A DNA stretch of 60,501 nt from a virus (Duplodnaviria; Caudoviricetes): IMG/VR virus record IMGVR_UViG_3300030116_002908, positions 1 through 60,501 of that record; one strand, given 5' to 3'. A program made the position numbers and the translations under genes. Below the pieces are notes generated by a model. That model searched no databases and was not told where the DNA came from. It saw nothing but the letters and a program-made list of their open reading frames with translations. Below, piece after piece: positions 1 to 60,501 of this stretch; within the stretch, counting starts at the first letter, position 1, and every line of letters begins with the position of its first letter.

Positions 1-389
1 GCGATGGCAGTACAACAACTTTCACATTAAATCAAACTGTAAGTTCAGAACAAGATATCGTTGTATCTGTAGATGGTGTGGTGCAAGAGCCAACTGGAGC
101 CTATACAGTGCCAGATGGAACAACTTTAACATTTACAGCCGCACCGAGTAATAACTCTGGCAACAATATTTTTGTTATGTTTTTTGGCAGAACATTTGGA
201 ACAGTTACACCAGCAGATGAAAATAAAGGTAATTTTAAATCTGGTGGTATCTTTAGAACGAACGCACAAAGTTTAACTTCTAACGTAACTATACTTGCCA
301 CAGAAAATGCACAAGTTACAGGTCCTTTAACAGTTGCATCTGGCGTGACTCTTACAGTTGAAAGTGGCGGAAGGTTAGTAACATCGTGA
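1..389 (+). CDS. Tail fibre anchor-like protein, 5'-partial (same gene begins at 60069)
   Basis: Frame is open from position 3 (DGSTTTFTLNQ...VSVDGVVQEP); an allelic copy is present at the window end. Confidence 0.7.
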   Translation, partial: DGSTTTFTLNQTVSSEQDIVVSVDGVVQEPTGAYTVPDGTTLTFTAAPSNNSGNNIFVMFFGRTFGTVTPADENKGNFKSGGIFRTNAQSLTSNVTILATENAQVTGPLTVASGVTLTVESGGRLVTS

Positions 390-811
390 GTGAAATATTT
401 GTAGATACAATACGAAAGACTGGCGGGTCATTAGGAACAGATATAAGAGTTAAGAATACATCTGTGTATGAGTCTGATGGTGGCACGAGTGTTACACAAA
501 ATTTAACATTAGCTGTTTCTAAAGCGTTTGCTAGATATCATATTTCAAACAACTCTTTAAATGCAACTTTGAATGTTGCTAGTGGAACAGACAATGGAAC
601 TGGAGATTATACTTTAACTTTTACAAATGCCTTTAGTGTTGCGAATGATATTACTACAGCACAAGGTGGAGTTACAAGTACAGGTGAATTAAGACAACCA
701 CAAACTAGAACATTAGCTACTGGCTCAGTAAGAACTATGATTGTTTATGTAAATGGTGGAGTAGCTGATAATGATGGAACTACAAATGTATATTTTGGAG
801 CATTAGCATGA
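386..811 (+). CDS. HGDLA-family tail fibre tip paralog (module A, alpha)
   Basis: 141 aa, Thr/Ser/Gly-rich, TDNGTGDY motif, ends YFGALA. Confidence 0.7.
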   Translation: MSEIFVDTIRKTGGSLGTDIRVKNTSVYESDGGTSVTQNLTLAVSKAFARYHISNNSLNATLNVASGTDNGTGDYTLTFTNAFSVANDITTAQGGVTSTGELRQPQTRTLATGSVRTMIVYVNGGVADNDGTTNVYFGALA

Positions 812-1203
812 GTACCATTAAGACAAACACCTTAACAGGTACAACTACAGCAGATGCTATAAATGTTACAGATGGTAGCACAACTGCAAGTTTACAAAAA
901 GGTTTAGGTAAAATCTTTATTAACTTCAATGGTGAAAGCACAGTATCCACTAGAGCTTCTATTAATGTAAGTAGTTTAGATGATGATGGCACAGGTGAAT
1001 ACGGAATAAATTATAGCAGTAATATGGATAACACTACATATTTTCCATCAGGTATGGCAGAGGAAGATGGTAAAGTTACTATTGTTGCAGGTGCTTATAG
1101 CACTAATTTTGCTACTAATCTTTTAAATATTAAATGTAAAACTGGAGGTAGCACAGTAGATAGAGAAGTTATCTCTGTAACAATACATGGAGACTTAGCA
1201 TAA
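808..1203 (+). CDS. HGDLA-family tail fibre tip paralog (module A, beta)
   Basis: 131 aa, DDDGTGEY motif, ends IHGDLA; ATGA overlap with the upstream gene. Confidence 0.7.
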   Translation: MSTIKTNTLTGTTTADAINVTDGSTTASLQKGLGKIFINFNGESTVSTRASINVSSLDDDGTGEYGINYSSNMDNTTYFPSGMAEEDGKVTIVAGAYSTNFATNLLNIKCKTGGSTVDREVISVTIHGDLA

Positions 1204-1607
1204 TGGCAAACGGAACAATAGCATTTGATACATTAACAACATCTGATTCAAAAAAGACAAGCACAGAAAAATCTGTAGACACAAGTTACATTTACAATGG
1301 CGTAACTAAAGCATGGCTTCAAATGAATGGGAAATCAGTTAGTATAGCAGTTGGAGATAATTTAAATCATTCGAGCATCACAGATTCTGGAACAGGTTTG
1401 TATGACCCAGTTTTTACAAGTCCTATGGCTAATGCAGTTTATTGTTCAACGGGTGCAGCAGGAGAGCTAGTAGATAATGGTGGAAATAGAATGGTAGGAC
1501 TGAGAGCAAGAGCGACCACTGGTCAACATTTAAGAGGTTTTTATGATGGAAATTCAGCTTCTGATTTAGATGACCTTAATTTAGCTGTTCACGGAGACTT
1601 AGCATGA
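1203..1607 (+). CDS. HGDLA-family tail fibre tip paralog (module A, gamma)
   Basis: 134 aa, KAW...TDSGTGLY, ends VHGDLA; TAATG overlap. Confidence 0.7.
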   Translation: MANGTIAFDTLTTSDSKKTSTEKSVDTSYIYNGVTKAWLQMNGKSVSIAVGDNLNHSSITDSGTGLYDPVFTSPMANAVYCSTGAAGELVDNGGNRMVGLRARATTGQHLRGFYDGNSASDLDDLNLAVHGDLA

Positions 1608-2089
1608 CAATAAAAACACCAAAGTTTCAAGGCACACATTTATGGGATAGATTGTGTTGGGCAAAAGAAAACTTAGAAGGTAAACAATCGGACTATCGTA
1701 TTGTATGGGAAGATCCAGATAAACCAGAAGAATGTTCTAAGGTAACTGTACCAGACCCCAACTGGTTAGCTTGTGCATTACAAGGCGGTATACTGCCACC
1801 AGTAGAAGTGTACTGGTTGTTAGCAGAAGATGAAGCGAAGCCAGATTTCAAGAAACACACAAGAGGTTATTTGCTACACAATACCAAACCAGTAGATGCA
1901 ATGACCGAAGAACAAGCAATAGAATATTTAATTATGAAAGACATACCACAAAGAGTGTGGAGAAATTATGACAAAGCTAATAAACCAAGATTAGTAATTT
2001 GTAAAAAGGATCAGCTACCAAGTACAAGAGAATGGCGTAACGCTTGGAAGATTGATGAAAATGTAGTAAATTTAGAAGAAGTAGCATAA
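1604..2089 (+). CDS. Hypothetical protein, possible tail fibre assembly factor
   Basis: 161 aa, C-terminal LPSTREWRNAW motif, coupled to the fibre genes. Confidence 0.55.
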   Translation: MTIKTPKFQGTHLWDRLCWAKENLEGKQSDYRIVWEDPDKPEECSKVTVPDPNWLACALQGGILPPVEVYWLLAEDEAKPDFKKHTRGYLLHNTKPVDAMTEEQAIEYLIMKDIPQRVWRNYDKANKPRLVICKKDQLPSTREWRNAWKIDENVVNLEEVA

Positions 2090-2099
2090 GGAGTAAAAA

Positions 2100-2477
2100 A
2101 TGCCGACAACAAATATAGTAGATAAAAATGGTGTTACTGTAGATGCTTCTACAGTTACTAAACCCTCTGATAGACATTTTAGAGGTGCTTGGGTCGTAGA
2201 CTCAGACAAGAAAGTTATATCAGAAGACATGACTGAAGCAAAAAAAATATTTCAAGAAAAGATTAGAGAAGTCAGAAAGCCTTTGCTTGAAGCAGAAGAT
2301 GTTGTGTATATGAAAGCGTTAGAAGCAGATGACGCAAGTGCAAAGACTGCAAGTGTGGCTAAAAAGAAAGCACTAAGAGATGCACCAGCAGCAAAAGCTA
2401 TATCTGATGCAGACACAATCGCAAAGCTCAAGGCAGCATGGGATACATCTGTATTAGGCGATAGTCCATACGCATAA
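2100..2477 (+). CDS. Putative tail fibre assembly chaperone
   Basis: IREVRKPLL...KKKALRDAP pattern typical of fibre chaperones; AGGAG RBS. Confidence 0.6.
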   Translation: MPTTNIVDKNGVTVDASTVTKPSDRHFRGAWVVDSDKKVISEDMTEAKKIFQEKIREVRKPLLEAEDVVYMKALEADDASAKTASVAKKKALRDAPAAKAISDADTIAKLKAAWDTSVLGDSPYA

Positions 2478-2487
2478 GGAGTAGTTA

Positions 2488-3018
2488 ATGGCTTTAACTC
2501 AATTAGGACCAGGTGCTTTTCCTAGTGGCAGTATTTTGCAAGTACAACGAACACAATTTACTTCAACTAATACTATAAGTTGTGCTCAAAATAATGATGT
2601 TGTAGCAACAGATTTAACTGTCAATATTACACCTAGTTTTTCTAATAGTGTTATTTTATTACAAGCACAATTATTGGGTGAGTGGTCAAATCATGCTGCA
2701 ACATGGGATGGTACAGTTTTCTTTTTCAGAGATTCTACTAAAATAGGTCATCCTACAGCAGGTAGTAGAAACAGTGGAGTTGGCGGATTTTACAGAAGCT
2801 ATACGGATAGTGACAATGCTTCTACGCCCAATTCAGCACCAATGTATTCTTTTTTTGACACACCTTCAAGCACTTCTCAAATAACATATAAAGTTGGTTT
2901 AAGACAATCAAGAAGTGGAACTTTAACATTTTATTTAAATAAAACAGTAAGTGACAGTGATGCTCAAAATTATGAAAGATTTACTTCATTTATATCAGCA
3001 ACAGAGATAAAGGGTTAA
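2488..3018 (+). CDS. Tail fibre tip / receptor-binding-like protein
   Basis: GSILQV...ITPS.SNS...DTPSSTSQITYKV...ATEIKG pattern common in marine phage fibre regions. Confidence 0.6.
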   Translation: MALTQLGPGAFPSGSILQVQRTQFTSTNTISCAQNNDVVATDLTVNITPSFSNSVILLQAQLLGEWSNHAATWDGTVFFFRDSTKIGHPTAGSRNSGVGGFYRSYTDSDNASTPNSAPMYSFFDTPSSTSQITYKVGLRQSRSGTLTFYLNKTVSDSDAQNYERFTSFISATEIKG

Positions 3019-3019
3019 A

Positions 3020-3478
3020 ATGCCATACATAGGAAGATCAGAAAATTTTGGAGTAAGAAGTAGATTTCAGTATCAAGCTACCGCTAGTCAAACGAGCTTT
3101 AGTGGTTCAGATGCCAACTCTTTAACGCTCAGTTATAATGACTCAAGGTACATGGATGTCTATCAAAATGGTGTGTTGCTTGTACCAGGCACAGACTATA
3201 CTGCAACTACTGGTACGACTGTCGTATTAGTTCAAGCTGCCAGTTTAAATGATATCGTAGAAATGGTTGTCTATGATGTCTTTACAGTTGCCAACTCTTA
3301 TACAAAAAACGAGTCAGATACAAGGTATCCTTTCAAGGGTAACAATAGTATAATCAGATTAAATGGTCAGACTATTAGTGCAGACATAACCATAGACTCA
3401 GATGAGAATGGCGTGAGTGCTGGACCTATAACACAATCAGCGACAGTTACTGTTAATGGTTATTGGAGTATCGTATGA
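3020..3478 (+). CDS. Tail fibre anchor-like protein (module B)
   Basis: MPYIG start, VYQNGVLL..GTDY; C-terminus similar to the ORF at 1-389 (GPIT...TVTV). Confidence 0.65.
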   Translation: MPYIGRSENFGVRSRFQYQATASQTSFSGSDANSLTLSYNDSRYMDVYQNGVLLVPGTDYTATTGTTVVLVQAASLNDIVEMVVYDVFTVANSYTKNESDTRYPFKGNNSIIRLNGQTISADITIDSDENGVSAGPITQSATVTVNGYWSIV

Positions 3479-3912
3479 CAAGTCAACTTAATGTAGATAC
3501 CATCGTAGATAAAGCAGGGTCAGGTGGCACGAATGTTAAGGTAGGTAATACATCTACTTATGTATCTGATGGTGGCAGTGCTACACAAAACCTAGTTCAA
3601 GGTATAGCAAAGGCTTGGCATACTATTGATGGTGAAGGAACTGTAGCTATAGTGGATAGTTTTAATATAGCAAGTATTACAGACAATGATACTGGGGATT
3701 ATTCATTTACTTACACAAATAATATGGGGACAGCAAAACATCCTGTAACAGGAAGTGTCGTTGGAGCTTCTACTGGAAACTATTTTAGTTATATAAGTTC
3801 AGATGGTGTTGCACAAGCAACTACTGGAAATACTACAAAAAATGTTCATCATAGTGGTGCTCAACAAGACACCGACCCTACACATTTTGTTATTCATGGA
3901 GACTTAGCATAA
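3475..3912 (+). CDS. HGDLA-family tail fibre tip paralog (module B, alpha)
   Basis: ATG at 3475 overlaps the upstream stop; ends IHGDLA. Confidence 0.7.
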   Translation: MTSQLNVDTIVDKAGSGGTNVKVGNTSTYVSDGGSATQNLVQGIAKAWHTIDGEGTVAIVDSFNIASITDNDTGDYSFTYTNNMGTAKHPVTGSVVGASTGNYFSYISSDGVAQATTGNTTKNVHHSGAQQDTDPTHFVIHGDLA

Positions 3913-4343
3913 TGGCTAGTGAACTTAAAGTAGATAAATTTACAGGTGTAAGCACAGCAGGTTCTATACTTGTTACAGGTGAAGGCAATAGTATAACAAC
4001 TAATCTGCAACAAGGGTTAGCTAAATTATGGGTTAATATAGATCAAATAGGAACGGCAGCATTAGTTGATTCTTTAAATTGTAGTGGCATTACAGACAAT
4101 GGTACAGGTGATGTAAGTGTAGCTCTATCAAACAATATGGGAAATGCAACTTATGCTCCATCTGGCATGACTACATCAAATCCATCAGGGGGTGGTTCTG
4201 GAGAAGATGAAGGACTTGTTACTATTGATACTAAAGCAAATATGACTACTTCATCAAACAGGCATACTACTATTAGAAATGATAATGATGAGAATATAGA
4301 TTATGACCCTGTTTGTATTATATATCACGGAGACTTAGCATAA
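3912..4343 (+). CDS. HGDLA-family tail fibre tip paralog (module B, beta)
   Basis: 143 aa, TDNGTGD motif, ends YHGDLA. Confidence 0.7.
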   Translation: MASELKVDKFTGVSTAGSILVTGEGNSITTNLQQGLAKLWVNIDQIGTAALVDSLNCSGITDNGTGDVSVALSNNMGNATYAPSGMTTSNPSGGGSGEDEGLVTIDTKANMTTSSNRHTTIRNDNDENIDYDPVCIIYHGDLA

Positions 4344-4705
4344 TGGCTAGTATATTAAGAGTAAACACATTAACAGATGCAAGTAGTAATAATTCAGTTT
4401 CATTAGAAACTGTATCTAATGGCAGTGCAAAGGCTTGGGCAAAACTTAATGATGCAGGAACTGCTCAAGACAGTTTTAATATTTCTTCAACTACTGAGAC
4501 ATCAAATGCTTTATATACAATAACAATCAATAATGACATGAACAATGCAAATTATTCTTTAACTGTTGGAACACACTACGCAGAATTAGTTGCTATTAAT
4601 TCAGTTGCAACTGGATCATACGCATTAAGAACTTTTGAAAGAACAGATAGCTTAACTGCTAATGATCAAATAACGCATAGCACAGTACACGGAGACTTAG
4701 CATGA
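4343..4705 (+). CDS. HGDLA-family tail fibre tip paralog (module B, gamma)
   Basis: ATG at 4343 (TAATG overlap); ends VHGDLA. Confidence 0.7.
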   Translation: MASILRVNTLTDASSNNSVSLETVSNGSAKAWAKLNDAGTAQDSFNISSTTETSNALYTITINNDMNNANYSLTVGTHYAELVAINSVATGSYALRTFERTDSLTANDQITHSTVHGDLA

Positions 4706-5802
4706 GTAAAGCAGCAGAATTAGCAAAGATGGGTGAAGTCCTAACCAATAATCAGGTTGGTGGTCGAAGAAATTTAATGATTAATGGTGGTATGCAAGTT
4801 GCACAAAGAGGCACAAGTTTTACAAGTATTGGTGGTACAGCAGGCGTTTATTCTATAGATAGATTTAGATATGGATTTACCATGAATAGTGGTAGACTTA
4901 CCATAACACAATCTACAGACTCTCCAAATGGTTTTGCAAATAGCTTTAAAGTAGATATTACAACAGCAGAATCTAGCCTCAATGCTGCTAGTGGAGCAGC
5001 TATATCTCAGTTTTTTGAAGGTCAAGATGTGCAAAAATTCAAAAAAGGCACATCCGATGCAGAGCAATATACTTTATCTTTTCATGTAAAATCTAATGTT
5101 ACTGGCACATATATAGTCGAGTTATTTGATCAAGATAATACAAGACAAGTAAGTAAATCTTATACAATAGATAGTGCTAACACATGGGAAAAGAAAACAT
5201 TAATTTTTCCTGCTGACACCACAGGTGCTTTTGATAATGACAATGCACTTTCATTTATTGCTCAATGGTTTCTTGCATCAGGAACTAATAGAACAAGTGG
5301 TACACTAAATACAAGTTGGGCAAGTTCTACGGATGCTAATAGAGCAGTTGGGCAAACAAATTTATTTTCTTCAACAGATAATGAATGGTACATTACTGGT
5401 GTGCAATTAGAAGTAGGCTCTGTAGCCACACCATTTGAGCATAGGTCATTTGGGGAAGAGCTACAACTCTGTCAAAGGTATTTTTGTAAAACATTTCAAT
5501 ATGCACAAGCACCTGCACAAAATCCTACAAATAAATTAAATGCAATATCAGGTCCTGCCGCTTCAAATAGTGCTTATGATAACATACTTCAATGGTGGAT
5601 GACAGTAAAATTAAGAGCAGCTCCTACTGTTACTACTTTTAATCCATATGCTTCAAATGCTAATTTTTCAAGTTCTGGTAGTAATGGGCCTACAGCACAA
5701 TTGTACTCAAGTGGAGAGAACAATGTGTCTATTAGAGATGATAGTGGTGGTTACCAAGGTGTTAATTTACAAATTCATGCAACAGCAGATGCAGAGTTAT
5801 AA
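4702..5802 (+). CDS. Tail fibre protein with carbohydrate-binding-like domain
   Basis: RRNLMINGGMQVAQRG...DRF...ITGVQLEVGSVATPFEHRSFGEELQLCQRY, a typical phage fibre signature. Confidence 0.75.
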   Translation: MSKAAELAKMGEVLTNNQVGGRRNLMINGGMQVAQRGTSFTSIGGTAGVYSIDRFRYGFTMNSGRLTITQSTDSPNGFANSFKVDITTAESSLNAASGAAISQFFEGQDVQKFKKGTSDAEQYTLSFHVKSNVTGTYIVELFDQDNTRQVSKSYTIDSANTWEKKTLIFPADTTGAFDNDNALSFIAQWFLASGTNRTSGTLNTSWASSTDANRAVGQTNLFSSTDNEWYITGVQLEVGSVATPFEHRSFGEELQLCQRYFCKTFQYAQAPAQNPTNKLNAISGPAASNSAYDNILQWWMTVKLRAAPTVTTFNPYASNANFSSSGSNGPTAQLYSSGENNVSIRDDSGGYQGVNLQIHATADAEL

Positions 5803-5813
5803 AGGTTAAAATA

Positions 5814-5987
5814 ATGAATATTACAACAGCACAATATAATAAACAAATAAATGGTTCAGATAAAATAATTATTGCAGAAATAGACGGACAAAAAATGTTT
5901 GTACCATTAGACCCTGCTAACAGACACTATGCAGAAATACTAAAACAAGTAGAAGCAGGAAGATTAACCATCAAGGATGCCGAGTGA
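5814..5987 (+). CDS. Small fibre-associated protein (57 aa, not in ORF track)
   Basis: Manual translation MNITTAQY...VPLDPANRHYAEILKQV...IKDAE*. Confidence 0.7.
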   Translation: MNITTAQYNKQINGSDKIIIAEIDGQKMFVPLDPANRHYAEILKQVEAGRLTIKDAE

Positions 5988-6469
5988 TGTTTGGTAACTC
6001 CTCTTTTGCTGAAGCCGCTTTTGCAAATGTAGGAGGCGTTTTACAAGTTGCCACAGCAGAGATGAGTGCTCTTGGCACTAGCTCAAGTATAGGCTCTGGA
6101 ATACTTGTGGGTGTTTCATCATTAAGTGGTAACTTTACTCAGACAACCGCAGGCATATTTATTACTGGTAGTGTTAGTGCAGAAGTTAGCTCTAATTTTA
6201 CACAAACCACTGAAGATATAAAGATAGTTAACTTTACAGATGTTACTATGTCTAGCATCTTTACTAAGACAACATCTGGTATAGCCATACTTTCTGGTGT
6301 ATCTTCACAAGATTTAAATTTTACAAAAACAACTTCTGGAGATATACTGTATGTAGCTATTGTGCCAGAAGCAAATGAGACTTATACTGAGATAACGCCA
6401 AGTGGTACAGAGACATGGACGGAGATAACGCCAAGTGGTACAGAAACATACACAGAAATAAACGCATGA
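5984..6469 (+). CDS. Virion structural protein with C-terminal TEITPSGTET repeats
   Basis: MFG..SFAEAAFA start; tandem 30-nt repeats near the 3' end. Confidence 0.6.
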   Translation: MMFGNSSFAEAAFANVGGVLQVATAEMSALGTSSSIGSGILVGVSSLSGNFTQTTAGIFITGSVSAEVSSNFTQTTEDIKIVNFTDVTMSSIFTKTTSGIAILSGVSSQDLNFTKTTSGDILYVAIVPEANETYTEITPSGTETWTEITPSGTETYTEINA

Positions 6470-6476
6470 GGGATAT

Positions 6477-7361
6477 ATGCCAAGTTCTTATACAGCAAAT
6501 TTAGGAGTAGAAAAAATAGGTTCTGGTGAACAAGCTGGAACTTGGGGGACAACGACTAATTTAAATCTAGATATTATAGACAGAGCCGTAAATGGTGTAG
6601 GAGCTATCACACTATCTGGCACATCACATACATTGACCACGACTGACGGGGCATTGTCAGAGGGTGGTAACAAAGTTCTTGTATTGGGTGGTTCACCATC
6701 TGGTACAAACACGATTACAATATCACCAAATGATCAAGACAAAATGTATTTTGTGCATAATAACTCTGGTCAGACTGCAACTTTTACACAAGGATCTGGT
6801 GGCAACGTATCTATACCAGACGGATCAAAAGGTCTTATCTTTGCAGATGGTGCAGGATCTGGTGCCAAAGTTACTGACTTGCTTGATGGTTTTGCTTTCG
6901 GCGGAACAAAAGTTACAGCTACAGGAGCAGAACTTAATCTTATGGATGGTGGCACAAGTGCTGGAACCACGGCTGTTGCAGCAGGTGATGGCATTGTGAC
7001 TAACGATGGTGGCACAATGAGACAAACAACTGCCGCTACTTTTTCTACATACTTTAATGCAAATCTTGTAACAGTTCCAAGTGCTATAACATCCTCTTCT
7101 GCTACACTTACACCTTCTTCTGCACAATCAATTTATCAAAAGGTGGATACTTCTAGTAACAATGTTGCTTTGACGTTAGCTATAGGTAGTTTAGCAATAG
7201 GACAATATATCATTGTAGATAAGACAAGTTCCTCAAACACTTTAACTTTAAGTTATCCGTCTAACTCTCAAGGTGTAAGCCTTGGTAGTTCAGTTTCTTT
7301 TGCAATAGCAATTAATCAAAATGGTTCTGTATTTACTTTTATAGAGTCAATTAAATTTTAG
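6477..7361 (+). CDS. Tail structural/fibre protein
   Basis: MPSSYT.NLG.E....GEQAGTWGTTTN N-terminus, Thr/Gly-rich. Confidence 0.65.
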   Translation: MPSSYTANLGVEKIGSGEQAGTWGTTTNLNLDIIDRAVNGVGAITLSGTSHTLTTTDGALSEGGNKVLVLGGSPSGTNTITISPNDQDKMYFVHNNSGQTATFTQGSGGNVSIPDGSKGLIFADGAGSGAKVTDLLDGFAFGGTKVTATGAELNLMDGGTSAGTTAVAAGDGIVTNDGGTMRQTTAATFSTYFNANLVTVPSAITSSSATLTPSSAQSIYQKVDTSSNNVALTLAIGSLAIGQYIIVDKTSSSNTLTLSYPSNSQGVSLGSSVSFAIAINQNGSVFTFIESIKF

Positions 7362-7368
7362 GTGACAA

Positions 7369-8460
7369 GTGGCAATACCTTTAATTTCAAACGTAGGTTT
7401 TACTGAGGTTAACTCAGCAGGGACTTTGAACGATAAAGCTGGAACTGCTAAAAGCAAATTACCTATTCAGTTTTTTAAACTTACAGATAATATATCTGGT
7501 AATCTTACTCTTAATAATGACTCTGCTCATAAAAAAATTATACTAGACACGAATGGTAACAATATATTAAATGCAAATGGCTCACCATTAACAACAAATT
7601 CAAGCACAACTTTAGAGTTAAGAGGCAGTGGTAACATTCAATCTACTTTAAAAACATCTACAGCTACTGAATCATCTACAAGTCATACAGGCACAACAAC
7701 ATTTTCAAACTCTGATAGTTCTACTATTGTTGTTTCAAATGTTGCAACAGATACGACTGTAGAAAAATATGTAGATGCGGGTGGTAATTATGTTTATAAC
7801 GGATCGTCAATAGATAGTGGAGTAACAACAGTTGGAGGAAGCACTCCAAATGCTGCTAATATATTTTCTGGATCATACAGTGGTGCTAGTACTCAGTATT
7901 CGATGAATGTTACAGATGGCACTACAGCTTTTCAATTTGTTGGAGATACAAGCACAAGCACTACAACCTCTCCTGCAAGCGCGGGATATAAATTATATGT
8001 TGCTACAATAGAACCTAACACAGTAAGTCAATTACGCATGGATGAATACTCTAATTATAGTGGGAGTATAGGGATATATAGTAGTTTAGTAGGTGGTGCT
8101 GTTGGTGGTCATAATAGATACTCTGGCACAACTAACCATCAATTAAATTTTTCAGGCACAAGAAGATTATGGTTTAGATATGTAAGATCGGGTAATGACA
8201 GAAGATTTGTCTTCACTAATAATTTAGCTATATCTTGTGTGTTGTCTGGTGCAGATCCTTTTGACGGAGTCACTGTGAGTGCTGGTGCAACTGCAACTTC
8301 TACATCAACAAACTCGACAGATGGATCATTTAATATTACTATGACAATATCTGGTAGTGATGGCAGTAGTCAGCCTTTTGCTTTAGCAGTCGTTAACAGT
8401 GGCACAGGTAGTCTTGATACTAGCGGATATAGCGGAACCTTTTCAGCGAGTGCATTATAA
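7369..8460 (+). CDS. Ser/Thr-rich virion protein (tail region)
   Basis: 363 aa ORF in the tail operon, GTG start. Confidence 0.55.
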   Translation: MAIPLISNVGFTEVNSAGTLNDKAGTAKSKLPIQFFKLTDNISGNLTLNNDSAHKKIILDTNGNNILNANGSPLTTNSSTTLELRGSGNIQSTLKTSTATESSTSHTGTTTFSNSDSSTIVVSNVATDTTVEKYVDAGGNYVYNGSSIDSGVTTVGGSTPNAANIFSGSYSGASTQYSMNVTDGTTAFQFVGDTSTSTTTSPASAGYKLYVATIEPNTVSQLRMDEYSNYSGSIGIYSSLVGGAVGGHNRYSGTTNHQLNFSGTRRLWFRYVRSGNDRRFVFTNNLAISCVLSGADPFDGVTVSAGATATSTSTNSTDGSFNITMTISGSDGSSQPFALAVVNSGTGSLDTSGYSGTFSASAL

Positions 8461-10601
8461 TGCCTATAAAAACTTTAAAATTTAAACCAGGTATCGTGAA
8501 AGATGTAACACCTTATGCAAACGAAGGTGGGTATGTTGATGGTGACAAAATACGTTTTCGTTTTGGTTTTCCAGAAAAAATAGGTGGTTGGGTTAAGTTT
8601 AGTCCGAACTCTTACCAGGGCACGGCTAGAAGATTACACAACTGGGTTGGTCTCGATGGATCTGATTTCTTAGGTGTTGGATCACATTTAAAATATTATA
8701 TTGAAGAAGGTCAAACTTTCAATGACATCACGCCAATCAGAACGACAACAAGTGCTGGTGATGTAACTTTTTCTGCTACAAATGGCTCTAGTATAGTGAC
8801 TGTTACAGATGCAGGCCATAGTGCTATTGTTAATGATTTTGTTACATTTTCAGACGCTGCAAGTTTAGGTGGAAATGTAACAGCAGCTATACTTAATGCA
8901 GAGCATCAAATAACAAGATTTGTTTCATCTAGTCAGTATGAAATAACTGTGAGTGTAACAGCCAGTTCATCTGATAGTGGTAATGGTGGCGGTAGTACAG
9001 TGGGTACATACCAAATTAATACTGGTTTAGATAATACAGTTGGTGGTACTGGGTTTGGAGCAGGTCAATATGGCGGCACAACCAGTGGTGCTTTATCAAC
9101 AACAATTAATGAGGGTGGCACATTTACTGATTCAGATACGACACTTACCGTAACAAGTGGTACTGGCATAGCTAACAATGATTTTATATTAATTGATGAA
9201 GAAATTTTAAAAGTTACAAACGTAGCAACAAATGATCTTACAGTAACAAGAGCACAGAATGGAACTACAGCAGCCACTCACGCAGATGGTGCAACTGTAT
9301 TTTTAATTGAAGGTAACGCCTCCTCTGCTGATGATTTTGTAGGATGGGGTGATGCAGCAAGTGTCACGGTTCCTGGTGCACAGATCCGAACTTGGTCACA
9401 TGATAACTTTGGGGAAGATTTAATTATCAATCCTAGAGATAACGGTTTATTTTACTGGGATAAAACAGATGGGACAAGCTCTAGAGCTGTAGAGTTAAGT
9501 GCAACTTCCACGTTTAGTGGAGAAAAAAGTGTACCAACAATAGCAAAACAAGTTTTAGTATCTGATGTTGATCGTCATGTCATAGCCTTTGGTTGTGATG
9601 CAGTAAACTCTAGTAGTAGTGCTGCACAAGGAAATGGTGTACAAGATCCATTGCTCATAAGATTTAGCAGTCAAGAAAACCCGGTTGACTGGTTTCCAAC
9701 AGCGACAAATACAGCTGGGGACCTAAGACTTGGTGCAGGTTCGACATTTGTACAGGCGGTTGAAACAAAAAGAGAAATACTTGTTTACACAGATAAATCT
9801 TTACACTCAATGAGATTTATAGGCCCGCCATTTACTTTTGGTATTACGCAAATAGCATCTAATATAACTATCATGTCTCCAAGTGCAGCTATTGCCACAG
9901 AGGATGTGGTATATTGGATGGGTATTGATAATTTTTATGTACACGCTGGACAAACTGCACAATTGCCTTGCACAGTCAAAGATGAAGTGTTTACAAACTT
10001 TAATTTAGAAGAAAAAGATAAAGTTGTCGCTGGTATTAATTCTGAGTTTGGTGAGGTTTGGTGGTTCTATCCGTCAGCAAGTTCATCAGAGAATGATAAG
10101 TACGTCATCTGGAATTATGTAGAAAAAGTGTGGTACTTTGGAAGTTTAGTTAGGACGGCTTGGTTAGATCGTGGTATAAGAAACTTTCCTATCGCTGCAA
10201 GCACACCACATTTATTCAACCATGAGTCTGGATTTGACGATGATACCTCTGCCATGACTGCTTTTATAGAAACTGCTCCGATGGACATAGGAGACGGAGA
10301 TAAGTTTGTATCTCTTAAAAGGGTTATACCAGATCTTACATTTACTGGATCTGTTACTGGAAGCTCTCCAAACGCAACATTTACAGTAAAAGCGAGAGAC
10401 TTTCCTGGCTCTGATTTTGATCAAACAGGTACAGGCACAACATCAAGAACCGCAACAAGTCCTGTTGAGCAGTTTACAGAAAAACTAGATTATAGAATTA
10501 GGGGCAGATCTTTTGCAATAAGACTTGATTCTAGTGCATTAGGGTGTAAATTTAAGATGGGGACACCCAGAGTTGATATTAGAGAAGACGGAAGAAGATA
10601 A
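8460..10601 (+). CDS. Tail nozzle / DNA-stabilisation protein (P22 gp10-like)
   Basis: 713 aa with beta-propeller-like motifs; C-terminal RIRGR...D.REDGRR; position in the tail operon. Confidence 0.6.
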   Translation: MPIKTLKFKPGIVKDVTPYANEGGYVDGDKIRFRFGFPEKIGGWVKFSPNSYQGTARRLHNWVGLDGSDFLGVGSHLKYYIEEGQTFNDITPIRTTTSAGDVTFSATNGSSIVTVTDAGHSAIVNDFVTFSDAASLGGNVTAAILNAEHQITRFVSSSQYEITVSVTASSSDSGNGGGSTVGTYQINTGLDNTVGGTGFGAGQYGGTTSGALSTTINEGGTFTDSDTTLTVTSGTGIANNDFILIDEEILKVTNVATNDLTVTRAQNGTTAATHADGATVFLIEGNASSADDFVGWGDAASVTVPGAQIRTWSHDNFGEDLIINPRDNGLFYWDKTDGTSSRAVELSATSTFSGEKSVPTIAKQVLVSDVDRHVIAFGCDAVNSSSSAAQGNGVQDPLLIRFSSQENPVDWFPTATNTAGDLRLGAGSTFVQAVETKREILVYTDKSLHSMRFIGPPFTFGITQIASNITIMSPSAAIATEDVVYWMGIDNFYVHAGQTAQLPCTVKDEVFTNFNLEEKDKVVAGINSEFGEVWWFYPSASSSENDKYVIWNYVEKVWYFGSLVRTAWLDRGIRNFPIAASTPHLFNHESGFDDDTSAMTAFIETAPMDIGDGDKFVSLKRVIPDLTFTGSVTGSSPNATFTVKARDFPGSDFDQTGTGTTSRTATSPVEQFTEKLDYRIRGRSFAIRLDSSALGCKFKMGTPRVDIREDGRR

Positions 10602-10831
10602 TGGCATTAGTTGGCATACCACCACCAAGGTTACCAGAACCACCTGAAGTTATAACTAGACAATATGTAGAAGATCTAGTGCGTTCTTTAGAGATATTTA
10701 TCTCACAAGAAAGAAACCCTGGTGAATTACGGGCAACTAAAATTACATTGACTGATTTACCGACAAGTTCTAGTGGTCTAGAGGTGGGTGCGTTATTTAA
10801 TGACAGCGGGACTATTAAAATTGTTACATAG
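10601..10831 (+). CDS. Small tail protein
   Basis: 76 aa; TDLPTSSSGLEVGALFNDSGTIKI; coupled to the nozzle gene. Confidence 0.6.
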   Translation: MALVGIPPPRLPEPPEVITRQYVEDLVRSLEIFISQERNPGELRATKITLTDLPTSSSGLEVGALFNDSGTIKIVT

Positions 10832-10862
10832 ACTTAATAGTAATTATAAGGTAAACTAGGGC

Positions 10863-12386
10863 ATGGACCGAGCCACACAAAAAATTGATATGCCGGCGGG
10901 CGGTATCGGTGATTTTATTTATACCGATGAGGAACTGGATCTATTAGAAGCAAACGAACTTGAAGAAGCTTTTGGTAAAGATGGTATTGCACAGTTTAAA
11001 GACGTTGGTAAAAAAATTGCTGAGTATGGTAGATATGGCGATGATACGGTTGCTCACGTTGAAACAGGCGAGCTTATCGTGCCACGGGCCTTAATAGAAA
11101 ATAATCCAGACCTTAAAGAAAGCATTTTTTCTCACTTAAAAGAATTAGGGGTAGAAGACCCAGAGAGATATGTTGTTGGTACAAAGAAAAACAGTATAAA
11201 TCCTGACACAGGTTTACCTGAATTTTTCTTATCAAAATTATTTAAGGGTATTAAGAAAGGTGTTAGTAAGATAGGTAAAGGCGTGTCAAGAGCCCTTAAA
11301 GGTGTAGGCAAGGCTTTAAAAAAGGTTGCTCCTGTTGTTTTGCCAATTGTGTTAGGTATGACACCTCTTGGCCCTATATATGGAGCTGCACTTGGTTCAG
11401 GTATATCTACACTTATGCAAGGCGGTGATTTAGGGGATGCCGTAAAAAGTGCTGCCTTAGCGGGTGGGGTAGGTGCCATATATAGTGGTGCCAGTAGTGC
11501 TATTGCAGGAAAAGGTTTTGGTACAGGTGTGTCAGAAGCTTTAGCCGGCCCCGGAGCACGTTTTTCACAAACTTTATCAGATCCTTTTAGTTCATACCAG
11601 CCCACTGCCACGCAAAATTTAGTTAAGTCAGATATAAAACCAGATCTTTATGGCGAATTTGACCCATTAATACCAGAAGCGGGTTCCAAGCAAGTCGCTG
11701 GTGGTAAAAGCACTTTAGACACCATAGGGGACTATATGTTTAGAGGCGGAAAATCTAAAAATGAAATTATTGCAGCTCAAGATTTAGCAGAGCAGAAATA
11801 TTTAGCAAACGCTAAAGCAAAAGGTTTTGCTCCTACAGAAGCCGGTATTAAAGCTGCTAGAGCAGATGCAGGTCCAGGGTTTTTATCTAGATTTGGTCCA
11901 ACAGCTGGTTTAGCTGGTCTTGGCCTTTATGCGGCCGGTGCCTTTGATGCACCTGAACAAGAAAGATTAAATATACCTGAAAGCGGTCTTGATGTATATA
12001 ATAGAAATCCTAACATTTTTAACGTCGCTGGCTTGACACCAAATTTAGCGACTGGACCTTTTAAAATACCAACAAACTATACTTTTAATTATACACCGTA
12101 TCGATTACCAGTAGATCCTTTTAAAAAAGATGATCCACCTGTGTTCATACCACCTTTTCAAAGAGCAGCTGAAGGTGGTGAGATATTTCCAAGAAGAAAC
12201 GGCGGTATAGGACCAAACGAAGGCACACCGGGTAAAGATAGCGTTAGAGCTATGCTGATGCCGGGCGAATTTGTGATGACAACAGACGCTGTAAGAGGTT
12301 TAGGTAACGGAGATCTTAACACTGGCATAAAAAATATGTATAGTGTAATGAGTAAGTTAGAGAAAAAAGGAAAGGCGATGGCATAA
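10863..12386 (+). CDS. Internal virion / DNA ejection protein
   Basis: AHVETGELIVP, INPDTGLPEFF, Gly-rich hydrophobic segment, C-terminal GTPGKDSVRAML.PGEFV. Confidence 0.6.
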   Translation: MDRATQKIDMPAGGIGDFIYTDEELDLLEANELEEAFGKDGIAQFKDVGKKIAEYGRYGDDTVAHVETGELIVPRALIENNPDLKESIFSHLKELGVEDPERYVVGTKKNSINPDTGLPEFFLSKLFKGIKKGVSKIGKGVSRALKGVGKALKKVAPVVLPIVLGMTPLGPIYGAALGSGISTLMQGGDLGDAVKSAALAGGVGAIYSGASSAIAGKGFGTGVSEALAGPGARFSQTLSDPFSSYQPTATQNLVKSDIKPDLYGEFDPLIPEAGSKQVAGGKSTLDTIGDYMFRGGKSKNEIIAAQDLAEQKYLANAKAKGFAPTEAGIKAARADAGPGFLSRFGPTAGLAGLGLYAAGAFDAPEQERLNIPESGLDVYNRNPNIFNVAGLTPNLATGPFKIPTNYTFNYTPYRLPVDPFKKDDPPVFIPPFQRAAEGGEIFPRRNGGIGPNEGTPGKDSVRAMLMPGEFVMTTDAVRGLGNGDLNTGIKNMYSVMSKLEKKGKAMA

Positions 12387-13294
12387 TGGCAGTAGAAGAA
12401 ACCATACAAACCGTCAGGGAAAGTCCTGAGATTGAAGCCTATCGGATAGGACTTTTAAAATCAGCAAAAGAATTAGCCGATCAGCCTGTTACCTTGCCAA
12501 CACAGCAAGTAGCAGGGCTCACGGGTCTTCAGGAAGCTGCTAGAACGCAAGCTGAAACAGGATTAGGTGCTTTTCTACCCTATCTTACAGCTGGTGGTCA
12601 GACGTTAGCACAGGCCGGTCAAACCTTAGGCGGGGTAGAGTCAGCTTTAAGAGCAGGGGCAGGTCCAGTCACACAAGAGCTTTTAAATACTTACATGAAC
12701 CCTTATCAACAGGCTGTTGCTGATGAGATAAACCGTGCTTATGATATACAACTTAGTGGGACAAGAGCTGGAGCGGTAGGCTCAGGTGCTTTTGGTGGGT
12801 CACGAGCACAAATAGCAGAGTCAGAAATTGACAGAAACAGAGCTTCTGCATTAGCACAGGCTCAAGCACAAAACTTTTTACAAGCACAACAAGCAGCAGA
12901 AAGAGATCTTGCTAGACAAACACAACTAGGCACTGGAATTGCAGCTCTAGCGGGACAACAAGGGCAATTAGGTTTAAGACAAGCTGCTCTTGGGGAGACA
13001 GGTCAAGCACTACAACAAAGAGACACAGAAAGTGCCTTTAGACTTGGCCAGTTGTTACAGGCTCAAGATCAAGCAGTGCTAGATGCAGAAAGACAAAGTA
13101 ATTTGGCACAACTTTATGAGCCATACCAACGATTAGGTTTTCTTGGCGATGTGTATAGTAAGACTCCGACCTCCCAGTCTACTATTACACAAGCCAGTTC
13201 ACCTAGCGTATCACCGTTTCAGCAATATTTAGGCCTCGGTATTGCAGGATTATCAGCGGCAGCAGGGGCTCAGAAAGCAGGGTTATTTGGATGA
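12386..13294 (+). CDS. Internal virion / DNA transfer protein
   Basis: Gln/Ala-rich, YMNPYQQ...GAFGGSRA motif, hydrophobic C-terminus. Confidence 0.6.
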   Translation: MAVEETIQTVRESPEIEAYRIGLLKSAKELADQPVTLPTQQVAGLTGLQEAARTQAETGLGAFLPYLTAGGQTLAQAGQTLGGVESALRAGAGPVTQELLNTYMNPYQQAVADEINRAYDIQLSGTRAGAVGSGAFGGSRAQIAESEIDRNRASALAQAQAQNFLQAQQAAERDLARQTQLGTGIAALAGQQGQLGLRQAALGETGQALQQRDTESAFRLGQLLQAQDQAVLDAERQSNLAQLYEPYQRLGFLGDVYSKTPTSQSTITQASSPSVSPFQQYLGLGIAGLSAAAGAQKAGLFG

Positions 13295-16200
13295 TGAATA
13301 GAACATTATTACAACGTCAGATGTTTCGTCAAGGCGGAGCAGCTGTGCCAAATCAGTATAAGGGGTTTTCTAAATTGCCAGAAGAAGTGCAAATGAAAAT
13401 GAATCCTGAGTTGGCAAAAAAATATAAACAGGGTGGGGAGGTTTTTAACCCAAACAATATATATAATATAGTTCGTTTTTTTCGAGATAATCCGGGCACA
13501 ACGGTAGAGGATTATAACAGATTTTTTGGCACTAACCTAGACCCAGAAGAATTTAAAATATTTGAAAAGCCCTCACAAGTGCCACCAGAAACTCCCCGTA
13601 TGACTAGGGAACAATATAGAGATAGGGTTATGATGCCACCTCAAGATTATGAAGAACCTGTAGGAACTATGGGTGCTATAAGGTTAGGTGATCAAATGAG
13701 AGCTCCAGGAACTGCTAGTTTGGCTTTTACTACAGAGGGTACAGGGCCTCAAGAACAACGAGAGTTAAGAGAGCAACAAGACATTGATGAGGCTATAGAA
13801 GTTGGAGAAAGAGGTGTTTTTCCAATTATAGGGTTAGAAGAAGGTGGCGTAGCTGGTCTAATGAGACAACCTGATATGGCTAGTATGCCAATGGGGCAGG
13901 CTTCAAATCAATTAGATCCTAATATGTTAGCCTCTACCTTAGGTGAAGTAGCACAAGACACAGGAGATTTAGAGCAGGCTCCGGACTTTCAATCTATGAT
14001 GAACCAGTTTTCAGGTGAGGATAAATCAGAAGAAGAAAGAAGAGATGATTTAGCAAGTATAGTTGGACCAGAAGACGCGGCTCAAACACCAGATAGTGTT
14101 TTAGCTTTGGTCACACCGGTAGTTCAACTTAGTATGGTAGAAGAGGGCATTGCACCGATGGCTCGCGAGGCAATGGATACACCAGTTCAGGGCGATATGG
14201 CTGGCGGAATAATGAGCATGACGGGGGCTGGAAACGAACCACCCGAAAATTTTAAATATGGCGGTGAGGTTCGCCGCCGTGGAGACGAGGACCCAGTTTT
14301 AAAATTTAGTGAAGGCAAAGGAGTACCAACAATTACTCCTATGACCGACTTCAAAATGGATTTAGGATCAGAAATAGAAAAACTTAAACCTGTTTTTGAA
14401 AAATATATGCCGACAACAGATCCTGAAACTAGAAGAAATCAATTACAGTCTGACATTTTGTTCGATATAGCGAATACTGCACTTGCTTTTTCTGCACCTA
14501 TGCAAAATGAAAGACCCGGAATGAGTGCCGCCGAAAGAATTGCTTTAGCCACACAAAACACACAACTTTTACCAAAAATCCAACAAAGAACAGCAAAAAG
14601 TGTTGCAGAAGCAAAGGCTGAGGAAAAAGCACCGACAGCAGCTGCCATACAAGCAGCTATTAATTTTACTGGAAAAAAATTAGAAGCTATAAAAGGTGAA
14701 AGATTAGAATCTTTAAAAATTGGTGGAAATTTAATTAAACAGTCTATAGATATAGCTGCGAAAAAAAATGCTGCAACTGCTTCTTTTGACAGGGAAAAAA
14801 TATTAAAAGGATTACAAAACAAGTTAAATATTAATTTAGAACAAATAAAACAAAAACTTAAATTTGGTTATGATAAAGAATTAGCTGACTTAGCAAACAC
14901 AATTGAAAAAGAACAAATTAAATTAAAGGATGAATTAGAAAACCTTCAAATCGAAAAAAAGCATGAGAACGCCATAGATCTTTTTAACAAAGAGTCTGTT
15001 TTGAAAAAAGATATGCAAAAAATTGCACAAGTCCACGAAATAGCAAAACTTAATAAAGAAATTGAATCAAGAGAGGGTATTGCAGCTGCAACCAATCAAA
15101 CAAAACTTACAATTAATTCTGAAACAAATAAATTAAAAAAATATATTGCAGATAATAAACTAGAGTTTGACGAAAAAACTTTAGCGTTTAATAAACTTCA
15201 AGAATTAAATAAACAAAATCAGTTAAGTTTTGAAAACAGTTTGAGCTTACAAAATTTACAGTTAGATAAAGATAAGTTTTCCGAAGAAAAAACTCAAAAT
15301 GATATAACAAATACCTTAAATAAATTAAAGTTTGAAGAAACACAGTTACAAAATTCAATTAAGAACGAACAAAACCAACAAACTATTAATATTTCAAAGA
15401 AAAGATTAGAAGAGATAGATGCAGTACGAGTTAGTTTAGAAAAATTAAAGACACTTGATGGTATAGCTTTCAATAAAGAAAAAATTAAATTAGAAAAAAT
15501 GTTAGCAGGTCACAAAATTAAATATGAAAATAGTAAATTACAAATTGATGAAAGACTTGCGGGTGTTAAATCCTTTTTAGCTACTTTAGAAAACAGTAAG
15601 TTTTTATTTCAAAAACAAGCTAACAATTTAACAAAGTTTGGTAATTCTTTGGATGCAAAGACTTTAGCTATAATATCAGATAAAAAAACAATAGATAATT
15701 ATGCGAAAGGCGGTAATTCTCAATCTGATTCTAATATTAATGCCCTCGTTACTGATTATCTTACACCAAAAGATGTTTGGAATCCTGAAACAAATCGTTA
15801 TGAAAAGAAAACAAATAAATTACCAACAGAATTTATTAATGCTATGAGAAGTCGTAGTAATATAGCGGGTGCCATATTACCAACTGGAGTAGAATCTATA
15901 TTAAAAAAAGATCCTGACACAACAGAGAAAACTGAAGAGACTAGTAAGTTTTCTTTTTCAATGAAGTTTGGAGATCAGACAGCTAGAACAAATCTTAATG
16001 ACATAAATGTGCCACAACCAAAAATTGATTTTAGTCTCGTAAAAGGTACCGGTTCAATAGCTTTTCTTAAAAATGCTTTTAACATAATAGCTGAAGCTGC
16101 TCTTCCTTTAGTTGGTGTAACCAGCGACCCGTCGTTCACTAAAACTAAAGATGCGGCTACAAGTTTGAAACAATTAAACACTCAGTTTATTCAAACATTT

Positions 16201-16551
16201 ATGAGAACATATGAAGGTAAAGATAGTGTAAAACAAATAGAAACTTTAGAAACTCTTACAGCGGAGCCAGCTTCATTTTTTACAGGCGATGCTGCCGCTA
16301 AAGCAAAAATAGATGCAATATTAACATACATAGACAACGCTTTAGTTGTACAAACTACTCAAATTAATTTCTTACCTCAAGGTGAAAAAGATTATGCGGA
16401 TACAGCCACTAAAATTGTACAGCTAAAGCAATTGAAATATGCTTACAAACAATTTTCAGACGCTTATGCTTTTCAAGGTCAGTTTTCGTTTAAACCACAA
16501 GGCAAAGGAAGAGAAATTGATTTCTCAAAATATAAAAAGAAAAAAGATTAA
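13291..16551 (+). CDS. Large coiled-coil internal virion protein
   Basis: 1086 aa with long heptad-rich stretch; located in the ejection cluster. Confidence 0.55.
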   Translation: MMNRTLLQRQMFRQGGAAVPNQYKGFSKLPEEVQMKMNPELAKKYKQGGEVFNPNNIYNIVRFFRDNPGTTVEDYNRFFGTNLDPEEFKIFEKPSQVPPETPRMTREQYRDRVMMPPQDYEEPVGTMGAIRLGDQMRAPGTASLAFTTEGTGPQEQRELREQQDIDEAIEVGERGVFPIIGLEEGGVAGLMRQPDMASMPMGQASNQLDPNMLASTLGEVAQDTGDLEQAPDFQSMMNQFSGEDKSEEERRDDLASIVGPEDAAQTPDSVLALVTPVVQLSMVEEGIAPMAREAMDTPVQGDMAGGIMSMTGAGNEPPENFKYGGEVRRRGDEDPVLKFSEGKGVPTITPMTDFKMDLGSEIEKLKPVFEKYMPTTDPETRRNQLQSDILFDIANTALAFSAPMQNERPGMSAAERIALATQNTQLLPKIQQRTAKSVAEAKAEEKAPTAAAIQAAINFTGKKLEAIKGERLESLKIGGNLIKQSIDIAAKKNAATASFDREKILKGLQNKLNINLEQIKQKLKFGYDKELADLANTIEKEQIKLKDELENLQIEKKHENAIDLFNKESVLKKDMQKIAQVHEIAKLNKEIESREGIAAATNQTKLTINSETNKLKKYIADNKLEFDEKTLAFNKLQELNKQNQLSFENSLSLQNLQLDKDKFSEEKTQNDITNTLNKLKFEETQLQNSIKNEQNQQTINISKKRLEEIDAVRVSLEKLKTLDGIAFNKEKIKLEKMLAGHKIKYENSKLQIDERLAGVKSFLATLENSKFLFQKQANNLTKFGNSLDAKTLAIISDKKTIDNYAKGGNSQSDSNINALVTDYLTPKDVWNPETNRYEKKTNKLPTEFINAMRSRSNIAGAILPTGVESILKKDPDTTEKTEETSKFSFSMKFGDQTARTNLNDINVPQPKIDFSLVKGTGSIAFLKNAFNIIAEAALPLVGVTSDPSFTKTKDAATSLKQLNTQFIQTFMRTYEGKDSVKQIETLETLTAEPASFFTGDAAAKAKIDAILTYIDNALVVQTTQINFLPQGEKDYADTATKIVQLKQLKYAYKQFSDAYAFQGQFSFKPQGKGREIDFSKYKKKKD

Positions 16552-19500
16552 ATGGAACAGCAACAAATAAATAAAACTCCTTTTGACATAATATCTGCAC
16601 AAAAAGATGGTATTTCTATTGAAGATATATCTAAAAACATCTTGGATAGTCAAGGTATAGATTATGACAATCTTGTACTTGGGGAACTTAAAAAAAACCA
16701 AAATTTGGAACCGGGAGAAAAGCCTATAACAGCTGACCAGATACACGATCAAATCATAATGACATATGCTGAAACTTTAGACGGTCAGCCTTATACAAAT
16801 CCTAACTCTTTTAGACTTTTTACAGAAAGTGCACTTGAGGGTCTTGCTAAAAGTGGTGCTGGATTACAGGGTGGTATCATGGGTTATCAAATTGGTATGC
16901 AATTGCCGGGAGCTTTTAAAATATTAACTCCTCTTACAACCATAGGCGGTGCTGTAGCAGGCGATATATTTATGGACAATATATTTGAACTTTTTAATTT
17001 TGAGGACAACGTAGTTCCGAGTAAAAGACCAGTTCAAGTTTCAGGAGAAACAGCTGGCGGTACAGCTGCTTTTAGCATTTCACCTTTTTTAGCAGCTAGA
17101 CAAGTCATGCCCGGCACCATAAATTGGATGAAACAAAATGCTAGAGATTTTGGCGGCCAGGTCAGTAGTACCTTTTTAGAAAAATTAGGTTATACAGCTT
17201 TAAAAAATCCTAGATTAACAGCTGGCATAGAAATAACATCTGGGTTTGGCTCTGCGATAGGGGCCGGAATATCTGAGGAAGAAGACCCTGGAGATGAGTT
17301 TAAAAGATTTACAAGAGAAATGTTTTATGGAACTGCCGCAGCTCCATTGATTTTTCAATTAGGTCCTTCCATCGTATCTGGTGTTAAAAATTTAATATCA
17401 TCATCGAAAGGTCGTGAGGGTTATGTTGGTAGGGAGCTTAAAAAAATTATAGAAGAAGGAGGCGGTGATCCTAAAAGAGTGCTTGCTTTAATTGATGAGT
17501 CAATTAATAGAGGCATATTAGATTCTCCTGCTGCTATAACTGGTGAAAAAGGATTAATTAGTTTAAACAAAACATTGTTTAAAGATTTCCCCGCACTTCA
17601 ACCTGCTTTAAAAGCTGAACTACAAAGAAATCTTCGTGCGACTGAAGCATTAATTATTAAAATGATAGACACACAAGACCCAACTATTATAGCAGAGGCT
17701 GCTAAATTAAGAGATAAATTATATAAAGCTAAAGTAGGCTTGAGAATTACTGATGCTCGTCTTAAAATTACTAACATAATTAACAAAAGGTCTGCTGAAA
17801 ACAATACTTCTGAAAATGTTGGTGTGCTTGTTTCAAAGATGATGAACCAAGCTATCAAAGATGTGCGAGATGAAGAACAAAAATTATACAAACTTATTCC
17901 AGGAAATGCTACTTTTAACACGGTTAACACAAAACAAACTTTACTTGATTTATTAAATCCGAAGAAAAAAAATAGTCTTTTACCCGGTGAGCTTGAAGAA
18001 CTGGGCATCAATAAATCAGGACTTCAAATATTAAATAAAATTATTGGAACTACTGAGACAAAAGGTAAAACCTTTCAAAATTTATTTTTAGAAGCCGATA
18101 ACGCAACACAAGAAAGTTTTTTAAAAGTTATAGGTTACAGTCCGCAACGTGTAACTGGGGTTAGTCCAAATGTAAGTAATCGTTGGTCACTTGATAAGTC
18201 CATAATAGAAGATGATTTTGGTTTAGAAAAAGGGTCTCTTAAAAATTTAACTATTGATGATTTAAAAAATAAAAATTTTGATAAAATTAAATCGGCACAA
18301 TATAGCCAAGAAGTGATTGACAATAGTGCAGAGGAAGGCGTTACATTAGGTCTTTTCGGTGACAATCGTAAAGACGTAGAGCAACTATTTGATGAACTAT
18401 CAACAAGACATTTGCAAACATTGAGAAATGATGCAAGAAGTTTTCAAAAAAGTAATCGGTCATTAGCCAAATTAATAGATGCTTCAGTAACAGATTTCAC
18501 AAAAACTTTGCCTGAGAGTGGTGATGATCTCGCGATAGATACCAGCAGACTCACTATTAATGAAATATTAAATTTGCGTTCTCAAATATTTTCCGCTGCT
18601 AAAGTGCAAAGTTCTGCGGGCAGTACAAGAAATGCACATTTTTTAAATAAGATAGCTAATTCATTGACAGATGATATTGGATTGAGGGCTGAAGATGGAA
18701 CAGATGAAGTAACAAAACTTATTAAAAATGCTCATGCTTTCAGTCTAGCTTTAAATGATACATTTACTAGAGGCTTTCCAAACACTTTACTTAAAAAAAC
18801 TAAATCAGGCCGGCTTGCTGTTATACCAGAATTAGCTGTCAATTCAATACTCAAAGGTGGCGGTGACGCCGTAAGTTACAACTTTAATGGTTTAGAGTCT
18901 GGCATACAAATGCTGGCAAAAGGCACTAATAAAGAATTAGCAGAAGAATACTCAAAAAAACTTGGGACATTGAGTGGTGCTCAGGAAGACATTTTACAAT
19001 TAGCTTTTACACAAATTATTGATTTTGATACGAACACAGTTAATCCGCAAAAGCTTGCAAGGTTTATGAGCCCGGCTGAATACGGAAAAGTGTTAGAGCG
19101 TTTTCCAGCATTAAAAAAAGATTTATCTGATCTGCAAACTGCACAAAAATTATTTGATGACCGAAAAGCTTTATACGGAGACTTTAATCAATACGGAGGC
19201 GTGTTAGGAAAAGGTCGATTATCAGAAAAAAAGAATATAAATAAAATTTTTACATTTGCTGATTTCCTACCAAATGAAACTAATCCAGGAATTGTAATCG
19301 CAAACGCATTAGGAACACCGGAACAAAGACCAGGAAACCCTGTGGGCAATTTAAAAAGATTGATTGCTTTTGCAAAAAAGACAGGTAATAAAGATGTTTT
19401 AACAGCCTTAAAAGAAGTCATAATTGACAGAGGCTATCAGTATGCCTTGTACGGTAAAGATAATTTAGTTGATTTTAGAGCTTTTAAAGATTATTTGTTT

Positions 19501-21141
19501 AAGCCCATCGCAAAAGGTCAAGACAGTGTCTTTGGTATATTAAGAAAAGAAGGGGTCATTGATGGAGATGAAGCATTAAGATTTAATACACTTTTTAATA
19601 GAATAATTACAAACCAAAAAGCTATTCCCGACGCCACTGTAGGACCACTTGATAAACCTCTTGTACGAGGCACTCAAGCTTTTGTAGATTTAATAGGTAG
19701 ACTTGTCGGTTCAAAAATAGGTACAAGTGTAGGCGAAATGATACCCGGTCGAGGCCAAGGAATAATTGAAGCGTCCGCTGGTGTAAGATCTGTTTTAGGA
19801 TTTTTAAATGTGCCTGCTTCAAAAACACAGGAACTATTTTTAAGAGCTGCTCAAGACCCTGTTTTTTTTAAAATGTTAGTTACTAAAGCAGCAAATGAAA
19901 AGGAGGCTTTGGTTTTAGCAAGAAGAGTTAGAGCATATATTTTAGATTCAGGCTTAGGTTTCTTATCATCGGAAGCAGAAAAAATAGTCACTGATCAAGA
20001 GTCAGGCGTACCACCTTTACCAAGACAGTTTGATCCAAAGTTTTTACCAGGCGTTACAGGTTCAATTGAAGAACGGAGTTCTGTCCAGCCCAATCAACAG
20101 GGGTCTCCCACCACCCAGATTGGACAAGGACTAACTAGCGGTGTGAACAACCGCCTCGCGGCTAACGTGGGGACACCCCCACCAGCCGCGTCTATTGATA
20201 GAAACAGATTTGCATCTTTGTTTCCAAACGATCCCATATCAGGATTAATTAATACTCAACAACAAGGTAATACACAATTTATGCAATACGGTGGTGTAGC
20301 CGGCGATCCTTCATATGACATGGGACTTGAAACAGCACCTGTATCTGTTCAAGAAGCCATACAATCTGCTTTAGAGGATACAGGATCGGACGATAATACA
20401 CCAAGACCTGGAGTAAGATTGCCGAGTACATTTAAAAGAGCCCAAGGAAGACGCCCCACGGGTATTACGTCAATAAATCTTCCCGGCTATGCAGGCACAA
20501 TTGTTAATGAACTTAAAGATTTTGTAACAGGAAAAAAAGGCTTCCAACCGTTTTTAGAACAACTACCGGGCGGAGGGTTTAATTTTGGAGCTAAAATACC
20601 AATGAATTTTTTTGCCAATGGTGGATTTGTTGATGACTCAGAGATAGGAATGGATGATGATTCTCAACTGACACAAGACGATATTAATACAATAAACCAA
20701 AGTGATAGTATAAACTTTGATAATTATGTTGACGAAACAAGTGCTATGCAAGCGGCACAAGGAATAGTAGGATTAGCAGGGAAAAATAGGTCTAACATTA
20801 GAAACTCTCAAAACTACGATCCTATTTATGCACAAGCCCTTAACATTACAAGAGGTATATTACCGGGTAATCAAGTCATTGGATCTTACCCAACAGCAAG
20901 TAAATTTCAAAAACAACAAGATTTACAATTACCACCAAGCATGACACCAACAATTAGTGGTAAGGCTGGTAAATTTGGCCCACAATATTACTCAGGATTT
21001 GAAAAATTTTTGCAAGAAGATGCACCGGGTTTAGTAAAACAAGGAATGAACATGGGTGTTATGGGTATATTTAGCAAATTATTTGGACAAGTTAGTAATT
21101 TACTTTCACCACAACAAGTTAAAAGATCGGACACACAATGA
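16552..21141 (+). CDS. Very large internal virion (ejectosome-like) protein
   Basis: 1529 aa helical protein with Gly-rich hydrophobic N-terminal segments. Confidence 0.55.
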   Translation: MEQQQINKTPFDIISAQKDGISIEDISKNILDSQGIDYDNLVLGELKKNQNLEPGEKPITADQIHDQIIMTYAETLDGQPYTNPNSFRLFTESALEGLAKSGAGLQGGIMGYQIGMQLPGAFKILTPLTTIGGAVAGDIFMDNIFELFNFEDNVVPSKRPVQVSGETAGGTAAFSISPFLAARQVMPGTINWMKQNARDFGGQVSSTFLEKLGYTALKNPRLTAGIEITSGFGSAIGAGISEEEDPGDEFKRFTREMFYGTAAAPLIFQLGPSIVSGVKNLISSSKGREGYVGRELKKIIEEGGGDPKRVLALIDESINRGILDSPAAITGEKGLISLNKTLFKDFPALQPALKAELQRNLRATEALIIKMIDTQDPTIIAEAAKLRDKLYKAKVGLRITDARLKITNIINKRSAENNTSENVGVLVSKMMNQAIKDVRDEEQKLYKLIPGNATFNTVNTKQTLLDLLNPKKKNSLLPGELEELGINKSGLQILNKIIGTTETKGKTFQNLFLEADNATQESFLKVIGYSPQRVTGVSPNVSNRWSLDKSIIEDDFGLEKGSLKNLTIDDLKNKNFDKIKSAQYSQEVIDNSAEEGVTLGLFGDNRKDVEQLFDELSTRHLQTLRNDARSFQKSNRSLAKLIDASVTDFTKTLPESGDDLAIDTSRLTINEILNLRSQIFSAAKVQSSAGSTRNAHFLNKIANSLTDDIGLRAEDGTDEVTKLIKNAHAFSLALNDTFTRGFPNTLLKKTKSGRLAVIPELAVNSILKGGGDAVSYNFNGLESGIQMLAKGTNKELAEEYSKKLGTLSGAQEDILQLAFTQIIDFDTNTVNPQKLARFMSPAEYGKVLERFPALKKDLSDLQTAQKLFDDRKALYGDFNQYGGVLGKGRLSEKKNINKIFTFADFLPNETNPGIVIANALGTPEQRPGNPVGNLKRLIAFAKKTGNKDVLTALKEVIIDRGYQYALYGKDNLVDFRAFKDYLFKPIAKGQDSVFGILRKEGVIDGDEALRFNTLFNRIITNQKAIPDATVGPLDKPLVRGTQAFVDLIGRLVGSKIGTSVGEMIPGRGQGIIEASAGVRSVLGFLNVPASKTQELFLRAAQDPVFFKMLVTKAANEKEALVLARRVRAYILDSGLGFLSSEAEKIVTDQESGVPPLPRQFDPKFLPGVTGSIEERSSVQPNQQGSPTTQIGQGLTSGVNNRLAANVGTPPPAASIDRNRFASLFPNDPISGLINTQQQGNTQFMQYGGVAGDPSYDMGLETAPVSVQEAIQSALEDTGSDDNTPRPGVRLPSTFKRAQGRRPTGITSINLPGYAGTIVNELKDFVTGKKGFQPFLEQLPGGGFNFGAKIPMNFFANGGFVDDSEIGMDDDSQLTQDDINTINQSDSINFDNYVDETSAMQAAQGIVGLAGKNRSNIRNSQNYDPIYAQALNITRGILPGNQVIGSYPTASKFQKQQDLQLPPSMTPTISGKAGKFGPQYYSGFEKFLQEDAPGLVKQGMNMGVMGIFSKLFGQVSNLLSPQQVKRSDTQ

Positions 21142-21596
21142 AACTTACAGAAAATTTTAGTTTAGCTGAACTGACAAAGTCTCAGACAGCTGAACGCAAA
21201 GGCATACCAAACACGCCTACAAAACTACAAGAACAATCACTCAAGCTAATAGCTGAAAAAATACTACAGCCTGTACGCGATCACTACGACATACCTTTCA
21301 CACCAAGTTCAGGTTTCCGTAGTCCTGAGCTGTGTATAGCAGTGGGGTCATCCGCAAAAAGTCAGCATTGCTGCAAGGTCAAAGGCGAAGCCGCGGTGGA
21401 CTTTGAAGTTCCAGGTGTATCTAATATGGATCTAGCTGTGTGGGTCAGTGAAAACCTAGACTTTGATCAGCTGATCTTAGAATGTTACACAGGCGGTAAT
21501 ACAGGCTGGGTGCATTGTTCCATAGCAGAAACACCTAGAAAGCAACTACTTACCTACGACAAAGCCAATGGCTACAGACAAGGCCTCATAGGTTAA
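21138..21596 (+). CDS. Peptidase M15 family endolysin
   Basis: LTENFSLAEL, SSGFRS, SQH...AVD, GWVH zinc-peptidase motifs. Confidence 0.85.
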   Translation: MKLTENFSLAELTKSQTAERKGIPNTPTKLQEQSLKLIAEKILQPVRDHYDIPFTPSSGFRSPELCIAVGSSAKSQHCCKVKGEAAVDFEVPGVSNMDLAVWVSENLDFDQLILECYTGGNTGWVHCSIAETPRKQLLTYDKANGYRQGLIG

Positions 21597-23044
21597 GCAA
21601 GCCAGTTTTTCGTATCTTCTTTTAAGACTTGGTCTGCAAGATTAATCTTATTACGCAAGGCTTCGACGATCTTCTCATCTATGGTGCCCGGTGATATAAG
21701 GTCTACATATGTTACAGACTTCTTTTGTCCTATTCGATGTGCCCTATCTTCAGACTGTAACCTACTCTCCAAGTCATAGCTGTTACTATAATAGACAACG
21801 GTAGATGCCTGATTAAGTGTAATACCATAACCACCAGTCTTAGGCTGACCTACAAAAAACCGTAACGAACTATCAGGATCTTCAAATCTTTGTACAATAT
21901 CTTGTCTGTCATCTTGTTTAGTCTCACCATAGTATGTAGCTACACTATCTTTACCATATACCTCAGACAATCTTCTTTTAATCTCAGCTATGCCGTAGAC
22001 ATAGTTACACCATATAATGACCTTACCGCTTGTCTCTTCTATAATATTCATCAGCTCATCTAATCTACGGTTATCTAACACTTCTAAACGGCCCTCGTCA
22101 CTTTCAAGATAGCCACAACATATCTGCTGTAATCTCATCAGCTGGGTTAGAATAGAAGCTGTCGTAGCAAGCTCGCCCTTAGACAGTCTAGCTAGTGCGA
22201 ATCGCCGCATTTCCTCATAAACTTTGGCTTGTTGTGCTGTAAGTTCTACGTTTCTTCTTATGTATATTTTATCAGGTAAGTCCAAACAATCCTTCTTTAG
22301 TGTACGAGCAGAAAAGCTGACAAGCTTGGCATTAAGCTCATCTAATCGTCTATATCCTACTATATCATTGAAGCTACGACCACCAAATGTTTTACGCTGT
22401 ATGATGGCGTATCTGTTTTGAAATGTGAAATAAGATGACTGACCTAAGGCTTGCGGATCAAGGAACTGACACTGAGAAAACAAATCCATAGGTGACTTGG
22501 TCACAGGCGATCCTGTCAGTATACGTTTATACTTAGCAAACTTACCCAGCTCAACTAGGTTCTTGGTACGCATGGCTTTCCTATTCTTAACAGTAGTGCT
22601 CTCATCGATAACCATAATATTGTCAGGGTTTTGCTTGAGAAAAAAATACGCAGCCTTTTTACCACGCAAGGTGCTAAACGCCTCTACGTTTATAATAAAG
22701 AACTTTACGCCAGCCATAATTTCAAACACAACTTTGTTCATATCGTCTTGGAAAGCTTTAGACTTGGACGGTTGCCAACGGACCACGAATCGTTCAAATT
22801 CATCAGGTAAATGGTTTGGTATCTCCTGTTTGACCCAGTTGTCATACACGCCTTTTGGTGCAACAATCATAGCTGCATCGATCTCGCCCTCTAATTTTAA
22901 CTTACCTATTGTATCAATAATTACTTTTGATTTACCTAGTCCCATCTCCATGAACAGGGCGTAATACTTACGTTTCCAACTGAGATCTAATATTTCTTCC
23001 TGATGTCTGAATGGTTTTGTTTTAAATAAATATGGCATTTTCAT
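21593..23044 (-). CDS. SNF2-like SF2 helicase
   Basis: MEMGLGKS (motif I), IDES (II), LTGSP (III), QSEDRAHRIGQ (VI). Confidence 0.9.
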   Translation of the reverse strand: MKMPYLFKTKPFRHQEEILDLSWKRKYYALFMEMGLGKSKVIIDTIGKLKLEGEIDAAMIVAPKGVYDNWVKQEIPNHLPDEFERFVVRWQPSKSKAFQDDMNKVVFEIMAGVKFFIINVEAFSTLRGKKAAYFFLKQNPDNIMVIDESTTVKNRKAMRTKNLVELGKFAKYKRILTGSPVTKSPMDLFSQCQFLDPQALGQSSYFTFQNRYAIIQRKTFGGRSFNDIVGYRRLDELNAKLVSFSARTLKKDCLDLPDKIYIRRNVELTAQQAKVYEEMRRFALARLSKGELATTASILTQLMRLQQICCGYLESDEGRLEVLDNRRLDELMNIIEETSGKVIIWCNYVYGIAEIKRRLSEVYGKDSVATYYGETKQDDRQDIVQRFEDPDSSLRFFVGQPKTGGYGITLNQASTVVYYSNSYDLESRLQSEDRAHRIGQKKSVTYVDLISPGTIDEKIVEALRNKINLADQVLKEDTKNWLA

Positions 23045-23138
23045 GATAACTCCCTTGACAATATATTATATAACGCATATCTTCTTATATGCAAGTCAAT
23101 AATAACGACTTTTAATCACGAACAACGGAGATTTGAAC
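23045..23138. promoter_or_regulatory. Divergent promoter region
   Basis: Lies between divergent genes; TTGACA at 23055 and CGCATA/TCTTATA half-sites. Confidence 0.55.
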
Positions 23139-23708
23139 ATGAGTGATTTATTAAGACAGGTAGAAGCTGACGCTACTAGTGCAGATTCTATCAGTGATGT
23201 TAGCACAGATAAGCTTAAAAGCGTAGCTGACATTGCACATAAGATATCCTTAAAAGAAGACGAGGTTTCACAGCTTGAGGAGAAACTCAAGACTGCGAAG
23301 AAAGAACTTCTTGCCTTAACTGATGAAGATATGCCTTTGTTGATGGAAGAGATCAACTTAGAAAGTTTTACTTTATCAGATGGCTCTAAGGTCGAGATTG
23401 TGCCTACCTATGGTGGGTCAATAAAAGTAGCTGATCGCCCACAAGCACATGATTGGCTGCGACACAATGGCTTTGGTGATTTGATTAAATCATCTGTAGC
23501 GGCTGAGTTCGGTATGGGTGAAGACAACATCGCCAAAGATTTCTATGAAGCTGCTTTGTCACGAGGATTTACTGTCGATAAGAAAGAGATCGTACATAGC
23601 AGTACACTTAAATCTTGGATAAGAGAACAAACTGAAGCCGGTCAAGAAATACCGCCAGTATTTGGTGCGTGGACAGGCCGTAGAGCTAAAATTATGAAAG
23701 GAAAGTAA
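23139..23708 (+). CDS. Conserved replication-module hypothetical protein
   Basis: GGAG RBS before ATG 23139; coiled N-terminus, WLRHNG.GDLIK, VHSSTLKSW. Confidence 0.7.
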   Translation: MSDLLRQVEADATSADSISDVSTDKLKSVADIAHKISLKEDEVSQLEEKLKTAKKELLALTDEDMPLLMEEINLESFTLSDGSKVEIVPTYGGSIKVADRPQAHDWLRHNGFGDLIKSSVAAEFGMGEDNIAKDFYEAALSRGFTVDKKEIVHSSTLKSWIREQTEAGQEIPPVFGAWTGRRAKIMKGK

Positions 23709-24548
23709 ATGGCAGAATCAGTAGTAAAAAAAGAGCAACAGCAAGTTGCGACATTAGATCTTAGCATGGTGGAAGCCGACTCAGGTCTAGGTAATAAAGA
23801 AGTCGATCAAGAGACTTTAAGTATTCCGTTTTTAAAAACGAACTTATCAAAGCAGATACTTGAAGCTAATCGTGGAGCTGTGTCAGGTGATATGTATAAT
23901 ACTGTCACTGGTGAAATCTACGACAGAGACAAGGGCGTGTTGGTTTTACCTTGTGTATTTCAAAGACGTTTTATTCAATGGTCTCCTCTTGGTGATGAGC
24001 AAAGTGCCCCGATAGCTATATACTCTACAAAAGAAGAGTGTCCAGCTACAGAAAGATCTAAGGAAGATAATAAAGAATATCTTACAGATGGATCAGGTCA
24101 CTATATTGAAGACACTCATCAGCATTACTGTTTAATTATTAAGACTGATCAAAACGGTAAGCCGACTGGAGCTACAGATGCTGTTATGATTGCTATGAAG
24201 AGCACTTCTCTAAAAGCAAGTCGTAAATGGAATAGCATCATATCTACAAGACGTGCACAGAAAGCTGACGGATCTATGTTTATACCACCAAGGTTTCTAT
24301 ATACTTATAGTCTTGGTACTTACATGGAAAGTGGACGTAAAGGTGACTATTTTGTTTGGGATATGAAGTTGAAAGAAAGGCTAACCAATATAAACCTTTA
24401 TAATGAGGCAAAGGCTTTTGCTTTATCTGTTGAGCAGAATAATGTTGATGTAAAGTATGAACAAGATGAACCTCAAGCAGAAGCACCGAAGCCTGCAACA
24501 CCGCCCAAAGCCGAAGTCAAAGGCGGTCAAGGAAATATGCCATTCTAA
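23709..24548 (+). CDS. Putative ssDNA-binding protein
   Basis: Replication context; MKSTSLKASRKWNS; flexible tail ending MPF. Confidence 0.5.
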   Translation: MAESVVKKEQQQVATLDLSMVEADSGLGNKEVDQETLSIPFLKTNLSKQILEANRGAVSGDMYNTVTGEIYDRDKGVLVLPCVFQRRFIQWSPLGDEQSAPIAIYSTKEECPATERSKEDNKEYLTDGSGHYIEDTHQHYCLIIKTDQNGKPTGATDAVMIAMKSTSLKASRKWNSIISTRRAQKADGSMFIPPRFLYTYSLGTYMESGRKGDYFVWDMKLKERLTNINLYNEAKAFALSVEQNNVDVKYEQDEPQAEAPKPATPPKAEVKGGQGNMPF

Positions 24549-26077
24549 TGTGGGAGACTTTTAGTTCAATATTTGACGGACTAGAAGAGGCGTTTGGCAC
24601 TTATAAGATAGATAAGACCCAAACCAATGGTAAGAAGTCCGGTAGAGCGGCTCTCGTTAGGGAGCCACGGACCAAGGATCATTGGGTGGGTCATCTGTCA
24701 GGTAAAGGGGACTCTCTAGGTATCATACCAATCAATGCACAGTCACAATGTAAGTGGGGTTGTATTGATATTGATACCTATCCTCTTGACCATAAAGTTC
24801 TTGTCGAGAAGATAAGAAAAGTAAAACTACCACTGGTTGTATGTCGTTCCAAAAGTGGTGGGGCACACTGCTTTCTATTTAGCGAAGACTGGGTAGAAGC
24901 AAAAGATATGCAACAAACCTTACAACATATATCAGCTGCTCTTGGCTACGGTCAAAGCGAGATATTTCCAAAACAGATTAAATTACATTTAGATCGTGGC
25001 GATGTAGGTAATTTTTTAAACTTACCATATTATGACGCAGAAAGTGGCCTTAGATACGCGATAAAGGATGACGGCACCTCTGCTACCTTAGAAGAGTTTA
25101 TCGCCCTCTACGATCAATATAAGCTCAATAACGAGCAGATATTAGCATTACAAGTAGAAGATATAAAAGATACACCAATTAAAGATGGTCCACCATGTTT
25201 ACAGACTTTATGTGAAAGTAAGATTAGTGAGGGTGGACGTAACAATGGGTTATTTAACCTTGCTGTTTACTTACGCAAAGCGTTTCCTGACAGCTGGGAG
25301 ACAGAGATACTAACCTACAACATGACCTATCTTGATCCACCACTACCATTAAGTGAGGTCAACCTTGTTGCCAACCAAGCCAAGAAGAAAGATTATGCCT
25401 ACAAATGCACAGACAGCCCGATCAACGCACATTGTAACAAAGAACTGTGCAGAACGCGTTTACATGGCGTAGGATCGGCCGTACAAGGGGCTACAGTCGC
25501 TAATTTAAGAAAATATAACTCAACACCGCCTGTTTGGTTTTTGGACGTCTCAGGCGAGCCTTTGGAGCTAGACACAGAAGCATTGCTATCACAGCCTACG
25601 TTTCAGAAAGCTTGCATGGAACAGCTTAACTTCATGCCACGCTCTGTACGAAAAGAAACTTGGGAAGCACGGATCAGTGCTTTGCTCAATGAGATGAAAG
25701 AAAACGATGCAGCTATCATAGAAGTAGCTGAAGACGCAAGCACAAGCGGACAGTTCTACGATTATTTAGAAGAGTTTTGCAGACACTTACAGCAAGCACA
25801 GGAAAGAGAAGAGATATTGTTAAGACGGCCTTGGACCGATGAAGAGGCACACTTAACTTACTTTCGACTAAGAGACTTTGAAAACTTTCTCAAGAAGAAT
25901 AAGTTTTTTGAGTACAAGTCGCACAAGATTGCCCAACGCTTACGGGATATTAACGGGTCCAGTACGGTTATGAAAATCAGTAACCGATCCGTACGCGTTT
26001 GGGCAATACCCGCACACCGTAACACGGATCACGAGTTTAATACACCAAATTTACAAACAGAAAAGGAGCCTTTTTAA
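24548..26077 (+). CDS. AEP-superfamily primase with PriCT-like domain
   Basis: GCIDID, RSKSGGAH and LNLPY catalytic motifs; PPCL...EGGRNNGLF. Confidence 0.8.
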   Translation: MWETFSSIFDGLEEAFGTYKIDKTQTNGKKSGRAALVREPRTKDHWVGHLSGKGDSLGIIPINAQSQCKWGCIDIDTYPLDHKVLVEKIRKVKLPLVVCRSKSGGAHCFLFSEDWVEAKDMQQTLQHISAALGYGQSEIFPKQIKLHLDRGDVGNFLNLPYYDAESGLRYAIKDDGTSATLEEFIALYDQYKLNNEQILALQVEDIKDTPIKDGPPCLQTLCESKISEGGRNNGLFNLAVYLRKAFPDSWETEILTYNMTYLDPPLPLSEVNLVANQAKKKDYAYKCTDSPINAHCNKELCRTRLHGVGSAVQGATVANLRKYNSTPPVWFLDVSGEPLELDTEALLSQPTFQKACMEQLNFMPRSVRKETWEARISALLNEMKENDAAIIEVAEDASTSGQFYDYLEEFCRHLQQAQEREEILLRRPWTDEEAHLTYFRLRDFENFLKKNKFFEYKSHKIAQRLRDINGSSTVMKISNRSVRVWAIPAHRNTDHEFNTPNLQTEKEPF

Positions 26078-26382
26078 TGCAAGACGATGAGAGAATGGTC
26101 AAAGCTGATGGACTAGAAGATGCTATCATAGGAACAGGTAGTCGTATGAATATGCCCGATGTATTAGTTTACAGCTATAATAAATGTCTAAAAATTTTTA
26201 TGGAACGAGACGGCATGACCCGTGAAGAGGCCATAGAGTGGATGGAGTTTAATGTTGTTGGTGCTTGGGTAGGAGAAACCACACCAATCTTTGTCCATGA
26301 GATACCATCTGATCAAAAGGTTAATGAGTTTTTGGAAGACCTTGGCTTTGAACCACCTATCAATCCCAGTAATGACAACTAA
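26077..26382 (+). CDS. Hypothetical phage protein
   Basis: ADGLEDAIIG...EAIEWMEFNVVGAWVGETTP. Confidence 0.7.
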   Translation: MQDDERMVKADGLEDAIIGTGSRMNMPDVLVYSYNKCLKIFMERDGMTREEAIEWMEFNVVGAWVGETTPIFVHEIPSDQKVNEFLEDLGFEPPINPSNDN

Positions 26383-27893
26383 TGTTTCGCATATTCGGGC
26401 CCCCAGGAACGGGCAAGACAACAACACTACTAAATATGGTCGATGATCATTTAAGTAAAGGTGTGCATCCGAACCACATTGCCTTTCTTGCTTTCACAAA
26501 GAAAGCAGCCAACGAGGCCAAAGAAAGAGCAGCGTCTAGATTTAAACTAGATCCTGAAAAAGATTTGTTTTTCTTCAGGACTTTACACAGTCTTGCACTT
26601 AATCTGTCAGAAATAAGGCCAGAGCAAGTCTTGTCACGAGAACATTTCCTTGAGCTGGGGCAGAAGATAGGTATATCCTTTGGACGTATCAGCGGTATGG
26701 ACGAAGATATCATTGATAAACAGAACAACGATCATCCGATACTTAACACAATCAATCTAGCACGACTACGCAAAGTCTCACTACGACAGCAATATAATGA
26801 ATCATATATAGAAGATGACTGGAACACGGTGAACTACGTCCACAAATGCTACATTGAATATAAGAAACAACGTAACCTCTATGACTTCACAGATATGCTT
26901 GAGATGTTTGTTAAAGACTATGACCGCATTTGTCCAACCTTTGAGATTACATTTCTTGATGAAGCACAAGACTTATCGCCTTTACAGTGGGACATTGCCC
27001 ACGCCTTGGATAAGAAAAGCAAAGCTATGTATGCAGCTGGAGATGATGACCAAGCTATTTACAGGTGGGCGGGAGCTGATGTTGATCAGTTTATTAATTT
27101 AGAAGGCACCTCTGAAACATTAGACCAGTCATTCAGAGTACCAAGACAGATACACAAGATCGCTGAATCTATTGTCGATAGAATAAAGCATAGGTATCCA
27201 AAACGCTATCAGCCCAAAGAAGAAGAGGGCACAGTCAAACACATGGCACGACTTGATGACATTGATCTCACAGAAGGCCAATGGCTGATCCTAGCTCAAG
27301 CGGGTTACATCTTAAATCCAGTCGCAGAAACGCTCAAGTCTATGGGTCTGCTCTTTTCACACAAAGGCCATCGTTCTATATCTGCGAAGATATCTTCAGC
27401 TGTAAATGGCTGGGAACAACTGCGGAAAGGTAAACGGATTACACTCGATACAGCAAGAGACGTCTACAGCTTCATGTCCAGTGGCACACGGGTCAAGAGA
27501 GGTTTTAAAAAATTAAGTGGCATAGATGATCAGGATTTGCTAGACATGGCAACATTACAGAACAGTCACGGACTTGTTGTAGGCGACGAACTTATATGGC
27601 ACAAGGCACTCGATAGATTGCCCGAAGAGTCAAGAGTATACATTACAGCCCTGTTACGCAGAGGTGAGAAGTTTAATGGCGAGCCTCGCATTACAGTATC
27701 CACGATACACGGGTCCAAGGGCGGTGAGTCTGAAAATGTTGTGATATTCACCGACTTATCGCCCGCGGCTGACGATGCCATGCGGATTGGTAACGATGAC
27801 GTACACCGCGTATTCTATGTGGCCGTTACACGGGCCAAACAAAATCTTTACATCATTGAACCTGATGACAATAACAGGAGCTATCACATATGA
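26382..27893 (+). CDS. UvrD/Rep-like SF1 helicase
   Basis: GPPGTGKT, DEAQD, GDDDQAIY, STIHGSKGGE, YVAVTRAK. Confidence 0.92.
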   Translation: MFRIFGPPGTGKTTTLLNMVDDHLSKGVHPNHIAFLAFTKKAANEAKERAASRFKLDPEKDLFFFRTLHSLALNLSEIRPEQVLSREHFLELGQKIGISFGRISGMDEDIIDKQNNDHPILNTINLARLRKVSLRQQYNESYIEDDWNTVNYVHKCYIEYKKQRNLYDFTDMLEMFVKDYDRICPTFEITFLDEAQDLSPLQWDIAHALDKKSKAMYAAGDDDQAIYRWAGADVDQFINLEGTSETLDQSFRVPRQIHKIAESIVDRIKHRYPKRYQPKEEEGTVKHMARLDDIDLTEGQWLILAQAGYILNPVAETLKSMGLLFSHKGHRSISAKISSAVNGWEQLRKGKRITLDTARDVYSFMSSGTRVKRGFKKLSGIDDQDLLDMATLQNSHGLVVGDELIWHKALDRLPEESRVYITALLRRGEKFNGEPRITVSTIHGSKGGESENVVIFTDLSPAADDAMRIGNDDVHRVFYVAVTRAKQNLYIIEPDDNNRSYHI

Positions 27894-28048
27894 AAACTAG
27901 AGAACAATTAAGACAAGCAATTTTTTACTATATGATGCTACACACTAAACATCAAAAATTATTAAAAGAGGAAGGTCGCCCAAATTATTTTAAGTCTGTA
28001 ATAGAAGAATTAAAACAAGAAATTTTGGAGTTAGACAATGAAAGTTAA
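27890..28048 (+). CDS. Hypothetical protein (52 aa, not in ORF track)
   Basis: AGGAG RBS, ATGA overlap; MKTREQLRQ...DNES*. Confidence 0.55.
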   Translation: MKTREQLRQAIFYYMMLHTKHQKLLKEEGRPNYFKSVIEELKQEILELDNES

Positions 28049-28355
28049 TTATAACAGGTTTTATTACAATCCATTACCTGATGAAGTTTGTATACAGGTT
28101 AGCCCCATTCATGGTCACGGCATTTACGCCACACAAGATATTAAGAAAGGCACAGACCTTGGCTCTACACATATCAAGGTGCCGATGATCCTGACTTACA
28201 TCAGAACACCGCTTGGTGGTTTTATAAATCACTCTGATCAGGCTAACTGCTATCTAGAATGTACACAAGACTGGGACGATTATCTTGTCTATAATATAAT
28301 TACAAAGAGACCGATTAAAAAAGATGAGGAGCTGACGTTAAATTATGAAGTATGA
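28038..28355 (+). CDS. SET domain protein (putative lysine methyltransferase)
   Basis: SPIHGHGIYA, FINHS...NC and EELTLNY SET signature motifs. Confidence 0.85.
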   Translation: MKVNYNRFYYNPLPDEVCIQVSPIHGHGIYATQDIKKGTDLGSTHIKVPMILTYIRTPLGGFINHSDQANCYLECTQDWDDYLVYNIITKRPIKKDEELTLNYEV

Positions 28356-28647
28356 TGACCACAAACCATATAGAGAAATGATACGAGACAAGTACAGAGA
28401 GGTAGGAGACATGATACGAAAACAAGATGAAACGGTAAACCATCCACCACACTACAAGCAGAACGCTGTCGAAGCTATTCATGTTATACAAGCTGGGTTG
28501 GGTGCTGGGTTTGCAGATTATTTAAAAGGTAATATAATGAAATATCTCATACGTTATAAACACAAAAACGGTGTAGAAGATTTGAAAAAAGCTCAGTGGT
28601 ACTTGGCTAAATTAATAGAGGTTGAAGATGGAAGAGAAAAAAATTAG
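28345..28647 (+). CDS. DUF3310 family protein
   Basis: VNHPPHY...GNIMKYLIRY..KNGVEDLKKAQWYL. Confidence 0.85.
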   Translation: MKYDDHKPYREMIRDKYREVGDMIRKQDETVNHPPHYKQNAVEAIHVIQAGLGAGFADYLKGNIMKYLIRYKHKNGVEDLKKAQWYLAKLIEVEDGREKN

Positions 28648-28774
28648 AACAATACGTTGGGACGGCACCTGTAAAAAGTGTGGAGTTAAATCGTATTTTC
28701 CAGTAGTTAGGGTTAACGAAGTTAGGACGCTTATGTGTATACTTTGTTATTGGAAGGCAAAAAAAGATGTTTAA
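28628..28774 (+). CDS. Small Zn-ribbon protein (48 aa, not in ORF track)
   Basis: MEEKKIRTIRWDGTCKKC...MCILCYW; two CxxC pairs. Confidence 0.55.
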   Translation: MEEKKIRTIRWDGTCKKCGVKSYFPVVRVNEVRTLMCILCYWKAKKDV

Positions 28775-28967
28775 AGCAATGGCACTCATATGTGCCGCAT
28801 GGATATCAAACGGTCAAGCTCAACAAGCGTGTTTCACACATATGTTTGATTGGGAGTTTGAAACAAAGCGAGAATGTCAGATGAGGCTGATCTACTATCG
28901 GGCAAAAGAATTACCACATTATCACAACATTGTATTAGGCGAATGTATTAAAGTTAACAAACTATAG
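28767..28967 (+). CDS. Small Cys-containing hypothetical protein
   Basis: 66 aa MFKAMALIC...FETKREC. Confidence 0.6.
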   Translation: MFKAMALICAAWISNGQAQQACFTHMFDWEFETKRECQMRLIYYRAKELPHYHNIVLGECIKVNKL

Positions 28968-28974
28968 GACTATT

Positions 28975-30867
28975 ATGACACTACAAATGGCAATGTTTAC
29001 ACCGAAAAGCGAGTGGATACCACCTGAGCAACTTCCTGATCTGTCTTCAGCCAAGACCATCGCAATCGATGTCGAGACCAAAGATCCCGATATCAAAGGT
29101 AGCGGTCCAGGTTGGCCCACAGGTAATGGAGAGATTGTAGGCTACGCCGTAGCTGTCGATGGTTTTAAATGCTATGTGCCCATCAAACATCTTGGTGGCG
29201 GTAACCTTGATGAACGTATCGTCAATAACTGGATGAAGAAGATCTGCGAAAGCCCCGCTGATAAAATCATGCACAACGCACAATACGATGCCGGTTGGCT
29301 ACGTCGCACAGGTTTTAAAATTAATGGCCGTATTATTGATACAATGGTTGTCGCATCACTTCTCGATGAGAACAGGTTTAGCTACAGCCTTAACGCACTA
29401 GCCTATGATTATATATCGAAGACCAAGTCAGAGAAAGGATTGACTGAAGCAGCACAGGAGTTCGGTGTTGATCCGAAAGCAGAGCTATGGAAGCTACCGT
29501 CTATGTATGTTGGCCCCTATGCTGAGACTGACGCCGAAGTCACCTTGGAACTTTGGAATTGTTTCAAGGCTCTTATACAGAAAGAAGACTTACAATCTAT
29601 CGTCGATCTTGAGCTGGGCGTGTTACCTGTCCTTATCGACATGACATGGAAAGGTGTTCGTATCGATACAGACCGCGTTGAACGTACAAGAGACTATCTG
29701 CTCAAAGAAGAAAAGAAAGTTTATTCACGGATCAAGGAACTTACTAATGAAAACGTAGAGATATGGGCAGCCGCTTCGCTTGCCAAGGCTTTCGACAACG
29801 TCAGCCTACCGTATCCAAAGACCGACAAGGGCGCCCCAAGTTTCACAAAAGCGTTCCTTGCAGAACATACACACGAACTACCAAAGCTGATCCTCAGATG
29901 CCGTGAGCTTAACAAGACTCACGGTACGTTTATCAGCACTATTATGAAGTACACCACGCCTCAAGGCCGTATACACGGGCATATCAATCAGATTAGATCA
30001 GATGATGGCGGTACAGTTTCAGGACGGATTAGTATGAACCATCCTAACCTACAGCAGATTCCAGCCCGTGATCCACAGCTGGGACCAATGATACGCTCGT
30101 TGTTTTTACCTGAAGAGGGAGCCAAGTGGGCTAGTTTAGATTACTCGCAACAAGAACCACGGATCTTGGTTCACTACGCTCATGCTTACGCCCGATCACA
30201 GAACCACGACATGAAAGGTGTCAATGAGTTTGTAGACGGTTACATCAATGATCCTGACATGGATTTTCATACGATGGTAGCTGAAATGGCAAAGATACCA
30301 CGAAAGCAAGCCAAAACGATTAATTTAGGTTTGATCTATGGCATGGGCGTAAATAAGCTGTCAGATCAACTAGATATACCTGTAGATGAAGCTAAAGGTT
30401 TAATACAACAATACCATGACAGAGTCCCGTTTGTTAAACTTTTGATGAACGGCGTTATGAATAAGCTCAATAATCGCACCAGCTCAGGTTCGATTCGCTC
30501 CATACTTGGTCGTAAGTGCAGATTTGATCTATGGGAGCCCGATACGTTTGCTCTAAACAAGGCTCTGCCTTATAAAGAAGCGGTCAATGAATATGGGCCA
30601 ACGACAAGATTAAAGCGAGCTTACACTTACAAAGCACTTAACAGACTGATCCAAGCGTCAGCTGCTGATATGACAAAACAAGCCATGGTAAATATTTATT
30701 CTGAGGGAATTATCCCGCTAATTCAAATACATGACGAGATAGCTGTATCATTTACTTCAACTGATGAGACAAAAAAGGTTGCATCTATCATGGAAGACGC
30801 GGTAAAATTAAATGTCCCTAGTAAGGTCGATGTGGAAGTGGGACCTTCATGGGGCGAATGTGAGTAA
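28975..30867 (+). CDS. DNA polymerase family A with 3'-5' exonuclease
   Basis: IDVET, HNAQYD, GRIS..PNLQQIP, DYSQQEPR, RKQAKTINLGLIYG, QIHDE. Confidence 0.95.
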   Translation: MTLQMAMFTPKSEWIPPEQLPDLSSAKTIAIDVETKDPDIKGSGPGWPTGNGEIVGYAVAVDGFKCYVPIKHLGGGNLDERIVNNWMKKICESPADKIMHNAQYDAGWLRRTGFKINGRIIDTMVVASLLDENRFSYSLNALAYDYISKTKSEKGLTEAAQEFGVDPKAELWKLPSMYVGPYAETDAEVTLELWNCFKALIQKEDLQSIVDLELGVLPVLIDMTWKGVRIDTDRVERTRDYLLKEEKKVYSRIKELTNENVEIWAAASLAKAFDNVSLPYPKTDKGAPSFTKAFLAEHTHELPKLILRCRELNKTHGTFISTIMKYTTPQGRIHGHINQIRSDDGGTVSGRISMNHPNLQQIPARDPQLGPMIRSLFLPEEGAKWASLDYSQQEPRILVHYAHAYARSQNHDMKGVNEFVDGYINDPDMDFHTMVAEMAKIPRKQAKTINLGLIYGMGVNKLSDQLDIPVDEAKGLIQQYHDRVPFVKLLMNGVMNKLNNRTSSGSIRSILGRKCRFDLWEPDTFALNKALPYKEAVNEYGPTTRLKRAYTYKALNRLIQASAADMTKQAMVNIYSEGIIPLIQIHDEIAVSFTSTDETKKVASIMEDAVKLNVPSKVDVEVGPSWGECE

Positions 30868-30890
30868 AATCGCATAACTATCCTCCAAAA

Positions 30891-30926
30891 GTAAAAGGCT
30901 CAGAGCAAATCTTGAGCCTTTTTACC
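30891..30926 (+). terminator. Intrinsic terminator, possibly bidirectional
   Basis: AAAAGGCTCA...TGAGCCTTTTT hairpin after the polymerase gene. Confidence 0.65.
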
Positions 30927-31069
30927 ATTTACACCCCTCAAAAAATTTCAATACTAAAAAGGAGAAAAATTGAGAGACTTAAAAATTACTAAATAAAATA
31001 GTTAATTGCAACCTTTTTCTTGTAATATCTTGTAAAATCGCATAATATCTTAGAAAAAACGAGGTTTAC

Positions 31070-31276
31070 ATGGATACAAACAAGTGGAAAAGCGTTCTTG
31101 TGCCAAAAGATGTGTATGAAAAGATAAAAGTTATCGCAAAAACAGAGGGACGTACCATTGGCGGCCAGCTGAGACACATCTTCTCACAGTATAAGTCAGA
31201 AGACCAGGCTAGAGTTGAAGAGATGGTTGACGCTCACATGAAGCGAAAAAGTCAGTCAGCTGTATCAGCCGAATGA
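31070..31276 (+). CDS. Ribbon-helix-helix-type transcriptional regulator
   Basis: KSVLVPKDVYEKIKVIAKTEGRTIGGQL fits the Arc/CopG strand-helix-helix pattern. Confidence 0.65.
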   Translation: MDTNKWKSVLVPKDVYEKIKVIAKTEGRTIGGQLRHIFSQYKSEDQARVEEMVDAHMKRKSQSAVSAE

Positions 31277-31527
31277 AAACCTTCTTTCTGCATCAATTTA
31301 GAGGCCGTAACGCCCAAATTATATAAAGCGTCTGTCATAGGCCCGTCTGACGCTTTCTTGCCTCTGCTTGTTACAAACAGCTCTACTGGTTCTTCTGTGT
31401 CAGGATGATACGAGACTGTTATGGCAATGCCCTCTCCTACATCAGTTGTGATACACGGCCTACGGTTTGGTAATTTTGTGTGATTTGGTATGTTCATCTT
31501 TTCCTCTTCCTTTTGTTCTAATGACAT
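31252..31527 (-). CDS. Stand-alone TSCPD-like domain protein
   Basis: KLPNRRPCIT...ITVSY...PVELFV...GK resembles the domain found C-terminal to class II RNRs; start may be 31497. Confidence 0.5.
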   Translation of the reverse strand: MSLEQKEEEKMNIPNHTKLPNRRPCITTDVGEGIAITVSYHPDTEEPVELFVTSRGKKASDGPMTDALYNLGVTASKLMQKEGFHSADTAD

Positions 31528-31633
31528 GGGCTACTTTCCTTTGTATTTTGTGACAGGTACAACCGCTTGAGTACTTCTTTCGACCACATTGATGGCAAAT
31601 GACACACGGCTCTCCTCTAAAAACTTGATTCAT
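31460..31633 (-). CDS. Small Cys/His-rich protein (57 aa, not in ORF track)
   Basis: MNQVFRGEPCVICHQCGRKKYSSGCTCHK... Confidence 0.45.
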   Translation of the reverse strand: MNQVFRGEPCVICHQCGRKKYSSGCTCHKIQRKVAHVIRTKGRGKDEHTKSHKITKP

Positions 31634-31726
31634 AAACCTTTAACTATAAATAACTTTTTATAAATTAATAGACTTGACATTAAAAAAAGTTATAATCGAA
31701 TCATAACAACCGCAGAAAGGTTACAA

Positions 31727-32206
31727 ATGGACCCTGTAACGATTACCGCGGCTTTAAGTGTTGCTAAATCCGCTTTCACCGCAATCAAAAATGGTTTCGC
31801 AGTCGGAAAAGATATAGAATCTATGGGAAAAGACCTGTCACGCTGGATGGGAGCCCTGAGTGATGTGGACAACGCTGAGAAGACCACGAAGAATGCTTCA
31901 GCTCTACAAAAATTATTCAAGGGCAAAGAAATAGAAGCCTCGGCCATCGAAGCTTTTACAGCTAAAAAGAAACTGGAACAGCAAAGACAAGAGCTAAAGA
32001 CATTTATAAATTTTCACTATGGAAGTAATTCATGGAATGAGATCCTTAAAATGGAAGGGGAGATCAGGAAAAAACGTCAACAAGATATTTATGAACGCCA
32101 AGAACTTATCAGAAAAATATGGGAATGGATCGGTATTGTTATATTGTGTGCCTCAATTATAGGATTTATTACGCTGTTAGTTTATCTTTATGTAAATAAA
32201 AATTGA
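31727..32206 (+). CDS. Hypothetical membrane-anchored protein
   Basis: 159 aa with C-terminal TM helix; TTGACA at 31674 upstream. Confidence 0.7.
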   Translation: MDPVTITAALSVAKSAFTAIKNGFAVGKDIESMGKDLSRWMGALSDVDNAEKTTKNASALQKLFKGKEIEASAIEAFTAKKKLEQQRQELKTFINFHYGSNSWNEILKMEGEIRKKRQQDIYERQELIRKIWEWIGIVILCASIIGFITLLVYLYVNKN

Positions 32207-32232
32207 CACATATGTGATCATATGCGATAACT
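32203..32232 (+). promoter_or_regulatory. Promoter of candidate sRNA
   Basis: TTGACA-N12-TATGCGATAACT, same architecture and spacing as 34394-34423. Confidence 0.55.
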
Positions 32233-32236
32233 GGTG

Positions 32237-32365
32237 TTGAAAAAGAAACAATAAAACTACCTTTTTCAAGATTCTTTATTTTACGACCTTAATTAAAAAT
32301 AAAGAACTATATAATGTGTGATGAAAAGAAGCTGCATAAGACTCCTCCGTTTTATGCAGCTTTTT
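32237..32365 (+). ncRNA. Candidate trans-acting sRNA (three hairpins, seed, anti-SD loop, terminator)
   Basis: Stems 32237-45/32261-69, 32272-82/32296-306 and 32329-39/32352-62 plus U-tract; linker complementary to early-gene leaders. Confidence 0.6.
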
Positions 32366-32424
32366 ATTTGACATAGTAAATTATATGTATAAGATATGTC
32401 GCATAACACATTATAGGAGATGAA

Positions 32425-32550
32425 ATGATTAGAGAAAAACAAGGTAAATTTGTTTGCACTCATTGTGATTATACTTACAGCTCTATGCTTGGGGATGATG
32501 AAGTGCCTGAAGTTTGCGAAAAATGTGAAGATCCTGATGGTACAAAATAA
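32425..32550 (+). CDS. Rubredoxin-like/Zn-ribbon miniprotein (41 aa, not in ORF track)
   Basis: TTGACA at 32368, AGGAG RBS; FVCTHCDY...VCEKC. Confidence 0.65.
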   Translation: MIREKQGKFVCTHCDYTYSSMLGDDEVPEVCEKCEDPDGTK

Positions 32551-33259
32551 AACACACGCTGTTATGAGCCAAAGGCATGAGGATAAGGATAGTAAAGACT
32601 ACTTTCCTACTCCGCCTTGGGCAACAAGAGCTTTGTTTGAGAAAGTATTAAAAAAATATTGGCGTATACCTGATAAGTTTACTGGCCGATATGGGCATAT
32701 AAATTGTTTGGAGCCAGCTTGCGGAGCTGGTCACATGACAAAAGTATTGAAAGAGTATTTTGATACAGTTGTTTCAGCTGACATAGATGATTATGGTCAA
32801 GACCGAATCGCCGATTTTCTTAAAACAGACGAAAAGCAGAAGTATCATTATATTGTAACCAATCCACCATTTAACCTGGCGGAAGAATTTGTATTAAAAG
32901 CATTAAAACAAGCAAGATATTGTGTTGCTATCTTTGCAAGAACGCAGTTTTTAGAAAGTGTAGGAAGATATGAAAGATTATTTAAAGAGACACATCCTGA
33001 TTTTGTGGCTCAGTTTACAGAGCGAGTACCAATCCTTAAAGGAAAGCTATCGGCAACGGCGTCCACAGCTACGAGCTATGCTTGGTTTGTTTGGAAAGGC
33101 TTTGAAGAAGATGAAAGGTCGTTTAGAACAGATTTGGTTTGGATACCACCATGTAGAAGTCAGCTTGAAAAGGAGGGAGACTATGAAGAGAGTTTGGGAA
33201 CATCATATCCTAAGTCCACAAGTCACGCCTCGCAAAGAGACTTATTTCCAAAAAATTAA
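32537..33259 (+). CDS. DNA amino-methyltransferase (N6-A or N4-C)
   Basis: YFPTPPW, LEPACGAG (SAM binding), VTNPPF catalytic motif, YAWFVW; likely start is ATG 32537. Confidence 0.85.
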   Translation: MVQNKTHAVMSQRHEDKDSKDYFPTPPWATRALFEKVLKKYWRIPDKFTGRYGHINCLEPACGAGHMTKVLKEYFDTVVSADIDDYGQDRIADFLKTDEKQKYHYIVTNPPFNLAEEFVLKALKQARYCVAIFARTQFLESVGRYERLFKETHPDFVAQFTERVPILKGKLSATASTATSYAWFVWKGFEEDERSFRTDLVWIPPCRSQLEKEGDYEESLGTSYPKSTSHASQRDLFPKN

Positions 33260-33267
33260 AAACGCCT

Positions 33268-33498
33268 TTATATATAGACAGAAAAATAAAAAAAATAATT
33301 TTATTAAAAAATAGGTGTAACTAGTGTAACCGTGTAACTTTTACTCTGTATCCCTTTATATATATGGATTATAGCAGTTACATATATGGTTACATTACTG
33401 ATATACAAATATGTAACCATACTGTTAAATCAAGTTTGGCCTTATAAGAGCCTAAAAAGTTTTTTGAAAAAAAATAATTTCTGTTATATATATAAGAT
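33268..33498. repeat. Iteron-like TGTAAC direct/inverted repeat cluster in AT-rich DNA
   Basis: GTGTAAC at 33315, 33324, 33332; GTTACA at 33377, 33389; TGTAAC at 33412. Confidence 0.65.
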
Positions 33499-34083
33499 AT
33501 GAGTATTTTAAAACCTTTGAAAAAAGGAAGAGGTCGGCCAAAAGTCGATATACATAGCAAGCTTTCTCGTAAACAAGAAAAGTTTGTTAAAGAGCTTGTC
33601 TCAAACGATGGTATGATAACCATGAGAGAAGCTGCAATAAATGCTGGTTTTCCAGCTTCTTCAGCTCATACAAGAGCTTATGAAATGACTAATCCTGAAA
33701 TCTGTCCTCACGTTGTAAGAGCAATTCAACTTTATAGAGATGAACTGGATGAGAAATATGGCGTTAATTACAAACGACATTTAAAAGATTTGCAGACAAT
33801 TAGAGATAGAGCTTTAGAGAATGGTGCTTACTCAGCCGCTGTTCAGGCTGAGTATAGAAGAGGACAAGCACAAGGTAATATCTATATTAATAAATCTGAG
33901 ATCAGACATGGCACGATTGATAGTATGTCTAAGGATGAAGTAATAAAAGCTCTCAAGGAGATTAAAGATTCGTATGAGCCAAAAAGAGTTGAGGGAGTTA
34001 TTGACCACGAAGACACCGCCTCAGCCGAAGAAGGAAAACGGCTTCTATCAGGAGATCAAAAGAGCAGTAGAAAAACTGCCTGA
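33499..34083 (+). CDS. terS: Terminase small subunit
   Basis: LSRKQEKFVKELV...EAAINAGF..SAHTRA HTH pattern; AAVQAE..RG. Confidence 0.75.
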   Translation: MSILKPLKKGRGRPKVDIHSKLSRKQEKFVKELVSNDGMITMREAAINAGFPASSAHTRAYEMTNPEICPHVVRAIQLYRDELDEKYGVNYKRHLKDLQTIRDRALENGAYSAAVQAEYRRGQAQGNIYINKSEIRHGTIDSMSKDEVIKALKEIKDSYEPKRVEGVIDHEDTASAEEGKRLLSGDQKSSRKTA

Positions 34084-34408
34084 TAACATAATCCTGACAA
34101 GAATAGAAAACTGGATGACACTTGGCATACCTGATTTACTTGTCTGTGATGCAAAAGGTAAATTTCATTTTATAGAATTAAAAGTTACAGCTGGTAATGT
34201 TGTTAAGCTTTCGCCTAATCAGGTGGCTTGGTTAACTCGGCATGGGCATGGTTCAACTTGGATTATGGTTAGAGGCCGAGAGGACTTATATTTGTATCAG
34301 GGCAAAGATGCAGTAAAGCTGAGAAGCAAAGGTCTTCTACTCGAACCATATCTACAACTTAAATATCCTTTTGACTGGGAAAAACTTTTTAGTTTGACAA
34401 TAAATTAA
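33974..34408 (+). CDS. VRR-NUC / PD-(D/E)xK nuclease (Holliday junction resolvase-like)
   Basis: RIEN..LGIPDL...FIELK...LSPNQVAW. Confidence 0.8.
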   Translation: MSQKELRELLTTKTPPQPKKENGFYQEIKRAVEKLPDNIILTRIENWMTLGIPDLLVCDAKGKFHFIELKVTAGNVVKLSPNQVAWLTRHGHGSTWIMVRGREDLYLYQGKDAVKLRSKGLLLEPYLQLKYPFDWEKLFSLTIN

Positions 34409-34449
34409 AAGTATGCGACAACTCTTATACACATTATATAGGAGATTGT
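34394..34449 (+). promoter_or_regulatory. Early promoter, operator and conserved leader
   Basis: TTGACA, TATGCGAcaacTCTTAT, ACACATTATATAGGAG. Confidence 0.65.
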
Positions 34450-34698
34450 ATGAAAGACTATACTTTTAAATTAGACGTTGATATTTGGCTTGATCGTAAT
34501 TTTACAGCTAAAGCTAATTCTTTAGAAGAAGCTGAAGAAAAAGCTAAAGTTATGGCAAAAGAAATTTTTAAAGACGCCCCAAATGTTTACAATGGTAGAG
34601 AGGGAGGTAAATCATTAGAGCTGTTGGCAAACTATTTGTCAGACTGGAATTTTGGAGATTTACGTTTTGATGTTGTTAATGTCGAGGAGGAAGAGTAA
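34450..34698 (+). CDS. Early hypothetical protein
   Basis: 82 aa, A.SLEEAEEKA motif, strong RBS. Confidence 0.7.
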   Translation: MKDYTFKLDVDIWLDRNFTAKANSLEEAEEKAKVMAKEIFKDAPNVYNGREGGKSLELLANYLSDWNFGDLRFDVVNVEEEE

Positions 34699-35186
34699 TG
34701 ATTAAACCAAATTTAACAAAGACAAGTATAACTGACGGTACTGAAGTTAGAATGTTCCGTAATTTAAAAAGTTATACAAATAGTGTCCAAATGCGACTAC
34801 CAAATGCTGAGGGCAAAAACAGATGGATCACAGTTGGATACATCGATGAAATTAGATTGGACGAGGCACAATTTATTGTCCATGAAAAGACAAGACAAAA
34901 AGTGGCGGCCGAGGGCAAAAAATATGTCCATGCATTTGTCAAAGGTAAGTGGAGAACTAACTGGACACTTGGTCAAGGCCATTCACGAAATTACGATACC
35001 GATTTGGTTGAGTATAATCCCAAACAAAATAAACTTTTTAAAGTAACAGAATGGTACGGCGGTAAATATATTCAGCCTGACTGGAGAGGAACTGTTTATT
35101 TTGGTAAAGAAACATCAGATACAAGAGTTTCTCCGGAAGTATTTGTTAAAAAAGGAACACTAACAGTATGGAAAGAGAGGGATTAA
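34698..35186 (+). CDS. Early hypothetical protein
   Basis: FRNL...KYVHAFVKG...YNP pattern seen in phage early proteins. Confidence 0.7.
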   Translation: MIKPNLTKTSITDGTEVRMFRNLKSYTNSVQMRLPNAEGKNRWITVGYIDEIRLDEAQFIVHEKTRQKVAAEGKKYVHAFVKGKWRTNWTLGQGHSRNYDTDLVEYNPKQNKLFKVTEWYGGKYIQPDWRGTVYFGKETSDTRVSPEVFVKKGTLTVWKERD

Positions 35187-35405
35187 ATGAGCAAAATTGA
35201 ACTGACCAAAGAAGATAAACAAGAAATTATATCTTGTGTAATGGAGATCAAATTTATTTTAGAAAATGGTTTAGATGAAGGTTATGAAGCAGTTAATTCA
35301 GCTACAATAAACGGTTTTAGTTATGATAATGATGATGATCTTTACAAAGATTTTAAAAAAATTCAAAACTTAGATTTAAAATTGGAGGCCTTATGGAAAA
35401 GCTAA
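35187..35405 (+). CDS. Early hypothetical protein
   Basis: 72 aa, coupled. Confidence 0.6.
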   Translation: MSKIELTKEDKQEIISCVMEIKFILENGLDEGYEAVNSATINGFSYDNDDDLYKDFKKIQNLDLKLEALWKS

Positions 35406-35770
35406 AAGACTTAGGCAATCTTTGTATCGATTGCAAAGAAGATACAAGTTTTGGATCAGGTAAGTTCGTCAATCGTATACCAGCTGATGACGGAGAAGTT
35501 TCAGGATTTATGTGTGCTGATTGTCAGATGGTTGAATGTGATTCTTGTGAACAAAAAGTTTATGAATATGCAACTAGTGAACAAGGTATGTGGTGGTGTA
35601 TTGATAAATGTTACAAACCTGAAACACTAGTTGATATTAAAACTAAGCTTAAAGATGCCCAAGGTATGTTTAAAAGTTTATTAGAAACCTTTCCTGATGA
35701 CGAAGAAATAGACTTATTTAGTAGAAAACTTAACGAACTTTTTGAACTGATGGAGGGAGAAAATGACTGA
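35393..35770 (+). CDS. Zn-finger-like early protein
   Basis: CIDC..DTSFGSGKFVNRIPA...CADC...CDSC. Confidence 0.65.
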   Translation: MEKLKDLGNLCIDCKEDTSFGSGKFVNRIPADDGEVSGFMCADCQMVECDSCEQKVYEYATSEQGMWWCIDKCYKPETLVDIKTKLKDAQGMFKSLLETFPDDEEIDLFSRKLNELFELMEGEND

Positions 35771-35969
35771 TCAAGATTTGTTAGCTTTTAAAGATGGTGT
35801 TGCAGATGGATTGTTGCACGGAGAACGTGATGAAAATAAAAACAATCATTATTATAACCAAGGTTATGATTATGGAATTACTTTGTACTCCAAATTAAAA
35901 GATGACGAAGAAAAAGAATTACACAATGATGCTGTAATAGATAATCAATATGAAAGGAGGAATCATTAA
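35763..35969 (+). CDS. Early hypothetical protein
   Basis: FKDGVADG...YYNQGYDYG. Confidence 0.65.
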   Translation: MTDQDLLAFKDGVADGLLHGERDENKNNHYYNQGYDYGITLYSKLKDDEEKELHNDAVIDNQYERRNH

Positions 35970-36046
35970 TGTTCATTTTACATTACCTAATGAAATGGCT
36001 TTACGGTGAGGATTATGAAAAGCATATGAAACGCCGTAGAAAATAG
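35969..36046 (+). CDS. 25 aa miniprotein
   Basis: AGGAGG RBS, TAATG overlap; MFILHYLMKWLYGEDYEKHMKRRRK*. Confidence 0.55.
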   Translation: MFILHYLMKWLYGEDYEKHMKRRRK

Positions 36047-36052
36047 CAAATT

Positions 36053-36079
36053 AAGGCCGTGATTGACACGGCCTTTTTT
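36053..36079 (+). terminator. Intrinsic terminator
   Basis: AAGGCCGTG-attga-CACGGCCTT then T-tract. Confidence 0.8.
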
Positions 36080-36123
36080 ATTTGATAAATATATAAGATA
36101 AATCACATATTATAGGAGAACTT

Positions 36124-36357
36124 ATGTCAAGATATCATTCAGACGCAATTGACGAAGCTTGCGAAGAAAATTTAGGTCACACCAATTGGTGCTATGCAAG
36201 ATTAGAACAACTTGAAGAAATTATAGCTGAAGAAAAAGCTAGAATTAAACAAGGTAAAGCTAGTAAAGGTATTAGTTTTGGAGATGCTATAGAGTGTATA
36301 GTAATTTTTTACAATGAACCTGATGAAGATGAAGATGAAAATGAGGAGGATGAATAA
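36124..36357 (+). CDS. Acidic-tailed early protein
   Basis: 77 aa, conserved leader and RBS. Confidence 0.65.
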   Translation: MSRYHSDAIDEACEENLGHTNWCYARLEQLEEIIAEEKARIKQGKASKGISFGDAIECIVIFYNEPDEDEDENEEDE

Positions 36358-36716
36358 TGGCCGTAATGATTAGATGCATAGAGAATGAGGGAACGTATGA
36401 GCGCTCCCACAAACGGTTTTTTGATTTGTTATATTTAAAAAAGAAAAAAACTAAAATTAATGGCAAAACTTGGACCGAAAATATTATTGTAAATAGCGAA
36501 GGTAAAGAGATTAAAGATAAAGATTTACTCAGGCTAACTTATGCAAATTTTAAAGTTTTTGAAAAAGAAGGATACGATGATTTTTTTATGGTCAGAGAAT
36601 ATATTGACGCCGACGGCAATTGTCAGCATGGTCCTGAAATAGATGTTTATATTGATCGAAAAGATCATGTAGATGAAGATGATATGAAAGTTTTAAGATA
36701 CTGGGGATTTGCATAA
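36357..36716 (+). CDS. Early hypothetical protein
   Basis: 119 aa, TAATG coupling. Confidence 0.65.
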   Translation: MAVMIRCIENEGTYERSHKRFFDLLYLKKKKTKINGKTWTENIIVNSEGKEIKDKDLLRLTYANFKVFEKEGYDDFFMVREYIDADGNCQHGPEIDVYIDRKDHVDEDDMKVLRYWGFA

Positions 36717-36749
36717 AACTTTACATATAAGAAAAATCTGATATAAATG

Positions 36750-36778
36750 AAAGCTGGGATTTATTCTCAGCTTTTTTT
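36750..36778 (+). terminator. Hairpin plus T-tract (duplicated at 37527)
   Basis: AAAGCTGGGA-tttat-TCTCAGCTTTTTTT. Confidence 0.6.
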
Positions 36779-36796
36779 ATCACATAGGAGGGAAAA

Positions 36797-37495
36797 ATTT
36801 TAAAATTAGTAAACAAATCATCGGCTAAAAAAACTACAAATTGTGCGGTAACATATAGAGCTGGTGGCCAAGATAAGTTTGCCACTTGCCCTATTACTTG
36901 CAGTTTAAAACCTGATGCTTCAGCTGGTGCCAGCAAAATAGATACTGAATATTTAAATGCGGTATCTGATGCGGTCCCAGCTGGTGGCGTAAGCTTCACA
37001 TATTCTCATTTTAATCCTAGGTATTGGAAGCATAAATTAAAATTTGGCAAAACTACAATTAACTATTCAGCAAAAAATCTAACTGATCTTTTATTGCACA
37101 GCTTCGTACCAGCTGTAATTAATGTTAAGGATACATTCTGGAATAATAAAAAATCACAAAAAATTTCAGGCAAACTAATTGTCAGATGCCCAGCTGAATA
37201 TTCAAGTATTGATTGTAGTACTTGCGGTAATGGTAAACCTTTATGCTCACGGCTGGATAGGTTATATGCAATTGGTTTTACTGATCATGGCACTTATAAG
37301 AAAATTGCCGGTAATGAAAATGAAAATGGTGGTTGTTATGCAACGGCCGGTAATGTTAACTTACATTGGAATGCCACGGCATTAAGTAAAGATAAACAAT
37401 CCGATAGTAAAAAGCTTATAAGCTGGTCTAAAGCATTACCAGCTGGAACAGTTTTAAGGCACCATATAGCCGGAGACTTTGGAAAAATAGAATAA
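36797..37495 (+). CDS. Cys-rich GP88-like protein, 232 aa, ATT start
   Basis: Frame open from ATT 36797 behind GGAGG; TCP..C, FTYSH, CPAE..C..C..LC, GCYA, LRHHIAGD. Confidence 0.65.
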   Translation: MLKLVNKSSAKKTTNCAVTYRAGGQDKFATCPITCSLKPDASAGASKIDTEYLNAVSDAVPAGGVSFTYSHFNPRYWKHKLKFGKTTINYSAKNLTDLLLHSFVPAVINVKDTFWNNKKSQKISGKLIVRCPAEYSSIDCSTCGNGKPLCSRLDRLYAIGFTDHGTYKKIAGNENENGGCYATAGNVNLHWNATALSKDKQSDSKKLISWSKALPAGTVLRHHIAGDFGKIE

Positions 37496-37526
37496 ACTTT
37501 ACATATAAGATAAAAAGTATATATTT

Positions 37527-37553
37527 AAAGCTGGGATTATTCCCAGCTTTTTT
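37527..37553 (+). terminator. Hairpin plus T-tract
   Basis: AAAGCTGGGA-ttat-TCCCAGCTTTTTT. Confidence 0.65.
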
Positions 37554-37583
37554 AATTCACACATTTAAAAAGGAGAAAATATT

Positions 37584-38771
37584 GTGAGAAATTTAGAAAA
37601 TGAAAATAGAACTTTAGAATCTTTATGTACTGAGATTTTAGAGTTAAATAGAAAAAAACAAGATTATATTGCACCGACAAACCAGCTTCAGGTTAAAACC
37701 GTCGTTAATGAAGACGGCCCAAATACCACACAAATAATTATGGAAGCTGATCACGGAGAGAAAACAAAAATCTTGAATGCAAATGACGTATGCTTAGATC
37801 AGATGAATGTTAAAAACGGTTTGGACACCAAGGTAGGCCGTAGGCTTCAAAATAATTATCCTAAGGAATATGATCAATTAACAAATGCTATTTTAGAAAA
37901 AGAGCCTTGTAAACGTATGATCAGATCATTTAATTATCCTCAGGCACCTAGTAATGAAGCTTTACATAATTTAACAACCGGGCAGTACATGAATAATGTT
38001 ATTGGTACCGCTAGAGCGTATTTATCGGATAGATTTAAAACTTTTGATAATTCTGATTTATTGGAGTCTGCATTACCTACACTTGCCGAGTCTGGTGCCT
38101 GCTGGAAAATTGTCAATTATGCTAATACTGATAAAAAACTTTACATCAGATTAAAAAGCGAAATTCAAACCGCCGACGCTGGCGTCGGAGATCATATGGC
38201 CAATGGTCTATTTATTTCTAATTCTGAAGTAGGTTTTTCAAGTATTGCAACCGGTATGACATTATGGACCTTAGCTTGTTTAAACGGTATGCAAACCGAA
38301 AAAATCACGCGTAAGGCCCATATAACGTCCGCGAGAAATGGGGATAATTGGAATATATTAACCGATGAAACTAAGGACGCCGACAACCAGCTTTTAAAGC
38401 TTCAGATGAGAGATATTATAGCTTCATATGGTAGCCGTGAAGAGTTTGATAATCAGGTTGAATTATTTAGGAAGGCTAAAGAGGATAAAATATCTACTGA
38501 TAAAAATATGAATGACGCTGTAGAGGACTTAGGCAAAGTTATGGCCTTATCCAAAAAAGAGACTTCCAGCGTACTGGAAGGCCTTTTAAATACTATTGGG
38601 CAATCCGGTTATGAACAAGGCCAGCCGATCAATAAGGCCACATTAGTTAACGCTTGTACTGCGGTAGGTAATAAGGCCCAGCCGGACGACGTGGACTTTT
38701 GGCAACGTTTAGGCGGTAAAGTTTTAAACCTTAATAAAAATGACTGGAATAGAGTCGCCTTGGCCAGTTAA
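37584..38771 (+). CDS. DUF932-like protein
   Basis: ARAYLSDRFK.FDN, ISNSEVG, LACLNGM...H motifs. Confidence 0.75.
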   Translation: MRNLENENRTLESLCTEILELNRKKQDYIAPTNQLQVKTVVNEDGPNTTQIIMEADHGEKTKILNANDVCLDQMNVKNGLDTKVGRRLQNNYPKEYDQLTNAILEKEPCKRMIRSFNYPQAPSNEALHNLTTGQYMNNVIGTARAYLSDRFKTFDNSDLLESALPTLAESGACWKIVNYANTDKKLYIRLKSEIQTADAGVGDHMANGLFISNSEVGFSSIATGMTLWTLACLNGMQTEKITRKAHITSARNGDNWNILTDETKDADNQLLKLQMRDIIASYGSREEFDNQVELFRKAKEDKISTDKNMNDAVEDLGKVMALSKKETSSVLEGLLNTIGQSGYEQGQPINKATLVNACTAVGNKAQPDDVDFWQRLGGKVLNLNKNDWNRVALAS

Positions 38772-38808
38772 AATGCAACCTTGGTGATAACAGTTTTATG
38801 AACTGGAT

Positions 38809-38841
38809 TAAACGGCCTTTACTTTTAGGCCGTTTTTTTTT
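38809..38841 (+). terminator. Intrinsic terminator
   Basis: AAACGGCCT...AGGCCGTTTTTTTTT. Confidence 0.8.
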
Positions 38842-38878
38842 ATCTTTAATTATCACATTTTATATAGGAGAAAAATTT

Positions 38879-39085
38879 ATGAGTGATTTAAAAACAATCA
38901 ATTATTTAGATCTAGATTGTGAAAATTGTTTTACAATTAATGAATCGATTCATGGCCATTACGAAAACGACAAAAGCGGTAATATACCAGCTGGAGAGTT
39001 TAAACAATGTAAAGAATGCCTTTTGTATGGCGCAGAATTAAAAGTAAGTAAAATTTTAAAATGTCATACTATGGAAATCATTTAA
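38879..39085 (+). CDS. Zn-ribbon early protein
   Basis: ATG 38879 after AGGAG; CENC...CKEC. Confidence 0.65.
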   Translation: MSDLKTINYLDLDCENCFTINESIHGHYENDKSGNIPAGEFKQCKECLLYGAELKVSKILKCHTMEII

Positions 39086-39113
39086 TATAAAGCTGGACCG
39101 CAGCAGCTGCATC

Positions 39114-39144
39114 AACGCCGTTATTTACTAACGGCGTTTTTTTT
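39114..39144 (+). terminator. Intrinsic terminator
   Basis: AACGCCGTTA-tttac-TAACGGCGTT plus T-tract. Confidence 0.8.
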
Positions 39145-39190
39145 GTTACAAATTACAAGAATCACATTTTATATTATGAAAGGAGTCGAA

Positions 39191-39706
39191 ATGTTGAATC
39201 ATCAATTAACTTGTAAAGAGCGAGTCGCCGGAGAGCTGGCCGACCGTTTAAACGATATTAAAACCGCTAATCTATTTTTTAGCAGTTTACAAAATATAAA
39301 ACGTAAGGCCAAAAATAAGGCAATCCCTGAAAACTTTTTTAAAATTGTTAAAAGCTTAGATTTAAGAAGTTATGAAAGTATGACCGAATTTTTAAACAGT
39401 TATTCTTTATGTTTTGATTATGTTGACGGCTTACAAGCTGAACAAGAAAATAGCGGTAATTATTGGCGGTTACAGTTAAGCTGGGGCGGTCCTTCCGATG
39501 AATTTAGAATATTCTGGAATTTAGAAGACGGAATTTATAGAATAGATTATTGGTTTATGGACTGGTACGACGGCGCAAAAATAACGCTTAATAAACATCA
39601 TGACGATTTTAGTTTATTACGCCGAATCATTTATATTGAATATTTAGAACCGTGGATTGAAGGCCACGCTGACGGCTATAAATCGATCAGATATTACCAA
39701 AGTTAA
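39191..39706 (+). CDS. Early hypothetical protein
   Basis: YWRLQLSWGGPSDEFR...YWFMDWYDGA motif; AAGGAG RBS. Confidence 0.7.
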   Translation: MLNHQLTCKERVAGELADRLNDIKTANLFFSSLQNIKRKAKNKAIPENFFKIVKSLDLRSYESMTEFLNSYSLCFDYVDGLQAEQENSGNYWRLQLSWGGPSDEFRIFWNLEDGIYRIDYWFMDWYDGAKITLNKHHDDFSLLRRIIYIEYLEPWIEGHADGYKSIRYYQS

Positions 39707-39731
39707 AATATAACTTCATAATTTTACTAAC

Positions 39732-39761
39732 GCCGTCCGGCCAGCTGGACGGCTTTTTTTT
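39732..39761 (+). terminator. Intrinsic terminator ending the early region
   Basis: GCCGTCC.GC...GCTGGACGGC plus T-tract. Confidence 0.75.
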
Positions 39762-40200
39762 ATTCTATGCGCTGCTTTTTTTAATTTAGGACGCGTCACA
39801 AGCTGTAGCGCGTTTATAATAGTTAATTAAGGCCCAGCGCGCCTTTTATACCGCTTTAAAACCTACGACGCGCGCCAGCTGGTCCCTGAACCGTATTAAT
39901 TGAATTGTAAACCGTGGAGTCTGTTAGCTGGTCCACGGACCGTAAACAGCTGGCCACGGTCCGCGATCCGCGCCAGCTGGTCCACGACTCCGGCATCAGG
40001 AATCATAAATTAAAACTGGTTTATCTTTACCAGCTGGACCGGCACCAGCTGGACCGGATCCGCGCGCCGGCCGGGAAGGAAACAGGATAAAAAAAAATAG
40101 GATCCTTCCAAAATAAAGTTTAATTTTTAAGGCCGGAATCTTTAATATTTTTATTTTTTCCGCGGTCCCACAGCCGTTGTGCACGACGGCATTTGCCAAG
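39732..40200. repeat. GC-rich non-coding palindrome cluster (CAGCTG, GGWCC, CCGG, CGCG)
   Basis: Six CAGCTG(G) copies between about 39741 and 40052, often followed by TCC or ACC. Confidence 0.7.
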
Positions 40201-40296
40201 TTTTTCTCAAATATTCAGATAAAATTTGATATAAGCGTTAACTATATTATAATAAGCGATAAATGGCATAAAATAACATAGCATAGGGGCCCCTAC

Positions 40297-41751
40297 ATGG
40301 ATGGTAATAGACACGACGAGAGACGCTTAAAACTAGAACTAAGGTTAGCTCAGTTAGAGAAGAATGAAGCTTGTAAAAATAACTTTTTATCATTCGTCAA
40401 AACCATATGGCCGTCTTTCATACAAGGGCGTCATCATGAAATCATCGCAGAGAAATTAGAACGAGTTGCGAATGGGGAACTAAAGAGACTTATCATCAAC
40501 ATGGCACCAAGACATACGAAGTCAGAGTTCGCATCCTTTTTGTTTCCGGCCTGGATGATGGGCAGAAACCCAAACATGAAAATCATTCAAGCAACACACA
40601 CGACAGAACTTGCAGTAAATTTTGGACGTAAGGTAAAAAATCTTTTGGACACGGATGAGTTTCATGAAGTTTTTCCGGAAGTTAAACTTGCAGCAGATAG
40701 TAAAGCGTCGGGAAGGTGGGATACAAACAAGGGCGGTATGTATTATGCCGTCGGTGTAGGATCAAACCTAGCTGGTCGTGGTGGTGATCTTGTTATTATC
40801 GACGATCCACACTCAGAACAAACTGCGATGAGCAACAATGGTTTTGAAGATGCCTGGGATTGGTACACTGGGGGCCCCCGACAGAGATTACAACCCGGTG
40901 GTACAATCGTTTTGGTGCAGACCCGATGGTCCGAAAAAGATTTAACTGGTCAATTAATACGTTCTATGGCTAAAGACCCGTTGGCCGATCAGTGGGAAAT
41001 CGTGGAACTACCTGCAATATTCGAGAACGGTGAGCCTTGTTGGCCCGAATACTGGAGCTTGAAAGACTTAACAGCTGTAAAAGCGTCAATACCTCCAAGC
41101 AAATGGAACGCTCAGTATCAGCAGCAGCCAACGGGCGAAGAGAATGCTATAATTAAACGAGAATGGTGGCAAAGATGGGAAAAAACAAGCGTTCCGAACC
41201 TGCAATATGTCATTCAGAGCTACGATACAGCTTTCTCGAAGCGTGAAACAGCAGATTTTAGTGCGATTACAACGTGGGGCGTGTTTTATCCAGAGGAAGA
41301 AGGCGGTCCGCCTGCCTTAATACTGCTTGATAGCAAGAAAGGACGGTGGGATTTTCCAGAATTGAAGGAATTAGCGTTAGAAATGTATAATTATTGGGAC
41401 CCTGAGACAGTAATTGTTGAGGCTAAGGCGTCAGGTATGCCCTTGACCCACGAATTACGGAACATGGGCATTCCAGTTGTTAATTTTACACCGAGTAAAG
41501 GTAATGATAAGGTTTCAAGAGTACATTCTGTGTCTCCGTTGTTTGAAGCGGGCATGGTTTGGGCCCCCGATGAAACTTTTGCAGATGAAATGATAGAAGA
41601 GGTTGCAGCTTTTCCAAATGGAGAGTATGATGACCTTGTAGACAGTATGACACAAGCCTTAATGCGGTACCGTCAGGGTAATTTTGTACAGCTACCGAGC
41701 GATGATTGGGGCGAAGAGCTTGATTCTGTTAAAGTAAGAGCGTATTATTGA
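40297..41751 (+). CDS. terL: Terminase large subunit
   Basis: LIINMAPRHTKS, IIDDP, VQTRW, YQQQP, SYDTAF, FPNGEYDDLVDS. Confidence 0.95.
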   Translation: MDGNRHDERRLKLELRLAQLEKNEACKNNFLSFVKTIWPSFIQGRHHEIIAEKLERVANGELKRLIINMAPRHTKSEFASFLFPAWMMGRNPNMKIIQATHTTELAVNFGRKVKNLLDTDEFHEVFPEVKLAADSKASGRWDTNKGGMYYAVGVGSNLAGRGGDLVIIDDPHSEQTAMSNNGFEDAWDWYTGGPRQRLQPGGTIVLVQTRWSEKDLTGQLIRSMAKDPLADQWEIVELPAIFENGEPCWPEYWSLKDLTAVKASIPPSKWNAQYQQQPTGEENAIIKREWWQRWEKTSVPNLQYVIQSYDTAFSKRETADFSAITTWGVFYPEEEGGPPALILLDSKKGRWDFPELKELALEMYNYWDPETVIVEAKASGMPLTHELRNMGIPVVNFTPSKGNDKVSRVHSVSPLFEAGMVWAPDETFADEMIEEVAAFPNGEYDDLVDSMTQALMRYRQGNFVQLPSDDWGEELDSVKVRAYY

Positions 41752-41758
41752 GGGTAAC

Positions 41759-42616
41759 ATGGCTAATTCTGTAGTAAGAAATGTAAATGAAAGTAGAGAA
41801 GAAGAAAAACTCTACGATAATATTGAAAAAAATATAGAAGAAAAAGAAAAAGCTATTGGCGATGAATTAGAACGGATGTTTGAAGAAAGTGGTACTTATT
41901 TACCTAATCCAGAAGCGGACATTTTTGACAGAATTATTCAAAGGAACATGGAGCCAAATGTTGTTGATTTAAGAGAAGAACAATATAAAGATTTAGCACC
42001 GCCTCTTTTTGACGTGGATGTGCGTGATATTACCTACGAAGCCCCGACAGAACTTCCAATGGAATCAGAAGGCATTCGTTCAATAGGCTTAGAAAGGGGC
42101 GGTAACGCAGGTATTGAGACACTTAAACAAACGACTATGCAAATACAAGAAAAACCAGCGTCCAGGAGTGCTCTGGTTTTAAAAAGAATTTTAAAACAAG
42201 CAGGTGTTGAAAATGTTGATCCCACAACAGTGATGAAAGCTATGAGCGTTTTAAAACAAGTTGAAGAAAAAGAGGTTGATGATTTACAATTAATTCCAAA
42301 AGAGTTTAGAAAAATAGAACAGGATAAAGGTTTTGGTATTACCACATTAAGAGACAAAACAAATCAAGAAAAGTATCTTAGTGAATTTTTATCTCAAGTT
42401 ACACAAGATGATCTAAGGTTCAAGCAGTATGATAGTTTAGCAAATCCTTTATTTAAAAATTTTGATCCATTAAGTAGCTTTACAAGTTTTCAGGATTTAA
42501 AACGGATGCGGACTACTACAACTGATGAAGAGGGCAATCAAATACCTTTTTCTGGTAACGTGCGGCCTATAATTAAGGAAGATGGTTCTGTAGAAGTATT
42601 TGATGTTGGTATCTAG
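41759..42616 (+). CDS. Acidic hypothetical protein
   Basis: 285 aa, between terL and portal. Confidence 0.6.
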   Translation: MANSVVRNVNESREEEKLYDNIEKNIEEKEKAIGDELERMFEESGTYLPNPEADIFDRIIQRNMEPNVVDLREEQYKDLAPPLFDVDVRDITYEAPTELPMESEGIRSIGLERGGNAGIETLKQTTMQIQEKPASRSALVLKRILKQAGVENVDPTTVMKAMSVLKQVEEKEVDDLQLIPKEFRKIEQDKGFGITTLRDKTNQEKYLSEFLSQVTQDDLRFKQYDSLANPLFKNFDPLSSFTSFQDLKRMRTTTTDEEGNQIPFSGNVRPIIKEDGSVEVFDVGI

Positions 42617-44763
42617 TGACTAGCTATCTAGCAAAACAACAAGCTTACAAAGAAGATCCGGAGGCATTTACTGAAGGCCAGTACCTTGGTGCTTCCATGA
42701 TGCCCGTAACGGGTGAAGCTATATCAGCTTACGAATTGCCGGGTATTTTGTCTCTTGGCGGACAGATGATACAAAGCGACGATGCTTTGAAGGCTCTTGG
42801 TGGGGCTGGACTTATTACTTTAGGCACAGCTGCTGTTTTACCCATAGTTGGTCCTGGAGCTAGGTTTCTTAAAAAGGGTTTGGAAAATATTATACCGGAT
42901 GTAGGTCCTAAGTTAGCAACAGAGGGAGGCCCAGATACCTCTAAATTATTTATGGATGATGACGGTGATGATCTTTTCTCTTTACCCCCTGCAAGTAGAA
43001 CCTATGAGCCTGGAGAGAAAAAGTTTATAAAAGGTTTAAATAAAGAAATATATAAATTAACTGACAAGAGTTTATTTGATCCTGCAAAAAAAGCAGGACG
43101 TAAACTTGTTATTGTATCTTGTAGCCAGAAGAAATGTCCTGATGTAGGAAATATGAAAGCCTTTGACAGATACATGGGTTCTGTCTTTCAATCTCTGAAA
43201 AAACAAGGTGTCCCAGAAGATGTAGATGTCGCTATATTGTCCGCGAAACACGGTCTAATATCAAGAGACACACCAATTAAAAATTATGATTTAAAGATGT
43301 CGTCAGAGATTGGGCAAAAATTTAAAAGCGATCCTATACAAATGAACAGAATCATTAATACGATGACCGGATATGATGATGTTATTGTTCAAGGCGGACC
43401 TTTGTATAAAGATGTTATAAGAGCTGCGGCAGGCAAGGGAGATATTAATTTAACTGAGGTTCCACCGGGTGGTGGCATTGGGACCCAGCGTTCAGATCTT
43501 GTTAAGCTTATAAAAGGTGAGGATATAACAAAAGGTAAGGATGTAACACAAAAACTTACTGATGAAGATTATTTTAACCAACTGGAAGATATGGATGTAA
43601 ATTATGTAGATGTGTTACCATCAGGTAATAAAATTGAAAGACAATTTAGGTTTGACGCTGTTTTGGATGATAAGGATGAAGTTTTAACACAAGCTATACC
43701 TGCTTTTACATTAAAAAGTATTTTAAAATTAGGAGAAAATTTAAAAGGTGCTGACAAAAAAAGAGCTATATCTGACAGAATTGATCAAATAAAACCTGTT
43801 GTAAAAGATAACTTAGACTTACAAAAAGAAAGATATTTGTATTTTATTAATAAAACAAATACAAAGTCCGATAGTTATAACATGATGGCACGAAGTGAAG
43901 TACAATCAAGTGATGGTCTTGTTAAATATTATGCAAGACTTTTAGATGATTTAAATAAAATTCAAAAAACATCCTTAGGAAATGCCTACAATAAAAGTTT
44001 AGCTGTCCACCACCCTCAAAATTATAAAGGCGGTGATGCTAAATCAATATTTAAAAGAATAGATACCCCTGTTTATCATTTTTCAATAAACATTGGTGGC
44101 CCAGAAAAACGCAAGGGTTTTACTAAGTTTGATGAAGATAAATTAGGGTTTTATGATTTTGGCCCTCATGTAGCTTCTACGCCAAAAGCTGCTGAAGATA
44201 GGTATATAAGTCAGGTTGGAGGAATACGAGACAAAGACGGTCAAATAATAATGAAGTCTGATGCTGAAGCAAGAGGCGGCACTTTACCTTTGATGGCAGA
44301 TTTAAGCAAACCCTTTAATAATCCAAAAACAGGAAAACCTTTTACAGAAGATGAGCTAATAGATTATAAGGTTGAACAAATTAATAATCACCCTTTTGGG
44401 CCTTTTAAAAATAAAACTTTTACAAGAGATGATTTATTGTTAGAGACGGATAATTTTGATGTAAAAGATATAAGATCGGCGGTGAATTATATTTCTTATA
44501 AGCTAGCATCTAAAGGGTTTACTCATGTTCCTTATGTTAATTCGTATGAAGATGTAGGTAACCTATCGTATGAAATGTTAATAAATAGAGCACCAGGTGA
44601 CACAAAAGTTTTACAAGGTAAATTTGCAAAAAAAGATACAGCTGCGGCCAGCGATCCAGATTTTATGAAAGCCGAAGGCGGCGTGGTTGAAATGAAAGAT
44701 AAAGCTGTTAATATGTACAGAAATACACAAGGTATTGAACCATTTATTAAATATATGGTATAG
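42616..44763 (+). CDS. Multidomain protein: hydrophobic N-terminus, DUF6884-like and ART-like domains
   Basis: IVSCSQKK..A.DRY.G...ILSAKHGLI..TPIKNYDLKM; PVYH....F.KFD...G.GPH..STPKAA..RY. Confidence 0.55.
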   Translation: MTSYLAKQQAYKEDPEAFTEGQYLGASMMPVTGEAISAYELPGILSLGGQMIQSDDALKALGGAGLITLGTAAVLPIVGPGARFLKKGLENIIPDVGPKLATEGGPDTSKLFMDDDGDDLFSLPPASRTYEPGEKKFIKGLNKEIYKLTDKSLFDPAKKAGRKLVIVSCSQKKCPDVGNMKAFDRYMGSVFQSLKKQGVPEDVDVAILSAKHGLISRDTPIKNYDLKMSSEIGQKFKSDPIQMNRIINTMTGYDDVIVQGGPLYKDVIRAAAGKGDINLTEVPPGGGIGTQRSDLVKLIKGEDITKGKDVTQKLTDEDYFNQLEDMDVNYVDVLPSGNKIERQFRFDAVLDDKDEVLTQAIPAFTLKSILKLGENLKGADKKRAISDRIDQIKPVVKDNLDLQKERYLYFINKTNTKSDSYNMMARSEVQSSDGLVKYYARLLDDLNKIQKTSLGNAYNKSLAVHHPQNYKGGDAKSIFKRIDTPVYHFSINIGGPEKRKGFTKFDEDKLGFYDFGPHVASTPKAAEDRYISQVGGIRDKDGQIIMKSDAEARGGTLPLMADLSKPFNNPKTGKPFTEDELIDYKVEQINNHPFGPFKNKTFTRDDLLLETDNFDVKDIRSAVNYISYKLASKGFTHVPYVNSYEDVGNLSYEMLINRAPGDTKVLQGKFAKKDTAAASDPDFMKAEGGVVEMKDKAVNMYRNTQGIEPFIKYMV

Positions 44764-44782
44764 TCCTCAGAAGGAGACTTAG

Positions 44783-47188
44783 ATGGCAGAAAAACCAAGC
44801 ATGGTGGACAAAGTTCCAACGCAACTCGATGAACAAGAGTTGAAAGATGAAATGGACGTTGAAATACCTGAGGGTATGAATGTTGAAGAAATACCAGAGA
44901 ACGTAGAGATTGTTGAAGAAGAAGACGGCAGCGTTGTTGTTGATTTTGATCCTCGTGAAGATAAGGGTATGGACGGTGACTTTTATGCTAACTTAGCAGA
45001 GGATATGTCCGATGAAGAGCTTGGCCGTTTGTCAGGTGAGTTGACAGGTGAGTTTGAAGAAAACAAAAGCAGCAGACAGGAGTGGGAAGATGCCTTTGCC
45101 AATGGTCTTGAATTACTTGGATTTAGCTACGAAGAAAGATCCCAACCCTTTAGGGGTGCCAGCGGAGTTACTCATCCATTACTTGCAGAGTCCGCTACAC
45201 AGTTCCAAGCACAAGCTTTCAATGAGCTCCTTCCACCGGGCGGTCCAGTTAGAACTCTTGTCATGGGAACAAGCACACCAGACAAAGAAGACCAAGCTCA
45301 ACGTGTTAAAGAATTTATGAATTACTACATAACTTCGGTTATGGAAGAATATACGCCTGAGTTTGACCAGATGCTTTTCTATTTACCACTTGCAGGATCA
45401 ACATTTAAAAAAGTTTACTATGATGAGAACTTAGACAGAGCTGTAAGTAAGTTTATACCAGCTGAAGATTTAGTTGTGCCCTACAGCACATCTGATCTAG
45501 AGACCTGTCCTAATATTACTCATGTTGTCAAAATGAGTTTAAATGATCTTAGGAAGAGACAACTATCAGGCTTTTACAGAGATATACCTGTCATACCAGC
45601 ACAAGGCGAAACTTCTTCTGTCAAAGAGGAGTTAGAGCGTATAGACGGTATGTATCCATCTAATGTCGATTATGATTGTACCTTGCTTGAGTGTCATGTG
45701 GATTTAGATCTTGAGGGGTTTGAAGAAGAGGACGAAGAAGGTGAAGCAACAGGAATTAAGGTACCTTATGTCGTAACGATTTCTCAGGACAACGGCCAAG
45801 TTTTATCTATTCGCAGGAATTATAAAGAAGACGATGAGAAAAAGAAAAAAATACAATATTTTGTACATTATAAGTTTTTACCGGGGTTCGGGTTTTACGG
45901 ACTAGGGTTAATACATACGATAGGCGGACTATCAAGAACAGCTACAGCTGCACTTAGACAGTTGATCGATGCAGGGACGCTATCGAACTTACCAGCAGGG
46001 TTTAAAGCTCGCGGCCTACGGATCAGAGATGATGACGAGCCATTACAGCCCGGAGAGTTTAGGGACGTCGATGCACCGGGCGGGGATATCAAAGCTAGTC
46101 TTATGTCTTTACCGTTTAAGGGTCCAGACCAGACATTGATGGCACTTTTAGGGTTTGTAGTTGACGCTGGACGGCGATTCGCAACGATTACGGACATGAA
46201 AGTAGGCGATGGTAATCAGCAGGCGGCGGTCGGTACTACGATTGCTATGTTGGAACAAGGCTCACGGGTCATGTCAGCTGTGCACAAAAGATTGCACTAT
46301 GCAATGAGATTGGAGTTTAAACTGCTCGCTAATGTTATGTCTGAGTTTTTACCAGACAGTTATCCTTACACCATTGCGGGTGTGGATAGTTCAGTAAAGT
46401 CAGAAGACTTTGATGAAAGAGTCGATGTGCTACCTGTGTCAAATCCTAATATCTTTTCGCAAGCTCAAAGGATTGCTTTGGCACAGACAAAGATGCAGAT
46501 GGCCACAGCAGCACCTGAAATGCACAATATGTACGAAGTGTTTAGGGATATGTATGAGGCCTTGGGTGTAAGAGATATTGACAGAATTTTGAAAAGAACA
46601 CCTGAGCCAGAAGCAGAGCCAAAAGACCCTGCTTCAGAAAACATAGATGCTTTAGATATGTTACCGATGGTGGCTTTTGAAGGTCAAGACCATGAAGCTC
46701 ACATCATGTCTCACATGGTTTTTGGATCAACACCGCTTGTAGCAGGCACACCACAGATTGCCGTGTCTTTACAGAAGCATATTATGGACCATGTAAGAAT
46801 TAGTGCCAGAGAGAAAGCAGCTGTAGAGATGATACAAAGCAGTGGTGGTCAAGCGTTGTCGGAAGAGCAGATGCTTGACGTGGAAGCAAGGACAGCACAA
46901 TATGTTGCAGAGGGAATGACATCCTTAAAACAATTAAGTGCTCAGTTATCGGCACCAGGACCTGATCCGTTAGTACAATTAAAAGAAAAGGAGCTACAGG
47001 TTAGAGCACAGGCTGAGGAGAACGATGCACAGATTGATGCGGCTAAACTAGGCCTGGAGCAACAAAAGGTACAGCAAAGAGACGCACAGTTTGATAAGCG
47101 ACTTGATAGTCAAGAAAGACAGACTGCTGCTAGAATTAATGCAGCTGAAAGGCGTGAAATGATGAAACAACAAAAAGGAGGTCAGTAA
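44783..47188 (+). CDS. Portal protein
   Basis: 801 aa; GVTHPLLAE, LAGSTFKKVYYD, FYGLGLIH, LRQLIDAGTLSNLP; lies downstream of terL. Confidence 0.85.
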   Translation: MAEKPSMVDKVPTQLDEQELKDEMDVEIPEGMNVEEIPENVEIVEEEDGSVVVDFDPREDKGMDGDFYANLAEDMSDEELGRLSGELTGEFEENKSSRQEWEDAFANGLELLGFSYEERSQPFRGASGVTHPLLAESATQFQAQAFNELLPPGGPVRTLVMGTSTPDKEDQAQRVKEFMNYYITSVMEEYTPEFDQMLFYLPLAGSTFKKVYYDENLDRAVSKFIPAEDLVVPYSTSDLETCPNITHVVKMSLNDLRKRQLSGFYRDIPVIPAQGETSSVKEELERIDGMYPSNVDYDCTLLECHVDLDLEGFEEEDEEGEATGIKVPYVVTISQDNGQVLSIRRNYKEDDEKKKKIQYFVHYKFLPGFGFYGLGLIHTIGGLSRTATAALRQLIDAGTLSNLPAGFKARGLRIRDDDEPLQPGEFRDVDAPGGDIKASLMSLPFKGPDQTLMALLGFVVDAGRRFATITDMKVGDGNQQAAVGTTIAMLEQGSRVMSAVHKRLHYAMRLEFKLLANVMSEFLPDSYPYTIAGVDSSVKSEDFDERVDVLPVSNPNIFSQAQRIALAQTKMQMATAAPEMHNMYEVFRDMYEALGVRDIDRILKRTPEPEAEPKDPASENIDALDMLPMVAFEGQDHEAHIMSHMVFGSTPLVAGTPQIAVSLQKHIMDHVRISAREKAAVEMIQSSGGQALSEEQMLDVEARTAQYVAEGMTSLKQLSAQLSAPGPDPLVQLKEKELQVRAQAEENDAQIDAAKLGLEQQKVQQRDAQFDKRLDSQERQTAARINAAERREMMKQQKGGQ

Positions 47189-47370
47189 TGGCAAAAAAAA
47201 GAAATGGCAATAGTGTCGTAAATCTTGGTGCAGGCGCGATCAGGGAAATAATAGATATAAACAAAAAAATAATTGGCGCAAAGATTGGTTCTGGATTAGA
47301 TTCGGGTGGTGTAGGTATAAGAGGAGCTGCTGCGGGAATGAGAGCAATGACAGGAAAGAAAGGTAAATAA
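47188..47370 (+). CDS. Small basic protein
   Basis: 60 aa, GGAGG RBS. Confidence 0.55.
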   Translation: MAKKRNGNSVVNLGAGAIREIIDINKKIIGAKIGSGLDSGGVGIRGAAAGMRAMTGKKGK

Positions 47371-47372
47371 TT

Positions 47373-47576
47373 ATGGCAAAAGATGAAAAAACAGAATCAG
47401 AATTAAGAAAAGAGTTTTTCGACGGTCCAGCTTCAGATATTATGAGTTTTGAACAGTTTTTGATGCAGCAAGGCCGCGGTGATTTAGTAAAGCCTATTAA
47501 GAAAAAAGAAGGTGGCGTTGTGACTGAATACGAATTTGTACGCGGTGATCCAAACTACTTTAAAGACTTACTATGA
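47373..47576 (+). CDS. Small hypothetical protein with xGG motif
   Basis: 67 aa, KKKEGGVV. Confidence 0.55.
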   Translation: MAKDEKTESELRKEFFDGPASDIMSFEQFLMQQGRGDLVKPIKKKEGGVVTEYEFVRGDPNYFKDLL

Positions 47577-47890
47577 GTAAGAAATTACAGAAGTCTTCTC
47601 AATATGAAAAATACGATATGGACGGAGACGGTGTAGTTTCAGACGACGAATTTGCTCACATGGCTGAAATAAAAAGACTTGAGCATGATTTACGAAAGCA
47701 AAGGGCACAAAGGCGTATGGCAACAGCTAGTCTGGTTGCAATGGCTTCTTTTACTATTGCAATGTTCTTGGTCGATCTCGAAAGAGTTAAAGCACTTGCC
47801 GATATTAGTAATCTGTTTTATATCACTGGTGGCGGCATTGTCTCTGTATATATGGGTGCATCAGCTTATATGAACAGGAATGGAAAGTGA
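47573..47890 (+). CDS. Two-TM membrane protein with EF-hand-like loop
   Basis: DMDGDGVVSDDE followed by two hydrophobic helices. Confidence 0.6.
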   Translation: MSKKLQKSSQYEKYDMDGDGVVSDDEFAHMAEIKRLEHDLRKQRAQRRMATASLVAMASFTIAMFLVDLERVKALADISNLFYITGGGIVSVYMGASAYMNRNGK

Positions 47891-48081
47891 AGCCTGCCTT
47901 CCTGCTCATGTGCTATTTGGCGGGTAATCCAGCGGGCACCTTACATTTTCAGTCAGTGAAGACAGCAGACTATTTTAAGTCATATCTTGACAACCAGACC
48001 GTGCGGATTGGTGATGACACGAAAAAATATGACTGTTTTGTAAAGTTGGTAAAAGTAAATGAAGAAATGAGGTTATGGTAA
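47887..48081 (+). CDS. Hypothetical protein
   Basis: 64 aa, coupled. Confidence 0.5.
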   Translation: MKPAFLLMCYLAGNPAGTLHFQSVKTADYFKSYLDNQTVRIGDDTKKYDCFVKLVKVNEEMRLW

Positions 48082-48488
48082 TGATACAAGCACTAATCGG
48101 ACCAGCAACTAAGTTGCTCGGCAAATTTATAGAAGATAAAGATCAAAAAAACAAATTGGCACATGACTTAGCAACACTTGCCTCCCGTCATGCTCAAGAG
48201 CTGGCAAAAGGTCAAATTGCAGCTAACGCTGAACAGGCGAAGCACCCGTCAATATTCGTAGCCGGGGCCCGCCCCGCCATAATGTGGATCTGTGCTCTCG
48301 GCCTACTAACGCAGTTTTTTATCATGCCTATTGCAGAATGGGCAACAGCGATATGGATGCCTGAAATTAGTTTGCCAAAACTTCAAACGGGGGAACTTAT
48401 GACCTTAACCCTTTCGTTACTAGGATTGGGAGGAATGAGATCCTATGAGAAGTCAAAAGGTGTAGCAAGGGAGAATATGAAAAAATGA
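48075..48488 (+). CDS. Holin (3TM / GTA-holin-like)
   Basis: FVAGARPAIMWIC...LLGLGGMRSYEKSKG. Confidence 0.75.
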   Translation: MVMIQALIGPATKLLGKFIEDKDQKNKLAHDLATLASRHAQELAKGQIAANAEQAKHPSIFVAGARPAIMWICALGLLTQFFIMPIAEWATAIWMPEISLPKLQTGELMTLTLSLLGLGGMRSYEKSKGVARENMKK

Positions 48489-48625
48489 GTTTATATAGAA
48501 ACATACACGCAAAAAAGAAAAGAATTGCAGCTGGCAGTGGAGAGCGTATGCGAAAAAAAGGACAAAAAGGTGCACCAACTGCAAAAAACTTTAGGCAAGC
48601 AAAAAAAACTGTGAGAAAGACATAA
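48485..48625 (+). CDS. Small basic protein (46 aa, not in ORF track)
   Basis: MSLYRNIHAKKKRIAAGSGERMRKKGQKGAPTAKNF... Confidence 0.65.
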   Translation: MSLYRNIHAKKKRIAAGSGERMRKKGQKGAPTAKNFRQAKKTVRKT

Positions 48626-48669
48626 CACAGGATTTATTTAGACATTTAAGAATACATACGGGTCATAGA

Positions 48670-48807
48670 ATGGAAACAATATTGTGTGAAAGATGTAAGG
48701 TTGCGATGAACAAAACAGAGCTCGCTTATGTTTATCGTTGCCCTGTGTGTTTTACAGTTGTAGAAGAACCACCAAAAGATCAAACAATTGTTGAAGAACA
48801 AGAGTAA
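48670..48807 (+). CDS. Zn-ribbon miniprotein (45 aa)
   Basis: CERCKVAM...YRCPVC. Confidence 0.5.
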   Translation: METILCERCKVAMNKTELAYVYRCPVCFTVVEEPPKDQTIVEEQE

Positions 48808-48862
48808 ATCTGCTATCCTATATAAGAAGATATAAGACAAAATAGGAAGTTATAAGTTAATT

Positions 48863-49066
48863 ATGTCAAAAAGTGAGATTTATCTTGCAGAAGCTGTTTT
48901 TCGTATTATAAATGAAAGAAAGAAACAAATTTCTGAGGCTTTGTTGTACGACAGCGTAAAAAATATGGAGCAGTATCGACAGCTCATGGGTGAAAGAAAA
49001 GCTTTAGAGTATGTTGACGAGGAACTTAAAAGTTTACTGGACCGTCAGGAGAAAGACGATGAATGA
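48863..49066 (+). CDS. Hypothetical protein upstream of GroES
   Basis: 67 aa, helical. Confidence 0.65.
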   Translation: MSKSEIYLAEAVFRIINERKKQISEALLYDSVKNMEQYRQLMGERKALEYVDEELKSLLDRQEKDDE

Positions 49067-49472
49067 TACAGCATTAGACAAAATGTATGTAGAGCCCCAA
49101 GAAAGGGTCCTAGACCCAAGTTTAGCAGATCAGAGCCTAATAGACCGGATGCCAAGTCCAACCGGCTGGAGGCTGCTTATTCTGCCTTATAGGGGCAAAG
49201 GAAAGACAGAGGGTGGTTTATACCTTCCAGATAAAGTTGTTGAAGACAACCAAATATCTACACAAGTTGGATTTGTTTTAAAGATGGGTCCTATGGCTTA
49301 CAAAGACCCAGAGAAGTTTCCTAGTGGTCCTTGGTGTGCAGAAAAAGATTGGGTGATGTTTGCACGATACGCAGGTTCAAGATTTAAAATAGATGGTGGT
49401 GAAGTAAGAATACTGAACGATGATGAGATTTTAGCAAAAATACAAGAACCTGAAGATATTTTACATTTTTAA
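49059..49472 (+). CDS. groES: Co-chaperonin GroES-like protein
   Basis: PTGWRLLI...KTEGGLYLP...V.FARYAG...RILNDDEILA. Confidence 0.85.
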   Translation: MNDTALDKMYVEPQERVLDPSLADQSLIDRMPSPTGWRLLILPYRGKGKTEGGLYLPDKVVEDNQISTQVGFVLKMGPMAYKDPEKFPSGPWCAEKDWVMFARYAGSRFKIDGGEVRILNDDEILAKIQEPEDILHF

Positions 49473-49481
49473 GAGGAAGAT

Positions 49482-50384
49482 ATGAACCAACCAAAAAAAG
49501 AAGAACAATTAGATTTAGAGATTGATGAACAGCAAGAGGAGGCTCAAGATGTTGAAATCCCTGTCGAAGACCAAGCTCAAAATGCTGAGACTACAGTGGT
49601 ACAAGAAGGTGAACCAGCTCAAGACCAGTTTGAAGAAGCTAAAAACAAAACTGAAAAGCGTATTAACAGGCTTACTAAAAAAATGCGGGATCATGAAAAA
49701 AACGCAGATGAAGCCCTCAGGTTCGCTCAACAAAAAGAAAAAGAAAATCAAGAGCTGAGAGAACGCTTGAATAAAATGGACTCTAGTTATGTTGATGAGT
49801 ACGCCGGAAGGGTAGAAAGTCAAATGGCACAAGCAGAAATAAATTTAAAAAATGCTATGGAATTAGGTGACTCTCAACAAGTTGCAGAGGCCCAAAAGCA
49901 GATAACTAAGTTAACTGTTCAGGCAGAAAGAGCGGCTCAGGCAAAATCTGCTCAGGAGAAAAAAATGGAGCAGGCTAAAGCACAGCCTCAGGTACAGCCT
50001 CAGGCTCAACAACCTGCTGCTCCACCGCCACCAGACCCAAAAGCTCAAGCTTGGGCAGAGCGTAATGATTGGTTTGGTAATGATAGTGCTATGACCTATG
50101 CTGCTTTTGGTATACACAAAGAATTAGTAGAACAAGATGGTGTTGACCCGAAGACCGATGAATACTATACTGAATTAGACAGACGTATGAGTGAAGAATT
50201 TCCTCATAAGTTTGCTAGTAAGACGCAAAGCAAAAAACCCGTCCAGAGCGTTGCTTCCGCGTCAAGATCGAGTTCTGGACGTAGTAGTGGGAAGAGATCT
50301 GTTAAGCTTACAGCAAGACAGGTTGCGTTAGCAAAAAAACTAAATGTACCTCTTGAAGAGTACGCAAAATATGTTAAGGAGTAA
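49482..50384 (+). CDS. Capsid scaffolding protein
   Basis: Acidic coiled coil, PDPKAQAWAERN.WFG, C-terminal A.KLNVPLEEYAK; upstream of the capsid gene. Confidence 0.7.
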   Translation: MNQPKKEEQLDLEIDEQQEEAQDVEIPVEDQAQNAETTVVQEGEPAQDQFEEAKNKTEKRINRLTKKMRDHEKNADEALRFAQQKEKENQELRERLNKMDSSYVDEYAGRVESQMAQAEINLKNAMELGDSQQVAEAQKQITKLTVQAERAAQAKSAQEKKMEQAKAQPQVQPQAQQPAAPPPPDPKAQAWAERNDWFGNDSAMTYAAFGIHKELVEQDGVDPKTDEYYTELDRRMSEEFPHKFASKTQSKKPVQSVASASRSSSGRSSGKRSVKLTARQVALAKKLNVPLEEYAKYVKE

Positions 50385-50390
50385 TTGATT

Positions 50391-50876
50391 ATGGCAACAC
50401 AAGACGAAATGTTTGAGAAACCTATTTCGAGGTCTCCTAGAACATCTAATACAAGAGAAAAGACAGCTGCAAGAAAACCGTGGGCTCCACCATCTATGTT
50501 GGATGCACCTCCTGCACCTGACGGATACAAACATCGCTGGATAAGAGCGGAAACCAGAGGATTCAATGATACAAAGAATATCTCTGCTAAAATACGAGAA
50601 GGATGGGAGCTCGTAAGAAAAGATGAATATCCAGATTTTGAAGCACCAGTTATTGAGTCAGGTAAATATGAGGGTATATTCGGAGTCGGTGGATTAATTT
50701 TAGCTCGTATTCCTGAAGAAACCGTAGCAGAAAGAACTGCATACTTTGCAGAAAGAAGTGCGGATCAAATGCAGGCAGTGGATCAGGATATGATGAGAGA
50801 AAATGCTCACTCTACTATGACGATTAGTAGACCAGACCGTCAATCTCGCGTAAGTTTCGGAGGGAAAAAATCTTAA
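50391..50876 (+). CDS. Head module hypothetical protein
   Basis: PWAPPSMLDAP...GYKHRWIR...EGWELV. Confidence 0.7.
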   Translation: MATQDEMFEKPISRSPRTSNTREKTAARKPWAPPSMLDAPPAPDGYKHRWIRAETRGFNDTKNISAKIREGWELVRKDEYPDFEAPVIESGKYEGIFGVGGLILARIPEETVAERTAYFAERSADQMQAVDQDMMRENAHSTMTISRPDRQSRVSFGGKKS

Positions 50877-50900
50877 CTTTTAACTTAAATGGAGACTTAA

Positions 50901-51533
50901 ATGGCTAATAATTTAGCAGGCGGCTATGGCTTACGTCCTATTGGGTTAGTAGGTGCGGGTGCTAACACTACTGGTACTACACAGTATGAAATTGCGTCCA
51001 ATAATACAAATGCTATCTATCAAGGTGGCATAGTAATTCCTACTTCCGCAGGAGTCATAGACATTTCTGACCAAGCGGTTGCACCGTTAGGAGTTTTTTA
51101 TGGTGTTGAATATGTCGATTCAGGCACAAAAAAGACAACATTTAAAAACTTTTGGCCAGGATCAAATAATGTCAGTGTTGATACAAACTTCCCCATAAAG
51201 GCGTTTGTATTTGACAATCCTATGCAATTATTCACAGTAGTTGCAGACGGAACTAACACAGATAGAGCGACAGCCTTGGCTGATATTTTTGCAAATGCTA
51301 GTATGGCAAGTGTAAACAACGGTAGCACCAACACAGGTCAGTCTACTGATATGCTTGACATATCTACAGCTGCAACAACAGCAACTTTGGATGTCAGAAT
51401 AGTAGGGTTGTATGAAGATGAAGGTAATACCGATTACTCAGCAGTGGGTCATCAGTATATTGTACGTCTTCTAGGACACTTTAACTCAGGCTTTGCGGCT
51501 GCCGTTGGTACCGCTGCCAATACTGGTATATAA
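50901..51533 (+). CDS. Capsid decoration/cement-like protein
   Basis: YGLRPIG...; immediately upstream of the major capsid gene. Confidence 0.55.
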   Translation: MANNLAGGYGLRPIGLVGAGANTTGTTQYEIASNNTNAIYQGGIVIPTSAGVIDISDQAVAPLGVFYGVEYVDSGTKKTTFKNFWPGSNNVSVDTNFPIKAFVFDNPMQLFTVVADGTNTDRATALADIFANASMASVNNGSTNTGQSTDMLDISTAATTATLDVRIVGLYEDEGNTDYSAVGHQYIVRLLGHFNSGFAAAVGTAANTGI

Positions 51534-51545
51534 GGAGAATAGAGT

Positions 51546-52451
51546 ATGGCTATATCAAGAGCACAATTAGCGAAAGAGCTAGAGCCTGGTCTTAATGCCT
51601 TATTTGGCCTTGAGTATGACAGGTATGAAAATGAACACGCAGAGATATTTGATGAAGAGTCATCAGATAGAGCGTTTGAAGAAGAAGTGATGTTAGCAGG
51701 CTTTTCAACTGCACCGACTAAATCAGAAGGTGGAGCTGTGAGCTTCGACGATGCACAAGAAACATTTACTGCAAGATATACACATGAGACTATTGCTCTT
51801 GCTTTTTCAATCACTGAGGAAGCTATTGAGGATAATCTTTATGATAGACTTGCAAGTAGATACACCAAAGCATTAGCTAGATCTATGGCACAAACCAAAC
51901 AGATCAAAGCTGCTGCTATTCTAAACAATGCGTTTAGTACAAGCAGTGCAATTGGTGATGGTGCTGCATTAGCGTCTGCTTCTCACCCAACCATCAATGG
52001 TAACCAAAGTAACATCTTATCAGTTGCCTCTGACTTAAATGAGACATCACTTGAGCAGGCATTGATTGATATTGCTGGTTTTAAAGATGAAAGAGGACTG
52101 AAAATTGCTGTAAGAGGCACAAAACTTATAATTCCAAAAGAATTACAGTTTACTGCTGAAAGAGTATTGAACAGTAATCTTAGAGTTGGAACTTCAGATA
52201 ATGATCCAAACGCAATCAAAAACATGGGTATGTTACCAGAAGGAGCGGTTGTTAACCACTTCTTAACAGACACAGATGCGTTTTTCATCAAGACTGATGC
52301 ACCAAACGGTTTTAAATATTTCAATCGTGCACCGATCAAAACAGCTATGGAAGGCGATTTTGATACAGGTAACATGAGATTTAAGGCTAGAGAGCGTTAT
52401 AGCTTTGGTGTTTCCGACTGGAGATGTGTATTTGCAACTCCTGGGGCATAA
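51546..52451 (+). CDS. Major capsid protein
   Basis: MAISRAQLAKELEPGLNALFGLEY...KARERYSFGVSDWR; followed by a terminator. Confidence 0.88.
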   Translation: MAISRAQLAKELEPGLNALFGLEYDRYENEHAEIFDEESSDRAFEEEVMLAGFSTAPTKSEGGAVSFDDAQETFTARYTHETIALAFSITEEAIEDNLYDRLASRYTKALARSMAQTKQIKAAAILNNAFSTSSAIGDGAALASASHPTINGNQSNILSVASDLNETSLEQALIDIAGFKDERGLKIAVRGTKLIIPKELQFTAERVLNSNLRVGTSDNDPNAIKNMGMLPEGAVVNHFLTDTDAFFIKTDAPNGFKYFNRAPIKTAMEGDFDTGNMRFKARERYSFGVSDWRCVFATPGA

Positions 52452-52470
52452 AAATAAATGCATATTTTTT

Positions 52471-52498
52471 AAAGGGGTCTTTTCAGGCCCCTTTTTTT
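52471..52498 (+). terminator. Terminator after the major capsid gene
   Basis: AAAGGGGTCT-tttc-AGGCCCCTTTTTTT. Confidence 0.8.
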
Positions 52499-52562
52499 AT
52501 GTATAATAGAATTACCTTGACGAAGAATTAACTTCGACAATAGCCAAGACAAGGAGAAACAT

Positions 52563-53189
52563 ATGGCTAATTCAACTTTCTCAGGTCCTATAAGATCTGA
52601 AGGTGGTTTTACTTCTATTAGTAAAAATGCCTCCACAGGTACAATTACAACCTTATCAAGTATTAACTCAAGTGGTATTACATCTTTTGATGCTAATACT
52701 ATGCCAGTAGAGGCTGGTACTGGTATTACAGGTGGAACAGGAACTATTTACAGAAGTTCTGTTCAAAGGGTTGGTGGTATTATAACCACAAGAATTTTAA
52801 TTGACTTAACTGGTTTAAGATCAACTGCATCCGGTGACATAATTGGTGTAAACGGAACATCTAATGTTTGTCACTTAGGTCAGATCACAGCTGCTAGAAA
52901 CGGTACAATTTTAACAGGTAGTATGGAATGTTTTGAAGCACCAGCAGGTGGTGACCCAGACATAAACGTACATTCTGCGACAGAGGGTACTGGTGTGGAA
53001 GACGGTGCTATCTCAAGTTTAACAGAAACCTTATTGGTTAACGCTGGTGATGCAACACTAGGAAGTAAAGTTTATTTCACTGCGGTGCCAGCTGCTGATG
53101 AGTTTTTATACTTAACCCTTGGTGATACAACAGATGCCGATTATACAGCAGGTAAATTGTTTATTGAATTAATGGGCTACGAAGCTTAG
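52563..53189 (+). CDS. Virion structural protein (head fibre/decoration-like)
   Basis: MANSTFSGPIRSEGGF start; follows the major capsid gene. Confidence 0.6.
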   Translation: MANSTFSGPIRSEGGFTSISKNASTGTITTLSSINSSGITSFDANTMPVEAGTGITGGTGTIYRSSVQRVGGIITTRILIDLTGLRSTASGDIIGVNGTSNVCHLGQITAARNGTILTGSMECFEAPAGGDPDINVHSATEGTGVEDGAISSLTETLLVNAGDATLGSKVYFTAVPAADEFLYLTLGDTTDADYTAGKLFIELMGYEA

Positions 53190-53202
53190 TTAGGAGATAC
53201 AA

Positions 53203-53607
53203 ATGGCTGACGCAGTAACATCTCAAACTATTTTTGATGGCGATAAAAAGGTCATTCAGAAGTTTACAAATATTTCTGATGGATCAGGCGAGTCTGCTGT
53301 CAAAAAGGTGGATGTAAGTGCTTTAAACACAAATGGTCATGGTCAAACTTGCACGAGTGTAACTATAGAGAAAATATGGTGGCAGTGTGTAGGTATGAAA
53401 ACTAGATTATTTTTTGATGCCACTTCAAATGCTTTTATAATAGAATTAGGTGAAAACCAAAGTGGTTATCACGACTATTCTAGCTTTGGCGGTCTTAAAA
53501 ATAATGCAGGTTCTGGTGTAACAGGAGATATTTTGTTTACAACAGTAGGTCATTCAAGTGCGGATACTTACACTATCACGCTTGAAATGAGAAAGAACTA
53601 TGACTAG
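53203..53607 (+). CDS. Virion structural protein
   Basis: MADAVTSQTI...TNISDGSGES..KVDVSAL. Confidence 0.65.
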   Translation: MADAVTSQTIFDGDKKVIQKFTNISDGSGESAVKKVDVSALNTNGHGQTCTSVTIEKIWWQCVGMKTRLFFDATSNAFIIELGENQSGYHDYSSFGGLKNNAGSGVTGDILFTTVGHSSADTYTITLEMRKNYD

Positions 53608-53884
53608 GAAAAGGGACAAACAACCGCCTAGAACAAAAAAATATTACCGCTCCACTAAAAGTGGGGCGGGCATGACAGCAGCTGGTGTAGCTAAATATCG
53701 ACGGGATAATCCTGGAAGTAAGTTAAAAACAGCGGTAACTGGCAAAGTTAAAAAAGGTTCAAAAGCAGCTAAAAGAAGAAAATCATTTTGTGCAAGAAGT
53801 GCAGGACAAATGAAGAAGTTTCCAAAAGCAGCCAAAAACCCCAATAGCAGATTAAGACAAGCAAGAAGACGATGGAAGTGTTGA
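53600..53884 (+). CDS. Basic protein, DUF6321-like
   Basis: RRKSFCARS.GQ...SRLRQARRRWKC. Confidence 0.7.
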   Translation: MTRKRDKQPPRTKKYYRSTKSGAGMTAAGVAKYRRDNPGSKLKTAVTGKVKKGSKAAKRRKSFCARSAGQMKKFPKAAKNPNSRLRQARRRWKC

Positions 53885-54090
53885 TGGCAACAAAAAGAGA
53901 AAAAGATTTTTTACATAATTTAGACAAAAGAATGTCTGTACTTGAAGAGGTGATAAAAAGATTAGAAAGTAATCATCTTACACATTTACAAGCACAAATT
54001 GACAAGATAGATAGACGGGTTTGGATGTTGATTGCGGGTGTAGTTATACAACTTGTATCCATTGTATTTATTTTTGTAGGAGGTAGATGA
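53872..54090 (+). CDS. Coiled-coil plus TM small protein
   Basis: NHLTHL motif; C-terminal TM helix. Confidence 0.6.
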   Translation: MEVLMATKREKDFLHNLDKRMSVLEEVIKRLESNHLTHLQAQIDKIDRRVWMLIAGVVIQLVSIVFIFVGGR

Positions 54091-54230
54091 TGGCATTAAC
54101 GGGTGTAGCAAAAAGAAAAGTGAAAAAAGTTCAAGGTAAATTAAAAAAGGCTAGTAAAGCTCATGCTAACCAATCAAAAATACTAGGAAGTTTACTTAAA
54201 AATGGCAAAAAAAAGAAAAAAAGATCCTAA
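54090..54230 (+). CDS. Small Lys-rich protein (46 aa, not in ORF track)
   Basis: AGGAGG RBS; KVKKVQGKLKKASKAHANQ. Confidence 0.6.
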   Translation: MALTGVAKRKVKKVQGKLKKASKAHANQSKILGSLLKNGKKKKKRS

Positions 54231-54498
54231 AGTTGGAACAGGAAAAAAGCCAAAAGGTTCTGGCAGACGCTTATATACGGACGAAAACCCTAAGGACACG
54301 GTTAGTATTAAATTTGCTACGCCGTCGGATGCCAGAGCAACTGTTGCCAAGGTTAAGAAAATCAATAAGCCGTTTGCGAGAAAGATACAAATTCTTACAG
54401 TCGGTGAGCAAAGAGCAAAAGTGATGGGTAAAACTCAAGTTGCAAATATATTTAAAAAAGGTAAAGATAGTATTAGAAAACAAAGGAGCACAGCATGA
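54202..54498 (+). CDS. Basic hypothetical protein
   Basis: DPKVGTGKKPKGSGRRLYTDENPKDTV. Confidence 0.7.
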   Translation: MAKKRKKDPKVGTGKKPKGSGRRLYTDENPKDTVSIKFATPSDARATVAKVKKINKPFARKIQILTVGEQRAKVMGKTQVANIFKKGKDSIRKQRSTA

Positions 54499-54713
54499 CC
54501 GTTGTTAGAACTGGACCCAAACCGGGTAAACAAAAGGTTACATATTTTAAAAAAGGTGGTGCCGCAAAAAGTAAGGGTAGTAAAATTTGTCCAGCTGGCA
54601 AGGCATGGGCTAAAAGAACTTTTGATACATATCCGTCAGCTTATGCAAATATGGCAGCATCAAAATATTGTAAAGACCCTAATTATGCAAAAGGGGCAAA
54701 AGGTAAAAAGTAA
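54495..54713 (+). CDS. Basic hypothetical protein
   Basis: ICPAGKAWAKRTFDTYPSAYAN. Confidence 0.7.
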   Translation: MTVVRTGPKPGKQKVTYFKKGGAAKSKGSKICPAGKAWAKRTFDTYPSAYANMAASKYCKDPNYAKGAKGKK

Positions 54714-55093
54714 TGGGTGCACTTAAAGATTGGGTTAAACAAGATTGGGTGCGAATCGGCACTGACGGTAAAATTAAAGGTAAATGTGGAACTTCTAAAG
54801 ATAAAAAAAACCCAGACAGATGTTTGCCAAGATCCAAAGCAAATAGTTTATCACAAAAAGAGAGAGCGGCTACTGCAAAAAAGAAAAAACGTGAGGGGTC
54901 AAAGGGCAAAACTTTTGTATCTAATACTAAAGCAGCGAAGGTTACAAAGATGGGAACAGGTGGAGCTGTACCAAGCACAAAAGCAAAAAGACCCTTTAAA
55001 GGTAAAGTAAAAACAGGTAGTGTAGTAGCTAGAGGCTGTGGAGCTGTTATGTCTAACAGACGTAAGGTTACAAAGGGTTCAGTAAGTAGTTAA
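54713..55093 (+). CDS. Basic protein, DUF5872-like
   Basis: LKDWVKQDWV...CG...RCLP. Confidence 0.65.
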   Translation: MGALKDWVKQDWVRIGTDGKIKGKCGTSKDKKNPDRCLPRSKANSLSQKERAATAKKKKREGSKGKTFVSNTKAAKVTKMGTGGAVPSTKAKRPFKGKVKTGSVVARGCGAVMSNRRKVTKGSVSS

Positions 55094-55107
55094 CAAAGGA
55101 GGGCAAA

Positions 55108-55377
55108 ATGCCAGCAAAAAAGAAAAAAAATATGAAGAAAAAAGGTTACGCCAAAATGATGGGTGGAGGTGCAGCCGGAATGAAAAAGAAAGGTTTCGCT
55201 AAAGGCGGAACTGTGAAAAAGATGAGAGGCGGCGGTGCAGCCGGAATGAAAAAGAAAGGTTACGCCAAAGGTGGTGCCGTTAAGAAGATGATGGGTGGCG
55301 GTGCAGCTGGCATGAAGAAAAAAGGTTTTGCCAAAGGCGGTGCTATCAAGAAGATGAGAAGAGGCGGCCGAGCATAA
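55108..55377 (+). CDS. Lys/Gly/Met-rich repeat protein
   Basis: Tandem MKKKG[YF]AKGG.VKKM.GGGAAG repeats. Confidence 0.7.
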   Translation: MPAKKKKNMKKKGYAKMMGGGAAGMKKKGFAKGGTVKKMRGGGAAGMKKKGYAKGGAVKKMMGGGAAGMKKKGFAKGGAIKKMRRGGRA

Positions 55378-56046
55378 GTGCCTTATCTTCAAAGTAACAT
55401 CCCGCATTTCAAATGCTGGGTGAGAAGAGAGTATACGCACAATCACGAAAAATATCATGGTGAATTTATTCATGCTATGGCAATCGCAGTCACCACTGTG
55501 CCTGATAGATGTTTAAGTTTTCAAATGATTTTTACAGGTTGTGAGTCTGATTTTGATGAAAGTCAAAATATTAACGGTGGGGCTATGTGGGCTCGTATGC
55601 CGATTACAGCTCTAGTTGCAGATACTCCTTTGGACAATTGGCCAGAGCCTATGCCTGTTCATTTAGTCCAACCTTGGGATTGTAGTTCTCATCATCATTC
55701 AATAATAAAACTAGACCGAGTAAGCTCAAGTCCTTGGAAATGTAAGATTGATGGTAAATTTTACACAGGTAAATACCTTTTCACTGTAGATTACACAGAG
55801 TCAGATATAGCCGATGATCCTGCTCAACATAAACAAAGTCATGTAATAGAATTAACTGATGCTGGTAAATGGACTGGAAATATAGTAGCATTACCTAATA
55901 ATAGGGTTCGTGCGACGAGTCCTGCGTTATGGGAAACAGGTGAAGGTGCACCTGATTTTAAACCAAGCCAGTGGATTCATAATGCAGAATGTGATAATAG
56001 TTATATGGACCCAAGTGTTACGTTTGATAATTTGTATAAGGATTAA
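55378..56046 (+). CDS. Conserved hypothetical phage protein
   Basis: GGAMWARMPITAL, QPWDCSS, QHKQSH, ALPNNRVR. Confidence 0.75.
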   Translation: MPYLQSNIPHFKCWVRREYTHNHEKYHGEFIHAMAIAVTTVPDRCLSFQMIFTGCESDFDESQNINGGAMWARMPITALVADTPLDNWPEPMPVHLVQPWDCSSHHHSIIKLDRVSSSPWKCKIDGKFYTGKYLFTVDYTESDIADDPAQHKQSHVIELTDAGKWTGNIVALPNNRVRATSPALWETGEGAPDFKPSQWIHNAECDNSYMDPSVTFDNLYKD

Positions 56047-56048
56047 AT

Positions 56049-56717
56049 ATGGCAACTTCTAATTCAACAGACTTCGAGCTAGACGTAGCTGAATACATTG
56101 AAGAAGCTTTTGAGCGGTGTGGCTTAGAAGTTAGAACAGGGTATGATTTAAAAACAGCAAGACGCTCTATGAATTTAATGTTGGCGGAATGGGCAAATAG
56201 AGGTCTTAATCAATGGACTATTGAACAACGCACACAAACAGTCACAGCTGATGATGTTGATTATTCCTTGGGTACGGATGTCATAGATATTCTATCGGCC
56301 GTGGTAAGAAGAAGTGGCACAGACTTTAGTTTAAGTAGGATTAGTAGAGATAGCTATTTATCAATACCAAATAAAACTACAACAGGACGTCCAACACAGT
56401 TTTTTTTAGACAGACAGATTACACCTAATTTAAAAATATGGCCTGCTCCTGAAAATAGTACCGATGTAATTCATTATGATGCTTTAACCAGAATACAGGA
56501 CGCAGATGGTTCGGTAAACACTTTAGAAGTACCTTTTAGGTTTTACCCTTGTTTGACAGCTGGTTTAGCTTATTACATTTCTTTGAAAAAAAATCCTAAC
56601 TTAACACAAATGTTAAAAGCGATTTATGAAGAAGAATTTGAAAGAGCGATGGGTGAAGATAGAGATAGATCAAGTTTTACAGTTACTCCTGAATACAGTT
56701 ATCTGAGGAGTAATTGA
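56049..56717 (+). CDS. Head-tail adaptor-like protein
   Basis: IEEAFERCG...TARRS.NL...EWANRG; WPAP; VPFRF. Confidence 0.65.
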   Translation: MATSNSTDFELDVAEYIEEAFERCGLEVRTGYDLKTARRSMNLMLAEWANRGLNQWTIEQRTQTVTADDVDYSLGTDVIDILSAVVRRSGTDFSLSRISRDSYLSIPNKTTTGRPTQFFLDRQITPNLKIWPAPENSTDVIHYDALTRIQDADGSVNTLEVPFRFYPCLTAGLAYYISLKKNPNLTQMLKAIYEEEFERAMGEDRDRSSFTVTPEYSYLRSN

Positions 56718-57220
56718 TGGGTAGATTTGCTACAGGCAAACACGCTTACGGCATTTCAGACCGTTCAGGTATGAGGTATAGATTAAGAGATATGAAATTT
56801 GAGTGGAATGGATCTTTAGTAGGTCCTGATGAGTTTGAACCAAAGCACCCTCAATTAGGTCCTTTTCATGTACCCTCTGATGGTCAAGCAATTAAAAACG
56901 CAAGGCCCGCAAGAACAGAAAATCCGATTGAACGGTTATTAAATCCAGACTCTTTTCTTTCAGGATCGACAGGTTCAGCTGTAATAACTGTTACAGAACC
57001 AAGTCATGGCAGAACAACTGGTGATACGGTTAGGTTTAAAAAAGTAAATGGTTTTGACGGATTTACTCCATCTGTTTTGACACAGTCTATTGGGTATAGT
57101 ATAACTGTAGTAACAACAGATACCTACACTTTTAGTGCTAACGGTCAAACAGCAACAGCTGGAGGCTTAAAAGGTGGAGGTGTTGATGCAACGGCAGGAC
57201 CAGTGAGTGTGACACCATGA
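56714..57220 (+). CDS. Virion protein
   Basis: GISDRSG.RY...EPKHPQL; ITVT..SHGRTTGD.V. Confidence 0.6.
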   Translation: MMGRFATGKHAYGISDRSGMRYRLRDMKFEWNGSLVGPDEFEPKHPQLGPFHVPSDGQAIKNARPARTENPIERLLNPDSFLSGSTGSAVITVTEPSHGRTTGDTVRFKKVNGFDGFTPSVLTQSIGYSITVVTTDTYTFSANGQTATAGGLKGGGVDATAGPVSVTP

Positions 57221-57864
57221 GTTTTACATACGCACAATTAAAGACAGCAATACAAGATTACACAGACAATGCTGAGACTACTTTTGTAAATCATTTGAAT
57301 GACTTCATAAAAGCATCAGAAGAAAAATTGTTAAAGTCTGTAGATCTTGATTATTTTAGAAAAAATGTTACAAGTACTTTAACTTCATCTGATCAGTTTC
57401 TAACAGTACCTACAGATTATTTAGCATCTTTTTCGTTACAAATTACTACTTCTGGATCAGAAAGTTTTCTTTTGCAAAAAGATGTAAATTATATAAGAGA
57501 ATATACGCCAGCTGCTTCAACAACTGGATTACCCAAATATTATGCTAGATTTGATGAAAACAATTTTATATTGGCCCCTACACCTGACACTGCCTACACA
57601 ATTGAATTACATTATTTTTACAGGCCTACTAGTTTAACTGCTGGAGCAGATGGTGGGACAACTTGGTTAAGTACAAATGCACCATATGCTTTACTTTACG
57701 GATCGCTCATAGAAGCGTATACTTTTATGAAAGGCGAGCCTGATGTCATACAAAATTATACAAATTTGTATATGCAGTATTTAGAAAGAGTTAAAGATCT
57801 TGGAGAAGCAAGAGAAAACACAGATGGATATAGAGTTGGTCTACCATCAAGGCCAAGAACATAG
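57217..57864 (+). CDS. Tail adaptor/tube-like protein
   Basis: TYAQLKTAIQDY...GLPKYYA...APTPD...TWL..NAP..LLYGSL. Confidence 0.65.
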   Translation: MSFTYAQLKTAIQDYTDNAETTFVNHLNDFIKASEEKLLKSVDLDYFRKNVTSTLTSSDQFLTVPTDYLASFSLQITTSGSESFLLQKDVNYIREYTPAASTTGLPKYYARFDENNFILAPTPDTAYTIELHYFYRPTSLTAGADGGTTWLSTNAPYALLYGSLIEAYTFMKGEPDVIQNYTNLYMQYLERVKDLGEARENTDGYRVGLPSRPRT

Positions 57865-57873
57865 GAGTAGAAA

Positions 57874-58347
57874 ATGGCAACAGCAAATGCAGCAACCACC
57901 TTTTTAGAAAATAGACTTCTAAGTTTTATTTTCAAAAATAATGCCGCATCGTTTAGTTCACCAGGTGATAGCATTTATGTTGGACTAGCAACGGCAGTAT
58001 CTAATTTTAATGACTCAACGGGAGAGTCTGGAGATCCAACAATAACAGAAGCAACTTTTACAAATTACGCTAGAGTACAAGTTACTGCATCTAATTGGAC
58101 ACTAACTGCTGAGTCAGCAGATACACAGACAATAAAAAATGCAAACAACATAGAGTTTGCCGCCTCTGGCGGAACTAACAATACGATCACTCATGTCTTT
58201 GTAGCAACTCATGCAAGTGCTAGTTTAGATGTTGTAGGATCTGGTGGTAATGTTTTGTTTATAGGTGCACTTGATGCAAGTAAGGCAATAGCAAGTGGTG
58301 ACATATTTAGAATAAATGCAAACAACTTAACGATAGAGCTTAAATAA
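57874..58347 (+). CDS. Tail structural protein
   Basis: FLEN..L...YVGL.T...NYARV...GN.LF.GAL. Confidence 0.6.
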   Translation: MATANAATTFLENRLLSFIFKNNAASFSSPGDSIYVGLATAVSNFNDSTGESGDPTITEATFTNYARVQVTASNWTLTAESADTQTIKNANNIEFAASGGTNNTITHVFVATHASASLDVVGSGGNVLFIGALDASKAIASGDIFRINANNLTIELK

Positions 58348-59723
58348 TGGCATTAGTATTAAACGACAGAGTAAAAGAAACAACCACTACAACTGGTACT
58401 GGCACGTTTACTTTAGCGGGTGCAGTAACTGGTTTTGAAACTTTTGGAACTGGTGTTGGTAATTCTAATACAACATATTATGCAGTAACATTACCAGGGT
58501 CAGCAGAGTTTGAAGTGGGGTTAGGTACGTTAAGTAGCGATTCTTCAACACTTGCAAGAACTACAGTTATTAGTAGCTCTAATAGTGATAATGCAGTCAA
58601 CTTTAGTGCGGGAACTAAAACTATATTTTGTACACTACCAGCGTCAAAGACTGTGTTTTTGGATGCAAGTGGTAATACAACATTAGGTGCAGATTTATCT
58701 GTAGGTGATGATCTTACAGTTAATGGTGGTGTGATAGAATTAAAAAACACTGGTGCACAATCAGAGCTAAGAATGTATTGTGAAAGTTCTAATGCTCACT
58801 ATGCAGCTTTAAAAGCACCTGCCCACTCTGATTTTGCAGGCAATACAACATTAACCTTGCCTGCCACCACAGATGTTATTGTAGGTAGAGCAACTACAGA
58901 CACTTTAACAAACAAGACATTAACAACACCTACAATAAATGGATTTAGTGGTACAGGTAATGGAACTATTACTGGTGATTTAACACTTACATCTACAGAT
59001 GCAGGTGCGTCTGAAGATCCAAATTTAAATCTAATCAGAAACTCATCTAGTCCAGCGGCAAATGACTTACTTGGAAGTATTTCTTTTAAAGGAGAAGATG
59101 CTGGAGACAATGAAACAACCTACGCAAAAATACAATCCGTGATAACTGATACTACAGATGGAAGTGAAGATGGTTTATTAAGAATAAGGGCAAATATTAA
59201 TGGATCAATGACTACTTATTATGATGCAGGTTTTGGTGCTAATTTCTTTTTCAAAAAAGTAGCTTTACATACTGGTGTTGATCTTTCTTTTGAGGGTGCA
59301 ACTTCAAATGAACATGAAACAACATTAACAGTATCTGATCCGTCACAAGACAATACTATCACACTACCAGATGCAACTGGGACAGTGGCTTTAACATCTA
59401 ATATTCCTACTTCTGGTATCTCAAGTGGCAACGTAGCCACTTTTACATCTGGAGTTGTAGACAACGATTTCTTGCGTGTAGATGGAACATCAATAGAGGG
59501 CAGAAGCGCAAGTGAGGTTTTGTCTGATATTGGTGGTCAAGCAAGTTTGACTTTTGGCATATCAAATACAAACGCAGTAAAAATTGACAGTACAAGTGTA
59601 GCTGATGATGAGTATGCAAGATTTACAGCTAATGGTTTAGAAAGTAGAAGCACATCAGAGGTAGCAAGTGATATTGGTGCAGCAACAAAAGGATTTGCAG
59701 TAGCAATGGCTATAGCGTTATAG
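58347..59723 (+). CDS. Tail fibre protein
   Basis: MALVLNDRVKETTTTTGTGT N-terminus; TLTNKTLT; C-terminal GFAVAMAIAL. Confidence 0.75.
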   Translation: MALVLNDRVKETTTTTGTGTFTLAGAVTGFETFGTGVGNSNTTYYAVTLPGSAEFEVGLGTLSSDSSTLARTTVISSSNSDNAVNFSAGTKTIFCTLPASKTVFLDASGNTTLGADLSVGDDLTVNGGVIELKNTGAQSELRMYCESSNAHYAALKAPAHSDFAGNTTLTLPATTDVIVGRATTDTLTNKTLTTPTINGFSGTGNGTITGDLTLTSTDAGASEDPNLNLIRNSSSPAANDLLGSISFKGEDAGDNETTYAKIQSVITDTTDGSEDGLLRIRANINGSMTTYYDAGFGANFFFKKVALHTGVDLSFEGATSNEHETTLTVSDPSQDNTITLPDATGTVALTSNIPTSGISSGNVATFTSGVVDNDFLRVDGTSIEGRSASEVLSDIGGQASLTFGISNTNAVKIDSTSVADDEYARFTANGLESRSTSEVASDIGAATKGFAVAMAIAL

Positions 59724-59732
59724 GAGTAAAGA

Positions 59733-60059
59733 ATGGCACAAGATTTTGAAAGAAATACAGCAAACGCAGTTGGAACTGGTGCAACAACACTAAGAACAGC
59801 AAACTCAGATGATGCCATAGTAGGAATAACAGTAGCCAATGTTACTACTTCACAAATAACTGTAGAGGTTTATATTAATGATGGTTCTAACGATATACAT
59901 ATTGTAAAAGACGCACCAATACCTGCTGGATCAAGTCTACAAGTTCTTGATGGCGGTGCTAAGATTGTTATGGTTAGTGGTGATGCGTTAAAAATTAAAA
60001 GTAATACAGCAAGTTCTGCTGATGTATGGGTGTCAGTTGTAGACACAATTAGTGAATAG
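59733..60059 (+). CDS. Tail fibre-associated small protein
   Basis: IVKDAPIPAGSSL...KIV..SGD.LK. Confidence 0.65.
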   Translation: MAQDFERNTANAVGTGATTLRTANSDDAIVGITVANVTTSQITVEVYINDGSNDIHIVKDAPIPAGSSLQVLDGGAKIVMVSGDALKIKSNTASSADVWVSVVDTISE

Positions 60060-60068
60060 GAATAAATT

Positions 60069-60501
60069 ATGCCTTTGATTGGTAACAATATATCACCAGC
60101 TTTTGAGAGCAACAAGACAAGAGTTTAGTGGCGATGGCAGTACAACAACTTTCACATTAAATCAAACTGTAAGTTCAGAACAAGACATTGTTGTATCCGT
60201 AGATGGTGTGGTGCAAGAGCCAACTGGAGCTTACACTGTGCCAGATGGTACAACTTTAACATTTTCAGCAGCACCAAGTAATAACTCTGGCAATAATATT
60301 TTTGTCATGTTCTTTGGTAGAACATTTGGAACAGTTACCCCAGCAGCAGAAAACAAAGGTAACTTTAAATCTGGTGGTATATTTAGAACTAATGCACAAA
60401 GTTTAACTTCTAACGCAACTATACTTGCTACAGAGAACGCACAAGTTACAGGTCCGTTAACAGTTGCATCTGGTGTGACTCTGACAGTTGAAAGTGGTGG
60501 A
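60069..60501 (+). CDS. Tail fibre anchor-like gene, 3'-partial, apparent frameshift near 60110
   Basis: MPLIGNNISPAFES then +1 frame TRQEFSGDGSTTTFTLNQ... Confidence 0.55.
60131..60501 (+). repeat. Imperfect terminal direct repeat of 1-371
   Basis: First 55 nt identical, then about 30 substitutions over 371 nt by manual comparison, no indels. Confidence 0.9.

What the first reader, a model, noticed from the sequence alone, without database searches (positions are those of the whole stretch)
32203..32365. Candidate phage sRNA that targets the shared leader of seven early genes
Seen: an intergenic unit with its own promoter (TTGACA 32203), two perfect stems (9 and 11 bp), an unpaired linker CTATATAATGTGTGAT (32307-32322), and a terminator hairpin whose loop holds the anti-SD CTCCTCC (32342-32348). 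The reverse complement of the linker, ATCACACATTATATAG, matches the sequence just 5' of the SD of seven downstream genes: 32406 ACACATTATA (10 nt); 34429 ACACATTATATAG (13 nt perfect); 36102 ATCACAtATTATA; 36779 ATCACAtA; 37557 TCACACATT; 38852 ATCACAttTTATATAG; 39161 ATCACAttTTATAT. The recurrent deviation is C to T at one position, which keeps a G:U pair, as expected for RNA-RNA rather than protein-DNA recognition. Inference: a trans-encoded multi-target sRNA that shuts off translation of the early regulon, with each gene cassette carrying the address tag. I know of no such system described for this phage group.
Basis: partly seen in the sequence, partly recalled or inferred. Interest (0 to 1): 0.92.

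Follow-up and report, generated by a model that had tools for sequence, protein, structure and literature searches.

The report
Candidate antisense RNA against shared phage leaders
A marine phage carries a conserved, strongly folded non-coding stretch whose one unpaired segment is the mirror-image complement of a tag that precedes the ribosome-binding site of seven swappable gene units, so it may be a phage RNA that controls all of them by base pairing, but this has not been tested.

Summary
At 32203-32365 there is a TTGACA box, two AT-rich hairpins, a 16-20 nt unpaired linker and a strong terminator (MFE -36.4 kcal/mol, z -6.8). The linker is a non-random inverted copy of a leader tag, ATCACAYWTTATA(TA)-GGAG. 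A matrix built from five leaders alone scores it 20.6 bits, second best in the genome, and 0 of 60 random genomes reach that.

The window is a whole 60.5 kb HTVC023P-type marine phage. The unit occurs only in one narrow clade. Across 15 distinct variants the linker never changes, hairpin 2 is kept by two different stem sequences, and the terminator shows compensatory pairs.

The tag belongs to PeSL-like promoter/terminator/leader boundary modules. At least six unrelated genes follow the same promoter and leader in close relatives.

With corrected start codons the seven leaders rank 1, 2, 3, 6, 7, 8 and 9 of 80 by accessibility-corrected pairing energy. Only two stand clear of background.

Seed-target covariation cannot be tested, and no expression data could be reached. 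The inverted copy also extends into the terminator arm, which suggests it arose by inversion of a terminator-leader module.

Verdict: a good but unproven multi-target antisense RNA candidate (about 0.4). The main rival is a DNA-level or relic element.

The parts
32203..32231 (+). Promoter-like site: TTGACA (32203-08), 14 nt, TGc, GATAAC (32226-31). The stop codon of gene 31727-32206 lies inside the -35 box.
   Evidence: Invariant in all variants. Not listed by the promoter scan because the second hexamer lacks the final T. The same TATGCGAYAAC -10 region occurs at the 34394 promoter.
32209..32224 (.). CATATG-TGAT-CATATG repeat in the promoter spacer, possibly an operator. It contains ATCACATAT on the - strand.
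   Evidence: (flagged as a - strand hairpin at 32226-32207).
32238..32269 (+). Hairpin 1: 9 bp stem, 15 nt loop.
   Evidence: All 9 core pairs are unchanged in 15 of 15 variants, so they give no covariation information.
32273..32306 (+). Hairpin 2: 10-11 bp AT stem, 13 nt loop.
   Evidence: Kept in 15 of 15 variants by two different stem sequences, type A and type B.
32307..32322 (+). Unpaired linker CTATATAATGTGTGAT, an inverted copy of the leader tag.
   Evidence: The 18 nt run AACTATATAATGTGTGAT is invariant in 15 of 15 variants and is the longest invariant run in the unit.
32326..32365 (+). Terminator: A-rich run, GC-containing stem, CU-rich loop (CTCCTCC 32342-48), T-run. It is directly followed by the TTGACA of the next promoter.
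   Evidence: 2 pairs changed on both sides and kept. CUCC is present in all six loop variants. TTGACA follows the T-run in all variants.
32368..32418 (+). Promoter TTGACA-16-TAAGAT plus leader tag ATAACACATTATAGGA (32403-18) of gene 32425-32550.
   Evidence: At least six unrelated genes follow this promoter and leader in relatives.
34394..34441 (+). Promoter TTGACA-17-GACAAC plus leader tag (ACACATTATATAG 34429-41) of the operon starting at 34450.
36102..36117 (+). Leader tag ATCACATATTATAGGA before gene 36124.
   Evidence: The promoter scan places a -10 (CATATT 36106-11) inside the tag.
36716..36786 (+). Repeated promoter-like plus hairpin module, followed by the short tag ATCACATA (36779-86) and GGAGG.
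   Evidence: (D4, D9).
37494..37565 (+). Second copy of the promoter-like plus hairpin module, followed by the tag TCACACATT (37557-65).
   Evidence: D4, D9, I2; TTTACA-16-TATATT; terminator 37527-50.
38852..38867 (+). Leader tag ATCACATTTTATATAG before the ATG at 38879. This is the best predicted pairing.
39161..39174 (+). Leader tag ATCACATTTTATAT before the ATG at 39191.

Best explanation
The stretch 32232-32365 is made as + strand RNA, either as a separate RNA of about 130 nt from the TTGACA/TGcGATAAC promoter or as the structured 3' end of the mRNA of gene 31727-32206. It ends at the 32326-32365 terminator.

Two hairpins and the terminator hold a 16-20 nt segment single-stranded. That segment pairs with the tag AUCACAYWUUAUA(UA), which lies about 5-31 nt upstream of the start codon and abuts the GGAG, in the leaders of the seven transcription units between 32.4 and 39.2 kb. 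Pairing next to the Shine-Dalgarno sequence would change ribosome access or mRNA decay for all tagged units at once.

Because gene cassettes are exchanged at the tagged promoter/leader boundary, a newly acquired gene would automatically come under the same control.

Shown: the structure, its conservation, the complementarity and its non-randomness.
Inferred: that the RNA exists, that it pairs, and the sign of the effect (repression is the default guess).
For: Structure:
- z -6.77, 0 of 200 shuffles as stable.
- The divergent variants L009, L105, L111 and L013 give z -5.07, -5.36, -3.93 and -6.27.
- All 15 distinct variants fold to three hairpins with the linker unpaired, mean p 0.75-0.77.
- Hairpin 2 is kept by two different stem sequences.
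- Two terminator pairs changed on both sides and were kept.

Conservation:
- The linker is invariant in 15 of 15 variants and sits between variable blocks. A 16th, cut variant agrees.

Complementarity:
- The linker is a non-random inverted tag: 20.6 bits, rank 2 genome-wide, 0 of 60 null genomes.
- The core pattern gives 6 hits against 1.23 expected, with 0 of 100 shuffles reaching 6.
- Pairing ranks are 1, 2, 3, 4, 6, 8 and 12 of 80 for hybrid energy and 1, 2, 3, 6, 7, 8 and 9 of 80 with accessibility.
- Duplexes fall between -31 and -5 relative to the start codons.

Independence of the unit:
- The terminator is followed at once by the next TTGACA in every variant, so downstream genes do not depend on read-through.
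- In 9 of 35 entries the adjacent leader lacks the tag yet the linker is unchanged. This argues against a purely local cis pairing.

No conserved ORF:
- The ATG behind the - strand SD is lost in the L013 type and in L105.
- Single-base indels in the hairpin 1 loop break the 30-aa - strand frame.
Against: - No expression data.
- No covariation is possible: there is one clade and the seed is invariant.
- Only two targets stand clear of background. The other five (-8.3 to -6.6) overlap the unrelated sites at -8.1 and -8.0.
The good ranks depend on my start-codon corrections.
- Shuffled linkers sometimes do as well: 4 of 300 for the best target, 7 of 300 for the third, 2 of 200 for the seventh.
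- The -10 of the promoter is imperfect.
- For 36102 the best sigma-70-type promoter puts the start site downstream of the tag. That mRNA may therefore lack the tag unless it comes from read-through.
- Similarity of the inverted copy continues into the terminator arm and T-run (17 of 18 aligned positions to 36779 and 21 of 23 to 37557; I2, 72). This points to an inverted DNA module whose tag may be a passenger.
- Duplexes are AU-rich.
- 38852 and 39161 carry an internal U:U mismatch.
Confidence: 0.4

Rival explanations
1. DNA-level element or relic. The tag belongs to PeSL-like terminator/promoter/leader boundary modules that spread and are kept by recombination, or are bound by a protein. The copy in the unit is an inverted terminator-plus-tag module. 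It is either a fossil of an inversion or one more site for a DNA-binding factor that works in either orientation. On this reading the hairpins are only the 3' UTR and bidirectional terminator of gene 31727-32206.
For: - The same promoter and leader are followed by at least six unrelated genes in close relatives, and 9 of 35 entries have another arrangement. Other tagged leaders also front different genes.
- Repeated promoter-like plus hairpin modules occur (D4, D9).
- Inverted similarity extends beyond the 16-mer into the hairpin arm and T-run (I2, 72).
- A second, 29-nt inverted similarity links the 32377-32405 promoter region and 34412-34440 (I1).
- ATCACATAT also occurs on the - strand in the spacer of the unit's promoter.
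- A weak ribbon-helix-helix hit (E 6.8e-5, 23 bits, below the cut-off of 26) in the 68-aa protein 31070-31276 offers a possible DNA binder.
- Composite promoter/terminator cassettes at indel boundaries are described for T4-like phages (PMC4122927, passages read).
Against: - A functionless relic should not be the longest invariant run (18 nt) between two variable blocks in 15 variants.
- Nor should it match the tag consensus better than four of the five leaders used to build the matrix.
- The tag is asymmetric, unlike most operators.
- All other copies have one orientation and a fixed position against the SD, which fits an RNA-level role better.
- No binding protein has been identified.
Confidence: 0.3
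2. Cis-acting RNA element. The two adjacent stem-loops behind the promoter act on the transcribing polymerase or on the mRNA of the upstream gene. Options are processive antitermination of the HK022 put kind (recalled, not checked here), 3'-end protection, or attenuation. On this reading the many terminators of the 32-40 kb region are read through or the upstream mRNA is stabilised. The complementarity to the leaders is incidental.
For: - Two contiguous stem-loops directly behind a promoter-like site, then a terminator, then a region with 6 further + strand terminator-like sites. The scan of 30800-40400 finds 17 terminator-like sites on both strands against 5.5 expected.
- Hairpin 2 structure is conserved with sequence change.
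- The unit is contiguous with gene 31727-32206, with no terminator in between.
Against: - Every variant has a full TTGACA promoter immediately after the unit's terminator, so downstream expression does not need read-through.
- This reading does not explain the invariant linker or its match to the tag.
- No Rfam family matches at gathering score. The best weak hits have E 0.44-10.
Confidence: 0.12
3. The tag is a promoter or start-site element for a phage-specific transcription machinery. It resembles the ...TATAG-G end of T7-type promoters, which is my recollection and not a call result. The inverted copy would then be a - strand promoter or a decoy.
For: - A conserved block of about 16-19 nt stands at the head of each transcription unit.
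- In 3 of the 7 no sigma-70 -35 box is evident between terminator and tag.
Against: - No RNA polymerase was found. PHROGs on 20 proteins, Pfam on 30 and PDB sequence searches of the 1529- and 1086-aa proteins gave nothing. Not all of the roughly 85 ORFs were scanned.
- The tag always abuts the SD (0-6 nt), which would give almost leaderless mRNAs.
- Two tags lie just downstream of good sigma-70 promoters.
- Nothing follows the - strand copy: no SD and no conserved ORF.
Confidence: 0.05
4. A small protein is encoded on the - strand. The loop reads GGAGGAG on the - strand and is followed by an ATG, giving a 14-aa frame MQLLFITHYIVLYF. There is also a 30-aa frame at 32269-32177.
For: - Strong SD-like GGAGGAG 4-6 nt before the ATG at 32337 on the - strand (my reading of the sequence).
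- The 30-aa ORF is listed.
Against: - The ATG is ATA in the L013 type and ACG in L105.
- Single-base indels in the hairpin 1 loop (L005 type, L008, L012, L103) shift the 30-aa frame.
- Almost all genes of this genome are on the + strand.
Confidence: 0.03

Closest known systems
PeSLs (promoter-early stem-loops): composite terminator/promoter cassettes that mediate modular gene shuffling in T4-like phages. Sources: PMC4122927, passages read; PMC2839356, search listing only.
   Same: - Short repeated intergenic modules with a stem-loop/terminator plus a sigma-70-like promoter, clustered in a variable region.
- They sit at the boundaries of gene replacements between close relatives.
   Different: - Found here in an HTVC023P-type, podovirus-like phage of 60.5 kb, not a T4-like myovirus.
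- The conserved block includes a leader tag abutting the SD.
- One inverted copy sits in an unpaired segment of a structured non-coding unit. No such feature appears in the PeSL passages I read.
Phage P4 CI RNA, with P1/P7 c4 as a similar case. The P4 description comes from a passage in PMC4825925; c4 is recalled.
   Same: A small phage RNA pairs with short complementary sequences repeated in the phage's own leader transcripts and so controls a block of phage genes.
   Different: - CI is processed from the same untranslated leader. It pairs with two sites (seqA, seqC) of one operon and causes transcription termination for immunity in a temperate element.
- Here the candidate has its own promoter-like site and terminator, or is a 3' UTR. 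There are seven separate transcription units, the target lies next to the SD, and no lysogeny genes were seen.
- No Rfam family, including phage antisense RNA families, matched.
Trans-acting phage sRNAs such as VpdS (VP882) and PreS (lambda), and cis-antisense RNAs such as sar (P22), OOP and aQ (lambda). Source: review PMC12197685, section 2 read.
   Same: - A stand-alone small RNA with a Rho-independent terminator and an accessible pairing segment.
- Regulation by base pairing near translation start sites.
   Different: - The described cases target host mRNAs or a single phage gene, and the cis-antisense ones overlap their target.
- Here one seed would address a family of phage leaders through a shared tag.
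- Chaperone dependence is unknown, and the host is unknown.
T4 RegA and RegB, protein regulators that shut down many early mRNAs at their translation start regions (recalled, not checked here).
   Same: One factor acts on many early or accessory mRNAs through a short shared sequence at or near the SD (GGAG for RegB).
   Different: Those factors are proteins. Here the candidate effector is RNA, and the recognised sequence lies 5' of the GGAG.

Membership tests
Trans-encoded base-pairing sRNA (general class) | Discrete transcript with its own promoter and an intrinsic terminator | tested here: inconclusive
   - A perfect -35, TG-extended GATAAC and a strong terminator are present and conserved.
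- The -10 lacks the final T and was not called by the scan.
Trans-encoded base-pairing sRNA (general class) | Accessible single-stranded seed complementary to target translation-initiation regions | tested here: met
   - Linker unpaired with p 0.57-0.98.
- The seven leaders rank 1, 2, 3, 6, 7, 8 and 9 of 80.
- Only two are clearly above background.
Trans-encoded base-pairing sRNA (general class) | Seed conserved and co-varying with targets in relatives | tested here: inconclusive
   - The seed is invariant in 15 of 15 variants, so no covariation can be scored.
- The unit and tag are confined to one clade.
Trans-encoded base-pairing sRNA (general class) | Demonstrated regulation of targets | not testable with these tools
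   Needs reporter fusions with compensatory mutations.
Known RNA families (Rfam 15, including phage antisense RNAs) | Match to a covariance model at gathering score | tested here: not met
   - 0 matches at gathering score in the whole window.
- In 32100-32500 the best is STnc50 at 20.8 bits against a gathering score of 55, E 0.44.
PeSL mobile regulatory cassettes | Repeated composite stem-loop/terminator plus sigma-70-like promoter in intergenic regions of a variable genome segment | tested here: met
   - 17 terminator-like sites against 5.5 expected in 30800-40400.
- Repeated promoter-plus-hairpin modules at 36716 and 37494 (D4, D9).
- Intergenic listing.
PeSL mobile regulatory cassettes | Located at the junctions of gene insertions, deletions or replacements between close relatives | tested here: met
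   Behind the unit, the conserved promoter and leader are followed by at least six unrelated first genes, and 9 of 35 entries have a different arrangement.
PeSL mobile regulatory cassettes | Described in T4-like myoviruses with their early-promoter consensus | tested here: not met
   The nearest large terminases are the HTVC023P-type pelagiphages and related marine phages at 54-63% aa identity. The genome is 60.5 kb. So this works like a PeSL system but is not a member of the described set.
HK022 put-type cis antiterminator RNA | Two stem-loops in the nascent RNA that make the polymerase terminator-resistant | not testable with these tools
   - The topology is similar, with two adjacent stem-loops behind a promoter.
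- The function cannot be computed.
- The description of put is recalled, not read.
Single-subunit (T7-type) RNA polymerase promoter | The phage encodes such a polymerase | tested here: not met
   No RNA polymerase family in 20 proteins (PHROGs), 30 proteins (Pfam) or 2 PDB sequence searches. Not every ORF was scanned.

The most novel reading that the evidence does not exclude
A lytic marine phage of the very abundant HTVC023P-type group runs a plug-and-play regulon. One small RNA carries the antisense of an address tag. That tag sits in the recombination-prone promoter/leader boundary of every accessory gene cassette. Any gene captured at such a boundary is therefore wired at once into the same post-transcriptional control. 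The RNA gene itself would have been born by inversion of one terminator-leader module.
Probability: 0.3. Interest if true: 0.85.

Novelty: new variant of a known kind. Interest (0 to 1): 0.6.

Why it matters
Phage-encoded regulatory RNAs are only now being mapped, mostly in temperate coliphages and vibriophages. I found none reported for the HTVC023P-type marine phages. Searches gave nothing. The words promoter, terminator, sRNA and intergenic are absent from PMC9599517. Promoter and non-coding are absent from the HTVC027P transcriptome paper PMC12753301. Supplements could not be seen.

If the pairing is real, it would show how a phage can co-regulate a fast-changing set of accessory genes through a shared leader tag. 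It would link modular gene shuffling, of the PeSL kind, to RNA control.

Even if the RNA idea fails, the PeSL-like boundary modules outside the T4-like phages are a useful finding. So is the hotspot behind the unit, where at least six alternative genes occur.

Tried and rejected
- Rfam: nothing at gathering score in the whole window, and only chance-level hits in the region. There are no tRNAs.
- DNA-level relatives in GenBank phages: none by megablast of 31000-36000. HTVC027P and 023Pt_psg01 were fetched, but only their annotation tables were read. The motif regexes gave no hit in L089 or L090.
- Homologues with a different linker:
  - The hairpin 1 pattern in IMG/VR gave only clade members plus coding hits in unrelated contigs.
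  - The promoter 27-mer in metagenome contigs gave 11 more clade members.
  - The linker with flank was found in 0 cellular genomes.
- Exact 17-mer linker outside the clade: two hits. L081 is inside a coding region. L085 is intergenic in an unrelated contig of 43% GC. Both were treated as chance.
- Tag 17-mers outside the clade: 6 of 9 loci tested share no protein with the window, so they are chance or unrelated.
- Distant relatives: 22 loci of at least 9 kb have no 8-mer shared by three or more leaders, apart from two trivial cases.
- The + strand TATAAT inside the linker as a promoter: no conserved -35 (my reading). Rejected.
- Invertible-promoter switch between the linker and the 32406 tag: the partner tag is missing in 9 of 35 entries and no recombinase was seen. 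Rejected.
- The - strand mini-ORFs: start codon lost or frame shifted in relatives. Rejected.
- The first energy ranking used longest-ORF starts and misplaced two leaders, at ranks 75 and 21 of 81. It was redone after checking the starts.
- RNAalifold did not call hairpin 2, because MAFFT misaligns the two stem types. Each variant was therefore folded singly.
Full report
**What the window is.** The 60,501-base window is the entire genome record. Nearly all ORFs are on the + strand. PHROGs names a primase, helicase, family-A DNA polymerase, large terminase, portal and virion proteins. The large terminase is closest (54-63% aa) to Pelagibacter phages HTVC027P and HTVC023P, to phage 023Pt_psg01 and to DSL-LC04. 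So this is an HTVC023P-type marine phage, a group described as very abundant in ocean viromes (bioRxiv 10.1101/2019.12.14.876532, passages read). GC content is 38%. Genes run through a replication block (23.1-30.9 kb). A loosely packed block of small transcription units with many terminators follows (30.9-39.7 kb). The structural genes start at 40.3 kb.

**The observation.**
- RNA folding of 32232-32366 (+) gives hairpin 1 (9 bp), hairpin 2 (10-11 bp), a run of about 20 nt that stays unpaired, and a 17-pair terminator hairpin with a U-run.
- The MFE is -36.4 kcal/mol, z is -6.77, and 0 of 200 shuffles fold as well.
- The reverse strand folds less well (-31.8, z -4.80).
- The linker bases have unpaired probabilities of 0.57-0.98.
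- The promoter has a perfect -35 and a TG-extended GATAAC, 17 nt away. This hexamer lacks the usual final T, and the scan did not list the site.
- The stop codon of the upstream gene (31727-32206) lies inside the -35 box, and no terminator separates the gene from the unit. The stretch should therefore be transcribed on the + strand in any case, at least as that gene's 3' UTR. This is an inference.

**Is the complementarity more than chance?**
- The 16-mer with up to three mismatches is not impressive: 4 hits against 1.07 expected, with 3 of 100 shuffles reaching 4.
- The core ACAYWTTATA occurs six times against 1.23 expected, and 0 of 100 shuffles reach six. Five copies are on the + strand directly before a GGAG. 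The sixth is the linker on the - strand.
- A weight matrix built from five leaders only, without the linker, scores the linker 20.6 bits. That is the second-best position on either strand of the genome and better than four of the five training sites. The maximum in 60 first-order Markov genomes was 18.5.

The linker is a genuine inverted copy of a genuine leader motif.

**Pairing energies.**
- With the longest-ORF starts, the seven leaders ranked 3, 1, 2, 5, 10, 75 and 21 of 81.
- The two bad ranks came from wrong starts. The ATGs behind the SD are at 38879 and 39191, and the terminators lie inside the 'longer ORFs'. The 36797-37495 frame has no ATG/GTG/TTG near its GGAGG.
- With these starts, the hybrid energies rank 1, 2, 3, 4, 6, 8 and 12 of 80, from -18.9 to -11.3 kcal/mol.
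- With opening energies for both partners, the ranks are 1, 2, 3, 6, 7, 8 and 9 of 80.
- Only 38879 (-14.8) and 36124 (-12.8) stand clear. The other five (-8.3 to -6.6) overlap the best unrelated sites (27890 at -8.1, 21138 at -8.0).
- Shuffled linkers reached the observed best in 4 of 300 trials, the third best in 7 of 300, and the seventh best in 2 of 200.
- The duplexes fall between -31 and -5 relative to the start codon, next to the SD and not over it.
C to T at tag position 7 keeps a G:U pair, but 38852 and 39161 also have A to T at position 8, which gives a U:U mismatch.

**Relatives.**
- The protein upstream of the unit has 80 related loci in IMG/VR.
- The unit is present only where that protein is at least 90% identical (L001-L014). 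None of L015-L080 (at most 78% identity) holds the promoter 27-mer or the linker. There the gene is followed directly by other ORFs (whose output was partly cut).
- The tag is likewise confined to the clade. In 22 distant loci of at least 9 kb, no 8-mer is shared by three or more leaders apart from two trivial cases.
- Together with 11 metagenome contigs, there are 36 entries with the promoter 27-mer. Several contigs were fetched twice. They give 15 distinct full-length variants.

**What the 15 variants show.**
- The 18-nt run AACTATATAATGTGTGAT is invariant in 15 of 15 and is the longest invariant run of the unit. It lies between two variable blocks. A 16th, truncated variant agrees.
- Hairpin 1 and the promoter are almost invariant as well.
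- Hairpin 2 exists in two sequence types that use different arms, TTCTTTATTTT/AAAATAAAGAA and TTATTCTT../..AAGAATAA. Every variant still folds into the same three hairpins with the linker open, mean unpaired p 0.75-0.77. The z scores of four divergent variants are -3.9 to -6.3.
- The terminator has two pairs changed on both sides and kept.
- All six loop variants keep CUCC, the complement of GGAG.
- The variation comes from few events, probably block replacements, so these are supportive rather than strong statistics.
- Because the seed never varies, seed-target covariation, which is the decisive in-silico test, cannot be done.

**What the tag belongs to.**
- Each transcription unit between 32.4 and 39.2 kb starts with the tag. 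The exception is the TerS-like gene at 33499.
- In relatives the tag fronts further, different genes, in variants such as ATCACACATTAAGGAG, ATCACACAAAGGAG and ATCACATATTTTATAGGAG.
- Directly behind the unit, the conserved promoter and leader are followed by at least six unrelated first genes, with N-termini MIRE.., MANK.., MKDIQ.., MEKPL.., VAKEQ.. and MEDEL... In 9 of 35 entries another promoter without the tag leads straight into the methyltransferase.
- The block also holds a repeated promoter-like plus hairpin module at 36716 and 37494 (D4, D9). It is rich in intrinsic terminators, 17 against 5.5 expected.
- This is the behaviour described for PeSLs, the composite terminator/promoter cassettes at indel boundaries in T4-like phages (PMC4122927, passages read; PMC2839356, listing only). 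Here it occurs in an unrelated phage type.

**Origin of the inverted copy.** The similarity of the - strand of the unit to the modules at 36779 and 37557 does not stop at the tag. It continues through the T-run into the last bases of the hairpin arm, CAGCTT(C)TTTT.AT.ACA (17 of 18 and 21 of 23 aligned positions; I2, 72). A second 29-nt inverted similarity links 32377-32405 and 34412-34440 (I1). The simplest history is that a terminator-plus-tag module was inverted. A hairpin survives inversion, and its former T-run became the A-rich run that now extends the unit's terminator stem. This explains how an antisense seed could arise. It equally allows the tag copy to be a passenger.

**Weighing the mechanisms.**
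- For an RNA that acts by pairing: the open, invariant seed in a conserved scaffold; the position of the targets against the SD; and the full promoter that follows the unit's terminator in every variant, so the unit is not merely a leader for downstream genes. The linker also stays unchanged where the neighbouring leader lacks the tag, so it is not a local cis structure.
- Against: In addition, the promoter scan puts a -10 inside the tag at 36102, so that mRNA might start downstream of it.
- The DNA-level rival has support. The tag partly recurs on the - strand in the unit's own promoter spacer. A weak ribbon-helix-helix hit sits 1 kb upstream. The modules clearly recombine. However, it does not explain well why the inverted copy is the most consensus-like and the best conserved stretch.
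- A put-like cis antiterminator fits the two stem-loops but not the linker (put is recalled, not read).
- A phage-polymerase promoter is unlikely, since no polymerase was found in the proteins scanned (not all ORFs).
- The - strand mini-ORFs are not conserved.

I put the pairing RNA at 0.4, the DNA-level or relic reading at 0.3, a cis RNA role at 0.12, and the rest below 0.1.

**Comparison with what is known.**
- No Rfam family matches.
- The nearest described logic is the P4 CI RNA. It pairs with two repeated sites in the phage's own leader transcript (passage in PMC4825925). P1 c4 is similar (recalled).
- Trans-acting phage sRNAs such as VpdS and PreS, and cis-antisense RNAs such as sar, OOP and aQ, are reviewed in PMC12197685 (section 2 read). 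None of those described there addresses a family of separate phage operons through a common leader tag.
- I found no mention of promoters, terminators, sRNAs or intergenic elements in the HTVC023P-type genome paper. The HTVC027P transcriptome paper has no mention of promoters or non-coding RNA. Supplements were closed and may hold more.

If real, this is a new variant of antisense control. If not, it remains a clear case of PeSL-like modular boundaries outside the T4-like phages.

**Verdict.** Interest is 0.6: this is a well-formed, testable candidate in an ecologically dominant phage group, but all functional steps are inferred.

Noticed in passing
window 33260-33498: A 239-nt non-coding stretch before the TerS-like gene (33499-34083) carries three direct TGTAAC copies, then GTTACA/GTAACC copies in the opposite sense. 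It could be a packaging or replication site. The gene has no GGAG and no leader tag.
   Followed up: no
window 39707-40296: A 590-nt non-coding region between the cassette block and the large terminase is much richer in G+C than the rest. It has repeated ..GCGCCAGCTGGTCC.. units (D3) and many CCAGCTGG palindromes. A TTGATA-16-TATAAT promoter sits at 40226-40253.
   Followed up: no
window 36788-37495: An open frame of about 232 aa with a DUF7227 match (E 8e-23) has a GGAGG but no ATG, GTG or TTG near it. An ATT at 36797 sits 5 nt behind the SD and may be the start.
   Followed up: partly
window 36716-36780 and 37494-37556: Two copies of a module of about 60 nt: ACTTTACATATAAGA.., a -10-like TATAAA/TATATT, then a terminator-like hairpin starting 2-3 nt later. 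The hairpin would be at the very 5' end of any transcript from this promoter, acting as an attenuator or a 5' stabiliser.
   Followed up: partly
window 30870, 31038, 32399 (+ strand TCGCATAA); 32221 and 34412 (TATGCGAYAA, the other sense): A second short word recurs next to five promoters in both orientations. TCGCATAA alone is not significant: 4 hits against 1.7 expected, and 15 of 100 shuffles reach 4.
   Followed up: partly
window 31070-31276: A 68-aa protein gives a weak ribbon-helix-helix (CopG-like) hit: E 6.8e-5, 23 bits, below the cut-off of 26. It is a possible small DNA-binding regulator about 1 kb upstream of the unit.
   Followed up: no
window 1-80 and about 60128-60210: The first 80 bases of the record recur near its end with a few differences. 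This is either an overlap from circular assembly or two paralogous gene starts (..GDGSTTTFTLNQTV..).
   Followed up: no
window 28038-28355: A 105-aa protein in the replication block has a SET-domain match, E 4.6e-12.
   Followed up: no
L092, L093, L095-L097, L099, L101 (unrelated viral contigs): The hairpin 1 search pattern hit a short basic ORF (..LKKKL.KEGLFQE..R..) in several unrelated viral contigs. It looks like a phage-borne ribosomal protein S21. That name is my recollection and was not tested.
   Followed up: no
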